Origin: Mytilus edulis
Taxonomy: Eukaryota
Length of the DNA: 64,000 nucleotides
NCBI RefSeq assembly: GCF_963676685.1
Contig: NC_092353.1
Coordinates: 20,398,001-20,462,000, forward strand
Reading direction: 5' to 3'
Part shown: positions 1 through 64,000 of the stretch, piece after piece
Layout of the letters: every line of letters begins with the position of its first letter
Numbering within the stretch: position 1 is the stretch's first letter
Notes under the pieces: generated by a model
Databases searched by the model: none
What the model saw: the letters and a program-made list of their open reading frames with translations, nothing else
What the model was told of the DNA's origin: nothing
Program-made: the position numbers and the translations under genes

Positions 1-3000
1 ATGGATACCCCATATCCTTTGTTTTGTCTATTAGGAATGTGCTTGTGTCATGGATGGATAGCCCATATCCTTTGTATTGTCTATTAGGAATGTACTTGTG
101 TCATGGATGGATAGCCCATATCATTTGTTTTGTCTATTAGGAATGTACTTGTGACATGGATGGATAGACCATATCCTTTGTTTTGTCTATTAGGAATGTG
201 TCATGGATGGATACCCCATATCATTTGTATTGTCTATTAGGAATGTACTTGTGACATGGATGGATACCCCATATCATTTGTATTGTCTATTAGGAATGTA
301 CTTGTGTCATGGATGGATATCCCATATCATTTGTATTGTCTATTAGGAATGTACTTGTGACATGGATGGATAGACCATATCCTTTGTATTGTCTATTAGG
401 AATGTACTTGTGACATGGATGGATACCCCATATCATTTGTTTTGTCTATTAGGAATGTACTTGTGACATGGATGGATACCCCATATCATTTGTATTGTCT
501 ATTAGGAATGTACTTGTGACATGGATGGATAGACCATATCCTTTGTATTGTCTATTAGGAATGTACTTGTGTCATGGATGGATAGCCCATATCCTTTGTT
601 TTGTCTATTAGGAATGTACTTGTGACATGGATGGATACCCCATATCCTTTGTTTTGTCTATTAGGAATGTACTTGTGACATGGATGGATACCCCATATCA
701 TTTGTTTTGTCTATTAGAAATGTACTTGTGACATGGATGGATAGACCATATCCTTTGTTTTGTCTATTAGGAATGTGTCATGGATGGATACCCCATATCA
801 TTTGTATTGTCTATTAGGAATGTACTTGTGACATGGATGGATACCCCATATCATTTGTATTGTCTATTAGGAATGTACTTGTGTCATGGATGGATACCCC
901 ATATCATTTGTATTGTCTATTAGGAATGTACTTGTGACATGGATGGATACCCCATATCCTTTGTTTTGTCTATTAGGAATGTACTTGTGTCATGGATGGA
1001 TACCCCATATCATTTGTATTGTCTATTAGGAATGTACTTGTGACATGGATAGATACCCCATATCCTTTGTTTTGTCTATTAGGAATGTACTTGTGTCATG
1101 GATGGATACCCCATATCATTTGTATTGTCTATTAGGAATGTACTTGTGTCATGGATGGATAGCCCATATCGTTTGTATTGTCTATTAGGAATGTACTTGT
1201 GTCATGTATGGATATCCCATATCCTTTGTATTGTCTATTAGGAATGTACTTGTGTCATGGATGGATATCCCATATCATTTGTATTGTCTATTAGGAATGT
1301 GCTTGTGACATGGATGGATACCCCATATCCTTTGTATTGTCTATTAGGAATGTGCTTGTGTCATGGATGGATTTCCATATCCTTTGTTTTGTCTATTAGG
1401 AATGTGCTTGTGACATGGATGGATATCCCATATCCTTTGTTTTGTCTATTAGGAATGTACTTGTGACATGGATGGATACCCCATATCATTCGTATTGTCT
1501 ATTAGGAATGTACTTGTGACATGGATGGATACCCCATATCCTTTGTTTTGTCTATTAGGAATGTGTCATGGATGGATGTCCCATATCCTTTGTTTTGTCT
1601 ATTAGGAATGTACTTGTGTCATGGATGGATACCCCATATCCTTTGTTTTGTCTATTAGGAATGTGTCATGGATGGATATCCCATATCCTTTGTTTTGTCT
1701 ATTAGGAATGTGCTTGTGTCATGGATGGATACCCCATATCCTTTGTTTTGTCTATTAGGAATGTGCTTGTGACATGGATGGATACCCCATATCATTTGTT
1801 TTGTCTATTAGGAATGTGCTTGTGACATGGATGGATACCCCATATCCTTTGTTTTGTCTATTAGGAATGTGCTTGTGACATGGATGGATACCCCATATCC
1901 TTTGTATTGTCAATTAGGAATGTACTTGTGACATGGATGGATACCCCATATCCTTTGTTTTGTCTTTTAGGAATGTGCTTGTGTCATGGATGGATACCCC
2001 ATATTATTTGTTTTGTCTATTAGGAATGTACTTGTGACATGGATGGATACCCCATATCATTTGTTTTGTCTATTAGGAATGTGCTTGTGTCATGGATGGA
2101 TAGCCCATATCATTTGTTTTGTCTATTAGGAATGTACTTGTGACATGGATGGATACCCCATATCATTTGTATTGTCTATTAGGAATGTACTTGTGACATG
2201 GATGGATACCCCATATCATTCGTATTGTCTATTAGGAATGTGCTTGTGTCATGGATGGATACCCCATATCCTTTGTATTGTCTATTAGGAATGTACTTGT
2301 GTCATGGATGGATAGCCCATATCATTTGTATTGTCTATTAGGAATGTACTTGTGACATGGATGGATATCCCATATCCTTTGTTTTGTCTATTAGGAATGT
2401 GCTTGTGACATGGATGGATACCCCATATCCTTTGTTTTGTCTATTAGGAATGTGTCATGGATGGATATCCCATATCCTTTGTTTTGTCTATTAGGAATGT
2501 ACTTGTGTCATGGATGGATAGCCCATATCCTTTGTATTGTCTATTAGGAATGTACTTGTGTCATGGATGGATAGCCCATATCCTTTGTTTTGTCTATTAG
2601 GAATGTACTTGTGACATGGATGGATACCCCATATCCTTTGTATTGTCTATTAGGAATGTACTTGTGTCATGGATGGATAGCCCATATCCTTTGTATTGTC
2701 TATTAGGAATGTACTTGTGACATGGATGGATACCCCATATCATTTGTATTGTCTATTAGGAATGTACTTGTGTCATGGATGGATAGCCCATATCATTTGT
2801 ATTGTCTATTAGGAATGTACTTGTGACATGGATGGATAGCCCATATCATTTGTATTGTCTATTAGGAATGTACTTGTGTCATGGATAGATAGCCCATATC
2901 ATTTGTATTGTCTATTAGGAATGTACTTGTGACATGGATGGATACCCCATATCCTTTGTTTTGTCTATTAGGAATGTGCTTGTGACATGGATGGATACCC

Positions 3001-4378
3001 CATATCATTTGTTTTGTCTATTAGGAATGTGCTTGTGACATGGATGGATAGCCCATATCATTTGTATTGTCTATTAGGAATGTACTTGTGTCATGGATAG
3101 ATACCCCATATCCTTTGTTTTGTCTATTAGGAATGTACTTGTGTCATGGATGGATAGCCCATATCCTTTGTATTGTCTATTAGGAATGTACTTGTGACAT
3201 GGATGGATACCCCATATCATTTGTTTTGTCTATTAGGAATGTACTTGTGACATGGATGGATACCCCATATCCTTTGTTTTGTCTATTAGGAATGTACTTG
3301 TGACATGGATGGATACCCCATATCCTTTGTTTTGTCTATTAGGAATGTACTTGTGTCATGGATGGATAGCCCATATCCTTTGTATTGTCTATTAGGAATG
3401 TACTTGTGTCATGGATGGATACCCCATATCCTTTGTTTTGTCTATTAGGAATGTGCTTGTGACATGGATGGATACCCCATATCCTTTGTATTGTCTATTA
3501 GGAATGTACTTGTGACATGGATGGATACCCCATATCCTTTGTTTTGTCTTTTAGGAATGTGCTTGTGTCATGGATGGATACCCCATATCATTTGTTTTGT
3601 CTATTAGGAATGTACTTGTGACATGGATGGATACCCCATATCATTTGTTTTGTCTATTAGGAATGTGCTTGTGTCATGGATGGATAGCCCATATCATTTG
3701 TTTTGTCTATTAGGAATGTACTTGTGACATGGATGGATAGACCATATCCTTTGTTTTGTCTATTAGGAATGTGTCATGGATGGATACCCCATATCATTTG
3801 TATTGTCTATTAGGAATGTACTAGTGACATGGATGGATATCCCATATCATTTGTATTGTCTATTAGGAATGTACTTGTGACATGGATGGATAGACCATAT
3901 CCTTTGTATTGTCTATTAGGAATGTGCTTGTGTCATGGATGGATAGCCCATATCCTTTGTTTTGTCTATTAGGAATGTGCTTGTGTCATGGATGGATATC
4001 CCATATCCTTTGTATTGTCTATTAGGAATGTACTTGTGACATGGATGGATACCCCATATCATTTGTATTGTCTATTAGGAATGTACTTGTGTCATGGATG
4101 GATAGCCCATATCATTTGTTTTGTCTATTAGGAATGTACTTGTGTCATGGATGGATAGCCCATATCCTTTGTATTGTCTATTAGGAATGTACTTGTGTCA
4201 TGGATGGATACCCCATATCCTTTGTATTGTCTATTAGGAATGTACTTGTGTCATGGATGGATAGCCCATATCCTTTGTATTGTCTATTAGGAATGTACTT
4301 GTGTCATGGATGGATACCCCATATCCTTTGTATTGTCTATTAGGAATGTACTTGTGACATGGATGGATACCCCATATT
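1..4378. repeat. 53-bp minisatellite array (~83 copies, runs off the left edge) inside a PARP4 intron
   Basis: Unit ATGGATACCCCATATCCTTTGTTTTGTCTATTAGGAATGTACTTGTGACATGG recurs at 1, 54, 107 and so on. Occasional 46-bp variants lack 7 bp. No unique spacers. Confidence 0.98.
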
Positions 4379-4605
4379 ATTTTTTAATACCAATCAAAAT
4401 TCATTAAAAATCTTAAACATATTGATAACTTGTATTCTACATTTGTTGTTGCAAAGAAGCTACACAAGTAAAAGTATTACAAGGTCATGGTGGACCCCAT
4501 TTATCAAGAATCTCTTGAAATTTTACATCTTTTCTTGGTGAAAAAAAAACCCCAATGTACTGGTTATATTAAACCATTAGAGGCTTTTGTTATTTGTCTG
4601 TGTAC

Positions 4606-4789
4606 CTGAAATTCTGAAGATTGATCTTCTGACGAAGCTACACCATGACAGCTATCATACCCCTCTGGAGGCCCCTGTAGATCTTTGTGGTATTCTGTGA
4701 AATCTTTACAGTTGCCAAGGGCAACATTGCTGACTAGCATCATTCTGGTTCCCTTACATTTACTTTGGTCTGAGTATTGTATACTAGTA
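4606..4789 (-). CDS. PARP4: PARP4 coding exon 11 (catalytic domain)
   Basis: TSIQYSDQSKCKGTRMMLVSNVALG...PPEGYDSCHGV...SEFQ; donor CAG|gtacac. Confidence 0.92.
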
Positions 4790-7700
4790 CTGTAATATTA
4801 AAATAAATCATATTATGTTTATCATTCTCTGACTTGAATCTTACATTATTTAATTACTTTATTTATTTGTATATCTTGTTGACTTTCATATACACGAAAG
4901 ATAAAGAGCTTACCTACTAACATGTCCAGAACTTTTCAAATTTGAATAACCTTCAAATAACATTGAATCTAATCCCAAGATAGAAGGAAAATTTTCAGTT
5001 ACACTTTATTCTCATTTCAAGAATTAAAATAAAGAAAAATTGATTGCCACGCAAATATCTAACATTGAAAACAAAATATGACAAAAGTCCATTTTGTTTT
5101 ACAGAATTTTATTTGAGTTAATTTGACCTCTACATACCTAGCAGAGCTGGCAAAGTAGACACCATTTCCAAGCATTCCTGCATCTGTTCTGGTTCCACCA
5201 AAATCATCAACAATTATTTTAGGCAAAAGTAAACCCCTAAAAAAGAAAGATTAATACTTGTCACAAAATTGTGGTATAAAGCAGTTACATCAATTTTGTC
5301 ATATCATGGTTTTTTTTATATGTATAATCTACAAATGTAATTTTTAATTTAAATATTTTTTCTATTCCAGAAAAAAAAAAGGATTGGCTATATCAGAAAA
5401 TAATAGATTGGTTGTTGGAAGGCACTATATGTATTAACACAGACATATTTTTAAGTTTTTTTTTTTTTTTCTAAATTATTATGTGCGGGAGATCTTTATA
5501 ACATTGCCTTTCAATTCTTTGTTTCAATTTTCTTAGATATTTTGGCTTTGCAACAGGATGTTTACAACTGAAGTTGTAAAGATTCATATGATACTACTGT
5601 TGAAAGGCCGAATCTGAAAATCATGCAAATGAACCTGGTTATTTAGTTATCAATCATATTGTGTAAAATGTTAAGAGATTTGGTGATATGGTTCATAAAA
5701 ATCCCTTAGAAACTAATGAATTATAATATTTTAATAATGAAAGGCAAATCTCTTCAATAGTACATTCAGATTCTACTATGGTCCTATTTATTTGGCCATT
5801 TGTGATTAAATTAAAACTTTTTACCTAGATAATATTCCAACAAAGTTCTGAACTTTTGATGCATGAAACAACAACTTCTGAGGTCTCAAATTTTTTCTAA
5901 AATTGTCTTCTTCTACTTGTCGATGAACACAGAAAACATTACTAATGCTGATCTCAGGACTTCCTCTGAAATAAAAAAGGGGAAGTAAATCAAAATCATT
6001 ATCATATTTCACTTATTTGATGATCAATTACTGATAAGTTGTAAATCCTGAACTGACCAGAAATAAACTTAATAGCTATACTACCCCTAAAAAACAAGCA
6101 AAATACAACATATTGCCATTAATTTCTCAATGGCAGCTGATTCAAAGAATACAAATTGAAAAAAAATATCCATTGAGAAATGACTGGATGTAGAACATTT
6201 TTTTCAAACTTTTTCAGATGGGTGTCTTTCTGACACTATATAAATACATAAATCTTGTGGTACCATTAAAGCTTAACTACTTATATACAAGTAATAAAAT
6301 TATTGACTTTGATGTTTTCTCTTTAAGATTTTTATTAAATATTAACGTCCAAAAACACAATGACCAAAGAAAAAGACATCTAGAGGTGACTTTTAATCAG
6401 TATGATAATCTAGAAATTGATACAAACATAAATCTGTTATTTCTTGGTAATCTCCTGCAATCAGTTGTTGGAGGAAAACTAAGGATTCATTTTAATTGTT
6501 TTGAACCCATACATCATGATTTAATAAAGACCTAATTAATCAGGTTTTTGATTCTAAATATGTCCTAGAGATGACAATTACATATACTATAGAAGATTTG
6601 ATTTGATTTAATTTCTTGTGTTTAAATTCCACTTTTTAGCACCACTTTATGGCTATTTGGTAGCAGTTAGGAAATCTGACAATTCTAGTCAATTAAGATT
6701 TGAGTCAAGTGCACCTGCAGGAGCTACTAAGACCACTTGGCCTCTCCATCATAGAAGACAACAACCAGGTTTTATTGCACCCAAATTTCATTGATTACCA
6801 TTGATATATAAAAATACATTAAAATGTTATTGAATCATCATCAACAACAAAATAATGTATGATATCAAAAATACAAACTGTTTGAGAGACTGTATAATGT
6901 GTTCCTTGATCAGTTTATATTCTGTATCTGTAATCTGTAAACCATCAAGTCTACATCGTAATGCTTTATACTTGGCCTCGGTACTACTTCTGGTCGACCA
7001 GTTTGTAGACTCACTCACAGCTACCATATCTTTAATCATCTGAAATACATAATCTTAAAATACATACATCATGTCAAAAACATACACTAAAAATTTAAAG
7101 TCAGGAAACTAGTGATTTACCTCCTTTTGTAATAGGGAAATGATAAAAAGAAACATCTAATTTTGTAATAGAGCATTTCTTTACTCAGACTTACAAAATC
7201 TTCCTTCAAAATGTGTTTTTATTTTGTCCTGACATTTCTATATACAAGAACAATAAAGGTCACTAATTGTAATGGAAAATGAGTGAAGAAAGTTTTTCTG
7301 TATGAATATTAACTAACATGACTCTTTTCTGTGGAAGTGTTTGGTTTTATGTGACATAATTTTATATCATATATATTTTTACTTACCAGTCAAGGAATAT
7401 ACATAAGGATTATCTCCCTTACAACGTTCTCATAACTCGCAACACCTGGATGATTTCAAACATCTATCTAACATTGATCATCCGGGTGAATGCCTCCTCA
7501 GTTTATCTTTCGGCGGCAACAAAATAAGACGTTCTCACTTTGAGACTTTCTATTATAGTCTCGTCGTTGCAATTTTTATTTATGTACGTTTAATATTATC
7601 GTCCGCTCATATTGGACGATGGCTGAAGAATATAGACACTCACTGACTGACGCAAATGCTGATTCAGATAGTGCAGGTGAAACGCCAACGGGTGATTTTC

Positions 7701-10700
7701 TCGTGAAAAAGATGGCGAGGACAACAAAAGACGCTTCTTCAAAGAAAAAGAAACGTGTGTCAAAGACGGCTGAACTTGAGAATAAGTTAAACAGTATGGA
7801 AGACAGGTTTGATAAGAAAATGGATATGTTATTTGCTGTTATGAACAAGTCATGTGCTACTATAGGTAGTTCGACTGTTGCACAGGTTTCTCAATCTGGT
7901 GGTTTAGCCACGCAGAGAGAACAAAGTTCGGATAACGTCCCAAGTACAGGGGAGCGTAGACCGGTAATTTCTTTGAATGCAAATCTTGATGAGGACTTGG
8001 GAAGTCCTAGAATCATCAGAAATATTGATTTTGACAATAGGTCAGAAATTTCTCTTCATATAGACAGTCGTGAAAAGGCTGATTTACTTGGTTTATGTTC
8101 ATCAGAGGATGAATATTCTCGTGGCCTCAGTAGTCCTGTTTATTCTCAGGCTGGCAATAAATCTAGAAATGTTGAAAGATTTAGTCAATATCTACAAACT
8201 CAACCTACTATTAGTAACAATGTTGAAAGTCAGTCAAATCAGAGACTAACAAGTAACATTGATAATAATAACAATAAAACTGTAGACAAGCAGTCAGATA
8301 ATTTAAATTTATTGTCTAAACTTTTCAAGGAAGATATTCCTTCAGAATCTTCTGATAATTCTGGTGGCTTGATCATTGATGAGGCACAGGTTAGAATTCT
8401 AGAACGTTCCTGGAGAACAAAAAATCCAGAGAAACTTACAGCTTATAAAGATGAATACCGTAGTTGTTTTCCGGTTAATGATAAATCTAAAAGCTTTTTG
8501 CAAGTACCCAGTTTGGATGATTTATTAGAACCAATGATAAGAACTGTTCATGGTACAAATAGTGTTAAGTCATGGGACAAACATAAGCAGTTGGTTACTC
8601 AACCTTTAAAACAGATAGAGAATCTAGCCTATCAAGGGCAGGTGGCTTCACGTATGGGTATTATATCAGTGTTGTATATGCAACAAACATTAGGAACCTT
8701 ATTAGAGAGGGTTGAAAATGAAAATGTTAGTGATGAAACTTGTCAAATGGTGAAGGACTTGTTTGCAATTTCGACAAAGTCTCTTGATCAGGTAGGACGC
8801 ACAGGTGCGTTTAACCATATGATACGCAGGAAGGCTGCAGCTACTGAGTCTGGTTTAAATAACTTGAAAGATATACAGGCTAAAGTTTTGTATTTACCTC
8901 TTTCGAATGAAGGTGTATTTGGTAAAGGTTTGGAAGACAAACTTGAGAAACGTAAAGAACAACGTGAGCAACTAGACGATCTGTTACCAGAGTATAAAAA
9001 CAATAATAAGAGAAAGTTTGAATCTACTCAGGTGCGTCAAGATTGGCAAAATAAAGCTCCTAGATATAGTTCTAACAATAGTTCTACTCATGTTAATTAT
9101 AACAATGCTAATTCAGCTGATAAACGTTCAGGTTTTAGTTATAATAAATCTTCTGTGAGATCTGCTCCTAGGAAGTTCCAGAAAGACAATAAAGCTGATG
9201 ACTTTGGGAAAAAAGATAAAGAAAAGAAAGCAGGTGGCAACTGGAATTCTTTTCGGATCCCAAAGAAAAACAGTAGCTGACTCAGAGTTAAAGGTAATAA
9301 TTTATCAGAATCAGGCCGAGATACCAGTTGGGGGTCGTCTAAGATTTTTTCGAGACAATTGGGAAAAAATAACAGACGATCAATGGGTCTTGTCAGTAAT
9401 AGCAGAGGGTTACAAACTAGAGTTTCTAGAAATGCCATTTGGGACAGGCATACGGAAAACCTCTGTGTCTTTAAAAGACTCGGATATTTTAATCCAAGAA
9501 ATAAATACTCTTATAGAAAAAGATGCTATAGAACCTGTTCGCCAGCAAGATGCAGCAACAGGTTTCTACAGTACGTTTTTTCTAGTCCCCAAAAAGAACG
9601 GGACAATGAGACCAGTAATAAATCTCAGACCCCTCAACAGGTATCTCAAGAAAATACATTTCAAAATGGACACTCTCACAAAAGTATTAAACTTAGTAAA
9701 AATAGGAGACTGGGCCATTTCTCTGGATCTAAGCGATGCTTATTTACACATCCCAATTTTTCAGAAGCATCCCAAGTTTCTCAGATTTTCGGTTCAGAAC
9801 CGGTGTTATCAGTGGAAAGTTCTTTGTTTCGGACCAACTTCGGCTCCGAGAGTCTTTACAAAAATGGTTTCCGTAGTAGCGGCTTTTTTGAGAACTCAAA
9901 ATGTAAGACTAGTAGTATATCTAGACGATTGGCTAGTAGTCAATCAAAGCAAGAATCAATTATATCAAGATCGAAAGAAATGTCTCGATCTCCTAAATTC
10001 ACTAGGTTTTCTCATCAACAGAGAAAAATCAAGTCTAGTGCCAACTCAAAACTTGATATACTTAGGGGGGCAGTTTCATTTGGACAAGGGACTTGTTTGC
10101 CCAACTCAGGAAAGAATAGACAAATTGAATATGGCAATACTAATTCTTTCATCAGGGAATGCAGTGTCAGCATTTCACTTCCTACAATTACTAGGCATAA
10201 TGGCATCTTGCATAGAGTTAATTCCGAATGCACGCTTGTTCATGAGACCGGTTCAACTACATCTCCTCTCATTTTGGAGACCAAGTTGTCAGGATCTTTC
10301 CATAAAGATCCCAGTTACACCACATCTGAAATCACATCTCAGTTGGTGGAAAGATTCAGCAAACACGCTGAGAGGCCAATATTTTCAACTGGCTCAAACC
10401 TCTGTAACCATAACGACAGATGCTTCGAAAACCGGGTATGGGGGTTTTATGAACAATCAAATTTTTCAAGGGGAATGGTCAGAAATGCAGAGCAAGAAAC
10501 ATATAAATTCCCTAGAATTGGAAGCAGTGTTTTTAACGCTGAAACACTTCCTAAATCAGTTGAAAGGTCAATATGTTCTGATAAGATCGGACAATACCAC
10601 AGTGGTCCAATATATAAACAAACAAGGGGGGACGAAATCGCCCACTCTTTGCTACCAAACATGGGATTTATGGAATCTTGCAATTCAAAACAATATTCGA

Positions 10701-13700
10701 ATGAAGGCTGCTCATATAACAGGAAAATTGAACATTTTAGCAGACCAACTCAGTCGAACCAAAATTCAACATACAGAATGGTCTCTGAACAAACTTGTGG
10801 TTCAGAATCTATTTCAAATTTGGGGAACTCCTCTCATAGATTTATTTGCCTCAATAGACAATCGTCAGACAGAAATTTTTTGTTCATGGATCCCACATCA
10901 GAAAGCCTTAGCTCTGGATGCTTTGACAATTTCATGGGAGAGAATGTACGCCTATGCTTATCCCCCAATTTGTCTGATCCCAAAAGTCTTGCAATATATG
11001 AGGCAGTACCAGTGTCAGATTTTGTTGATAGCTCCCCAATGGCCACGGAGACATTGGTACCCAGAGCTGCTACAATTATTGATAGCAGTCCCCATCAGGA
11101 TACCAGTAATTCCGGAATTGTTATGTCAACCGAAAACTCGGATTTATCATCCCAATCCACAAGTTTTCAAGCTGACTGCATGGCTTCTATCAACGAACGG
11201 TTTACAACAGAAGGCTTTTCTAAAGGGGTTAGAGAGTTACTCTCCGCCTCATGGCGAAAAGGTACTCAAAAAGATTACTGCTCAAAATTCAGAAGGTTCA
11301 ATAGCTGGTGTAGTACAAGGAAAATTGATCCCTATAAAATATCTTTAAGTCAGATAGCTGATTTTTTATCATATTTATTTGATAGTGGTTTGCAATACAG
11401 AACAATTGCAGGGTATCGCTCAATGTTGTCCACGGTATTACCTCCAATAGATAATTTCCAAATTGGACAACATCCTAAAATAATTCGATTGATTAAAGGT
11501 GTTTTCAATACAAGACCTCCAGTTGCAAAACTATTACCTGAATGGGATTTGCACGTAGTATTAAGAATGTTAGAAAATAGTCCTTTTGACAATGTTGAAC
11601 AAATGACTTTAAAAGATTTGACTTTAAAAACTGTATTCTTAACTGCCATTACTACTTTCAGGAGATGTAGCGATCTGCAGGCACTAAGAACGGATGAAGG
11701 CTCCATGAGAATACAGACTAAAGGAATTACGTTTATAAGACATGGCCTAGCCAAACAGGATAGGGAGAAACATTTTGGAGCAAAAATTTTCGTACCTACA
11801 TACACTGAGAATACCTCTTTAGATCCACGGAAAAGTCTGTTACAATATTTAGATAAAACAAAACCGTTGCGTAAAAAATTACAACAGGACCAAAGAGGAA
11901 AATTATTTTTAGCTTTATGTGAACCTCACAAACCAGTTACCTCTCAGACAATTTCACATTGGATTGTTCAAATTATTAAACAGGCTTATTCTGATTTTGA
12001 ATATCCAGGGAAAGGGAAAATACATGCGCATTCTACAAGAGCTATTGGCCCAACTTGGGCATTCTTTAAAGGAGCATCTATCAATTCGATCTTAGAATCT
12101 GCAGATTGGAGTTCAGAATCTACCTTTAGTAGATTTTATTTGCGTGAATTAGATGTAAATGTGTTACAGAAAATAGACTAAGTTGATATTTTCGGCGAGT
12201 TGCACAGTATGTTTTTGTTATTCATTAAAATGTTAGTGGTGGAAGCATTTTAAATGGTGGAAGTATTTTATATGTTTTTAAATATGAACATGAACTACAT
12301 TTCAACTTATGATGAAGTTTGAAATGACAAAGAATCACAGAGAAGTTTTGCTGTTATTAGATGTGTACATGTGTTGTAGAAAGTCTCTTCAGGTGAGATA
12401 ATTTATTTATAACACTCCTCCTAAGGTTCAGACTGCTTTGAAATCAGTAGTAATCCTTATGTATATTCCTTGACTGGTAAGTAAAAATATATATGATATA
12501 AAATTGAGAATTTGTTATCAAGTTCTAATTTTATGAATTATTTTTACTTACCAGTCAAGGCTCCCACCACCTCCCCAGTTATAAATAATTTTCGGTAAAA
12601 GGGAATATTTTGTTCCCGCCGATAAACTGAGGAGGCATTCACCCGGATGATCAATGTTAGATAGATGTTTGAAATCATCCAGGTGTTGCGAGTTATGAGA
12701 ACGTTGTAAGGGAGATAATCCTTATGTATATTCCTTGACTGGTAAGTAAAAATAATTCATAAAATTAGAACTTGATAACAAATTCTCAATTTGGAGTCAA
12801 TAATGGGTTTGCTAGGCATATAGTTTATGTCAGTGCGTTCAGCCAAAGGATGAATATTCTAATGGTGATAAATTCTATGTGACTGCTTTGTAAGTGTTTT
12901 TAAAGGATAAAATTTAATATATTTCTATAGGCAGGTTTTGATTATGTTCAAAGATTCAAGGATCCACTTAACCCATTAAAAGTTGCATGAGAAGTCAGAA
13001 AAGAGTTAAATAGTATTTCTGGTAATTGAAATGGATCAAACATATTACCTGACATATATCTTGTTTCTTTGATAGCCATGCTCTCCTTTGTGATTTGACT
13101 GGTTGAGTTTTGTTTTTGTGTGGTAATGTTTCATTGAATTCTTTAAACAACTGTTCTACTTTTAAGTCATCCTTGCAATCCTTTATCTTCAACAGAATAG
13201 CTTCTGCTTTCTCTATCTATAATATTTGGCAAAAGAAAAATAGTGTATTACATAGTTTTATCAGATCAACATATGCATAATTGCAACGATGTCACAAGCA
13301 GGGTTTGAACTAAAATCACATTCTCATTTTCTGATAAACACAAATATTATTTTTTGTCTGGAGCGTTGCCATTTTTTTCAACCAAATTAAATTGCAAAAA
13401 AATATTATGCATCTTCACTTCAGGAAAAAAACAAGGACAACTGAAGACAAAATTATAAATAAATATAAACAAATACATTTATAAACTTCTAAATAACTGT
13501 GTTTTTCAACATATGGTTTTTAAATTCAAGCATTAATGCATTTAAAACATTTTGTTATTGTTTGAAATATATAGCCAAAATCGTTGGTGATCAATACTTA
13601 TTGCATAACACTGTATAAATCATTCCAGTTTGTAATCTAGATTATAAATAAGTTTGCATACCTGTTCTAACTTGATGCTCTGTAAAGGTACGCTTATCAC

Positions 13701-16700
13701 CTGCTCTATTTCACCTGTAGCCTCTTTCCAAATATGTTCAATCAACTCTTCGGTTGATGGTGACAAGGGACGACTGTCCATTCCATATATGTCTACCATC
13801 TGAAAAACAAATTTTACCTCACTTAAATTTGCTTTTAAGAATAAGCAAACTAAACAATAAACTCACCCAATTATGATCCAGTTTCAATTTCTGACATGTC
13901 AATTGAACAGTTTTACCTTTCCCAGAATGCATGTATACAGAAAAAAAATGTACCTCAATGGTCATTCTATTTGTTTTCTGATAGAAAATGTTTAATCTGG
14001 TTCTCAAAATTAAGGCTCATACTAGCTAGCGTACTTGACATGTTAAATCTTTAAGGTTAAAGTTAACCATAGGCTGTTACTTCTCATGATTTTATATACA
14101 GATTCTTTGAAACCAGTAAATTATCGGATTTATCCAATCCAGATAGTTAAAAGGTAAAATCACAAAAATACTGAACTTAGAGGAAAATCAATTTGGAAAG
14201 TCCATAATCACATGGCAAAATCAAATAACAAAACGCATCAAAAACGAATGGACAAGAACTGTCAATTTTAAAGTCTGAGCCTCGATAAATTGGATAATCC
14301 AAGAGGTAACTATGTAAGAATTTTTTGCTAAACTAAAATCCCCTTCAAGTGCCTGCAACATTCTAAGATGTTGTCAATTTCATTAACATCTGTTAGAATA
14401 TTTTGATTCATTCAGTAGGCTGATAAAGATTATGACCCTTTAATTCATACAAACATCTTCTGAGATCACCGGCAACCACACGTTGATTAAATGTTTTTGT
14501 ACAATGGGTTTTGGAAAGGTACAAATTTCCATAGAATTAGAGATATATTTATATGGAAACAATGAGGGTTGAGCACCAGCAAACTATAGCTTGACCCCAT
14601 CACATTCTGTAAGTGCTTGTCCCAAGTCAGGAGTATTTCATTCAGTGGTGGTTGTTTGTTGCTGTCATTTCAAGGACTCATATGGCTGACTTTGTGATAT
14701 GGGTCATTTGCTCATTCAAGAAGGTTGTACAGTGACTTATAGTTCTATGTCATTTTCTCTCATTAGCAATCATACCAAATCTTCAATTTTTATATTTTAT
14801 CAACTTTTTATACAACCTACCTTTTGAAAGTTTGTAGAACCAATTTTTCTTGACAAGGGTTGGTATATAACATCCATGTTGTATGGAGGTCGAGTTTGTT
14901 CAGTATGTAAATAGGTATACACATGTAGGGCATCATCTGATGTGGCAACATACCGACATTCTGTAACACCTCTCTGAAAAATAATATCAAATCATTATTA
15001 CAGACTGCTGTTTATATGGTTTTCTTCCACACTACACACTGGTGTTCATTTTATAATTAACTGTAAATGTTCAGATATTAGATCTCAATAATAAATACAG
15101 GTTAACAAAATATGTCATCAATGTTTGTATCAATCAGAGACATAAGAACAATGGCAATTTTATGAACAAAAATATTGCACAGCACAACTTATTAACCAAT
15201 CAATTATATTAATATGACAGATATTGTGGATACATTTATTTTCATGGGTATCAATGTTCGTGGCTTAAGGAAAACTTATATGTTCATCGATATTTAATTT
15301 CATGGTTTTTGCCAAATTGTGAACACATTTAGCCAATAGAAAATTTGTTATTGGTCAAACTTTTACTTTCATGGTTTACCTGTACCCCATAATCCACAAA
15401 AAATGGTATCCAACGAATAATAATGAATCCACAGTAGTTGTTCTTTAACTTATGAATCTTCTAAATATTTGGAAATCAAGAAATTACAATCTGATAATCT
15501 TATCTACCTCAATATCAGTCAGTGAACCAAAATGTGAATAGACCCTGAATCTATAACAGTCTGATCTGTTCAAATCCACCGGCTCAGCTACATGTATCTC
15601 CAAATTATAAAACAGCGTGGTCTCTTTTAACTTGTCATATTTCTGAAATATATATAACTACAATAACAGTAACATGTTAGCTATCATTTAAAAAAGTTTT
15701 ACTGATAAGAAATACTGTAAACCAACTTATTTTTGAGAGCGATTTATTTTTGCGCTTTCACAAATAAAAAATAACGCTGATATAAATAGTGGTAAATATG
15801 TAAAACTTTTATCTCTCCTTATTTAAATACGTAAATCAAATTTGAAATCGTGAAACTAAATCACCATGAAAAGGGCTAGTAAGGGCTAAAACACAAAATA
15901 AAGTATCTGCGAAAATAAGTTGGTTTACATTATTGTATGTTTAGTAACAAACTTACACAGTGCATGTATAGCAGCATGAATAACTGGTATTTTTAAATAA
16001 AATAGACTTCTCTAAAAATTGGTTCGGTGCAAAATCTTTTGAAACAGACACAAATGAACAATTAAAAAAATTTAAAATGTATTAACCAAAAAAAAATGAT
16101 ATATAGTTTATAATAATTGGTTTTTAACTATTTATTTTCCTCACTACAAGGGTATATATATACTTTTTATTTGTGCATGATGTCACATTTTCCTTAAGTA
16201 TTTCATATAGATGGGAATCAATTTTTTAACACACTCAATGTGAAATTAACTTCAGGTAATCACTAATAAATGTAGACAACAGAAAACACATTTTTTTCCA
16301 CTGCAAATTACTAACTTAAGAACTCTGTAATTAAAATACTATCTGACTGCAGGCTCAGCACAGACAAAGAGATAAGAACCAAATTATCATTTAAAATCGC
16401 TTTCATCTAAAAAAAAAAAAAATCTAATACAAAATTGTTAATTTCTATAATTCTAAAAAATAAGAGCATTATTCCTTACCTGAAATATGGCATACTTAGC
16501 CACCTCATAGTCTTTTTCATTGTACTCTGGGGCATTTTTATCTTCTATCTTCCAAACTTTAACATTTTTAGGGTCAATTTTAAATTTCTTCTTCTTGGGT
16601 TCTTTGCTCTGATATTTTGAGGCTGCAAATCAAAACAAATCATTCCTCTTTTATATATTCATCATGTCTAAATATTTTAATATTTAACAATTCATTACAT

Positions 16701-19700
16701 TTCTGCTAATTTTTACCTCATCTGTAAGCCAGGTAAATGTTGTGTTGTAAAGACAAATACATATTGATATAAATGGAGAATGTGTCCATTATGAGGACCC
16801 AGATAATGCCCTTGCTTGTGTAACAATACACTTACGCTTCTACAATAAATGGACATAACATAATTTTAAAAGCGTAATGTAAAATATTTTTCACTAAAGT
16901 ACGTTCAGACCTACTGAACAATTTTTGAAGTCTGAAAAAACTAATGTCATACATATTGTATTCAGAGATTTGTACTTTGGAAATCTTTAGAATATTGAAA
17001 AATTATTTCTAATTTTGATTTCAAGTTTTAAAACTTCAATCAAACAGTAGGCCAAACATGAGATATTGGTAGATACCCCTTTTCCATTTATGAAATAAGT
17101 TTGTTTATTTTTCCTTTTCCTTTTACCTGTTATCTTTCCTGAGCTGAATTCTTGTGACTTTGTTTTTCCTACAAGGATGTAATTATCTGTATTGAGTAGT
17201 CTCCCCTGGTCTACACAGTCATGGATATAATCAAGTGACACTACTGGTAATCCATACTTTGAGGCCATCTTACATTTGTAACTGATATCTGCCTTTTCTG
17301 GGTCATTACATACAACATGTGTACTCTGTAAATAAACCAGAAACATATAATAAACAAGACAACAAATATGATAATGATCGATCTTTAGGGAAGACATGTA
17401 GACATTAGGGAGGTTTTGAAATTTGTGTCAAATGTTAATAGCTCATAAAAAGGTCATTACATACAACATGTGTACTCTGTAAATATATTCGTTAATAGTC
17501 AAGTGAAATTATTAGTTAAATTTGGGGATACATATAGATACATGATATATATAGTCCTGTATACAGTGAATTCAAAAATTCTTGTGAGGTTCACATTCAT
17601 CTGAATAATGTGACTGGGAGTGGGTTTGTATCACATTAATTGAAACTTTCATTCTGATATCAAGTTAACAACTCTGTATGAATATTTTCCTGGAATCACA
17701 ATAATTAAACTTGCCTTTAAGTCCATTCTTAACCAGATGCTCTGCAGGGTGCAGCTTTATACGGCCGCAGAGTTCGAACCCTGAACAGTTGACACAGAAT
17801 AAATGTGGTCTAAGAACTTAAACTTAAAAACTTATAAATTTTTTAAATTGGACATTTACCTATTATGGTCCAATATCCAAAATCTAAATACATGGTTAGA
17901 TTCAGCATATCAAAGAACCCCAAGAATTCAATTTTTGATGAAATCAAATATAGTTCAATTTTGGACCCTTTAGACCTCAATGTGGACCAATTTGATAACC
18001 GGGCCCAAATATCATAATTCTAAATGCATGGTTAGATTCAGCATATATCAAAGAACCCCATATATTCAATTTTTGTTGAAATCAAACAAAGTTTAATTTT
18101 GGACCCCGATTTGAACCAACTTGAAAACTGGGCCTATAATCAAAAATCTAAATACATGTTTAGATTCAGCATATCAAAGAACCCCAAAGTTTCAATTTTT
18201 GTTGATATCAAACAAAGTTTAATTTTGGGACCACGATTTGGACCAACTTGAAAACTGGGCCCATAATCAAAAATCTAAGTACATGTTTAAATTCAGCATA
18301 TCAAAGAACCCCAAGAATTCAATTTTTGTTAAAATCAAACTAAGTTTAATTTTGGACCCTTGGACCTTATTGTAGACCAATTTGAAAACGGGACCAAAAA
18401 TTAAGAATCTACATACACAGTTAGATTCGGCATATCAAAGAACCCCAATTATTCAATTTTTGATGAAATCAAACTAAGTTTAATTTTGGACCCTTTGGGC
18501 CCCTAATTTTTAAACTGTGGGGACTAAAACTCCCAAAATCAATCTCAACCTTCCTTTTATGGTGTTTAAATTTCATAGATTTCTATTTACTCATACTAAA
18601 GTTATGGTGCCAAAACCAAGAAAAATGCTTATTTGGGCCCCTTTTTGGCCCCTAATTCCTAAACTGTTGAGACCAAAACTCCCAAATCAATTCCAACCTT
18701 CCTTTTGTGTTCATAAACCTTGTGTTTAAATTTCATAGATTTCTATTTACTTTTACTAAAGTTATTGTGCGAAAACCAAGAAAAATGCTTATTTGGGCCC
18801 TTTTTTGGCCCCTAATTCCTAAACTGTTGGGACCAAAACACCCAAAATCAATCCCAACCTTCCTTTAGTGGTCACAAACCTTGCGTTTAATTTTCATAGA
18901 TTACTATTTACAAAAACTAAAGTTATAGTGCGAAAACCAATGTGCCAACGTCATACCAATATACGACCGCAAACATTTTTTGCGGTCGTATAAAAAGTCA
19001 CAATAATAATATAAATGCACACAATAATTTCTTAATTCACAGTTTTAAATCCAAGAAATGAAATTTGGGCAACTAATAAAAATGCTCTTTGAACAGTAGG
19101 TATATATATATATATATATATAGTGTCTGGCAAAGATCGTGTTCTTTTCAAGTGAATTCGTCCACTTTTTTTCGGATGCAGATCTTGTGGGGTTTTTTTT
19201 TCGTGATAAAACAAGTGCTATTTCCTAATTATAACAGTCTTATTTGTGACTGTCCATCTTATTTTGAATACTATACATGTTTAGAGCAAAAAAGTCACAA
19301 AATATTATTGTACAGTGAAACCTGTTTTTAGAGACCAGTAAAGTTAAGGGAGAACAAAAAAGTGGTCTCTCATGAAGACATGTAGTCTTTTATTACAGGT
19401 TCAAACTATATGAAATGTACTACAGCTAGAGGGATCTAAATTTATGGTCGTATGATACAGGGTTTTGCTTAATACAGATGGTCTCTTAAGCAGGTTTGAC
19501 TGTATTTAACTTAAAATTTTGTGATTTGCATTGTCCATGTTTTTTCGAGAGCAACATTTAAACATCCAGGTTTTGTAACAAATGGTCTGAGTTTGAAACA
19601 ACATATCTGAATTTGAAAAATTATGTCAAAGCGTTGCATGTTAATGAATGGACATTGTTTGGCAGCCTACTCACCGCCATATATCACCAAATCAATAACT

Positions 19701-20163
19701 GACTTTTTTTCCTTAAAAAATCTAGTTTAAAATCAACCACCTTCAAAATGATGACTAAGGGAAATAACTCCAGCTCAGTTTATGCCATTTATTGAAACCC
19801 TAATATCTATATGGTTTCTCATACTTCAATTTTTTTTTTTTTATTTCTTGATAACATTTAAATTCAACTGTCCAGATGAATGAAAACTAATAAAAAAAAG
19901 GTAAAATTGTTGTTATATTGGTCATTTGAATTCTGTTGGATTATAGTTTTCGCATTGTAATCATACCCCACATCTTCTTAGTATAAAATTCTAAAATCTG
20001 GAAATTGGTAAATGGCGAGTTCTATGATGTTTACCTTTTTAGTGACAATATATGATATAACTCCTCCATTATTAGTTATCTTTTTCCTGATTTCTGTCTT
20101 TTTCTTAAAGTTGACACTGGTTGTCAAATCAAGGACAATTTGACAATCACTAAATATCGACAT
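4606..20163 (-). CDS. PARP4: Protein mono-ADP-ribosyltransferase PARP4 (vault PARP), N-terminal 550 codons in 11 exons; 3' exons lie beyond the left edge
   Basis: Exons 20163-20035, 17325-17127, 16622-16480, 15642-15508, 14973-14821, 13799-13662, 13216-13049, 7039-6879, 5965-5825, 5236-5138 and 4789-4606. All are GT-AG, phases are consistent, total 1650 nt. N-terminal BRCT. Catalytic motifs LLFHAS, RGLLLPK..RTDAGMLGNGVYFA, STSIQYS, VALG and PPEGYDSCHGV are typical of PARP4. Confidence 0.93.
5138..5236 (-). CDS. PARP4: PARP4 coding exon 10 (D-loop, catalytic Tyr)
   Basis: GLLLPKIIVDDFGGTRTDAGMLGNGVYFASSA. Confidence 0.93.
5825..5965 (-). CDS. PARP4: PARP4 coding exon 9 (catalytic His)
   Basis: ISNVFCVHRQVEEDNF...LLFHASKVQNFVGILSR; phase 2 to 2. 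Confidence 0.92.
6879..7039 (-). CDS. PARP4: PARP4 coding exon 8
   Basis: MIKDMVAVSE...AKYKALRCRL...EYKLIKEHI; ends in phase 2. Confidence 0.88.
7374..7507 (+). repeat. DIRS left inverted terminal repeat
   Basis: Exact reverse complement of 12621-12754. Confidence 0.97.
7619..9280 (+). CDS. DIRS Gag-like protein (553 aa)
   Basis: First ORF after the left ITR. Helical core with FLQVPSLDD and a basic C-terminus, as in DIRS1 Gag. Confidence 0.88.
   Translation: MAEEYRHSLTDANADSDSAGETPTGDFLVKKMARTTKDASSKKKKRVSKTAELENKLNSMEDRFDKKMDMLFAVMNKSCATIGSSTVAQVSQSGGLATQREQSSDNVPSTGERRPVISLNANLDEDLGSPRIIRNIDFDNRSEISLHIDSREKADLLGLCSSEDEYSRGLSSPVYSQAGNKSRNVERFSQYLQTQPTISNNVESQSNQRLTSNIDNNNNKTVDKQSDNLNLLSKLFKEDIPSESSDNSGGLIIDEAQVRILERSWRTKNPEKLTAYKDEYRSCFPVNDKSKSFLQVPSLDDLLEPMIRTVHGTNSVKSWDKHKQLVTQPLKQIENLAYQGQVASRMGIISVLYMQQTLGTLLERVENENVSDETCQMVKDLFAISTKSLDQVGRTGAFNHMIRRKAAATESGLNNLKDIQAKVLYLPLSNEGVFGKGLEDKLEKRKEQREQLDDLLPEYKNNNKRKFESTQVRQDWQNKAPRYSSNNSSTHVNYNNANSADKRSGFSYNKSSVRSAPRKFQKDNKADDFGKKDKEKKAGGNWNSFRIPKKNSS
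9198..11348 (+). CDS. DIRS reverse transcriptase - RNase H - DNA N6-adenine methyltransferase-like polyprotein
   Basis: PVGGRL start. RT: FLVPKK..RPVINL, LDLSDAY, FGPTSAPRVF, YLDD. RNase H: TTDAS, HINSLE, SDN, ADQLSR. MT: IDLFAS, YAYPP, IAPQWP..HWY. Confidence 0.96.
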   Translation: MTLGKKIKKRKQVATGILFGSQRKTVADSELKVIIYQNQAEIPVGGRLRFFRDNWEKITDDQWVLSVIAEGYKLEFLEMPFGTGIRKTSVSLKDSDILIQEINTLIEKDAIEPVRQQDAATGFYSTFFLVPKKNGTMRPVINLRPLNRYLKKIHFKMDTLTKVLNLVKIGDWAISLDLSDAYLHIPIFQKHPKFLRFSVQNRCYQWKVLCFGPTSAPRVFTKMVSVVAAFLRTQNVRLVVYLDDWLVVNQSKNQLYQDRKKCLDLLNSLGFLINREKSSLVPTQNLIYLGGQFHLDKGLVCPTQERIDKLNMAILILSSGNAVSAFHFLQLLGIMASCIELIPNARLFMRPVQLHLLSFWRPSCQDLSIKIPVTPHLKSHLSWWKDSANTLRGQYFQLAQTSVTITTDASKTGYGGFMNNQIFQGEWSEMQSKKHINSLELEAVFLTLKHFLNQLKGQYVLIRSDNTTVVQYINKQGGTKSPTLCYQTWDLWNLAIQNNIRMKAAHITGKLNILADQLSRTKIQHTEWSLNKLVVQNLFQIWGTPLIDLFASIDNRQTEIFCSWIPHQKALALDALTISWERMYAYAYPPICLIPKVLQYMRQYQCQILLIAPQWPRRHWYPELLQLLIAVPIRIPVIPELLCQPKTRIYHPNPQVFKLTAWLLSTNGLQQKAFLKGLESYSPPHGEKVLKKITAQNSEGSIAGVVQGKLIPIKYL
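9359..12181 (+). CDS. DIRS tyrosine recombinase ORF; recombinase proper from ~11180, long N-terminal extension overlaps RT
   Basis: SAM-like N-domain (SWRKGTQKDY..YRSMLS) and catalytic RRCSDL, HSTR, ADW..TFSRFY. The frame is open from 9281; the listed start at 9359 is TTG, not ATG. Confidence 0.94.
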   Translation: MGKNNRRSMGLVSNSRGLQTRVSRNAIWDRHTENLCVFKRLGYFNPRNKYSYRKRCYRTCSPARCSNRFLQYVFSSPQKERDNETSNKSQTPQQVSQENTFQNGHSHKSIKLSKNRRLGHFSGSKRCLFTHPNFSEASQVSQIFGSEPVLSVESSLFRTNFGSESLYKNGFRSSGFFENSKCKTSSISRRLASSQSKQESIISRSKEMSRSPKFTRFSHQQRKIKSSANSKLDILRGAVSFGQGTCLPNSGKNRQIEYGNTNSFIRECSVSISLPTITRHNGILHRVNSECTLVHETGSTTSPLILETKLSGSFHKDPSYTTSEITSQLVERFSKHAERPIFSTGSNLCNHNDRCFENRVWGFYEQSNFSRGMVRNAEQETYKFPRIGSSVFNAETLPKSVERSICSDKIGQYHSGPIYKQTRGDEIAHSLLPNMGFMESCNSKQYSNEGCSYNRKIEHFSRPTQSNQNSTYRMVSEQTCGSESISNLGNSSHRFICLNRQSSDRNFLFMDPTSESLSSGCFDNFMGENVRLCLSPNLSDPKSLAIYEAVPVSDFVDSSPMATETLVPRAATIIDSSPHQDTSNSGIVMSTENSDLSSQSTSFQADCMASINERFTTEGFSKGVRELLSASWRKGTQKDYCSKFRRFNSWCSTRKIDPYKISLSQIADFLSYLFDSGLQYRTIAGYRSMLSTVLPPIDNFQIGQHPKIIRLIKGVFNTRPPVAKLLPEWDLHVVLRMLENSPFDNVEQMTLKDLTLKTVFLTAITTFRRCSDLQALRTDEGSMRIQTKGITFIRHGLAKQDREKHFGAKIFVPTYTENTSLDPRKSLLQYLDKTKPLRKKLQQDQRGKLFLALCEPHKPVTSQTISHWIVQIIKQAYSDFEYPGKGKIHAHSTRAIGPTWAFFKGASINSILESADWSSESTFSRFYLRELDVNVLQKID
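12451..12560 (+). repeat. DIRS internal complementary region (ICR)
   Basis: 12451-12505 is complementary to the left end 7358-7412. 12501-12560 is complementary to the right end 12733-12792. The two halves overlap at AAATT. Confidence 0.96.
12621..12792 (+). repeat. DIRS right ITR plus right extension
   Basis: ITR 12621-12754, then a 38-nt extension matched only by the ICR. Confidence 0.96.
13049..13216 (-). CDS. PARP4: PARP4 coding exon 7 (regulatory helical domain)
   Basis: IEKAEAILLKIK...EFNETLPH...LSKKQDICQ; 168 nt, GT-AG. Confidence 0.88.
13662..13799 (-). CDS. PARP4: PARP4 coding exon 6
   Basis: MVDIYG...LIEHIWKEATGEI...SIKLEQ; 138 nt, GT-AG. Confidence 0.87.
14821..14973 (-). CDS. 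PARP4: PARP4 coding exon 5
   Basis: RGVTECRYVATSDDALHVY...RKIGSTNFQK; 153 nt, GT-AG. Confidence 0.85.
15224..15434. mobile_element. MITE, TA-flanked (Tc1/mariner-type)
   Basis: ta|TTGTGGATACATTTATT...AATAATGAATCCACAG|ta imperfect TIRs. Confidence 0.65.
15508..15642 (-). CDS. PARP4: PARP4 coding exon 4 (WGR-like region)
   Basis: KYDKLKETTLFYNLEIHV...YRFRVYSHFGSLTDIE; 135 nt, GT-AG. Confidence 0.85.
15715..15930. mobile_element. MITE, TA-flanked (Tc1/mariner-type)
   Basis: ta|CTGTAAACCAACTTATTTT...AAAATAAGTTGGTTTACAT|ta. Confidence 0.75.
16480..16622 (-). CDS. PARP4: PARP4 coding exon 3
   Basis: SKYQSKEPKKKKF...DYEVAKYAIFQ; ttgcag / CAG|gtaagg; phase 1 to 0. Confidence 0.88.
17127..17325 (-). 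CDS. PARP4: PARP4 coding exon 2 (BRCT)
   Basis: STHVVCND...ASKYGLPVVSLDYIHDCVDQGRLL; tttacag acceptor, G|gtaaaa donor, phase 1. Confidence 0.9.
17731..18993. mobile_element. Helentron/HINE(DINE)-like non-autonomous element with internal tandem repeats
   Basis: 5' subterminal motif TATACGGCCGCA (17758-17769) is inverted relative to the 3' stem-loop TATACGACCGCAAA..TTTGCGGTCGTATA (18960-18992). Five ~130-bp and about three ~155-bp internal repeats. Confidence 0.7.
19313..19502. mobile_element. MITE, TA TSD (Tc1/pogo-type)
   Basis: ta|CAGTGAAACCTGTTTTTAGAGACCA...TGGTCTCTTAAGCAGGTTTGACTG|ta. Confidence 0.8.
20035..20163 (-). CDS. PARP4: PARP4 coding exon 1 (BRCT start)
   Basis: MSIFSDCQIVLDL...NNGGVISYIVTKK. 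An acceptor AG precedes 20170, so a 5'UTR exon exists upstream. Donor AAG|gtaaac. Confidence 0.9.
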
Positions 20164-21203
20164 CTTTTATCTGAAAAAAAAATCATGGATCAAACACAGA
20201 TTATAAACCATTCATGATAGAGATACTAAATAAATAGACTCATAGAAGTATGCTGGTCTTGGAATTTCACACAGGATGATAATCATTGTTAAAGGCCAAG
20301 CAATGATCTACAGGCCTGCATAAATACATGTCACTTGGTCATTGGTGGATATGTGACTCATTGGCAATCATACCACTTCATCTTTTAATTGAGAAAATAA
20401 AGAGACGTTTAAGAGTATGTGTCTATGTGAACAGGCTTGAAAAGAAGATGGATAATATGAAAAGATATACCTGTTACAGCTACAATTGTTCCAAATTCTC
20501 ATCTGAAAAACACTCTAGCTATTGTGATTCTACTTTAATTGATTGACTGCAAATAAAAAAAAATGTATATTTAGTTATGGTATAAATTTTAATTTGGTAG
20601 TTTGGCTTATACATGTACAAAGAATCATTTAAAAATACCAATTAAGGTATTACAGTTATGAACAAATTAATTATAAAGACTTTGTAACTTATTATTCTAC
20701 TGAATAAAGTTATATATAGGAAAGGCATCAATTGCTTTCACAATATATATGATCTTACATCCAACAACACATTACTTTTTTTACATGTTCTTTTTCTCAA
20801 ACCCTTTTCTCCTGATACAACTTCAGTCAGATTATCCGATTTTTTCTTAAAGTCATAAGAAACGAGTGACAGGTGAAAAATAAGGTTCTTCCAATTCTTG
20901 AACCAATGCATACAAACATCATAAACTTAGTCTTCTGTGCACAAATTTATCATTTTGTTCGTGTAATTTTCGTATAATCGTCAATTTTTTTTCTCAATTA
21001 GTCAGTGTTGTTGTGAAAATATGGCAGGTAATTAAAGTTCGTGTTTTGAAGACAAAGTTTAACGATTGTCACCTGTTTGTAAACAATCAACAAAATATCA
21101 ACAAAAAAGCATGGAATTGAGCACATGTTTAACATGTAAATTCAGATAATAGTTTATTTTAAGGACATCCATGCGTATTGCGATCACCAGATTTTTACGA
21201 GAT

Positions 21204-21261
21204 GGGTCACACTGAGGTCACTTTGCATACGGAAAATATGTCAGGGAAATGCTTCCTGGAA
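21204..21261. promoter_or_regulatory. Candidate PARP4 promoter motifs: DR5 nuclear-receptor repeat and STAT GAS site
   Basis: GGGTCA-cactg-AGGTCA (21204-21220) and TTCCTGGAA (21253-21261), ~1 kb upstream of the ATG-containing exon. A possible UTR-exon donor CAG|gtgac lies near 21072. TSS unknown. Confidence 0.35.
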
Positions 21262-21733
21262 GGAAGCAATTAAAATAAAGTAAACTTCTTCTTAATATGA
21301 ATAAATTAAAGAATTTTCTTCAGAAAAAAGTATATGAACATAAGTTTTATAATGAAAACTATCCATTGAGTTATAATAAAACATATGCATTATTTGTTTC
21401 TTATGACTTTAAAACCTTTCTATTCCTGTGCATTGTTTGTTTATAATTCCTCTTTAAGGAGCATAGCAAGTACTAATCAAGTTAGAAAGTATGAGTGGAG
21501 GTGTAAAGGGTGGGTATGTTGGTATTTGAGGTGGGGGTGGCAAGATTAATAAATGTCTTCCTTGAAAGGTATTTGAAATTAGACATTAGAAATCACAACT
21601 TCATAATTTCCAAGGAAATTTTTTCAATTGAAATTTTCCCTGGCATTTTTTCAATTGAAATTTTCTGACAGATATCCGGTCCCATCACTAGTGGACTCTA
21701 TATAACTTCAATTAATATAGTGAAGTTTCCTTA

Positions 21734-22015
21734 GGCAGCAATCATTTGATTTTCTGGGGGGGGGCTATGGTTTTTTTTTGAAAAAAAAGTTTGTTTCCAG
21801 GTTTTGGTGAAAAAAATAATTTGTTTTGGACCCTGAGTAAAAAAAATTGTTTGTTTCACCCTCAGCTGCCACTATATGTAATGCTAAAATTGAAAGAAAA
21901 AAATTGTCTTCGGTTTGTGCCTAAAAAAATAGATTGTTCTTCGCCAAAGGCGAAAAAAAAAGTTTGCACAGAAAAAAAAACCATAGCCCCCCCAGAAAAT
22001 CAAATGGTTGCTGCC
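21734..22015. mobile_element. PIF/Harbinger-type MITE with TTA TSD
   Basis: tta|GGCAGCAATCATTTGATTTTCTGGGGGG..CTATGG...CCATAGCCCCCCCAGAAAATCAAATGGTTGCTGCC|tta; TIRs ~45 bp. Confidence 0.85.
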
Positions 22016-23059
22016 TTAGCATTTGCTTAGAGTGAAAGCAATTACATTAGGTATGTGCACTCAAACAAGATTGTTATACGAGTAAAAATAGAGCAAAAAT
22101 TACATTTATCTTATACTGACTAGTGCAGCTAAAAATACAAATCTCTTTAATAAGGCCATAAATGCATATATGTTTACCTACCTAGAAAATAGCTGCCTAC
22201 TCAAAATCTTTTATTGTACTGATGTGATCAAGTTTTTTCTTCTAATCATGAAGACTAAAAATATCTGACTTGAGTTTGCCATTAAAAAAAAACCCAAAAT
22301 GTCTACCTACATGTAGCTACCATGAGGGTAGTAAATGCCCTTTACCAAAAGGACGTCCAACGGTAATTTCTGGCTACCATTAGCATCAAATTGGTTAAAT
22401 TTTACTGTGATTTGTCTACATATATATCCTTATTGTGATTAGTCAGAAGTCCCAAATAATAATCATAACAGTCATATTTGAATTTTTTTAAGTGATTTTT
22501 TGTCAAAATTGGTCGATTTTTTTATCATTAAAAATAAAGTACATTTTAACGTCATGCACCAAAAATTACTGATACTTTTATTATTTCCTCACTACATGAA
22601 CTAGTGACAGGAATTGCTTCCCTTAGAATATACAGTCCTCGGACAAAAGTGAGTTCCCACTCAAAAAATGTCATATCATTTTAACTAAAATCAATATTTT
22701 CAAAAAATTATTACCAAGTAGCTCTTTGAGTGATTTTTATAAAATAGATACCATAAGATGCAGAATTATGTCTAAAGTTTTATTGTTTATTTGGCCATGA
22801 TATTATTCATGCTTATTTTAAATTTCTGACGAGGTGAACATGATGAAGAAAAATATTTCTTGAAAAGTTTGCTATGTATTCTAACCAAATTAAAATCGAA
22901 AAATTTGCATTAGTGTTTAACCCATTAGATAATGAAAACAAACCTCACCAAAATTATGGCCAAATAAACAAAAAAACTTCAGACATTTCTGCATCTTATG
23001 GTATTTTTTTTATTTATAAAAAGATTTACTTGGTAATAATTTTAAGATATATTTCGCCA

Positions 23060-23355
23060 AATCCAGGTCTGTTCGCGCCCATAACAAGTTTTGGCATGCG
23101 CATTGCAATGGCCGGACAAATAGCCCTGGCACTGTCCGGCTAGCCAGACAAATAGTGCCAGGGCTATTTGTCCGGCCATTGCAATGCGCATGTCAAAACT
23201 TGATTACAAAGTCATTAAACACAAAACCAATAAAAAATTGGGCGCGAATGTGTAGGGTGTGAACGGACTTTGGGTGCAAATGTGTAGGGTGCGAAAGTGA
23301 AAGGGTGCGAACAAGACTGGGCGGGAACGGGAATGGGCGCAAACAGACCTGGATT
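23060..23355. mobile_element. TIR element with GGGYGCGAA subterminal repeats containing a 118-bp palindrome
   Basis: AATCCAGGTCTGTTCGCGCCC ... GGGCGCAAACAGACCTGGATT. Palindrome arms 23085-23133 and 23154-23202. Confidence 0.7.
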
Positions 23356-24108
23356 CACAGGCTGAGGGTGCCCAGCCCCCTTATTTTGTTGAAAAAAATG
23401 GTTGATTATTTAAGGAATCACTGAAGCTGGGAGTCCCTCCCCTTTCTAAAGCAGTCAGTGGTACACCCTAATAAAAATAGCCACTCCGTTTAAACAACAA
23501 TCATGATTTTCTAATTATTCAACTAGAATTTGCTTTAAAATTGGGTGCGAAAGTGTAAGGTGCGAACAGACTTTGGGTGCGAATGTGGGAGGTGCAAACG
23601 TGTAGGGTGCGAAAGTGTATTGGTGGGTGCAAACGGAGCTGATACCCACCGTGCCACTGCACCCCCCCTTTCCACCAAATTCTGCCCCTGCAAGTTTAAG
23701 AAGTTATCAGTCAGTTAGTTAGTTGACATGATCCCGATTACCGATACCTTTTGTTTATTGCTATGCAGGTGAGTGTCAGTGTGTTTAGCCTACCGAATAT
23801 TTTCCTGTCCTTCCCTAAAAGTAAATATTGAAATATTTGGAAATTCCCTAGAATTTTGCTGTTTTTGATCATTTGTAATTCAATATGATATCTACCTATG
23901 CAAATTAGTTGTTAACTTTAACAAATTTCTCGTTGCTGTTTGATTAATGCAGCATACTTTGCTTCAACAGGTCCCTGTCATGATGAATACAATAACTGCG
24001 TTTTTTTGTAAAATATTTGACAGTGATCGGGAAATTTATTTAAATGTTTAGGTTAACCTGAATGACTTCCTGTTCTAAAAATAACAATGATCTATAGATT
24101 TGTTTCTA

Positions 24109-27100
24109 CAAAGTTCAAAGTTCAAAGTTCTTTATTTTCCAATTATTTTTTTCAAATATTTTATTGGACAAAGCACATATGATACAATGCGTATTCCAAG
24201 ATACAAACACATTAAACATGACAATTTATGCAAATACAACATAAAGAAACATTTCAAGTACTAATTATATATAATATCACAGTATTACACAGTATTATCA
24301 CTTATGGTTAATGGCCCCTGACGGGACATTATGACATAATGACAACAATACACAATACATTCTGATTCTTAACACATAAACATATAATGAAGATAAAATT
24401 AAAATTATAATTACACCTTATATAAGAATGCCAGCTTTTGATTGGCTGATAGCCAGTGTATTTTTCGCATATTCTAACATTTTTCCTCATTTCAAACGAA
24501 TCTGGCTGTTTTTCACCACTGCCGGTGAATATGCCTCAAATACCATGGTATTTGCCATTTTGGATATTCCTTTTTTACCCTCGCGAGTATCTTCCCGCCA
24601 TTTTTTTTCGGATATGACGTTACATAAAGACAGCGCGAACGCGTATAAGTACTTGTATAGTTCCCGCGGTATATTTTATGATAGAACTTGTCCTCAAATA
24701 AATATTTCCTTTTCCTAGTACAGAGAGTTTAAATTTAAATGTATTCGGTGTAATTAAACAGATATATCATGTTATGGAGGGGTATTTGCAAAAAATACAA
24801 GTCTTGGGACAAAATTTCCCTTGCCTAGCGGCTCGGGAAATTTAAGTCCCTCGACTTGTATTTTTCGCAAATACCCCTCCATAACATGATATATCTGTTC
24901 ATAATTCACATGAAGAGGATGAGATAATATCATAATTTATATAATCATGCATATATATCATATATATAAAATATCACAAGTCAACATAAAACAATTGTTA
25001 TTGTTATTATTTTACAGTTATGTTCTTTCAAAGTTTCAAATCTATGTTGGCTAACAGAGGTCCACCTTGTCTCTTATCCAGAAAAATATGTTGAAGGAAT
25101 AAATAATACAAATCACTAAAATCATGAAAATGGAAAAGAGAGTCAGACCAAGGGCAAATGCACTTGGACATGTTAGTAAGTGGAATTTTAGATACCGTCT
25201 TAACCTCCTCGTGACTAGTGCACTGTAAAAGTTAAAAAAAAAAAATTGTTCACTTTAATGCAGAATTCACCAAGGGATGATACTAAAAGGTTTTCACCGG
25301 GCATCCAAAATCGTATGTAATTATATTTACAAATGCATATATATACATAGTCAACACTCTAGCATAGCAGTAGCAGGTGCAAGTGAAGTGACAAAGTCCC
25401 ACTACTATTTAATTAGTATGTTCATGTTTGGCTATAAGACAACAAATTTTACATAAAATTCATGATCTTCATTATTCGTCATCCAAATAAATTTTTTAGG
25501 ATTTTGTAATTGGGTAAAATTAGGACAAATAGCATTAATAAGATCATAACGTTCAACTTTATACTTTGTACATGTTAGTAAAAAATGGTTCTCATCTTCT
25601 ACCTTGCCAGATGTGCAATGAACACACAATCTATTTTGCCTGATAATACCTTGACATCTTCCCAACTCTATTTGAAGTCTATGAGCTGATATTCTGAATC
25701 TGGTGAAAATTCTCCTCTGCCCAAAATCTTTTAAAATATTCAAATAATTTTCAAATCCAAAATTTTGTTTAAACTTGAAAAAAAAGTATGTACACAGTTT
25801 GCCATCTGATAATGATGGGGTTTTTTTTTGCCAACGATTAATATAATGAATTTTCATATATTTTTTACATGTCTTCTAAAAACTATTTGTTTTCATTCAC
25901 CTTAAGCATGTTAAGTCAGTATGGTTATCAAAAATTCTTTTTTTCTGTATATAAACAGAGCCATACCAAGAAGGATGTTTATTTTCGTCCATTTTCATAC
26001 AACTCTATGGAAGTTAAATAGGCATCTTTTAGAATTGGAAATCGATTATCTAAATTTTCTAAACAGTGCCAATATTTAAGCATTGAACTGACGATATTGA
26101 AATGTGTGGTTAATCTGCCAAGTTATGACAAGGAGGCAAAATGTGTACTCTTTTTCCCACAACCTAAAACAAATTTACATAATTTAACATGCATTTCTTC
26201 ACATTTAACATGTTTAAGTCTTTTATAAATTTCATTTGAAGGAAAAATCAGGGTTTTTTCAATTTTGTTGTAAAGGGATTAAAATAACCCAAAATTTCAC
26301 AACCATATAATAATATTGGCATAATAGAATGATCGAATACATGTAATGAGATTTTAGGTGAAGGACAGTGAGAAATAAATTCCTTGCACAGTTTAAAATA
26401 AGCTTTTAGACCCTTCTGATAAAGTTCATTTGGAGCATAGCAGAAAGGAGATGTCTGCCTGCCTTATTGAATATAAGTACTTTGGTTTCAGATAAATTTA
26501 CAGGAAGACACCACTGTTTTGCAAAACTTATCTAACATGTCTAAATTATCTAGTTTTTGTTGAAAACCACGCGATGAAGAAGAGAGCAGAAAAATATCAT
26601 CTGCATACATCAAACAATGTATAGGCCGAGAGTTTAGTATAATTGGATCTGATGTTTGTATCAGTAATGAAGGAAGGTCATTAATAAAAATTTTAAACAA
26701 GTTAGGACTTAGGTTGTCGCATTGCTTAACTCCCAATTTACTATCAAACATTTCAGTGCGAGCAGTGTTACTTGTTTTTATACAAGATTTACTTACAGAA
26801 TACATATTCTTAATAACATTATAAAATTTAGTACCAACCCCTATTTCTAAGAGTTTAAGTCTTTAATAATCCTGTATGAATTACAGTGTCAACAGCCTTT
26901 CTTAAATCAACAAAGCAGACAAACACTCGATCTATCATCCTTATCATATGTGAACAATATTTTTCAATAATGCATTTTAATATAAATATATGATCAGATG
27001 TTCTAGTCTTTTTTGTGAAACCAATCTGAGAGTCATCTATTAGATTATGCTTTATTAAAAAATTATCCAATCTAGAGTTTAATATATGCAATTGAATAAT

Positions 27101-27372
27101 TGGTGATTGTCAGGCCTCTATATATATAAATATAGTATTTGGCCACTTTTAAAAATGTTGTTGCTAATATGATCTAATCCAGGAGCTTTATCCCTTTTAA
27201 TCTTAGCAGAATATATTTCTGAGTCCTTTATTGGAAAATCTAGATCATTGAAACATTTATTTTTTTCAGTATCTTCTAGCTTTTTATCAAGTTCTTTTAA
27301 ACGAGAGTCCCCTGTCCTCAGTTCAATAGACTCATGAGACTGTGTTAAAAGGGATCCTAGCTTTATATGCAT
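24109..27372 (-). pseudogene. Degenerate non-LTR retrotransposon (CR1/L2-supergroup-like ORF2) with 3' UTR and tail
   Basis: Fragments KAPGLDHI, QIGF, FVDLRKAVD, GVKQCDNLSPNLF, YADD, RFRISAHRLQIELGR and C..C..EDENHFLLTC, with many stops and frameshifts. Tail AATAAA + (GAACTTT)3 at 24136-24109. Confidence 0.85.
24407..24906. mobile_element. Non-coding ~500-bp element with ATAATT terminal direct repeat and terminal 143-bp hairpin (possibly YR/Crypton-type)
   Basis: ATAATT at 24407-24412 and 24901-24906. Inverted repeat 24408-24417 / 24747-24756. Hairpin 24757-24899. Confidence 0.55.
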
Positions 27373-27742
27373 GTGTTATCTTCGGTTGAGTATATGTTAT
27401 TTTATCTATGTCATATAAATTTATAAAGTGCATATTCTCATTTATCAAAAAATAAAATAAACTTTTCTATTATTATGGTTTCTATTACAATACAAAAAGA
27501 AATGAATGTGATCTTCAATTTGTTTGCAGTTTTTACATAATCTTTTACAAGAAGGCACATACTAGGGAAATAATTTAAAATCTAAACATATTTTATACAA
27601 TAATTTCATAAACTTTTTTTTTTATTGTGTATATACATTGTATATAGATAAAACATGGTTTTGATCTAGCAATATATATATATATAAACTGGGAACAGTA
27701 TATCATAAACATGGTTAATATATATGTTCCTGATATAAACGA

Positions 27743-28100
27743 GTCTAAATTGAAAACTACGTTCAAACCTATGGATAAAAACCGCAATTTTTATACGTGT
27801 GAATGTAAAACAAATTTCGTTGTAGAATGGTCTAAATACAGCACAAACAACATTTTCCAAAAGACCAAAAAAGTGAAAAAAGTATATTTAAACAAAACGC
27901 ATTTGACTAATATATATACTGTATTTAGACCTACTACAACGAAACTTGTTTTACATGCACACGTATAAAAATTGCGGTTTTTATTCAACGCAATCATAGG
28001 TTTGAACGTAGTTTTCAATTTAGACGTGTATATATATATTCGACCTTTTAGTCAAATGCGTTTTGTTTAAATATACTTTTTCACTTTTTTGGTCTTTTGG
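27743..28100. repeat. Interleaved inverted repeats A-B-A'-B' separated by (TA)n, possibly Penelope-like terminal repeats
   Basis: A ~27743-27841 vs A' ~27919-28025 (diverged). B 27857-27910 vs B' ~28048-28100 (perfect). Confidence 0.7.
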
Positions 28101-31100
28101 TCGGTTTATCATTAGTATTCGGAGAGACCGAAGCATGACCAACGGTGGTCTTTAGCAGGGTTGTTGCTGCTGTGTAGGTAGTTTCGTCACATGTTGGTTC
28201 GCGAGGCTGAGAAACAGTAGTTGTACCTTCTGTGTTTGTCAAATGTGTATCGGTAATATTACCAATGGTCCTAGTGGTTATACCAGCAGTATTAAATATC
28301 GAGGTAAGTTAGATGGTTTTTGCAGCTGTTATACTAGTTTCGCAAGTTGTTTTGTCTGTAATCGTAGTATCATCTGTTGTAAATCTGATCGTCTGAATGT
28401 CAATTATGAATGTAGACATTTTTGTTGCTGTTTCCGAGCTAGCTATTAATTCTGTCGTTACCGTCGATTTATTATTAAATAATTATCAGTGATAGTACCA
28501 ATGGTCCTTGGGGTTATGCCAACAGTATTAGATATCGGGGTAAGTTGGATGGGTTTTTTTCAGCTTTTACAGTAGCTTCGCTAGTTGTTGTGTATGTCAT
28601 CGTAGTATCATCTGTTGTAAAGCCGGTCGTTGGAGTGTCATATATGAATGTAGACGGTTTTGTTTGAGTTTCCGAGCTAGCTATGATTTCCGATGGTTTA
28701 TCATTAGTAATCGGAGAGACAGAAGCTTGACCAGCGGTGGTCTTTACCAGGGTTGTTACTGCTGTGTAAGTTGTTTCGTCAGATATTGGTCCATGAGTCA
28801 CAGAAACAGTAGCTGTACCTTTAGTGGTTGTTACATGTTTCTCGCTGATAGAACCAATGGTCCTAGTGGTTAAGCCAACAATATTAGATATCGAGGTTAG
28901 TTGGATGGTTTTTGAGGTTGTGTCAGTAGGGTCACTAGTTGTTTTGTCTGTCATCGTAGTAGCATATGTTGTAAAGCCGATCGTTTGAGTGTCATATATG
29001 AATGTAGATGTTTGTGTTGTCGTTTTCGAGCTTGCTATGGTTTCCGTCGTTTCCGTCGGTTTATCATTAGTAATTAGAGAGACCGAAGCTTGATCAGCAG
29101 TGGTCTTTAGCAGGGTTGTTGCTGCTGTGTAAGTTGTTTCGTCAGATATTGGTCCATGAATCTCAGAAACAGTAGTTGTACCTTGTGTGCTTGTTAAATA
29201 ATTATCGGTGATAGTACCAATGTTCCTTGTAATTATGCCGACAGTATTAGATATCGAGGTAAGTTGGATGGTTTTGGCGGGTGTGTCAGTAGCGTCACTA
29301 GTTGTTTTTTTCTATCATCGTAGTATCATCTGTTTTAAAGCCGATCGTTTGAGTGTTAGATATGGATGTAGACGTTTTTGTTGGCGTTTTCGAGCTAGAT
29401 ATTGTTTTCGTCGTTTCCGTCGGTTTATCATTAGTAATCGGAGAGACCGAAGCTTGATCAGCGGTGGTCTTTAGCAGAGTTGTTGCTGCTGTGTGAGTTG
29501 ATTCGTCAGATATTGGTCCATGAATCTCAGAAACAGAAGTTGTACCTTGTGTGTTTGTTAAATAATTATCGGTGATACTAGTAGTACCAATGTTCCTTGT
29601 GGTTGTGCCAACAGTATTAGACATCGAGGTAAGTTGGATGGTTTTGGCGGGTGTGTCAGTAGCGTTACTAGTTGTTTTTTCTATCATCGTAGTATCATCT
29701 GTTTTAAAGCCGATCGTTTGAGTGTCAGATATGGATGTAGACGTTTTTGTTGGCGTTTTCGAGCTAGCTATGGTTTCCGTCGTTTCCGTCGGTTTATTAA
29801 TAGTAATCGGAGATACCGAAGCTTGATCAGCGGTGGTCTTTAGCAGGGTTATTGCTGCTGTGTAAGTTGTTTCGTCAGATATCGGTCCATGAATCTCAGA
29901 AACAGAAGTTGTACCTTGTGTGTTTGTTAAATAATTATCGGTGATACTAGTAGTACCAATGTTCCTTGTGGTTGTGCCAACAGTATTAGACATCGATGTA
30001 AGTTGGATGGTTTTGGCGGGTGTGTCAGTAGCGTCACTAGTTGTTTTTTCTATCATCGTAGTATCATCTGTTTTAAAGCCGATCGTTTGAGTGTCAGATA
30101 TGGATGTAGACGTTTTTGTTGGCGTTTTCGAGCTAGCTATGGTTTCCGTCGTTTCCGTCGGTTTATTAATAGTAATTGGAGATACCGAAGCTTGATCAGC
30201 GGTGGTCTTTAGCAGAGTTGTTGCTGCTGTGTGAGTTGATTCGTCAGATATTGGTCCATGAATCTCAGAAACAGAAGTTGTACCTTGTGTGTTTGTTAAA
30301 TAATTATCGGTGATACTAGTAGTACCAATGTTCCTTGTGGTTGTGCCAACAGTATTAGACATCGAGGTAAGTTGGATGGTTTTGGCGGGTGTGTCAGTAG
30401 CGTCACTAGTTGTTTTTTCTATCATCGTAATATCATCTGTTTTAAAGCCGATCGTTTGAGTGTCAGATATGGATGTAGACGTTTTTGTTGGCGTTTTCGA
30501 GCTAGCTATGGTTTCCGTCGTTTCCGTCGGTTTATTAATAGTAATCGGAGATACCGAAGCTTGATCAGCGGTGGTCTTTAGCAGGGTTATTGCTGCTGTG
30601 TAAGTTGTTTCGTCAGATATCGGTCCATGAATCTCAGAAACAGAAGTTGTACCTTGTGTGTTTGTTAAATAATTATCGGTGATACTAGTAGTACCAATGT
30701 TCCTTGTGGTTGTGCCAACAGTATTAGACATCGATGTAAGTTGGATGGTTTTGGCGGGTGTGTCAGTAGCGTCACTAGTTGTTTTTTCTATCATCGTAGT
30801 ATCATCTGTTTTAAAGCCGATCGTTTTAGTGTCAGATATGGATGTAGACGTTTTTGTTGGCGTTTTCGAGCTAGCTATGGTTTCCGTCGTTTCCGTCGGT
30901 TTATTAATAGTAATCGGAGATACCGAAGCTTGATCAGCGGTGGTCTTTAGCAGGGTTGTTGCTGCTGTGTAAGTTGTTTCGTCAGATATTGGTTCATGAA
31001 TCTCAGAAACAGAAGTTGTACCTTGTGTGTTTGTTAAATAATTATCGGTGATACTAGTAGTACCAATGTTCCTTGTGGTTGTGCCAACAGTATTAGACAT

Positions 31101-31500
31101 CGATGTAAGTTGGATCGTTTTGGCGGGTGTGTCAGTAGCGTCACTAGTTGTTTTTTTCTATCATCGTAATATCATCTGTTTTAAAGCCTATCGTTTGAGT
31201 GTCAGATATGGATGTAGACGTTTTTGTTGGCGTTTTCGAGCTAGCTATGGTTTCCGTCGTTTCCGTCAGTTTATTAATAGTAATCGGAGATATCGAAGCT
31301 TGATCAGCGGTGGTCTTTAGCAGGGTTATTGCTGCTGTGTAAGTTGTTTCGTCAGATATTGGTCCATGAATCTCAGAAACAGAAGTTGTACCTTGTGTGT
31401 TTGTTAAATAATTATCGGTGATACTAGTAGTACCAATGTTCCTTGTGGTTGTGCCAACAGTATTAGACATCGAGGTAAGTTTGATGGTTTGTGCAGCTGT
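28101..31500 (-). repeat. 369-bp (123-aa) coding tandem repeat of the mucin
   Basis: Identical landmarks at 29634, 30003, 30372 and 30741. Copies are diverged on both sides. Confidence 0.95.
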
Positions 31501-34500
31501 TACAGTAGCTTCACTAGTTGTTGTGTCTGTCATCGGAGTATCATCTGTTGTAAAGCCAATCGTCCGAGTGTCAAATATGGACGTAGGCGTTATTGAGCTA
31601 GATATGGTTTCTGTCGTTTGACTTGGTTTATCATTATTAATCGGAGAGACCGAAGTTTGATCAGCTGTGGTCTTTAGCAGGGTTGCTGCTGCTGTAAAAA
31701 ATGTTTCGTCAGATGTTGGTTCATGAGTCTCAGAAAGAGTAGTTGTATCTTCTGTGTTTGTCAAATGTTTATCGGTAATACTACCAACAATCTTAGTGGT
31801 AATGCCAGCAGTATTAGACATCGAAGTAAGTTGAATGGTATTTAGGTCTGTGTCAATAGCTTCACTAGTTGTTGTATCTGTCGCCGTAGTATCTTCTGTT
31901 GCAAAGCCGATCGTTTGAGTGTCAGATATGGACGTAGACGTTTTTGTTGGCGTTTCGTGTCTAGCTGAGGGTTCCATCGTTTTTGTCCATTTGTAATTAG
32001 TAATCGAAGAGACCGTAGATTGATCAGTGGTTGTCTCTAGCAAGTTTGTGGCTGCTGTGTGAGTGGTTTCGTCAGGTGGTGGTCCACGAGTCTCAGAGAC
32101 AAAAGATGTACTTTCTGTGTTTGTGAACTGTATTTCTGCGGTTGTACTAATAGTCTTGGTAGAAGTGCCAATATTAAGAGACATATGTTTAATAGTTGTA
32201 ACAGTATTTTCATCAGTTGTTGCGTCTGTCAAAGTCGTATCATTTATGCTAGTCCCAATAGTCTCAGTGTCAGAAATGGATGCCGGTGTTTTCACTGTAT
32301 TTACTGTGCTCGCTATAGTATCCAACGTTTTCGTCGTGTTGTCATTGGTAATCGGAGAATTCGAAACTTGATCAGAAGTTATTTCTAGCAAGGTTATTGC
32401 TGCTGTGTGAGTGTTTTTGTCAAATGTTGGTCCTTGAGTCGCAGAGACAGTTGTACCTTTAACCTTTGTCAACGGAGTAGTTATAGTGTTTGTGGTAGTG
32501 TCAACAGCATAAGATATAGAGGTAAGTTCGATTGGTTTTGCGGATGTGACAATAGCTTCCCTTATAGTTGTGGCTGTCATAGCTGTTTCATCGGTCGTAG
32601 TGCCAATCGTCAGACTGGAAGAAATGAATGCTGGAGTTTTAATTGGCATTGCTGTGCTAGCTATAGTCTCCGTCATTTCCCTCAGTTTATTATTGGTAGT
32701 CGGAGAGACCAGGGCTTGTTCGATGGTTGTCTCTAGCAAGGTTGTTGCTGCTGTGTGAGTTGTTGCGTCGGATGCTAGTTCGTAAGTCTCAGAGACAGTA
32801 GTTGTACCTTCGGTGTTTATCAATGGGGTTTCTTCGGTAGTACCAATAGTATTTGATATAGAGGAAAGTTTGATGGTTTTTACAGCTGTTACAGAAACTT
32901 CACGAATTGTTGTGTCTGTCATAGTCGTACCATCTGTTCTAGAGCCAATTGGCTGAGTGTTAGAAATGAATGCAGGTGTTTTCGTTTGGGTTTTTGAGCC
33001 AACCACAGTTTCTGTCGTCTCCGTTAGTTTTGTATAAGTAGGCGGAGAGTACGAAGCTTGCTGAGCGGTTGTTGTTACGGTGCGAGTTGTTTCGTCAGAT
33101 TTCGACCCATGAGTCTCAAAGAAAGTTGTCCCTTCGGTATTTATCAACGGCTGTTCGGCAGAAATACCAACAATGTGAGTGGTAGTGCCAACATTATACG
33201 ATATAGAAGTATGTTTGATGGTTTCTGCGGCTGTGACAGCATCTTCATCAGGTATTGCGTCTGTCACAGTGCTCCCATCTATTGTAAAGTCAGTTGTTTG
33301 ACTCTCAGAAATGGTTGCTGCTGTTTTTGTTGGCGTTGCTGAGTGAGTTATAGTGTTCGATATTTCCCTCGGTTCATCATAAGTAATCGGAGAACTCGAA
33401 GCTTGATCAGCGGTAGTCTCCATTAATGATATTGCTGCTGTGTGAGCCGTGTCGTCAAATGGTGATCCATGAGTCTCGGAAACAGTAGTTGTACCGTCGG
33501 TGTCTATCAACCGTTTTTCTGCGGTAGTACCAACAGTGGTAGTTGTAGTGCCAACAATATTTGATGAAGAAGTGGGTTCGATAGTTTTTGCGGCTGTGAC
33601 AGTAGTTTCATTAGTGGTTGTGTCTGTTGCCGTAGTATCATCTGTTGTAAAGCCGATCGCCATACTGTCAGATATGGATGTAGACGTTTGTGTTGGCGTT
33701 TCTGGTCTAGCTATGGTTTCCGTCGTTTCTGTCAATTTGTTATTAGTAATCTGAGAGACCGAAGATTGATCAGCGGTTGTCTCTAGCAAGTTTGCTGCAG
33801 CTCTGTGAGTGGTTTCGTCAGATGGTGATTTATGAGTCTTAGAGACAGTAAATGTACCTTCTGTGTTTGTCAATGGTGTGTCTGCAGTAGTACCAACAGT
33901 CTTAGTGGAAGTGACAGTATTAGAAGATAAAGAGGTAAGTTGGAAGGTTTCTGCGGCTGTAACAGTATCTCCATCAGTTATTGCGGCTGTACCAGTCGTA
34001 TCATTTGTTTTAGTACCTATAGTCTGAGTGTCAGAAATGAATGGCGGTGTACTCCCAGGATTTGTTGTGCTTGCTATTTTTTTCGTTTCATTAGTAATCG
34101 GAGAGTTCGAAGCTTGAGTGGTTGTTTTATATAACGTTGATGCTGATGTGCGAGTTACTTCGTCAGATGTTGACCCATGAGTTTCAAACACAGTTGTACT
34201 TTCGGCTTTTATCAACGGCTGTTGGGCAGAAGTACCAACAGTGTTAGTGGTAGTGCCACCAGTTGTCGATATAGAAGTAAGTTTTATGGTGTCTGCGGAT
34301 GTGACAGTACTAGTATCTTTATCAGTTATTGCGTCTGTAAAAGTACTACCATCTGTTGTAAAACCAATCGTTTGACTCTCAGAAATAAACGCCGGTGTTT
34401 TCGTTTGCGTTGCTGATCTAGCTATAGTGTCTGTCATTTCATTCTGTTCATCATAATTAATCGGAGAGCTCGAAGCTTTAGCAGCAGTTGTCTCTAGCAA

Positions 34501-35405
34501 TGTTGAAGTTGCTGTGTAAGTTGCTTCGTCGAATTTTGGTCCTTGTGTCTCAGAGGCAGTTGTACCTTCTGTGTTTGTCAATTGAATGTAAGCGGTAGTG
34601 CCAGAAGTATTATATATAGATGTAAGTTCAATGGTTTTGGCAGTTGTGACAGGAGCTTCATCAATCGTTAAAAAGCCAATCGTATGACTCTCAGAAATGA
34701 ATGCTGACGTTTTTATTGGGGTTACTGAGCTAACTATAGTGTTTGTAGTTTCCATCAGTCTAATATCAGTAATTAGAGAGACTGAAGCTTGCTCAGCTGT
34801 TGTGTCTAGCAATGTTGTTGCTACTTGAAGATTTGCATCATCAGATGTTCGTCTATGAGTCTCAGATACAGTAGTACCTTCTGTGTTTGTCAATAGAATA
34901 TCATCAGTTTTGTCAATAGTCTTAGTGGTAATGCCAGTAGTACTATATTTAGAAATAAGTTCGATGTTTTCTGTCGCTGCGAAAGCATCTGTATCAATTG
35001 ATGTGTCTGTCACAGTCGTATCATCTGTATTAGAGGCAATCGTCTGAATGTCAGAGAGGGATGTAAATGTTTTTGTTGGCGCCATAGAGCTAGCTATAGT
35101 GTCTGCAAATCCCATTGGTTGGTCATGAGTAATTGGAGAGACCGATGATTTATAAGCGGTTGTCTCTAGCAAAGTTGTTGCTGTTGTAGGAGTTGTTTTG
35201 TAAGATTTTGATCCATGGGTCTCAGAGACAATTGTACTTTTGGTTGTTGTTAACGGTATCCCAGCAGTAGTATCAAACGTGACGATTTTAGCTGCTTCAG
35301 TTGTTGTGGCTATTCGAGAAATTGATGTTAGTGTTTTCATTTGCGTTGTTGAAGTACCAGTATTGAGAAATTTTGTATTGTCTTTTGTTGTAGTGGTAAT
35401 AGGTT
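28514..35405 (-). CDS. Mucin-like gene exon 3: giant Thr/Ser-rich (PTS) exon with two 1-nt frameshifts in the assembly
   Basis: Acceptor ttttcag|AA CCT at 35405 is phase 1, matching exon 2. ORFs 31144-35430, 29298-31100 and 28514-29299 join if the T7 runs at ~31151 and ~29305 are T6. Confidence 0.8.
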
Positions 35406-36837
35406 CTGAAAAAGAGTAAATACACTTCACTATATGCTTCTTTCTTTACTGGTTGATGCTCTAAGTAAAACCTTTTATAAATGGGCTGCAGGCAATAGGC
35501 ACGTTATCTGATTCTATATCATGTAAAAGATGAGAGCTGAGAAAATATTTTAATAGGGCCGAAACTATCTTACGTGACTTTGGAGAACATGTTTCTTGAT
35601 TTACATGAAGACAATTTGCATAATTATTCCTCTCAAGATTAATCAAACTAGATGTAAAAATCGGCATTGATCATACTTTTTGTTTGATTTTCAGCCAAAT
35701 CTGGATCGTACTCGACTGTTAAACGTTCAATTTCAATGTTTTGCGACGTGTTCTTTTACTTGTATATGAATATCTTTAGCCTATACTGTTAAGTCCATTT
35801 TCCCTGAAATTTTTTTGACATGCCTCGGTATTCATATACTAGTATCCAGTCATTTTTGTATTGTGCTATGAACATTTTTTGTACTCTTGTCTTCCATTTT
35901 GGCTGAAGTGATGTGCTATTGGCCATTTTATTGACAGAGTTGTTTGTTTTTATAGTAATTAAATTTTAACACAATAATGACTACTCAGTTTTTGACATTT
36001 CTATCATTTAAGTCTGTTTGTTTTGTTCACACATTGTTGTCAATATATTGCAATTTTAAGCGACTGCCATACAAAAGAGAGGATAAGCTAGCTAGAAAAC
36101 CATGTTCAATCCACCATTTTCTACATAAGAAAATGTATGTGCCAAGTCAAGAATATGACAGTTGTTATCTATTCCTTTAATGTGTTTGAGCTTTTGATTT
36201 TGCCATTTGATAAGCGACTTTCCGACTTGAATTTTCCTTGGAGTTCGGAATTTTTTGTCATATTATTTTTATGTTGCACGATGCTATTTTTACGAAGTGC
36301 TATAGGCAACAACGTTATTGGAATTTCGTCCTAATGCTTTTAGAGACACGGCGTTAATTTTTTTTGCTTTTTGCTATCAAACATACATTGTGCTTTATTT
36401 GTTGTTTTTGAATAAATCATGCCGTTGGTTTTTACTTTCGAATTGTTTCGTATTTTTTTTTTTATCCGATGGCATAGTATTTGTAGGTTAGACATTACTA
36501 TGTCAAACGTTATAATCATTAAATGACAATGATAAAACTTTATCAATAAATATTAAAATTACTAGTCGTTCCGTCATTAGACGCTTAATTATTTTGATAA
36601 ACGTATTGTTTTTATACTATAGCATCATTTCCTTTATAATCATTGTTTCTTAAAAAAAAATTACATTAAATTTTTTGTAAAGTATGAATAAATCAAGGCA
36701 AGAATTATTCCACCTAACCTTTCCCTCCCTTTTCTAAATTCATTACAACAAAAAATCTTTTTGATCATGCACAAAACAGAAATTTTACAAATGTTTTAGA
36801 TAATCAAAGATACCTTTATCTTAAATTGTGTACTTAC

Positions 36838-36931
36838 TATCTTTTACACAAAATGTGTTTCCATCCAGTTTTATTTCACAAATCTCTGCTGACTGGCAGG
36901 GCTTTCTATGACATGGATCCAGTAGCGAGTC
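36838..36931 (-). CDS. Mucin-like gene exon 2: EGF-like module (4 Cys)
   Basis: tttcag|DSLLDPCHRKPCQSAEICEIKLDGNTFCVKD-A|gtaagt; phase 0 to 1. Confidence 0.85.
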
Positions 36932-37160
36932 CTGAAAATATTGAGACGGAATCATGAGATAAAAGTATATAATACCAATGTAACCGCTGGTGTCTTTAAT
37001 GATCTTCACAATGAACAAACAAGGCCAATATTTAATATTGAACAAAAACCAACTGGATAGATAATTATTCCACTTTTAAATGTGTTCTTGCTCATCCTCA
37101 TCCGTAAGATCTTACAATTACAATAATATACACCAATTCATCTTTGAAATTTTGTATTTG

Positions 37161-37202
37161 CGCCAGACGCTCGTTTCATCTACAAAAGGCTCATCAGTAA
37201 CG
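37161..37202 (-). ncRNA. Minimal type I hammerhead ribozyme within a non-LTR retrozyme-like repeat (~37130-37405)
   Basis: Minus strand: CGTTA-CTGATGA-GCCTTTTGTAGAT-GAAAC-GAGC-GTC^TGGCG. Core boxes CUGAUGA, GAAA and GUC are present. Stem I CGUUA/UGGCG; stem II is weakened. Confidence 0.8.
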
Positions 37203-37409
37203 CTCGAATGATTAAAAGTTGAAAAGGCCAAATAAAGTATGAAGTTGAAGAGCATTGAGGATACAAAAAAATCCTTAGAGTGTTGTAGCCAAATACAGTC
37301 AAAGTAATCTATTCCAGAGATAGAAAAGCATACTTATTTTAAAAATTCAAAGTATTGTAAACATTTATTTTAAAATAATGACCATACCGATGATCATATC
37401 AACACTTAA

Positions 37410-37982
37410 GGAGGCTCACGGGTATAAGATGTTCAGAAAAAAATTAAACATTAATTTTTCATTACAAATTTTATTTATTACCTTAAGTAGTTGTTCCCAA
37501 AAATCAATTCGTGTTGACCCCAGGTGACTTTTAAAATGTACATATCATTGAAAAAGCTCTAAATTATCTCCCTTTTGTGCAAAAATGCCATTTTTTGGCA
37601 TTAAAATTGAAATATCTTTTTTTACTCATCGGTTAATACCTATATTTTTTTATTGTTGTTTTCGAATAAGCTGTACATAAACTAAATAATTGTAAAATTT
37701 TAGCGATTTCTGTAATTTAGTTCTTTTTTTATATCGATATTACCGCTATTTCTCCTATTATTTCAACAGAAAAAAAGGACATCAACAAAAATGTATGCTT
37801 CTTTCGAAGGCAGATTGTGAGCGTAAATGAACGGTGACCCCTTTTTTTTTATTTCATTTTTCTATTAAGTATTTTTTTAATTTCATTTTTCTATTAAGTA
37901 TAAGATAAAGTTCATTTATAAAAAAAATATAGAGAAATCCTATATTAAATTAAATAAAATGGATTTAGACCTGCGAGCCCCC
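37410..37982. mobile_element. Non-autonomous DNA transposon with TTAA TSD (Kolobok/piggyBac-type)
   Basis: ttaa|GGAGGCTCACGGGT...ACCTGCGAGCCCCC|ttaa. A second, inverted copy is at 54567-55120. Confidence 0.85.
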
Positions 37983-38691
37983 TTAAACTACTTTTATTAT
38001 AAAATTGGAAAGACGAGAGCAGCAATGCATTAAATATGTGAAAACTTGTACAAATAATTAAGAAAATTTAACATAAAACCTCAAACACCGAAAACATACG
38101 AAAAAAAGCGATCTATGTCAAAAGCGTCTGTTGTATTATAATATGTGTAACTTAAAATTTGTCATAACAGTTGATCAACTATTTAGGTGTGTTTTTTCTT
38201 TTAGAATCAATATACATGATCTAACCTCTACATTTATTTAAGGTATCCTTTCTTTCGTCTCGTTTTTCTCTCTCACTTGCGCTGTGAGGTTACCGAATTA
38301 CTAAAGATTGACTCGTTGCTATATATGCTAAAGCTAAAGACGAATTATTATACGGGAAGACAACAATTCAATCGCATTACATTTCTGAAGAATGTGGTAG
38401 GAGAAAGAATTTTCTTTCAAAAGAAGGTCCATGTACACTTGTTTTATAAAACTTGGTCATATGTTAGTATATAAAACATATGCAACGTTGTTTTTTAATC
38501 TAAAGTCTCATGTGACTTTAAAAAATATATCCATGCTTTAGTTTAGAACTGATTATGACTCTAATTATATTCCTGTCATAACGAATCACGTGCAATGCTC
38601 AAAACTAAACTTTCTTTCAGAATAGTACAATAATTCGAAAAACATAGGTAAAAAAGATATTATTTTCCTTATCATATGAAATTTTACTAAC

Positions 38692-39018
38692 CCCTCTGTA
38701 CTGGTCAATTTCAACATATACATATCCTTTCTGAAAATAGAAATCCTCAGTAGATACTGATTTTGGCTTGTTATTTAGTTCACATGTTAGCACAGCTTTA
38801 TTATAGTTGTACGAGTGGCAATTTGGCCTCCGTATACATTTGTTAAAGCATAACCTCGGTGATATTTTCTCAAATGTTAAATAAATGTATCCTTGCAGCT
38901 TAGAATCAAGCCGATCAGGGTGAATGCGAAAAATGTTTGTTTCAGTTTGACCCGGACTGAACACATTTAAAAAGAACAAAACATATTTAACTATAAACAT
39001 GTTATCACCAAGTGCCAT
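38692..39018 (-). CDS. Mucin-like gene exon 1: signal peptide + PAN/Apple domain
   Basis: Hydrophobic leader MFIVKYVLFFLNVFSPG. PAN pattern CFNKC..RPNCHSYNY....CELN...GYVYVE. Donor GGG|gttagt, phase 0. Confidence 0.87.
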
Positions 39019-41944
39019 CAGTATATATTTCTACGAAAAATTCGTATCGTCTTTGCAAGATTTCTTGCAGATTGTCACTAACGTACCTGTATTATTATAA
39101 TTATGAATAATTAATGAATTTAAATATTAGGTATAAACAAATGAATGAGTTATGTTTGAATCGTCCAATGGGAATCATTTGAAATTGGAATTAGAATTGC
39201 TACTATATAATTATCAATATCATTGCACTACAGTTATGGGAAGGATTTGTTTGCATATTTTGTATTTAAACATAAAAGGATGAGAGGAGAAATACAACAT
39301 TGAGTTTCAAAACACATTTCCTGTTGGTGTTTGTTAGTTAAGATTTTTTTTTAATTAAAAATTGTTTCTCCTTGAAAAAACGCAAGCATCCTCTATCCAA
39401 AACATGAATGATAAAAGGTTAAGCCTATGTTACATTGAATCCTCATGCGTTTCAGTGACTGTGTTGTGTATATGATATATAAAATATATATTTTAAAATG
39501 AAGCACATAAGATATTCAAGGTTTTGTCCACTCTCCTGATAATGATAGAATTATAGTTAATATAAATGACAATGAATGTCGTCATTAAACTTTGCCAAAA
39601 CTCTTTATCATGTGGCACTTTTTGAAACACATAAACATACATACAAATTAGGCCTGTATCGCTGAAATGATCTTTTTGTTTCAAAATTCTGAACTTGGCA
39701 CCTTCTTTTGTGTGGGAAACCTGAGAGATTTTCCAAAACGTTCGATTTATATAATCCGGAAATTCAGCTCCGTGAAATTTTGGTAGAGTTCTTTATGGGT
39801 TACACTAATGACTGGACCGAATGACAGGACCGAATGACAGGACCAAATGAAAAATGCTAATAACTTTTTCATTTCTCAAAGGATTGATCTCAAATTTGAA
39901 ATATAATAAGATTTTATCATTTGATAAACAGATTTAAAAAATAAAATTAAAAAGTTTTGTAAGAAACTTTAGAAAACGTGACATGACCAACTCTGATAAG
40001 GACAGGACCAACATTGAGAAAGACAGGACCAAAAAAAAAATGCTAATAACTTTTTTATTTTTCAAAGGAATTATCTGGTGGAACAGTACAACATAAGAAC
40101 AAACTATAAAAATCAGTTAAAAACGGCAAAATTCATTAGATGGATACAAATAGAATAACATCAAACAGAAACACAAAGTGCACGTGGACGTGGACAGATA
40201 CTTTAATATCCCAAAACCTAAAAGACACTTAGTACAGATCTCTGAGAGTACTCACAGTTACTGACAGCTAGTTCAAAGCCAATACTAACTAATGAAAAAA
40301 AACGTATCTAACACTAAAATATTTATCAGTTCACATCCAACATTCAATGGATTTAGTGATGTCATTAACAGTCGAAGAAAAACATAAATTCTTCGATTCC
40401 AAACTATAAGTATCGACTGATTACTGCACCGTGAAAGTACATAAAATCAATGTTTAAGACAATAAAAACAATATTCATAATGATTAAATTACAGTGTTGA
40501 AAAGGTAATCTTTTAGCATAAGTTTATTTAAAAGACTGACAAATTAAGCAGGATTCTATCTCAATTCACATGCTCGGTTAACAACATCACTATAAAATAT
40601 GAGTTGCTTTTACACGGTGGGTATGGTTGTCCTGCGAGAGAACGTTCTGTGCTGGTGATCAATGAAAACATGTAAACAAAGACGAAAATTGTGATTTTTG
40701 ACGTTTTCACTCATATAAAATGGAAGAAAACAGTTGAGATTTTTCAATTTTGTTTCTTATGGGTTCATATGTAAACCATTAAAAAGTTGACCCTCTAAAC
40801 TGTTTCAGTAAGCGTAACACAAAAACGCTCATTTTCAGAAAATTTTATCATTAAAAAAAAACTTCATAACCATGTTGTGTATTCTATATTCAGATTTATT
40901 CACTGCGAAATGATATTGAAAATTAAGAACATTTTACCTTTTTTTAAATTTTGTTTTTATTAACTTAATTTTAACCTCAGTTGTGTATATTCTTTGATAC
41001 TAACGATGATGTCTTGATATGTATAATATTGTATAATGATTTTTTAAAATAACCAAATCGAAGATGTTCATACAATTTTTGAGTATGTTGCTTACATGCA
41101 TTTCATAATATCTATATGACAGAAGATGGTTTTATCTTACTAACTTTCTCAAAATATTTTGGTGGCCTCAAATTCATATTAGCATCTAATTATCCCGTGC
41201 AAAACTTTACGTGTGTGTACTTACAAAGTATTTTTGTCTAAATAAGTATTTGTCTTAAACATATACATATTGATAATGAAATGAACATAATAATTTTTTT
41301 CCTTTAAATACGTGTCCATAAAAGAGGGTATGATTAAGGGTTTATGGAATACAGAATAACGGGCAAAAATTTCAGAATATAAGACAAAAAAGATTAAAAA
41401 GAAAGAGGATAATGGGGTGCTAAAATATAAAGAATATTTATTAAAGAATACTGGTAATACAAAATAAAAACTAATGATAATTTCCAGACTCTTATGATAA
41501 AAAGAATCTATCAACACAAAACACATAATCATCGTGCATAATCAACACGAAGAACGTTGGAAATTATTAGCATGATAACTTGACGTTATGTAATAAAAAT
41601 GACGACGACGTTAAGATTTTTGATTTTTTTTTTACCAAAATGTTGAGTTTGCGTCGCTTCTACAGGGAAAACGAAGTCGGTGACCATATTATTTTTTAAC
41701 ATCATCTAATTTGTAAGACAAAGAGGAAGAACATATTATTTAAAAAAAAAATCTATGGAGTGGTTCACGTGATTTATTCAGGAAAACGAAAATTGTTGAA
41801 GAAAAATATTGATTTTTTCTATATATTCAATGATAAGTACTTATTGGACCATTTTAAAAATTGATTTTTCTCGAAAACGAAGTCGGTGACATACTTTTTT
41901 TTACATTTTCTGATGTATATTTTCAATATCTTATTTATTCAAAA

Positions 41945-42390
41945 AAGTACCGGGCCACGTCCACTTGTATGTTTGTCCATCTGATGAGTTAAGCCTTTTT
42001 CAACTGATTTTTATAGTTCGTTCTTATGTTGTACTGTTATACCACTGTCCCAGGTTAGGGGAGGGTTGGGATCCCGCTAACATGTTTAACCCTGCCACAT
42101 TATTTATGTATGTGCCTGTCCCAAGTCAGGAGCCTGTAATTCAGTGGTTGTCGTTTGTTTATGTGTTACTTATTCGTTTTTCGTTCGTTTGTTTTTACAT
42201 AAATAAGGCCGTTAGTTTTCTCGTTTGAATTGTTTTACATTGTCTTATCGGGGCCTTTTATAGCTAACTATGCGGTATGGGCTTTGCTCATTGTTGAAGG
42301 CCGTACGGTGACCTATAGTTGTTAATGTCTGTGTCATTTTGGTCTTTTGTTGATAGTTGTCTCATTGGCAATCATACCACATCTTAGCTC
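41945..42390 (+). mobile_element. Abundant interspersed repeat family (fragments also at ~14580-14790, ~19915-19978, ~20290-20385, ~63197-63530)
   Basis: Shared TGTCCCAAGTCAGGAGCCTGTAATTCAGTGG...CTCATTGGCAATCATACCACATCTT. A related family (TTTTGATTTTGCCATTTG) is at ~14150, 36180, 44780 and 60360. Confidence 0.8.
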
Positions 42391-43679
42391 TTAGACCCGA
42401 ACCAGCTGAAAAATAATTAAAATTGAAACAAAAGTTATAAGGAAACGACAGTACATTGAAATTAGTATTATTAAAGCTAAAAAGCTAATAAATGCACCTT
42501 TATTTCTATATCATTCATATATTCAATTTGTATATCTTTAATTTCTTAAATCTATTTTTTTTCTTTTATTATTAACATTCTAAATTCTTTTTATATTATT
42601 ATAGTTCTTTAATGTATCAATATGGTTACTACTCGCTGTCGTTTTTCTTCAGGTGCAATAATTTAGTAAAAATAAGTACATGATATCAAACATGTTGTTT
42701 TAAAAATGAGTTATTAAATTTATTATTTTAGATAGCTGACTGGAGACCATTTAATTTAATGTGAGACCTCTAAATCAATGTTGGAGTTTATAACCTAGAA
42801 TACTAAAACATTTTTTCATAATTTATTTTTTCATAATTTTCTAAGTTAACACTTGAAGCATTTTTAAAATAGTCATACTTTTGATCTGAGTTAACTATTT
42901 GAAACATCATTCCAGTCAGCTAAGAGGTATTTTTGAAAAGTTAATTCTGTTTTGTCTTTATGTTTGTGTATGTGTTGCTTTGTTTGAATGTAATATATTG
43001 TACCTTGCTTTGTGGAGAGGGCTTACATAGGCTATGCTTGTTGCCCAATCCAATTCAATTTATTTGAATAAAATATTGTTTAAACTGAAATACCACATCT
43101 TCTCTTTTATATTTACCTGTTTATTGCTTTTGAATAATGAACATTTTTATTTACAAAGTCGTTGTCTTCAAAATCAAACGATAATGACTTTTATTAATAA
43201 TAGAGGACAGAACTTGAGAACAATCTATTAATATGTAACAATGTTTCACATGGACTTTACAGAGGTATCTTGTTTTAGAGATCTTTCCAGCTCTGCTGTC
43301 AATGTAAAGTTAACATTTTTCTTTTGTCATGTAATTTTTCGCATGATAACATAGCCTAAATTATGTAGGACCAGAAGAACAAAATTTCTGATCTTTAATG
43401 TTAAATTTCTGAAGCAAGTTCTAAAATCATATTGATTTTTCTTTCGAGGATTTTTCTTTTAATAATAAGGGAATATAAAAGGAGAAACATAATATGCATT
43501 GAAATCATCTTTCCATATTTTGTTTCAAATAAATAACTAATGGGTCGTTTTTAAAATCCATCCATAGTTTAGATAGAAATTGAGGAAATATTTTCATCAG
43601 TTAAACTAAATTTTTAATATTCTACTGAACTCACAGTAGTTTATATGAACAAAATCTACAAGTAATTAAAAACCAATTG

Positions 43680-44590
43680 TTCAGAGAACAATTGAAGGTC
43701 TTTCCACCAGTTAATATCTATTTTGATATTAAAATATTAAAATCAGTCTAAAATGTCAGTTCATATGGCTTTATGATGTATAGATATGAATTTAAAGCAA
43801 AGGTCAATATCTAGAACGTCAAATTAACCTATGACCTTGACCTCAATTTGAAGGTCACAAACTGAGGATATCAAATCAAAAGACCCTAGGTCTCTAATAC
43901 GTATGGTTAATAAGTTATATCACTTTACACATAATTTTAGATATGATAGGGGCAAAAACTCCCATTCATTGTCTATGCACCCTTTCAACTAAAATTATTA
44001 AGTTACGACATGTCGCAACTAACAATTTAGTCAAAATAATGCTGATATCTTATACGGTTTCTGGAAATGAGTGGAAATAAGCCTAATTCAAAAATTAGAA
44101 TATGACCTTGACCTTTGACCTTGACCTAATTATTATTTTTTTTGGACCAAGGACCTCAAATCAAAAGATCCTAGGTCTCTATCACTTATGGTTTTCCAGT
44201 TTAAAATACATTTCAAAATTTCAAATACAAAAGGGGAAATAACTCTCATATGGAGCGTTCATATTGCTTGGTCAAAATTGGACAAATCATGCGAAGGATG
44301 TAACGAGCAATTTTATAAAATAAATTTGTCGTAATCTTTTACAGTTGCGAAGGAGTCGTGATCACAAGGAAAACAGTGTTTGGGGAGGTAACTCCTACAA
44401 AGTAAAGTATTCGGTTACGCAGGGTAAATTTCAAAAGCGCATAAATTGTTCGATATCATATACCAAATATCTAAGCGACATATTGCGAAACAAATATTTA
44501 TTGCAAGAACAAAATTAGGCAGAAGAGAAAAAAAAATAATCAGACGAAAAACAATACGTCTTTGCACAGAAAAGTGGAAAGACCTAATTA
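43680..44590. mobile_element. HINE-like repeat with TGACCTTGACCT motifs and 3' stem-loop
   Basis: Internal duplication (43830 vs 44100 region) and terminal GTCTTTGCAC..GTGGAAAGAC hairpin. Boundaries are approximate. Confidence 0.45.
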
Positions 44591-44844
44591 CTGTTACAAA
44601 GTTTTTGTACAGGTAATCACCTGTACAAAATAGTAAAATGTACACGACATAAACATTGCGTCTATGTTTATGACACTTATGGTCGTGCACCAAATGAAAC
44701 CAGTTTTTATCAACCATTTCTACATTAGCCATTAGGAAATAACTATACCACGTCAGGAATAGGACAGTTGTTTTCCAATCGTTTGATGTGTTTGAGATTT
44801 TTATTTGCCATTTGTTGGAATTCCTGTTTTGAAATCTTCCTAGG

Positions 44845-44998
44845 CAGGCGCGGATCCAGCCATTTTAAAAAGGGGGGGGGGGGGGTCCCAACCCAGAGTA
44901 AAGGGGGGGGGTCCAAATATATGCTCCAATTCAAATGCATTGATCGGCCAAAAAAAGGGGGGTTCCAACCCCCGGAACCCCCTCTGGATCCGCCACTG
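44845..44998. mobile_element. MITE with CAG..CTG TIRs, near-5-bp TSD
   Basis: ctagg|CAGGCGCGGATCCAG...CTGGATCCGCCACTG|ttagg. Confidence 0.75.
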
Positions 44999-45799
44999 TT
45001 AGGAACCTTGGTATTTTTGTCATCTTACTTTTTTACTTGCAGTTTGTCTTTCGCCCCTCTTTTGTCATTTCACATGTTAAGCTGTTTGTTGGTTGCATAT
45101 GATGTCTTTGCTCTAAATCTATCCGAATCTACTTTATGTTGAAATCTTGGAAAACAATTTATCAATTTGAGTTAGAAGTGATTATAATTTATAAGATGTT
45201 ATTTTCATTTCTAGCTCTCGTCAAAATACATGTTTAGAGTTCTAGTTTCCTGCTGAATGTCGGTCGTTCTCTACTGGTATTCCGACAAATCTGAACCTCA
45301 TGATACCACCAATTCATCTGAAAGTCCCGTTGAATAGTAAGAATAAAGCAATACAACTGCTGCTAAGCTTTTAACTAACGAGAGTATAATCAACTTGATA
45401 ACATTTTTTACTTACATTATCCGTTTATAAATTCATAAATTATTAAGTAACTAAGATTCCATCTCCCGCGGGCAAATTTGACCTTAAACAGTCATAAAGC
45501 ACATACCATTATAGGTAGTAATAAATCCTTGGCTCTCCATTCTTTTCTATTTGAAAATTCCCGATAGAGATGAAAAGATTAGTAAGAACCACTTTTAGAA
45601 GTTTTTATTTTCATAGTATACAAATATATTCAATTCAGGTTTAAACAAAAATATCGAAATATATGATATAAACTAAAGATATATGAATACAAATACTACA
45701 ATCACTTTATAATCCAGGTCAAAATTTTTAATTTGCACATTATTTTAATTCACAAACTCTTTTATTATATATATCTTTATTCTCATAAAGCCAATGCAT

Positions 45800-46890
45800 T
45801 ACATCGGTACAGAGATAACAGATACAACAATAAATATTTACAATATGTACAAAACAAGCGAGAGAGGTTACAAAAGTTACAAGCCAGGAGTACAAACACT
45901 AGTATTTATATTTTTTATAAAAGAACAAAGCTTCTTCAGAACTGGTTTTCTTGTACTTGACATAAGTTCAGAGAATTTAACTGTATTTTGCCGTTTTGTA
46001 AAATATTCAGTTAAAAACTCTTTGCGTTTTTGATGGAAAAAATTGCATTCAAATATAAAATGATATTCGTCACCTATTTGTCGAATGTTACATAGACTGC
46101 AAAAGCGGTTTTCTCTGATCACGTTTTGCCATCATCCTGTTTCAATCGGCAGCTTAGTATTAGTCGTTCTAAATCGACAAAAAACAATAGCGTCTTTGAA
46201 GTCCAAAATATTAAAATATTCTTCGAATTCCAAGTTTTTCTTAAAAATTTTGTAGTTAATACCTTTTGGTGAATTTTGAATGAGGGAATTCCAGTTGTGA
46301 AAATATTGATCTAGCAATCTCTGCTTTATAACAGTTTTTAACCATTCTTTATTAACAAAATTTTGTGACTCCCATATGTATGAGAAACCACAATCTTGAA
46401 ATATTTTTTGTATAAACAGGATCCATTTTATCTGGACATTATGGTGCTCGTTCATATGACGAGAAAGTTGATATAATATGAAGGAAAACTTTGCTTGTTT
46501 ACCGGATATCAAATTTGCCCAGAATAGTACTGTTCGAACTTTAATATCTATTTCGATCGGATGACGACCTAGTTCCCCGTAAACCATATAATTTGGCGTT
46601 GAGGATTTCAAGTTTAAAAGAATTTTACAAAATTTTAAATGAATCTTTTCCAGGATATCATTATTACCAAAGCCCCATATTTCGCACCCATACAATAGAA
46701 TGGGCTAAAGCCTTGATCATTTTGTCAAAAAGGTCAAGCTGACATTTAACAGAAAGCTGATACATCCTTCCTATTTTCAGGACTTCGTACATGGCTTTTA
46801 AGGCCTTATCGGATAAATATTTTTTAGTCATATTAAAGTTTCCTGTTTTAGTAAAAACAATACCCAAATAGTTAAACTGCTTTACTAAAC
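45800..46890 (-). pseudogene. 5'-truncated degenerate LINE (CR1/L2-supergroup-like ORF2 C-terminus)
   Basis: YLGIVF, YGCEIWG, VYGELGR, RFRTTNTKLPIETG, RFCSLC..IGDEYHFIFEC; frameshifts at ~46690 and ~46132. Confidence 0.85.
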
Positions 46891-47489
46891 CATTTTAAAG
46901 AGGTTATTTTAGATAGAAAATCTTGCTCTTGCCGAAGAATAAATAAAATATGTTTCACGTTCAAATACATATTTCAAATCTGGACTTCAGATATGTGTAT
47001 CAAGACAACCTCGTTATTCCGATACACCCATGTTACGACATACTTTTATTCAACAGTCTGATATATGAAGACAAGGGTTAATAGTTGTGTCATAAGAATG
47101 TCAACTTGTAGAGTTTAATCAATGTTCCAGAAAAAAGAACCATTTATTTATTTCAAAATTCAAAACTAGAAAACCGAGCAGCTCATTTGTCGTCCTGAAT
47201 ATGCATGACATTTTTGGCTACTTGATTTACCATTGTTTAAACAAGGCAAAGTCAGTGACTTGCTATTGGGAAACCAAACAGGCCTTTGAAACTGCGATGC
47301 TATTTGTCTCAGATATGACGATTCTATGACAGTGTCGTGGGAACTAAAACATGGAACAGAACCTATTTCAAAATATAAATTGCCAAAATGTGTTGATGAC
47401 GCTTTTTAAATAATTTACGTCCATGTCTACTCCTTCTAAAATTGTAATAACTGTGTTTGAATACTAACATCAAAGTTTTAAAAGAGATC

Positions 47490-48050
47490 AAAGTCGAAAT
47501 TTCGATTGTAAAAAAAAATCGAAATTTTGAGTTTACAAAAAGTCGAAATTTTGAGTTTAAAATAAGTTGAAATTTCGAGTTTAAAATAAGTCGAAATTTT
47601 GAGTTTTATAAAAGTAGAAATTTTGAGTTTAAAAAAAGTCTTAATTTCGAGTTTAAAGCGAAAATTTCGACTTTTTGTAAGTCGAAATTTCGAGTTTCAA
47701 AAAAAGTCAATATTTCGACTTTTCAAAAAGTCGAAATTTTGAGTTTTATAAAAGTCGAAATTTTGAGTTTTTAAAAAGTCGAAATTTCGAGTTTAAAGCG
47801 AAAATTTCGACTTTTTGTAAGTCGAAATTTCGAGTTTCAAAAAAGTCAATATTTCGACTTTTCAAAAAGTCGAAATTTCAAGATTTTTGAAAGTCAAAAT
47901 TTCAAATTGATGTCAAAATTACGAGATTTGAAAAGTCAAAATTTCAAGTTAAAGTCAAAATTTCGAGATTTGAAAAGTCAAAATTTCGACTTTGAAAAAA
48001 AAGTTCACTGCCAATTTAATTTTTTCTATGTCCCTAATACGCTTCCGTAG
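47490..48050. repeat. Array of ~20-bp AAAGTCGAAATTTYGAG repeats in both orientations (transposon subterminal-like)
   Basis: More than 20 direct and inverted copies, with an internal block duplication. Confidence 0.8.
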
Positions 48051-48769
48051 ATTGATGATGTGTTTTGACATGGAATTTTGATATTCAGCAAAAAAGCTGC
48101 AAATTAGAAAAAAGGTTTGTATATTTTGTTTAAAAATAATGCATATTGAAATAAATAATTAATTTTTAATTCAATTATACTTAACTTTTACATTTTAATT
48201 AACGTTTTTAAAATTGATATTATAACATAACATAATTATTTACGGTACAATTGCTTTTTTATTAAACCTGTTTCCTAAGAGAAAAATATTTAAAAAGATA
48301 ATAAATTAAATATGTTTGTATCTTTCTAAATTTCATTAGTAACAATAAGCGCATGTTTTTTGTTTGTTTTTGCAGTCGCCTCTATATTATTTGAGACCAG
48401 AAAAAAATAAAAAAGAAAAAAAAAATGTATGCCTATATATAGGTATTATTTGGTAAGTTTATACGGAAAAGTAATATATTTAAAAATGAATCAATTTTTT
48501 AATGTAACATACAAATTCAGTATCTTAAATACAAAATATAAATCGTAACATATGACTGTTTTTTAAAGATAAATAGGCTGCATAAGTATGTAACAAAATA
48601 TATATCTATTTACTATTTTAAGCATTTCGAATACAAAACACTTGTACACGCTTATCTCAAATATATATACAAAAATTATGTAACATTTAATCTAATAATA
48701 CTAGATTATGTTTTAAGGAAAAAAGTTTGAATGAAAATATCTGCATTACATTTCGTACCTGTTGTAGAT

Positions 48770-49410
48770 ATGAAAAAAATATGGCAGACAAACAGTGGTC
48801 CTCAGATGATAACTTGGAGGAAATATTGATACGGAATCAACTATCCAACAGGCTGATGTCACTGTAAACCCTGATACGAAATCAACTATCCAACAGGCTA
48901 ATGTCACTGTAAACCCTGACACGAAATCAACTATCCAACAGGCTAATGTCACTGTAAAGCCTGATACGAAATCAACTATCCAACAGGCTAATGTCACTGT
49001 AAAGCCTGATACGAAATCAACTATCCAACAGGCTAATGTCACTGTAACGCCTGGTACGAAATCAACTATCCAACAGGCTAATGTCACTGTAAACCCTGAT
49101 ACGGAATCAACTATCCAACAGCTGATGTCACTGTAAACCCTGATACGGAATCAACTATGTCACTGAAAGTTATAGAAAAGACGAGAAAAGGTCGTCCCGT
49201 AAATGTAATGGAGATACCTAAGAGATTTACAGCTAAACAGACAGTATCTGCTGCTAAGAAGAAAGATTTACTGAATCTTTGTAAAACTGGTGTTATTCCG
49301 AGAGAGTACAACAGCCTCTACAAAGGATTACAATCTGACAACAAAACACCAAATATACTCCCATATCCGGATTTTGAGGAGGATTAAATTGACTCCGAAA
49401 AAGAAGAATA
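48770..49410 (+). pseudogene. C-terminal remnant of a Sola-like DNA transposase
   Basis: VSAAKKKDLLNLCKTGVIPREYNSLYKGL followed by an acidic tail resembles Sola1-type transposase C-termini (from memory, not searched). Confidence 0.45.
48826..49160. repeat. 42-bp minisatellite (~8 copies)
   Basis: TGATACGAAATCAACTATCCAACAGGCTAATGTCACTGTAAACCC-type unit. Confidence 0.95.
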
Positions 49411-52400
49411 ATGATTAAGGCTGGAAACTGCATCAGTTGTCTTCAAAACAAATACAATCTAACAATCTTGGTTTATCAGTTATATTAATACAACTTAAGA
49501 GAATATTAGGAAGAAGAACACTTGCGACATTTATAACATTAACTGATATAGTGAATTATGCATTTCATTTTCCATTCACGTAACCTTAGGAAACTCAATG
49601 ATTGTTGCTGTGTTATATTTTGTTGTAATCAAGTACATGGAATTATTGTAGTCTAATTGCCACTTATGTCGAATTAAGGAAACATAAGAAAGTTTTCAAA
49701 AAGGAATATTCTAAAGGGAAAGTTTAAATAAGCCTTTATTCCTCCATTATTATTTCAATTTTGAAATTACTATATTTTGTTTTATTAACAACATCCAATC
49801 TTTTTCTATTAGAACTTTTGTCTTTTCTTCTTTAAGATTCAGTGAAAATGACTTCACACAATACATACATTTATAAATTCAATTTCTTTATGTGTATATA
49901 ATTTCATCATGTGTTTTAGAAAAGAATAGTATTTATTATAAAAATAAAAAGGATCCATTGCCATAAATTCTTTTAAATTAAATGTAACCTTTTAAAACAA
50001 AAACAAAAAAATAATTGGAAAATAATTCGTCAAAAAAAATGATTTTGTTCACTGAATAATTATATATTCTTTTTAATTCACTTTCCGTGGTTACTTTGTG
50101 TATAGTTTTCCCTGTAATTACATCATCTTATATATTATTTACTTTAACTTAACAATGTTTAATTATTTTGAATTTGTTCACAGTATATAATTCAAAACAA
50201 ATAAAAAATAATAAGTTATATTAATTCGTTTTTCAAATTCAACAATCTCTTATCGTTTGCAAATGCAATGATGCTTACAAAACAACATTTAGAATATGAT
50301 ATACCACACAGGTTTAAATTTGTGACACAAACATCTGTATTACTTTTTAATCATACTTATCCGTTAAACGTTTCAAGTGCAATTATATCTTTTATCTGAC
50401 AACCAATTAGCATCAAATTATAAAAGGATAGTAACTATGTCTATTTTTGCAATCTATGTTAATTTGATACATTTCTGTAGTAAAATAGAATTTACATTTA
50501 CAGTCAAACTTTGTATGTCGGTTTCTGAAAAGTCACAACTTTCTAGATACGAGATTGTTGCATTAACCCATCGATTTAATTTGTATTATCCCTTAAAAGA
50601 CATGTTTTATGGATTTTTTAAATAGTTTTGATAGTTACTTATTCAAAAATATTATTAGTGGCAGAACGAGATAACATTTAGATAGATGACAATCTTGCTT
50701 AATAAGTGCTTTATAATATTCTTTACTTACATTCTCCGTTTATAAATTCATAAATTATAAAAACATTCAAATGGATCTCCTCTTACATCCTTTCTTGGTC
50801 CCATAACTGTTGAATAACTAATTACAAAACACATAAATTAGTAGAGTATAAAATGTTTTAACCAACTGCCCCTACATTTGTTTCACTCACAGGGTTTACA
50901 TATAATTGACATGTTGTACGTTAATTGAATAGAAAAGTGTCTATCTTTTTTTCTACCGTTGGTAAGCGCTAGATTTTATTGCTGCAGGCATTTTGATATC
51001 AAATTGGAATGTGTTCCTGATTTCATGTGTCAGCTGCTTTTCATTCCTGATAACGAGATGTGCTGATAACACGGTCAATTAGATCATTTCACATTTAAGT
51101 AATAGGTTTTGCTTTTGCTTTTAAATACTTGACAAAATTGATCTGACATCCTTCTTTAAATGAAGATTTTTAAAAGTACATGCTTTTTTAACTATGCAAT
51201 GAAGATTTAATGTATCTGCTAACAGGGGTTCAAAATGTATTATGTATTTTTAGTTTCAATGCAAATCGTTATTTCTACATTGAACAACTAAATGTTTTGA
51301 CCGCTACATGTTTATATAAAAGAGCTTATATACTACTTCTATCCCATTAATTCATGCTGTTACTCATAGATAGATTTTGCTATCCTTGATAGGTCCTCAT
51401 TGGTACAAAATAATGCTACAATTTAGTCTGATAGAACAACATTAGATTAAATACAACTTAATATGCAAATAATGCAAATTCTAAGGCAGTTACTATCCCG
51501 TAACTCCCTTGTTATAAGCAGAAACATGAAGCAAACGGAACTTAAAAGAATCTGCAGTTTATAACTCTTGTTTCGTAGCTATATTTTAATAGGTTTTCGG
51601 TAACAATAATAATTGTGGCAAGTGACAACGAATTCTTAAATAAAAAGAGTATCTACAGTCATCATCATCAATATGATATTTAAAAAAAAACCCATATCTG
51701 TATGTTATTTCATCTTCACAATGTTTACTGTTGGTATGGAAGGTCTAACAGCATCACTGTCTCGTTATGGTCGTTAATATAACTATGACGCTAAAATGAA
51801 ATTCATATTGTCGAGATCGAGTCTCTTAAATACAACATGAACACGTTAACAAAAGATGCATTATAATTTATTTGTGTAGGAAAAAAGGATTGGTAATTGT
51901 ATTGTTCTTTGCAGGAGATATAACAGCTGCCACATTAATAATTACATTGTTTCAATACACCACATTGGGCTCCATATTTTTATTGATACCAATATTATTT
52001 TATGAACCTTTTTGAATATTTTTAAATAATTCAAATTCACCTTGAAACATGTATGCATGATTAAGCAACATGCATATTGAATGATATGCGACAGAAAAGC
52101 TAATGAAGCAACTTGTATTGAGTAAATGTTATGCAGTAAAACTTTATAATCCGTCTAATAGTCACAGGGCTCCACATATTGCAAACTATCATTTTACTAG
52201 TAAATATCAAATATTAAAACCATCATTAGAATCATTCGAAAGAATAAAACACAATGTCAAAAATAATTGATTTTAATGAGTTGAATATTGTTAACAGTTG
52301 CCATGTGTGCAACTAACAGTGCTATGGTTAAATATGATACTCCTGCATGGGCAAATATAATTAAGACAACGCACAGACAACTCCCTACAATAACACTGAA

Positions 52401-52619
52401 AACCAATTTGAGTAACTAACTTTCTAAAACCTGGATCTTTGAATAAAATGGGAAAATATCATTACATAAAATGTAGTATGCTCAATGAAATTGACCCTTT
52501 TCAGTTATTGAAATATTTAATTGTTGCACTATGTCTACAAATATGAACCATCGTATTTTATTTTAGGTCGTCTTGCTTACATAAAATACAGGTAAGTATG
52601 AACATCATATATTGGAAGA

Positions 52620-53030
52620 AAAGAATTAAAGCTAAAAAACTCTCGTAATTTACTGTCGATATGCACGTCTACATAGTATGTCCTTAATATCTAAAAAGGT
52701 TTCATGAAATTCTGTTGTGTGGTTTCAGAGGAGTTGCGATGACAAACTGTTGCAGTAGTATATTTAGGCAAATAAGTTTAAAGGGGCGTAACCTCTAGAA
52801 AAAAAATTGTATCGTAATTTCCTGTCGATATGCACATCTACATAGTATGTCCTTATTATCGACAAAGTTTCATGAAATTCTGTTGTGTGATTTCAGAGGA
52901 GTTGCGATGACAAACTGTTGCAGTAGTATATTGGGGCAAATAAGTTCAAAGGGGATTAACTCCTAGAAAAAAATTGAATCATAATTTCCATAGTATGTCC
53001 TTATTATCTAAAAACTCCTCTGAAACCATA
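52620..53030. repeat. ~184-bp tandem repeat (2+ copies)
   Basis: TTTCATGAAATTCTGTTGTGTG.TTTCAGAGGAGTTGCGATGACAAACTG at ~52700 and ~52868, plus a partial third copy. Confidence 0.75.
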
Positions 53031-53380
53031 CAAAGTCAGAAATATTTGTGATATGACGTATAAATGTAATGTTTTGTACTTCCTGAATTTGTTTTTGAAA
53101 CAATCTTTTTTCCACAGAAAATGCCAATTTTTGAGAAAATATCCAAATTACCGTTATCGATCCGGGTCTTATACGCTTTCGCATGCTCAGTCGACGTACT
53201 GCCCGCAGAATTTAACTTTATATATGAATAATATAGGACAATGGAGTAGATTAAAAATTACACCATTTCCGGCCCTTTTGTTTTCCACATAATTAATATT
53301 CCCAATAATTAAAAAGTTGCGGGTCGAATCCGATACCGATTCCAATAGTATATTTCACATAATTACCTGATCCCTGTTAC

Positions 53381-54493
53381 CGGTGCTTTTCATTTGCGCC
53401 AATTGGCATTTCATTTGCGCCAAAAAAATCTTTCATTTGCGCCACAAACCATATTTCATTTGCGCCAAAAACTAAATCTTTCATTTGCGCCAATATTACA
53501 GGTAAGTACAGGTAAATACAGGTAAATACAGGTAATAATAGTATAAAACATAAAAAATTTCAAAAAGTCTTTCAATAATGAAGAATCATATTCCACTGAG
53601 AAATCAGTTATCATAAAATCATGTTAAAACCTGAATACAACCGAAAAGAAAGCACTATACACTGGAGTACATTATTGAGACATTTGTTAGCACTATAGTA
53701 AAGTTACAAGTCTGTTCTGGCACAAAATTTATAAGCAACGGTCTTGATGTAGTCATGCCTTGAAATTTCCCCATGCCATGTTTCTCCATAAGAAAGTGAG
53801 TTTTCTCTTTCTCCCATCGTCGAACTGCAGCCGGTGTGTCCATAGATCTCATTTTGATGTATGTAGTAGCCTGAATCTTCTTTACAACGTCAACATAAAT
53901 AAACATGTTTGGATGTTTTGAATAAAATTGTTCATTAAAATGTGCATGGAATGACTCCGAACTCTGACTCTGAGTTGTTGAGATTCTACTTTCTTCTTTA
54001 TTCCATGGTTGTGCTCGTTTAAAGTTTTTATAATTGTTTTGCTGTCCGTATCAGTCGTAATCCTGGCTTTACAGGTTTTTTCGGTACACCTGATGGATTT
54101 TTCTCCATTTTTTAAAACGCTTGATAACCTATATATGTGGTCATCAAATATCACAGAATTCTTCCCTCTGTTTGTCTCAGATTTGACTATGTCCACCTTG
54201 ACACCTCACACTGGACTGGTCATGTGAACACTATATATATAATTATAACCTTAGTGACTCTCAGTTTTGTAAATAGAAATGAGTATGAACTCACACATAT
54301 AACCAAGGGGGAGTTATGTACAAACAGAAAACAAAATAAATCGTAAATAATATTTATCTTTTCCGTTATATTACCTGTCATACCTGTAAAATGGCGCAAA
54401 TGAAGGGTTTTCTTTTGGCGCAAATGATATATAACCTTGTGGCGCAAATGAAAGGTTTGATTTTTTTTTAAATTGGCGCAAATGAAATGCGCC
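53381..54493 (-). mobile_element. MULE/Mutator-type deletion derivative with FLYWCH remnant
   Basis: Flanking direct repeat CCCTGTTAC (53372-53380, 54494-54502). TIRs are built of TTTCATTTGCGCCA repeats. Confidence 0.88.
53882..54196 (-). pseudogene. FLYWCH zinc-finger N-terminus of a MULE transposase (catalytic domain deleted)
   Basis: TNRGK..IFDDHIY...IRCTEKTCKARI...EHNH. Confidence 0.8.
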
Positions 54494-54566
54494 CCCTGTT
54501 ACATAATCTGTACATTCCGCCTCTGTCAGGCGCACACCAAACGGTGTATTGAGGATTTGCTATTAA

Positions 54567-55120
54567 GGGGGCTCCTTGGTATAAATCAATTTTTTTTTCT
54601 AATATAGGATTTCGCTATATTTTTTTTATAAATGAACTTTATCATATACTTAAAGGAAAAATGAAATAAAAAGATGGAGTCACCGTTCATTTAAGCTCAC
54701 AATCTGCCTCTGGAAGAAGCATACATTTTTGTTAATGTCCTTTTTTTCTGTTGAACTAATAGGAGAAATAGATGTAATATCGAAATAAAAAAATAACCTA
54801 ATTACAGAAATTGCTTAAATTTTACAACTATTTAGTTTATGTACAGCTTATTTGAAAACAATAATAAAAAATATAGGTCACCGTTGAGTTAAAAAAAGTT
54901 ATTTCAAATTTATGGCATTTTTGCACCAAAGAGAGATAATTTGGAGCTTTTTCAATGATATAAACATTTTAAAAGTCATCTGGGGCCAAACTGAATAAAT
55001 TTTTTGGGTTGATTTTTGTACCATATCATTAAGTAATAATAAATGGTGTAATAAATAAAACTTGTAATGAAAAAATAAAGGTTTAATTTTTTGCTGAAAT
55101 TTTTTTACCCAGGAGCCACC
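54567..55120. mobile_element. Second copy of the TTAA-flanked non-autonomous transposon
   Basis: ttaa|GGGGGCTCCTTGGT...CCCAGGAGCCACC|ttaa; reverse complement of 37410-37982. Confidence 0.85.
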
Positions 55121-55240
55121 TTAACACGGGTAATAATCACACCTGAACTTCGTGATTTTACCAAAATGACAATACGAATTCTAAAAATTCAGGCTAAAAC
55201 TAAGGGGTAAGTTCTTTAATTCAGTCAAGGACCTGCGATG

Positions 55241-55398
55241 CATACCCGTAGCCAGGGGGGGGGGGGGGGGTTCGGACGAAACCGCCCTTGAAAACAAATA
55301 ATGACAGTTAAAGTCAACGTTGTGTTCGAATTGTTACTGTTAAAGTCTAGTTTTTGAGGCCAACGAACCTTCTTTGGAAATTCCTGGCTACGGGCCTG
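55241..55398. mobile_element. MITE with 5-bp TSD CGATG
   Basis: cgatg|CATACCCGTAGCCAGG...CCTGGCTACGGGCCTG|cgatg. Confidence 0.75.
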
Positions 55399-56416
55399 CG
55401 ATGTCGCGGGTATGGTATAGTTAGCCTTATGCGTTTCGTCCATATGTATGAATGAATAACCAGTTGCACTCAGGACTCTTCAGTAGATAGTGCAAATGGT
55501 TAAAAAGGTGACAAAACCACATAGCATCATATTCCAGGTAGCAATGTTCGGTATATGTCAATGTACTTTTTTTTATTTGGCTATCTGGATGGAAAGTATT
55601 TGTTTCAAATGCATCTAAAATAATTTAATCTATCTTAAACTATTCATGCTCAGTGGATGCTGCTTCAATACTTCCTGGTGATGACAATTTCAACGATCTT
55701 ACCTTTGTTGTTTATATCAGAAAGAATGCATTGGCATAACAATGAACTGAGCTTAATGCAAAGCACTTTAATAATGCACTTAGACAGAGGGCTCAATCCA
55801 GTGATTTACTTCTTGAACACCAAAAAACAAACATGCCTTACTGCACGGATCGGAGGTCCTGAAAATAGACATGTAAATTAATTATATAATATGTAAATAA
55901 AATGTCTATGTACATGTATATAAAACTCAAATACAAATATATAAAAATACAAATTTCTGATAAAAATAGTTAGTAAAAAGCAAGTAGATGTCACTATATG
56001 CACAAATAAATACATCCTGAGTGCCTTTCTCTTGAAATAAGAACACACTTCCACCTTATCTTGGTAAACAGGTGAAGAAAAAAACATTCAAAACTAAAAA
56101 GTTTTCAGTGTCTATTACCATCACCACTGAATCAATATATTTGTATTAGTACATGTACATGTATTTGCATCAGTGTAAAAATGTGCTAAAAAGTAGTAAA
56201 TTTTTTACTAAAATAAATGTATAATTTACGCTTGTGTATGGCTGTATGTAATTGTTTCGCGCCTACATCAATATTCATAGCAGTGGAAAAGTTTTTCTGT
56301 GGATAAATATATATATATATATATATAAATGTACGTCTGAGTCAGTGACAACTCAACAACAGATTTATCCATCGGATCACCAGCAAAGTTGGTGATACAT
56401 GGCTGTGTACATTATG

Positions 56417-56597
56417 TATATACAACTCGTCTAAACATCAACCCAATGTTAGATCTGTAAATTTGCTTTCTCAATTTTTTTTGTCACGATATCTCAGTAG
56501 CCTGGGTTCGAATCCCGGCGAGGGAAGAACAAAAAAATTGAGAAAGCAAATTTACAGATTTAACATTGTTGGGTTGATGTTTAGACGAGTTGTATAT
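56417..56597. repeat. Fold-back of a tRNA-derived SINE-like fragment with Pol III B-box in the loop
   Basis: Arms ~56417-56483 and ~56530-56597 are inverted. GGTTCGAATCC at ~56506. Ends lie in TA-rich sequence. Confidence 0.65.
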
Positions 56598-57494
56598 ACA
56601 TATATACATGATATACACAAGGCTGGTGTGGACGAATGGACTACATCTAGACATAAGGTCTATGCAATTTTGATAAATATATACATGTATATATGTACAC
56701 GAGGCTGGTGTGGACACACTTGCATGGATGCACAAAAAATCTAGATACATGAAGATAGAGAGAGCGAGGTATTGATGATTTTATACAGAGTTTTATGTAT
56801 TTTACTTTCGAAAAAAAAAGACATTGCAATAAAATGGATGTATCAGACATGTCAGATGCAGACGCTAATCTATTTAACTCTCCCAGTCATCCATTATGGA
56901 GTCAAAGTCTCGTGACAGTACTCATGTACAACTAAAACTATGCCTAGTAATTCATCTGATTCAACAAATGCAAGTACTGTGAAATGTTTCAAAACAGCCT
57001 ATTAATTGTGAAGTAATTGCAGGTCTCCCCATTTATGTTAAAAAATAAAACAAATTGACAAATAATAATTAGATGACCATTAGTCCAAAGCAAGGTGTTA
57101 CAGGGAAAAAAAATAGCTAACAAATTGACAAATAATTAGATAACCGTTAGTCCAAAGACGGAACGTGTCACAGGAAAAAAATAAAATAGCCTTTCAACAT
57201 GGTCAAGACGTCATAATTATTTGGCTTAGATGACCATTTGATAATTTTGGGGGCCATAAGTAATATTTTCCAAATTGAATATTCATTTTCATCTGTTATG
57301 CTTATTTTATTCAGTGGACATGTGGATATGATATTCATTTTCAAAATCCAAAAACTCCCCAAAAAATCAAAGAATAATGATCCCCTTTCCTTTCAACTTT
57401 ATACTACTTCTGTACTCAGATCTAATCCTCTTGCACACTGTTTTTGTTGCTCTCAAGAACATATATAACTATATTATAATAAGTTTAGCTTCTA

Positions 57495-58742
57495 CAGACC
57501 CCTTATCTGGAATCTGGGAAATGTCCTACTATAGTGAGAATTTCTTCTCACAATCGATAGGGATTTTTGTTTGGGGGTAAAAGTTTTGAAGCTATGTGTT
57601 AAGGGGAGGGGGGTCATTATGTGGTGAAAATTTTGAACATACCCTTCAGCCGATAAACGAAGACCGTTCCCTAGGTTTAGCTTCTAGATACCCCTCTACT
57701 TAGTGAGAATTTCTCCTCGCGTAAGGTTCCAGTTCTCATTATTGAATCCGACTGAAAACATATGAAAAAGCATTCCGACCTGGGAGTTCTTGCCTTCACC
57801 TGTTAAATCTGACAGTCAAGAGACAGGTTATTCCACTGGTCGACTAAAACAAATTTCACTGACGGCAATCGATAGGGATTTTTGTTTGGGGTCAAAGTTT
57901 TGAAGCTATGTGGTAAGGGGAGGGGGTCATTATGTGGTTCATAAATATTTTTTTTTGGGGGGGGGGTCAATAAATTTGAACATATATACCCCTCAGCTGA
58001 TAAACAATGACCGTTCCCTAAGTTTAGCTTCAACAGACCACTCTACTATAGTGCGAATTTCTCCTCGCGTAAGGTTCCAGTTCTTATTATTTAAATCCAA
58101 CTGAAAACATGTGAAAAGTATTCCGACCTGGGAGTTCTTGCCTTCACCTGTTAAATCTGACAGTCAAGAGACAGGTTATTCCACTGGTCCACTAAAACAA
58201 ATTTCACTGACGGCAATCGATAGGGATTTTTGTTTGGGGTCAAAGTTTTGAAGCTATGTGGTAAGGGGAGGGGGTCATTATGTGGTTCATAAATATTTTT
58301 TTTTTGGGGGGGGGGTCAATAAATTTGAACATATATACCCCTCAGCTGATAAACAATGACCGTTCCCTAAGTTTAGCTTCAACAGACCACTCTACTATAG
58401 TGCGAATTTCTCCTCGCGTAAGGTTCCAGTTCTTATTATTTAAATCCAACTGAAAACATGTGAAAAGTATTCCGACCTGGGAGTTCTTGCCTTCACCTGT
58501 TAAATCTGACAGTCAAGAGACAGGTTATTCCACTGGTCCACTAAAACAAATTTCACTGACGGCAATCGATAGGGATTTTTGTTTGGGGGGTCAAAGTTTT
58601 GAAGCTATGTGGTAAGGGGAGGGGTGACCGTTCCCTAAGTTCAGCTTCTACAGACCCCTCTACTATAGTGAGAATTTCTCCTCGCGTAAGGTTCCAGTCC
58701 TCATTATTTAAATCCAACTGAAAACATATGAAAAAGCATTCC
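57495..58742. repeat. ~348-bp tandem repeat (about 3.5 copies, central two near-identical)
   Basis: CAATCGATAGGGATTTTTG recurs at ~57551, 57866, 58214 and 58563. Confidence 0.92.
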
Positions 58743-58749
58743 TTTTTTT

Positions 58750-58820
58750 TTCGAGAGTCACTGATGAGTCTTTTGTAGACGAAACGCGCGAAAATCCTGG
58801 TATCTATGATGAGTTTATTT
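58750..58820 (+). ncRNA. Truncated hammerhead-ribozyme retrozyme copy (cleavage site deleted)
   Basis: CTGATGA-GTCTTTTGTAGAC-GAAAC-GCGCG (58761-58790). The GTC^TGGCG seen in the 37161 copy is missing. Confidence 0.75.
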
Positions 58821-61662
58821 ACTCTTTTCTTATTACGTAAGTTATAACATGTTAAACGTACGATTTTGACTTTTGCCTTTCAGTGTCACTTATAAAACGA
58901 TATTATCAACTACATTAGAAGAATGCCAGCTACATAAAAAAAATAGATCTATTGTTATGTAGTTGATCGTTTTGTAGTGGACGTATACATACTTTGTGGC
59001 ATTTATTAATACCACGGATATTTCGACATCACACACACTGTAAATGCAAAATATTGGTTATAATGATATAGATATGAACGTGTTTGATGTTCCATTGTAA
59101 TCTTTATAGAAAATCCCGTTTCCAAGTGGACCAGTAAAAAAATACATTTTACCGCTACCTACTTAAATGCCAAAAAATATTGATTCCATTACAGAGTTAT
59201 CTATTTATGCACTCATTATTATCATGATATGTAGAGTTATGGTTTAGTATAGGCACTTTCTAGATACAAAATGAGTTTCATGGGTTATATTATAACAAAC
59301 AAATATCAAATACACTTAAAACATTAAGATAAATCTGAAACCAAAACCAGCAACTTAAGGTGTTGTTATATCAATCTACATTATATTTTCTATCTAAACA
59401 GAATTTTTAAAGATTTATGTAATTGTAAAGATGTTTATATTGATACGATATTTGGTATTTTTGGGGTTGGGTCATGCAGTTTGACGTCATGTTAGGGCTT
59501 TGAGCATAATTTTCAAGAAATCAACGGACCTATTCCTTGTTTGTCTATTGCAAATAGTAGAACTTACGTGGCACTAAGCAGGACACCAAAATTCAAGTAA
59601 TGACACATCCGTATTTTCCTCACAGGTCAGTTGTACAAGAATGTTGACAGATTTTGTAAAAGAACTTAAACTAAACGAAATATTTAGTAAATAAGCAAAT
59701 TGCACAGGTTTGCGATGAAAAAAAAACCCAATGTTATCCTATATATTAGATGCAAATTATTCAGTCATCTCGTTTTTTTGGGGGGCAAAATATCTATCAG
59801 GTCAAAATATTTTTTATTCAGATCCTAAATCCCTCCTCCTTTAAAAGAAACCCAAAAGAAGCAAATAAAATCAGATTGTCGTTCACAAACCCCGATCGTA
59901 TGAAAAACACTCTGTTATCATCAACCGATCAATCTGTTATCTTGATCGATAATGTCACCGTAATCATGTGTTTATTTATTCAAAGTATATCCTTAAGGGG
60001 TTACAATGTAGTATTCTATTTAGTAATAGTATTTGAAATATGAATGATTAATAATCATAAGTATCATCAGTTTAAACTTTGAATGACGTCAGTTAGATAT
60101 TTAAATCTTAATATCTCATTTAGATCAATCAATACACGTCCTATGGCTTGTTAAGATTTCACAGATTGTTCATGTGATAGCCTAGAAATGTATAAATGAA
60201 TTATTATTTTTTAATGATATTTGTCAATGTGAATGGCTAACGAAACAAAAAGTCTACGTGCGTTAAGTGAGACATTTAGCAAGCTATAAAACAAGGTTTA
60301 ATCCCACATTTTCTACCTAAGAAAATGCCTGAACAAAGTTAGGAAGTTGTCCATTCGTTTGATGTGTTTGAGCTTTTGATTTTGCCATTTGATTAGGGAC
60401 TTTCCGCTTTGAATTTCCCTCGGATTTCAGTATTTTTATAATTTTACTTTTTTCTATACATACTAACCCAGTAATGTGTATCACAACTTTGTAATATCAG
60501 ATCAGGAATGCAGAACAATTTGTCTTTTCTAAATAGATTATTTAAAGTTGTCTGTATTATTTTCTTGGCATGTAACCTAAAGTTCTCTTATAAATGTAGT
60601 TAAGCTTATAACTTATAGATAAAGATAGAATTTAAGGCAAAATTATCTTTTTTTTAGTGAATGCTTCATCCCTGTGAGATTCTTTGATGCTCACAATTAC
60701 TGAATAGAAGAACCTTTATAATTTTACTCTTCACAATAATATTATCTTCGATTTGAAACCACCACACCTAGACAACGACCTTCAAGTACTGTTTGTCCCC
60801 TCTGTCAACACAAGTTGTGAGTTAGATTTGTAAATAGTCTTTGCATCTTTTGCAACACTTCAAGAAGGGGGTGATTTTTACCCAGCCACACATCTCTAAA
60901 CAATTATTTTAGTATGTTACCAACCCTGCCCTACCCAGACCCTGTGAACATAGTGGAAAACGGATTTCTTTTTGTTCATATCCGCAGCTATTGGTGTCTG
61001 AGATTAAGAAGATCTTTTCTGTTTATAACTTATACAATTCATATAAAAAAAGAATTGAGTTGCCTCTCTTGACATGTTAGTGTTTATATTTTGAAGATCA
61101 TTCATTTTTTAATATTTCACATGTAAATGTCTGTCCATTAAGCCCCAGTCACACTGTCACGTTTCGGCTATCCCGTTTTGCTACGTTTTCAAAACGTAGC
61201 GAAACGGCAAAATCCGTAGTGAATCGTATCGATCCGTAGTTAAAACGGCTATATACGTAGTTATGCGTAGATTGATACGTGATCGGTGCCGTTTGTATTG
61301 GTCTGCACAATACAAACGTGACTAAAAATGAAAACGTAGTACTAACGTAGAAAAGCGCAGTAAAACGTAGAAGGAACGTAGAAATGCGTATTAGAAACGT
61401 ACCTGATACGTTCTAAAACGTATTTGATTATAATCACTAGGTGTTATTACGTTTAAGTACGTATCTGCCACGTTGCATTAGGTTTTTGTACGGTATATTA
61501 CGCTTCATGGTACGCATTAATAGGTTTCATCACGTTATTCTAGGCATTATTACGTATCGATGCGTATTACTACGCATGATTACCTTCTTCTACGCATAAT
61601 CAAACCACGTGTATCTATATTTCTCGCCATTTGCTAAAATAGTTTGTCAGTCTTACAGCAAG

Positions 61663-62941
61663 ATGGACAGACAACGGATGGAAATGAAAAATTATGGATT
61701 ATTGATACACAATCATATTTTGAAATTGAGAATGTTGTTAAACAGACACAGACATAAACGAATAGATCACAGAGTGCGCACGGTATGGGTAAGGGATTGG
61801 ATAGGTAGAAGATCTCAGTTTGGTTTTTATGCACAGCTGTTGGATGAATTGAGATGTGAAGACACCGTTTCTTTCAAAAACTTTTTGAGAGTTGATCCAA
61901 CCATGTTTCAGGAAATTGTTAATAGATTAACACCAAGGCTACAAAAGAAAGACACGTGGTACCGAAAGGCATTGCCAGTTGGTCTTAAAGTAGCAATAAC
62001 CCTTCGATATCTAGCCACAGGAGACAGTTATCATTCACTTATGTATTTATTTAGAGTGCCGCACAACACGATATCCAATCGTGTAGTACAAGTTTGTGAA
62101 GCAATTATTTCCGAGTATGCTGAAGATGTTATCAACACACCTACGGAAGAAGCTGGATGGCTAGCCATTTCGCAAGAATTTAGTGATATGTGGCAGTTTC
62201 ATCATGTGCTAGGTGCACTAGATGAGAAACACGTTGCTATCAAATGTCCGGCTGGTGGTGGTTCTAAATACTATAATATAAAGGATTCCATTCTATAGTT
62301 CTAATGGGCTTAGTAGACGCTAATTATAAATTTAAATGGGTTAACTTTGGCGCACCAGGTGCTTGCTCTGATGCACAAATTTGGAATCAGTCAGACTTAA
62401 AAAATCATATAATTGATGAGAATATGCACATACCAAAAGCAGAGCCTCTTCCGAATGATGACAAAGACATTCCGTACTTCATCGTTGGTGACGACGCGTT
62501 CGCCCTCAGAAGTTGGCTAATGAAGCCCTTTTCTAGGAGGAACATGACCCTTGAAGAGAGAGTTTTTAACTACAGGCTATCGCGATCACGAAGAGTTGTT
62601 GAAAACGCATTTGGGATACTTGCAAATCGATTTCAATGCTTACTTTCAACTTTAAAGCAAGAGCCTAACAATGTCGTATCCATTATTCTGGCCTGTGTTT
62701 GTCTGCACAATATAATGAGGATAAGATATCCAGGTGATCAGAACATTTTGTTAGACAGAGAAGACGAGAACCACCATCTTTTACCTGGAGCTTGGCGAGA
62801 CGAAACAAACCTGAAGGACATTGATGATGTGAAAGATCGCAACTATCCTAGCAGGCAGCAAAACAACAAAGACTGTATCTTAAACACTATTATTCGTCAC
62901 CTGCAGGAAAAGTTCCATGGCAAGAACGAATGGTTCAATAA
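61663..62941 (+). pseudogene. Harbinger DDE transposase (HARBI1/DDE_Tnp_4-like), two frameshifts
   Basis: FKNFLRV, LRYLATGDSY, LGALDEKH, GACSDAQ, GDDAF, RRVVENAFG. A 1-nt loss at ~62277 breaks YYNYKGFHSIVLM. A second at ~62856 breaks AAKQQRLYLKHYY..GKVPWQ. Confidence 0.92.
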
Positions 62942-63688
62942 CGTTTTTTAACTGTCTTATCGTAGTATATTTGAATGATAAGTATATGATTTGTACTTTT
63001 GTTTATTTAACTTTGAATGTATCAAAAAATATTATCATGATACATGTAATTAAACTTTAAGAAATTCTTCTATTAATACCAGTTTTCTGGTCTTTTAAAA
63101 ACAATGGCACGCATGGGTCAGCATACTTAGGATAAATTGAAAATTTCATTATTATAACACTAAAACAACAAGACAAATCAAAATAAAAAAAAAACTTTGG
63201 GATCCCGCTAACATATTTAACCCCGCCGCATCATGTATGCATGTGCCTGTCCCAAGTCATAAGCCTGTAACTCAGTGGTTGTCGTTTGTTGCTGTGTTAC
63301 ATATTGTTTTTCGTTCATTTATTTGTACATTAATAAGGCCGTTAGTTTTTTTTTCGTTCGAATTGTTTTACATTTGTCATTTCGGGTCCTCTTATAGCTG
63401 ACTATGCGGTATGGACTTTGCTCAATGTTGAAGGCCATACGATGACCCATAGTTGTTAATTTCTGTGTCATTTGGTCTCTTGTGTAGAGTTGTCTCATTG
63501 GCAATTACACCACATCTTCTTTTTTTATATTAACCAACAAAATAATCACTCAAACAAAAAAACTTTTAATTTTACAGACAACTGTCATAATACATGAAAT
63601 AAACAAACTGTCTACATAATAGAGTCGTCTTTTAATGTCATTCATATAAAACTTTAAAACACCTGTACGGTTCCTGGTATGAATAAGT

Positions 63689-64000
63689 TTATAATGAGAA
63701 AAGTGACGATGAGGGTGAATCAACGTTCATTGAATCCGATTGCATTATTACACTGGCAATACTTGATGTTGTAATATCTTGTGCGCATGTAACAGGTGGA
63801 GCAGAATGTGCTCTTATAGGTTCAATGTCTGCTTGAGTTTTAGACCGGTTTTGCAGAAAGGCGACGTCCTGTCCAGGTAGCTGATATTGCTGCTGCCATG
63901 CAGGTAGGTACCCAACATTACTTGATTGATTACAGAAGCTGCCCATGGGAACATCCAATGCAGATTGTTGACCAGTGAATCCCTGCAACAACAAAAAACA
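63689..64000 (-). CDS. C-terminal low-complexity part of the Harbinger accessory (MADF/Myb-SANT-type) protein
   Basis: Q/S-rich ORF convergent with the transposase, as in many Harbingers. The DNA-binding domain would lie outside the window. Confidence 0.5.
   Translation of the reverse strand, partial: CFLLLQGFTGQQSALDVPMGSFCNQSSNVGYLPAWQQQYQLPGQDVAFLQNRSKTQADIEPIRAHSAPPVTCAQDITTSSIASVIMQSDSMNVDSPSSSLFSL

Follow-up and report, generated by a model that had tools for sequence, protein, structure and literature searches.

A leaky-type gag stop codon in frame with the tyrosine recombinase suggests a readthrough route in a DIRS1-like retrotransposon of Mytilus edulis

The window, a stretch of 64,000 nucleotides of Mytilus edulis DNA (NC_092353.1, positions 20,398,001 to 20,462,000), contains an intact DIRS1-like retrotransposon with ITRs, an internal complementary region (ICR), an RT-RNase H-methyltransferase ORF and a tyrosine recombinase (YR) (Table 1). 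Its limits are the points at which the alignment to 6 other copies (95 to 96% identity) breaks off. Within the ICR, 12451-12505 is complementary to the left end and 12501-12560 to the right end, and both halves share the circle junction, which matches the terminal trinucleotide; PMC3266345 tabulates ATT...ATT ends for molluscs. Four motifs at 12392 had no match in the window or in the flanking DNA retrieved.

Table 1. Positions of the element and its features within the window
Feature	Position	Strand	Basis or remark
Whole DIRS1-type element	7359..12791	+	ATT...ATT termini; ends set by copy alignment and repeats
Left ITR, 134 nt	7374..7507	+	100% complementary to 12621-12754
ORF1 (gag-like), 553 aa, with a helical core of weakly LAP2alpha-like fold and a low-complexity, basic tail	7619..9280	+	
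RT / RNase H / methyltransferase ORF	9159..11348	+	+1 frame; conserved start (IPVGGRL) 9327; in-frame ATG 9198
UUU-CGG in gag frame, candidate +1 shift site into RT frame	9251..9256	+	Lead only
gag stop TGA-CTC, predicted readthrough site	9278..9283	+	Frame layout and conserved context
Stop-free linker, 633 codons, gag/YR frame, overprinted on RT	9281..11179	+	Ser-rich, aromatic-poor
GT-AG intron, 2368 nt	9294..11661	+	Joint in contigs of runs X1 and X15; frame check
Tyrosine recombinase: SAM-like and catalytic domains	11180..12181	+	RxSDL, HxxR, W and Y motifs from translation
Internal complementary region (ICR)	12451..12560	+	Repeat analysis
Right ITR and right extension	12621..12791	+	Repeat analysis

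Read from stop to stop, the element has three ORFs: gag (7559-9280, 573 aa, first ATG at 7619), a 966-aa frame in phase with gag that carries the YR domain at its end (9281-12181), and RT/RH/MT in the +1 frame (9159-11348, 729 aa). In Pfam searches, RVT_1 was found in the +1 frame above the cut-off (E 9.6e-22) and RNase H below it; the methyltransferase is presumed only from the DLFAS, YAYPP and APQWP motifs in the translation. Phage_integrase (E 1.1e-4) and SAM-like domains, both below the curated cut-offs, cover residues 656 to 955 of the 966-aa frame, and no rve (DDE integrase) or protease match was found in the three ORFs. By position and conservation ORF1 is a putative gag, and it has no relevant Pfam match. 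The model of the Gag core is a helical hairpin, whose best fold match, the LAP2alpha dimerisation domain, is nonsignificant (E 0.069) and not a capsid; the idea in the initial annotation that recombinase is loaded into particles thus finds no support.

That annotation had described gag and YR as one frame, and this is correct: TGA 9278-9280 (AGC TGA CTC AG) is the sole in-frame stop from 7619 to 12178, and the first ATG of the YR frame is at 9383. The overlap with RT is free of stops as claimed, whereas the roughly 30 stops said to be expected by chance were an underestimate of about 50. Resampling synonymous codons under a constant RT protein sequence predicts 50.3 ± 5.3 stops in the 633 codons of the overlap, where 0 occur (log10 P about -32); 75 are present in the third frame.

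We compared 70 family clusters from the mussel's own genome and from metagenomes, the latter represented by the best 80 of 471 confirmed profile matches; because the clusters are related, the p-values given here overstate their independence. In 58 of the 70, gag is in frame with the YR frame across one stop. At least 600 codons are open from that stop in 52 of the 58, five frames stop earlier, and one ends with its contig. Every indel in the spacer is a multiple of 3. Over the 28,849 linker codons of the 47 clusters with unbroken frames, 0 stops stand against 1692 expected. The linker has no domain recognized by Pfam and is poorly conserved (37% identity versus 62% for RT over the same region), as might be the case if the YR frame were untranslated and merely open through codon bias or inheritance. 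We regard this as scarcely credible in view of the 1692 missing stops, of the 59 to 69 stops in the corresponding frame of families without the overlap, and of the persistence of the open frame across 35 to 62% GC. In the same 47 clusters, W, Y and F occur in the linker at 0.31, 0.45 and 0.62 of expectation, and hydrophobic residues are below expectation in 47 of 47, a composition as for a translated, disordered tether.

The gag stops of the 58 clusters are strongly biased: TGA-C in 31, TAG-G in 10, TAG-C in 6, TGA-G in 6, TGA-T in 3, TGA-A in 2, and TAA in none. By comparison, these elements end their RT and YR ORFs with TAA in 24 of 89 cases (p 1.6e-6) and with TGA-C in only 3 of 89 (p 1e-12), and TGA-C makes up 6% of third-frame stops. 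The bias toward TGA and TAG recurs in several separate branches of an RT tree made by a quick method, with two rows left out for stops and a long branch for L138. In the window's clade TGAC is invariant (17/17 clusters); an Asp codon in the RT frame fails to explain the C after TGA, since GAC accounts for only 40% of the clade's Asp codons. The initial annotation proposed testing whether the gag stop is conserved as TGA-C and in frame with YR, and this comparison speaks for its reading. The single in-frame stop and a bias toward leaky-type stops hold in the wider group, and TGA-C itself is constant only within the clade. We looked for a conserved 3' stimulatory RNA structure after the gag stop and found none (z -1.59 versus -0.92 and -1.20 inside RT, p 0.056; empty consensus fold). 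Such structures are common in programmed readthrough, though not obligatory.

The remaining 12 clusters have other layouts. Among them are three that retain the long overlap but have no in-frame stop, with gag in a different frame, and readthrough is therefore not universal; this is in part the outcome that the initial annotation had held to speak against readthrough, for the group as a whole but not for the window's clade. In the own-genome families L082, L083 and L088, the YR frame is open for about 630 codons with gag out of frame, which implies that the overlap can be entered without readthrough. In five clusters, three of them apparently intact, gag is in frame with RT instead. In favor of readthrough, TGA is the end of none of the seven clusters with gag out of frame. 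No stop-less Gag-YR protein of 1450 to 1520 aa was present among the 120 listed of 150 matches, and a search for longer gag proteins, a weak test, gave one gene model of 1038 aa. Candidate fusions were set aside: L091 (1418 aa) and L170 (1626 aa) are better explained as single indel copies of out-of-frame families, and L158 is a broken copy.

Could YR instead be restarted at an AUG soon after the gag stop (9383 in the window), by reinitiation, leaky scanning or an internal promoter, to give a protein of about 930 aa that shares the gag frame only as a consequence of RT occupying the +1 frame? A YR-frame ATG occurs within 56 codons of the stop in 40 of the 58 clusters, gene callers annotate proteins of about 921 to 956 aa, and the gag-pol junction of Candida Tca2 carries a promoter according to PMC2194720. 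However, a nearby ATG is expected by chance (0.59 to 0.92 per family). The first in-frame ATG lies 5 to 492 codons past the gag stop and is not conserved, which disfavors reinitiation, and 18 of the 58 clusters have none for 76 to 492 codons, yet their frame is open. In 12 of 12 own-genome families, moreover, no stop interrupts the codons between the gag stop and the first ATG (summed log10 P -16.9), against 39 stops in the third frame, and a restart leaves the avoidance of TAA unexplained. We consider a restart improbable. At the level of sequence comparison, selection against stops demonstrably acts from the first codon after the gag stop.

The element is also spliced, from a donor 13 nt past the gag stop that the initial annotation missed. 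Excision of 9294-11661 removes RT and the N-terminal half of YR, so the spliced form is a gag-only RNA, not the spliced YR mRNA that the initial annotation had suggested looking for; as a YR mRNA it would meet a stop 12 codons past the gag stop in the spliced frame. A DNA deletion copy does not account for the joint, as no intron-less copy is present among 7 close genomic copies, and L110 and L111, considered as such copies, still contain RT. None of the listed source runs of the element is on record as RNA, and raw run X24 gave only 8 reads. The TCTTTTCG run in the gag tail was considered as an acceptor and rejected, its phases being inconsistent when judged by eye.

Ribosomes could also enter the YR frame through a splice that joins a donor in a leader or in gag to an acceptor close to the stop, with TGAC as branch point, or through a shift back from the RT frame, the weak stop then serving RT. 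DIRS elements here do splice, and wherever gag is out of frame but the long overlap is kept, some entry of this kind is required. Three families with a short YR (L097, L108 and L118) combine a donor in RT phase 0 with a strong acceptor in YR phase 0, from which a product made by a -1 shift out of gag and a splice into YR is predicted. In L074 and L105, a donor upstream of the stop and a phase-matched acceptor at the RT start would delimit introns of 76 to 88 nt. Against this, the sole joint listed is out of frame for YR, although contigs lose rare forms; the 10 families of the clade that were checked have either no candidate acceptor past the stop or one poor in pyrimidines, by a filter that missed even the observed acceptor; and a strong donor intervenes between TGAC and any acceptor. 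Entry at an acceptor would, moreover, not need the codons from stop to acceptor to be open. We judge entry by splicing or a backward shift unlikely.

We propose that YR is made by occasional readthrough of TGA-C on unspliced RNA, as a predicted Gag-linker-YR fusion of about 1520 aa (probability roughly 0.7). Of the initial annotation's case for such a fusion, the frame layout stands and is joined by the stop bias and the lack of a conserved ATG; the other layouts and the question of particle loading weigh on the opposite side. Most Gag would come from spliced RNA, whose exon junction, 13 nt past the stop, is within the distance usually regarded as NMD-safe. A few percent of the ribosomes on unspliced RNA would pass TGA-C and translate a tether of about 630 codons and then the recombinase. 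The tether, overprinted on RT, is probably disordered and without a sequence role of its own, and would exist because YR sits behind RT and must be reached from gag.

RT would be reached separately, and a +1 shift at or just before the gag stop is the most plausible route, a suggestion that we make tentatively at somewhat less than even odds. Since +1 shifting is likewise favored by a weak stop, the bias might be there for RT and not for YR. The UUU-CGG of Table 1 is ambiguous, as the conserved FRIP peptide is encoded there too, and the long openness of the +1 frame within the gag tail was dropped as a signal because it is also present where the overlap is absent. More speculatively still, the end of DIRS1 gag might act as a three-way switch between stopping (Gag, mostly from spliced RNA), readthrough (Gag-tether-recombinase), and a +1 shift (Gag-RT). 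Other lineages would have rewired this hub, with a -1 shift to RT followed by splicing or a second shift to YR, and the overlap would be an overprinted bypass of about 630 codons with the sole job of carrying ribosomes across pol.

DIRS elements are widespread, and the long overlap between RT and recombinase has been described for decades. Dictyostelium DIRS-1 and other DIRS1-like elements have a long pol/YR overlap (Piednoel 2011, PMC3266345), and our element shares with them the ITRs, ICR, ATT termini and the order gag, RT-RH-MT, YR, with YR overlapping pol and its catalytic part at the free 3' end. That text reports no long overlap in its molluscan elements, whereas the mussel element has one, and its accessible part mentions no translation route, in-frame gag, stop bias or gag-only intron. 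Gammaretroviral gag-pol and alphaviral UGA-C readthrough are classed as types III and II in PMC13517186, and hexamers of its list (UGA-CUA, UAG-GGV) are matched by 13 of the 58 clusters; the window's TGA-CTC is outside these classic viral hexamers. As in those viruses, a single in-frame UAG or UGA follows the structural or first ORF. Unlike in those viruses, the DIRS1 product would be a recombinase reached via about 630 overprinted codons, not Pol, and we found no pseudoknot or stem-loop and no releasing protease.

Tca2 is a copia-type LTR element, and in Drosophila copia itself an intron that begins at the end of gag and reaches into the enzyme region yields a gag-only RNA. DIRS1 differs from copia in that its donor is just past the gag stop and its enzyme ORFs lie in other frames or behind the stop. 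Tca2 resembles our element as a retrotransposon with an in-frame UGA between gag and an enzyme ORF, for which bypass has been inferred (gag-UGA-pol; PMC2194720). It differs in having no dual coding. It also counsels caution, because yeast reporters carrying only its junction showed no readthrough and the junction contained a minor promoter.

A readthrough route for DIRS YR was not found in the literature searched, whose scope did not extend to the Goodwin/Poulter papers. If the proposal is right, animals and protists would harbor a large natural set of readthrough signals, DIRS1 would be a retroelement whose first protein is joined to a recombinase and not to Pol, and the overlap would rank among the longest stretches of dual coding, maintained chiefly as a conduit for ribosomes. 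Annotating YR ORFs from their first ATG would then produce artefacts, and the gag signal in RNA-seq would stem largely from spliced RNA. The conserved leaky stop makes a one-codon experiment possible, and a tagged retrotransposition assay is available for Dictyostelium DIRS-1 (PMC7192593). As a lead only, with a set picked post hoc, the codon 5' of the stop is AAA, CCC, TCC, TTT or CTT in 26 of the 58 clusters, against 13%.

The initial annotation held that gag and the tyrosine recombinase gene (YR) share one frame across a single TGA-C, and the open reading frames of the window bear this out. After the gag stop the same frame stays open for 966 codons, up to the end of the recombinase, and the RT/RH/MT frame (RT) is +1 relative to gag. 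The overlapped YR frame contains no stops, compared with 50 predicted when the RT codons are resampled synonymously, and TGACTC is kept in 6/6 other copies of the element, which are 95-96% identical. Database records assign the element's protein relatives to Mytilus. The single-stop layout of gag and YR is a real feature of an element class that is already known. We consider programmed readthrough of the gag stop into the recombinase likely on comparative grounds (probability roughly 0.7), with an added gag-only splice.

Features of the window element and predicted introns in related families
Feature	Locus	Window position	Length	Remarks
Complete DIRS1-type element	window	7359-12791		perfect ITRs, ICR and ATT termini
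gag	window	7619-9280		terminates at TGA-C
GT-AG intron	window	9294-11661	2368 nt	spans RT and half of YR
Small-RNA reads, run X21	window	7754-7783, 7904-7932, 11177-11206
Possible introns giving Gag-RT	L074, L105		76 and 88 nt
Predicted intron	L097/L108/L118		1.66-1.70 kb	joins frameshifted Gag to short recombinase

The own-genome set comprised 99 stretches from search matches, with one hand-picked representative for each of 19 families. In 12 of these, whose RT identities range between 70% and 37%, gag and YR share a frame interrupted by a single stop (10 TGA-C, 1 TGA-T and 1 TAG-G). TGAC is in phase in 43 of the 50 copies having gag and RT matches, absent in one, and off phase in six by the measure used, apparently via nearby indels. 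A profile scan of metagenome contigs contributed 80 loci, the best 80 of 471 confirmed, and 63 were kept; eight lacked the RT N-terminus, four had too little upstream DNA, and five had no gag ORF of at least 150 codons ending near RT, although two of these five nonetheless have an in-frame TGA-C (the other three are frameshifted copies). The resulting 82 elements form 70 clusters below 75% RT identity, whose counts are not independent of one another: gag and YR are in frame in 58, RT is at -1 in 7, and gag and RT are in frame in 5. Among the 58, TAA is never the gag stop, versus 24/89 of the same elements' RT and YR stops, and TGA-C is the gag stop in 31, versus 3/89. The YR frame is open for at least 600 codons in 52/58, and the 47 unbroken in-frame clusters contain 0 stops where 1692 would be expected. 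This leaky-stop pattern recurs across several deep branches. The window's own clade (17 clusters; SH-aLRT 99 in a quick tree) has TGAC in 17/17, with every spacer indel a multiple of three. The in-frame gag stop is conserved in most clusters and TGAC throughout the clade, but 12/70 clusters are arranged otherwise. Retention of the C after TGA for an RT-frame Asp was ruled out; it is conserved as a nucleotide.

Translation of YR could instead restart at an ATG downstream of the gag stop. Such an ATG does occur close to the stop, yet chance alone predicts one; the first in the YR frame lies 5-492 codons past the stop (more than 75 codons in 18/58 clusters), and the intervening codons are themselves kept open. 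Readthrough is the reading we prefer, and gag stop contexts in 13/58 clusters are identical to viral type II or III hexamers, as listed in PMC13517186. The linker, the YR-frame stretch overprinted on RT, is Ser-rich, diverges faster than RT and avoids aromatic residues, although this depletion is partly confounded by the single substitution that separates Trp, Tyr and Cys codons from stop codons. A search for RNA structure shared 3' of the gag stop found none. Against readthrough, five clusters place RT behind the gag stop. Three apparently intact elements on three separate branches (L137, L161 and L178) have this swapped layout, in which a single stop separates gag from RT in a shared frame and YR is at -1. 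The Candida retrotransposon Tca2 is a cautionary case (PMC2194720).

A further argument against readthrough is that the weak gag stop might serve a +1 shift. An RT-frame ATG upstream of the conserved RT start is absent in 19/58 clusters, which means that RT must be reached by shifting or by splicing. UUU-CGN, a +1 shift motif of influenza PA-X, lies within the RT-open gag tail in 27/58 clusters and in 9/10 own-genome clade families; it accounts for 28/38 Phe-Arg pairs in gag tails versus 18/43 in gag bodies, but the site doubles as coding for a conserved FRIP peptide. In families L074 and L105 a short intron may remove the stop instead. The gag end of both has a phase-matched donor before the stop and an acceptor at the RT start.

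In the remaining 7/19 own-genome families gag is out of frame with YR and RT lies at -1; none has TGA as the gag stop, and five carry a slippery heptamer, X XXY YYZ, near the RT-frame opening. Families L082, L083 and L088 retain the long overlap despite an out-of-frame gag, which counts against readthrough because entry into the overlap does not require an in-frame stop there. In L097, L108 and L118 the YR ORF has just ~400 codons and the overlapped frame 59-69 stops; a donor lies at RT phase 0, a strong YR-phase-0 acceptor opens 392-397 codons, and the first ATG of L108 is inside the recombinase. Here too YR is predicted to be a Gag fusion, made by combining a -1 shift with splicing, and the comparison suggests such a fusion as the shared endpoint of different routes. 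The seventh family, L121, is too broken for classing.

A donor-like AG/GTRAG lies 4-13 nt past the stop in 14/17 clade clusters and 33-39 nt upstream of it in the other three. One joint, a 2368-nt GT-AG skip, was found among four sequencing runs compared, in contigs (depths 28.6 and 42.3) of two runs from two studies, one guessed to be RNA and the other of no recorded kind. In run X15, depth is 42 over gag versus 5-13 over the intron. The skip deletes both RT and one half of YR and does not preserve the YR frame, so it yields a gag-only RNA. None of the close genomic copies lacks the intron. The acceptor AG is present in 9/10 own-genome clade families versus just 2/6 metagenome members checked. 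Past YR there is a strong donor, CAG/GTGAGA (12390-12398), and contigs of runs X1 and X15 break off from the element between 12392 and 12395 and continue in several foreign sequences, which suggests that copies inserted at different sites splice into the adjoining host DNA. Four loose ends had no match in the window or fetched flanks.

The Gag core is predicted to fold as a helical hairpin (pLDDT 73). Its structural match is LAP2alpha-like and weak, so packaging into particles is unproven.

Goodwin and Poulter reportedly remark on the common frame of gag and YR, so we put the chance of an earlier mention in print at somewhat below even. A search of full-text literature, judged by titles and term counts, found no DIRS readthrough proposal, the primary Goodwin/Poulter papers being outside its reach. 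The accessible parts of the DIRS papers within PMC3266345, PMC9210276, PMC6681497, PMC3783388, PMC2685390, PMC7192593, PMC5633606, PMC3950715, PMC8547959 and PMC13517186 give ORF layout or overlap and no readthrough route.

Adapter-bearing reads of ~29-30 nt in run X21, piRNA-sized small RNAs, fall on both strands across the element. A probable host exon (6902-7045, minus strand) lies 300 nt to its left, so the element is likely antisense within an intron. This exon appears PARP-like; a Pfam search of it gave no match. At G000:C9:82.75-82.86 Mb, at least four 3'-end fragments of the element (74-84%) are clustered ~33-35 kb apart. Elsewhere in the window, Pfam gave no credible match for three long ORFs with skewed composition (1433, 619 and 265 aa; 28514-35445, minus strand, and about 1-4435); a 53-nt tandem array lies near 4000-4435. 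A broken DDE_Tnp_4 transposase, of Harbinger type, occupies two frames at 61600-62951 (plus strand).
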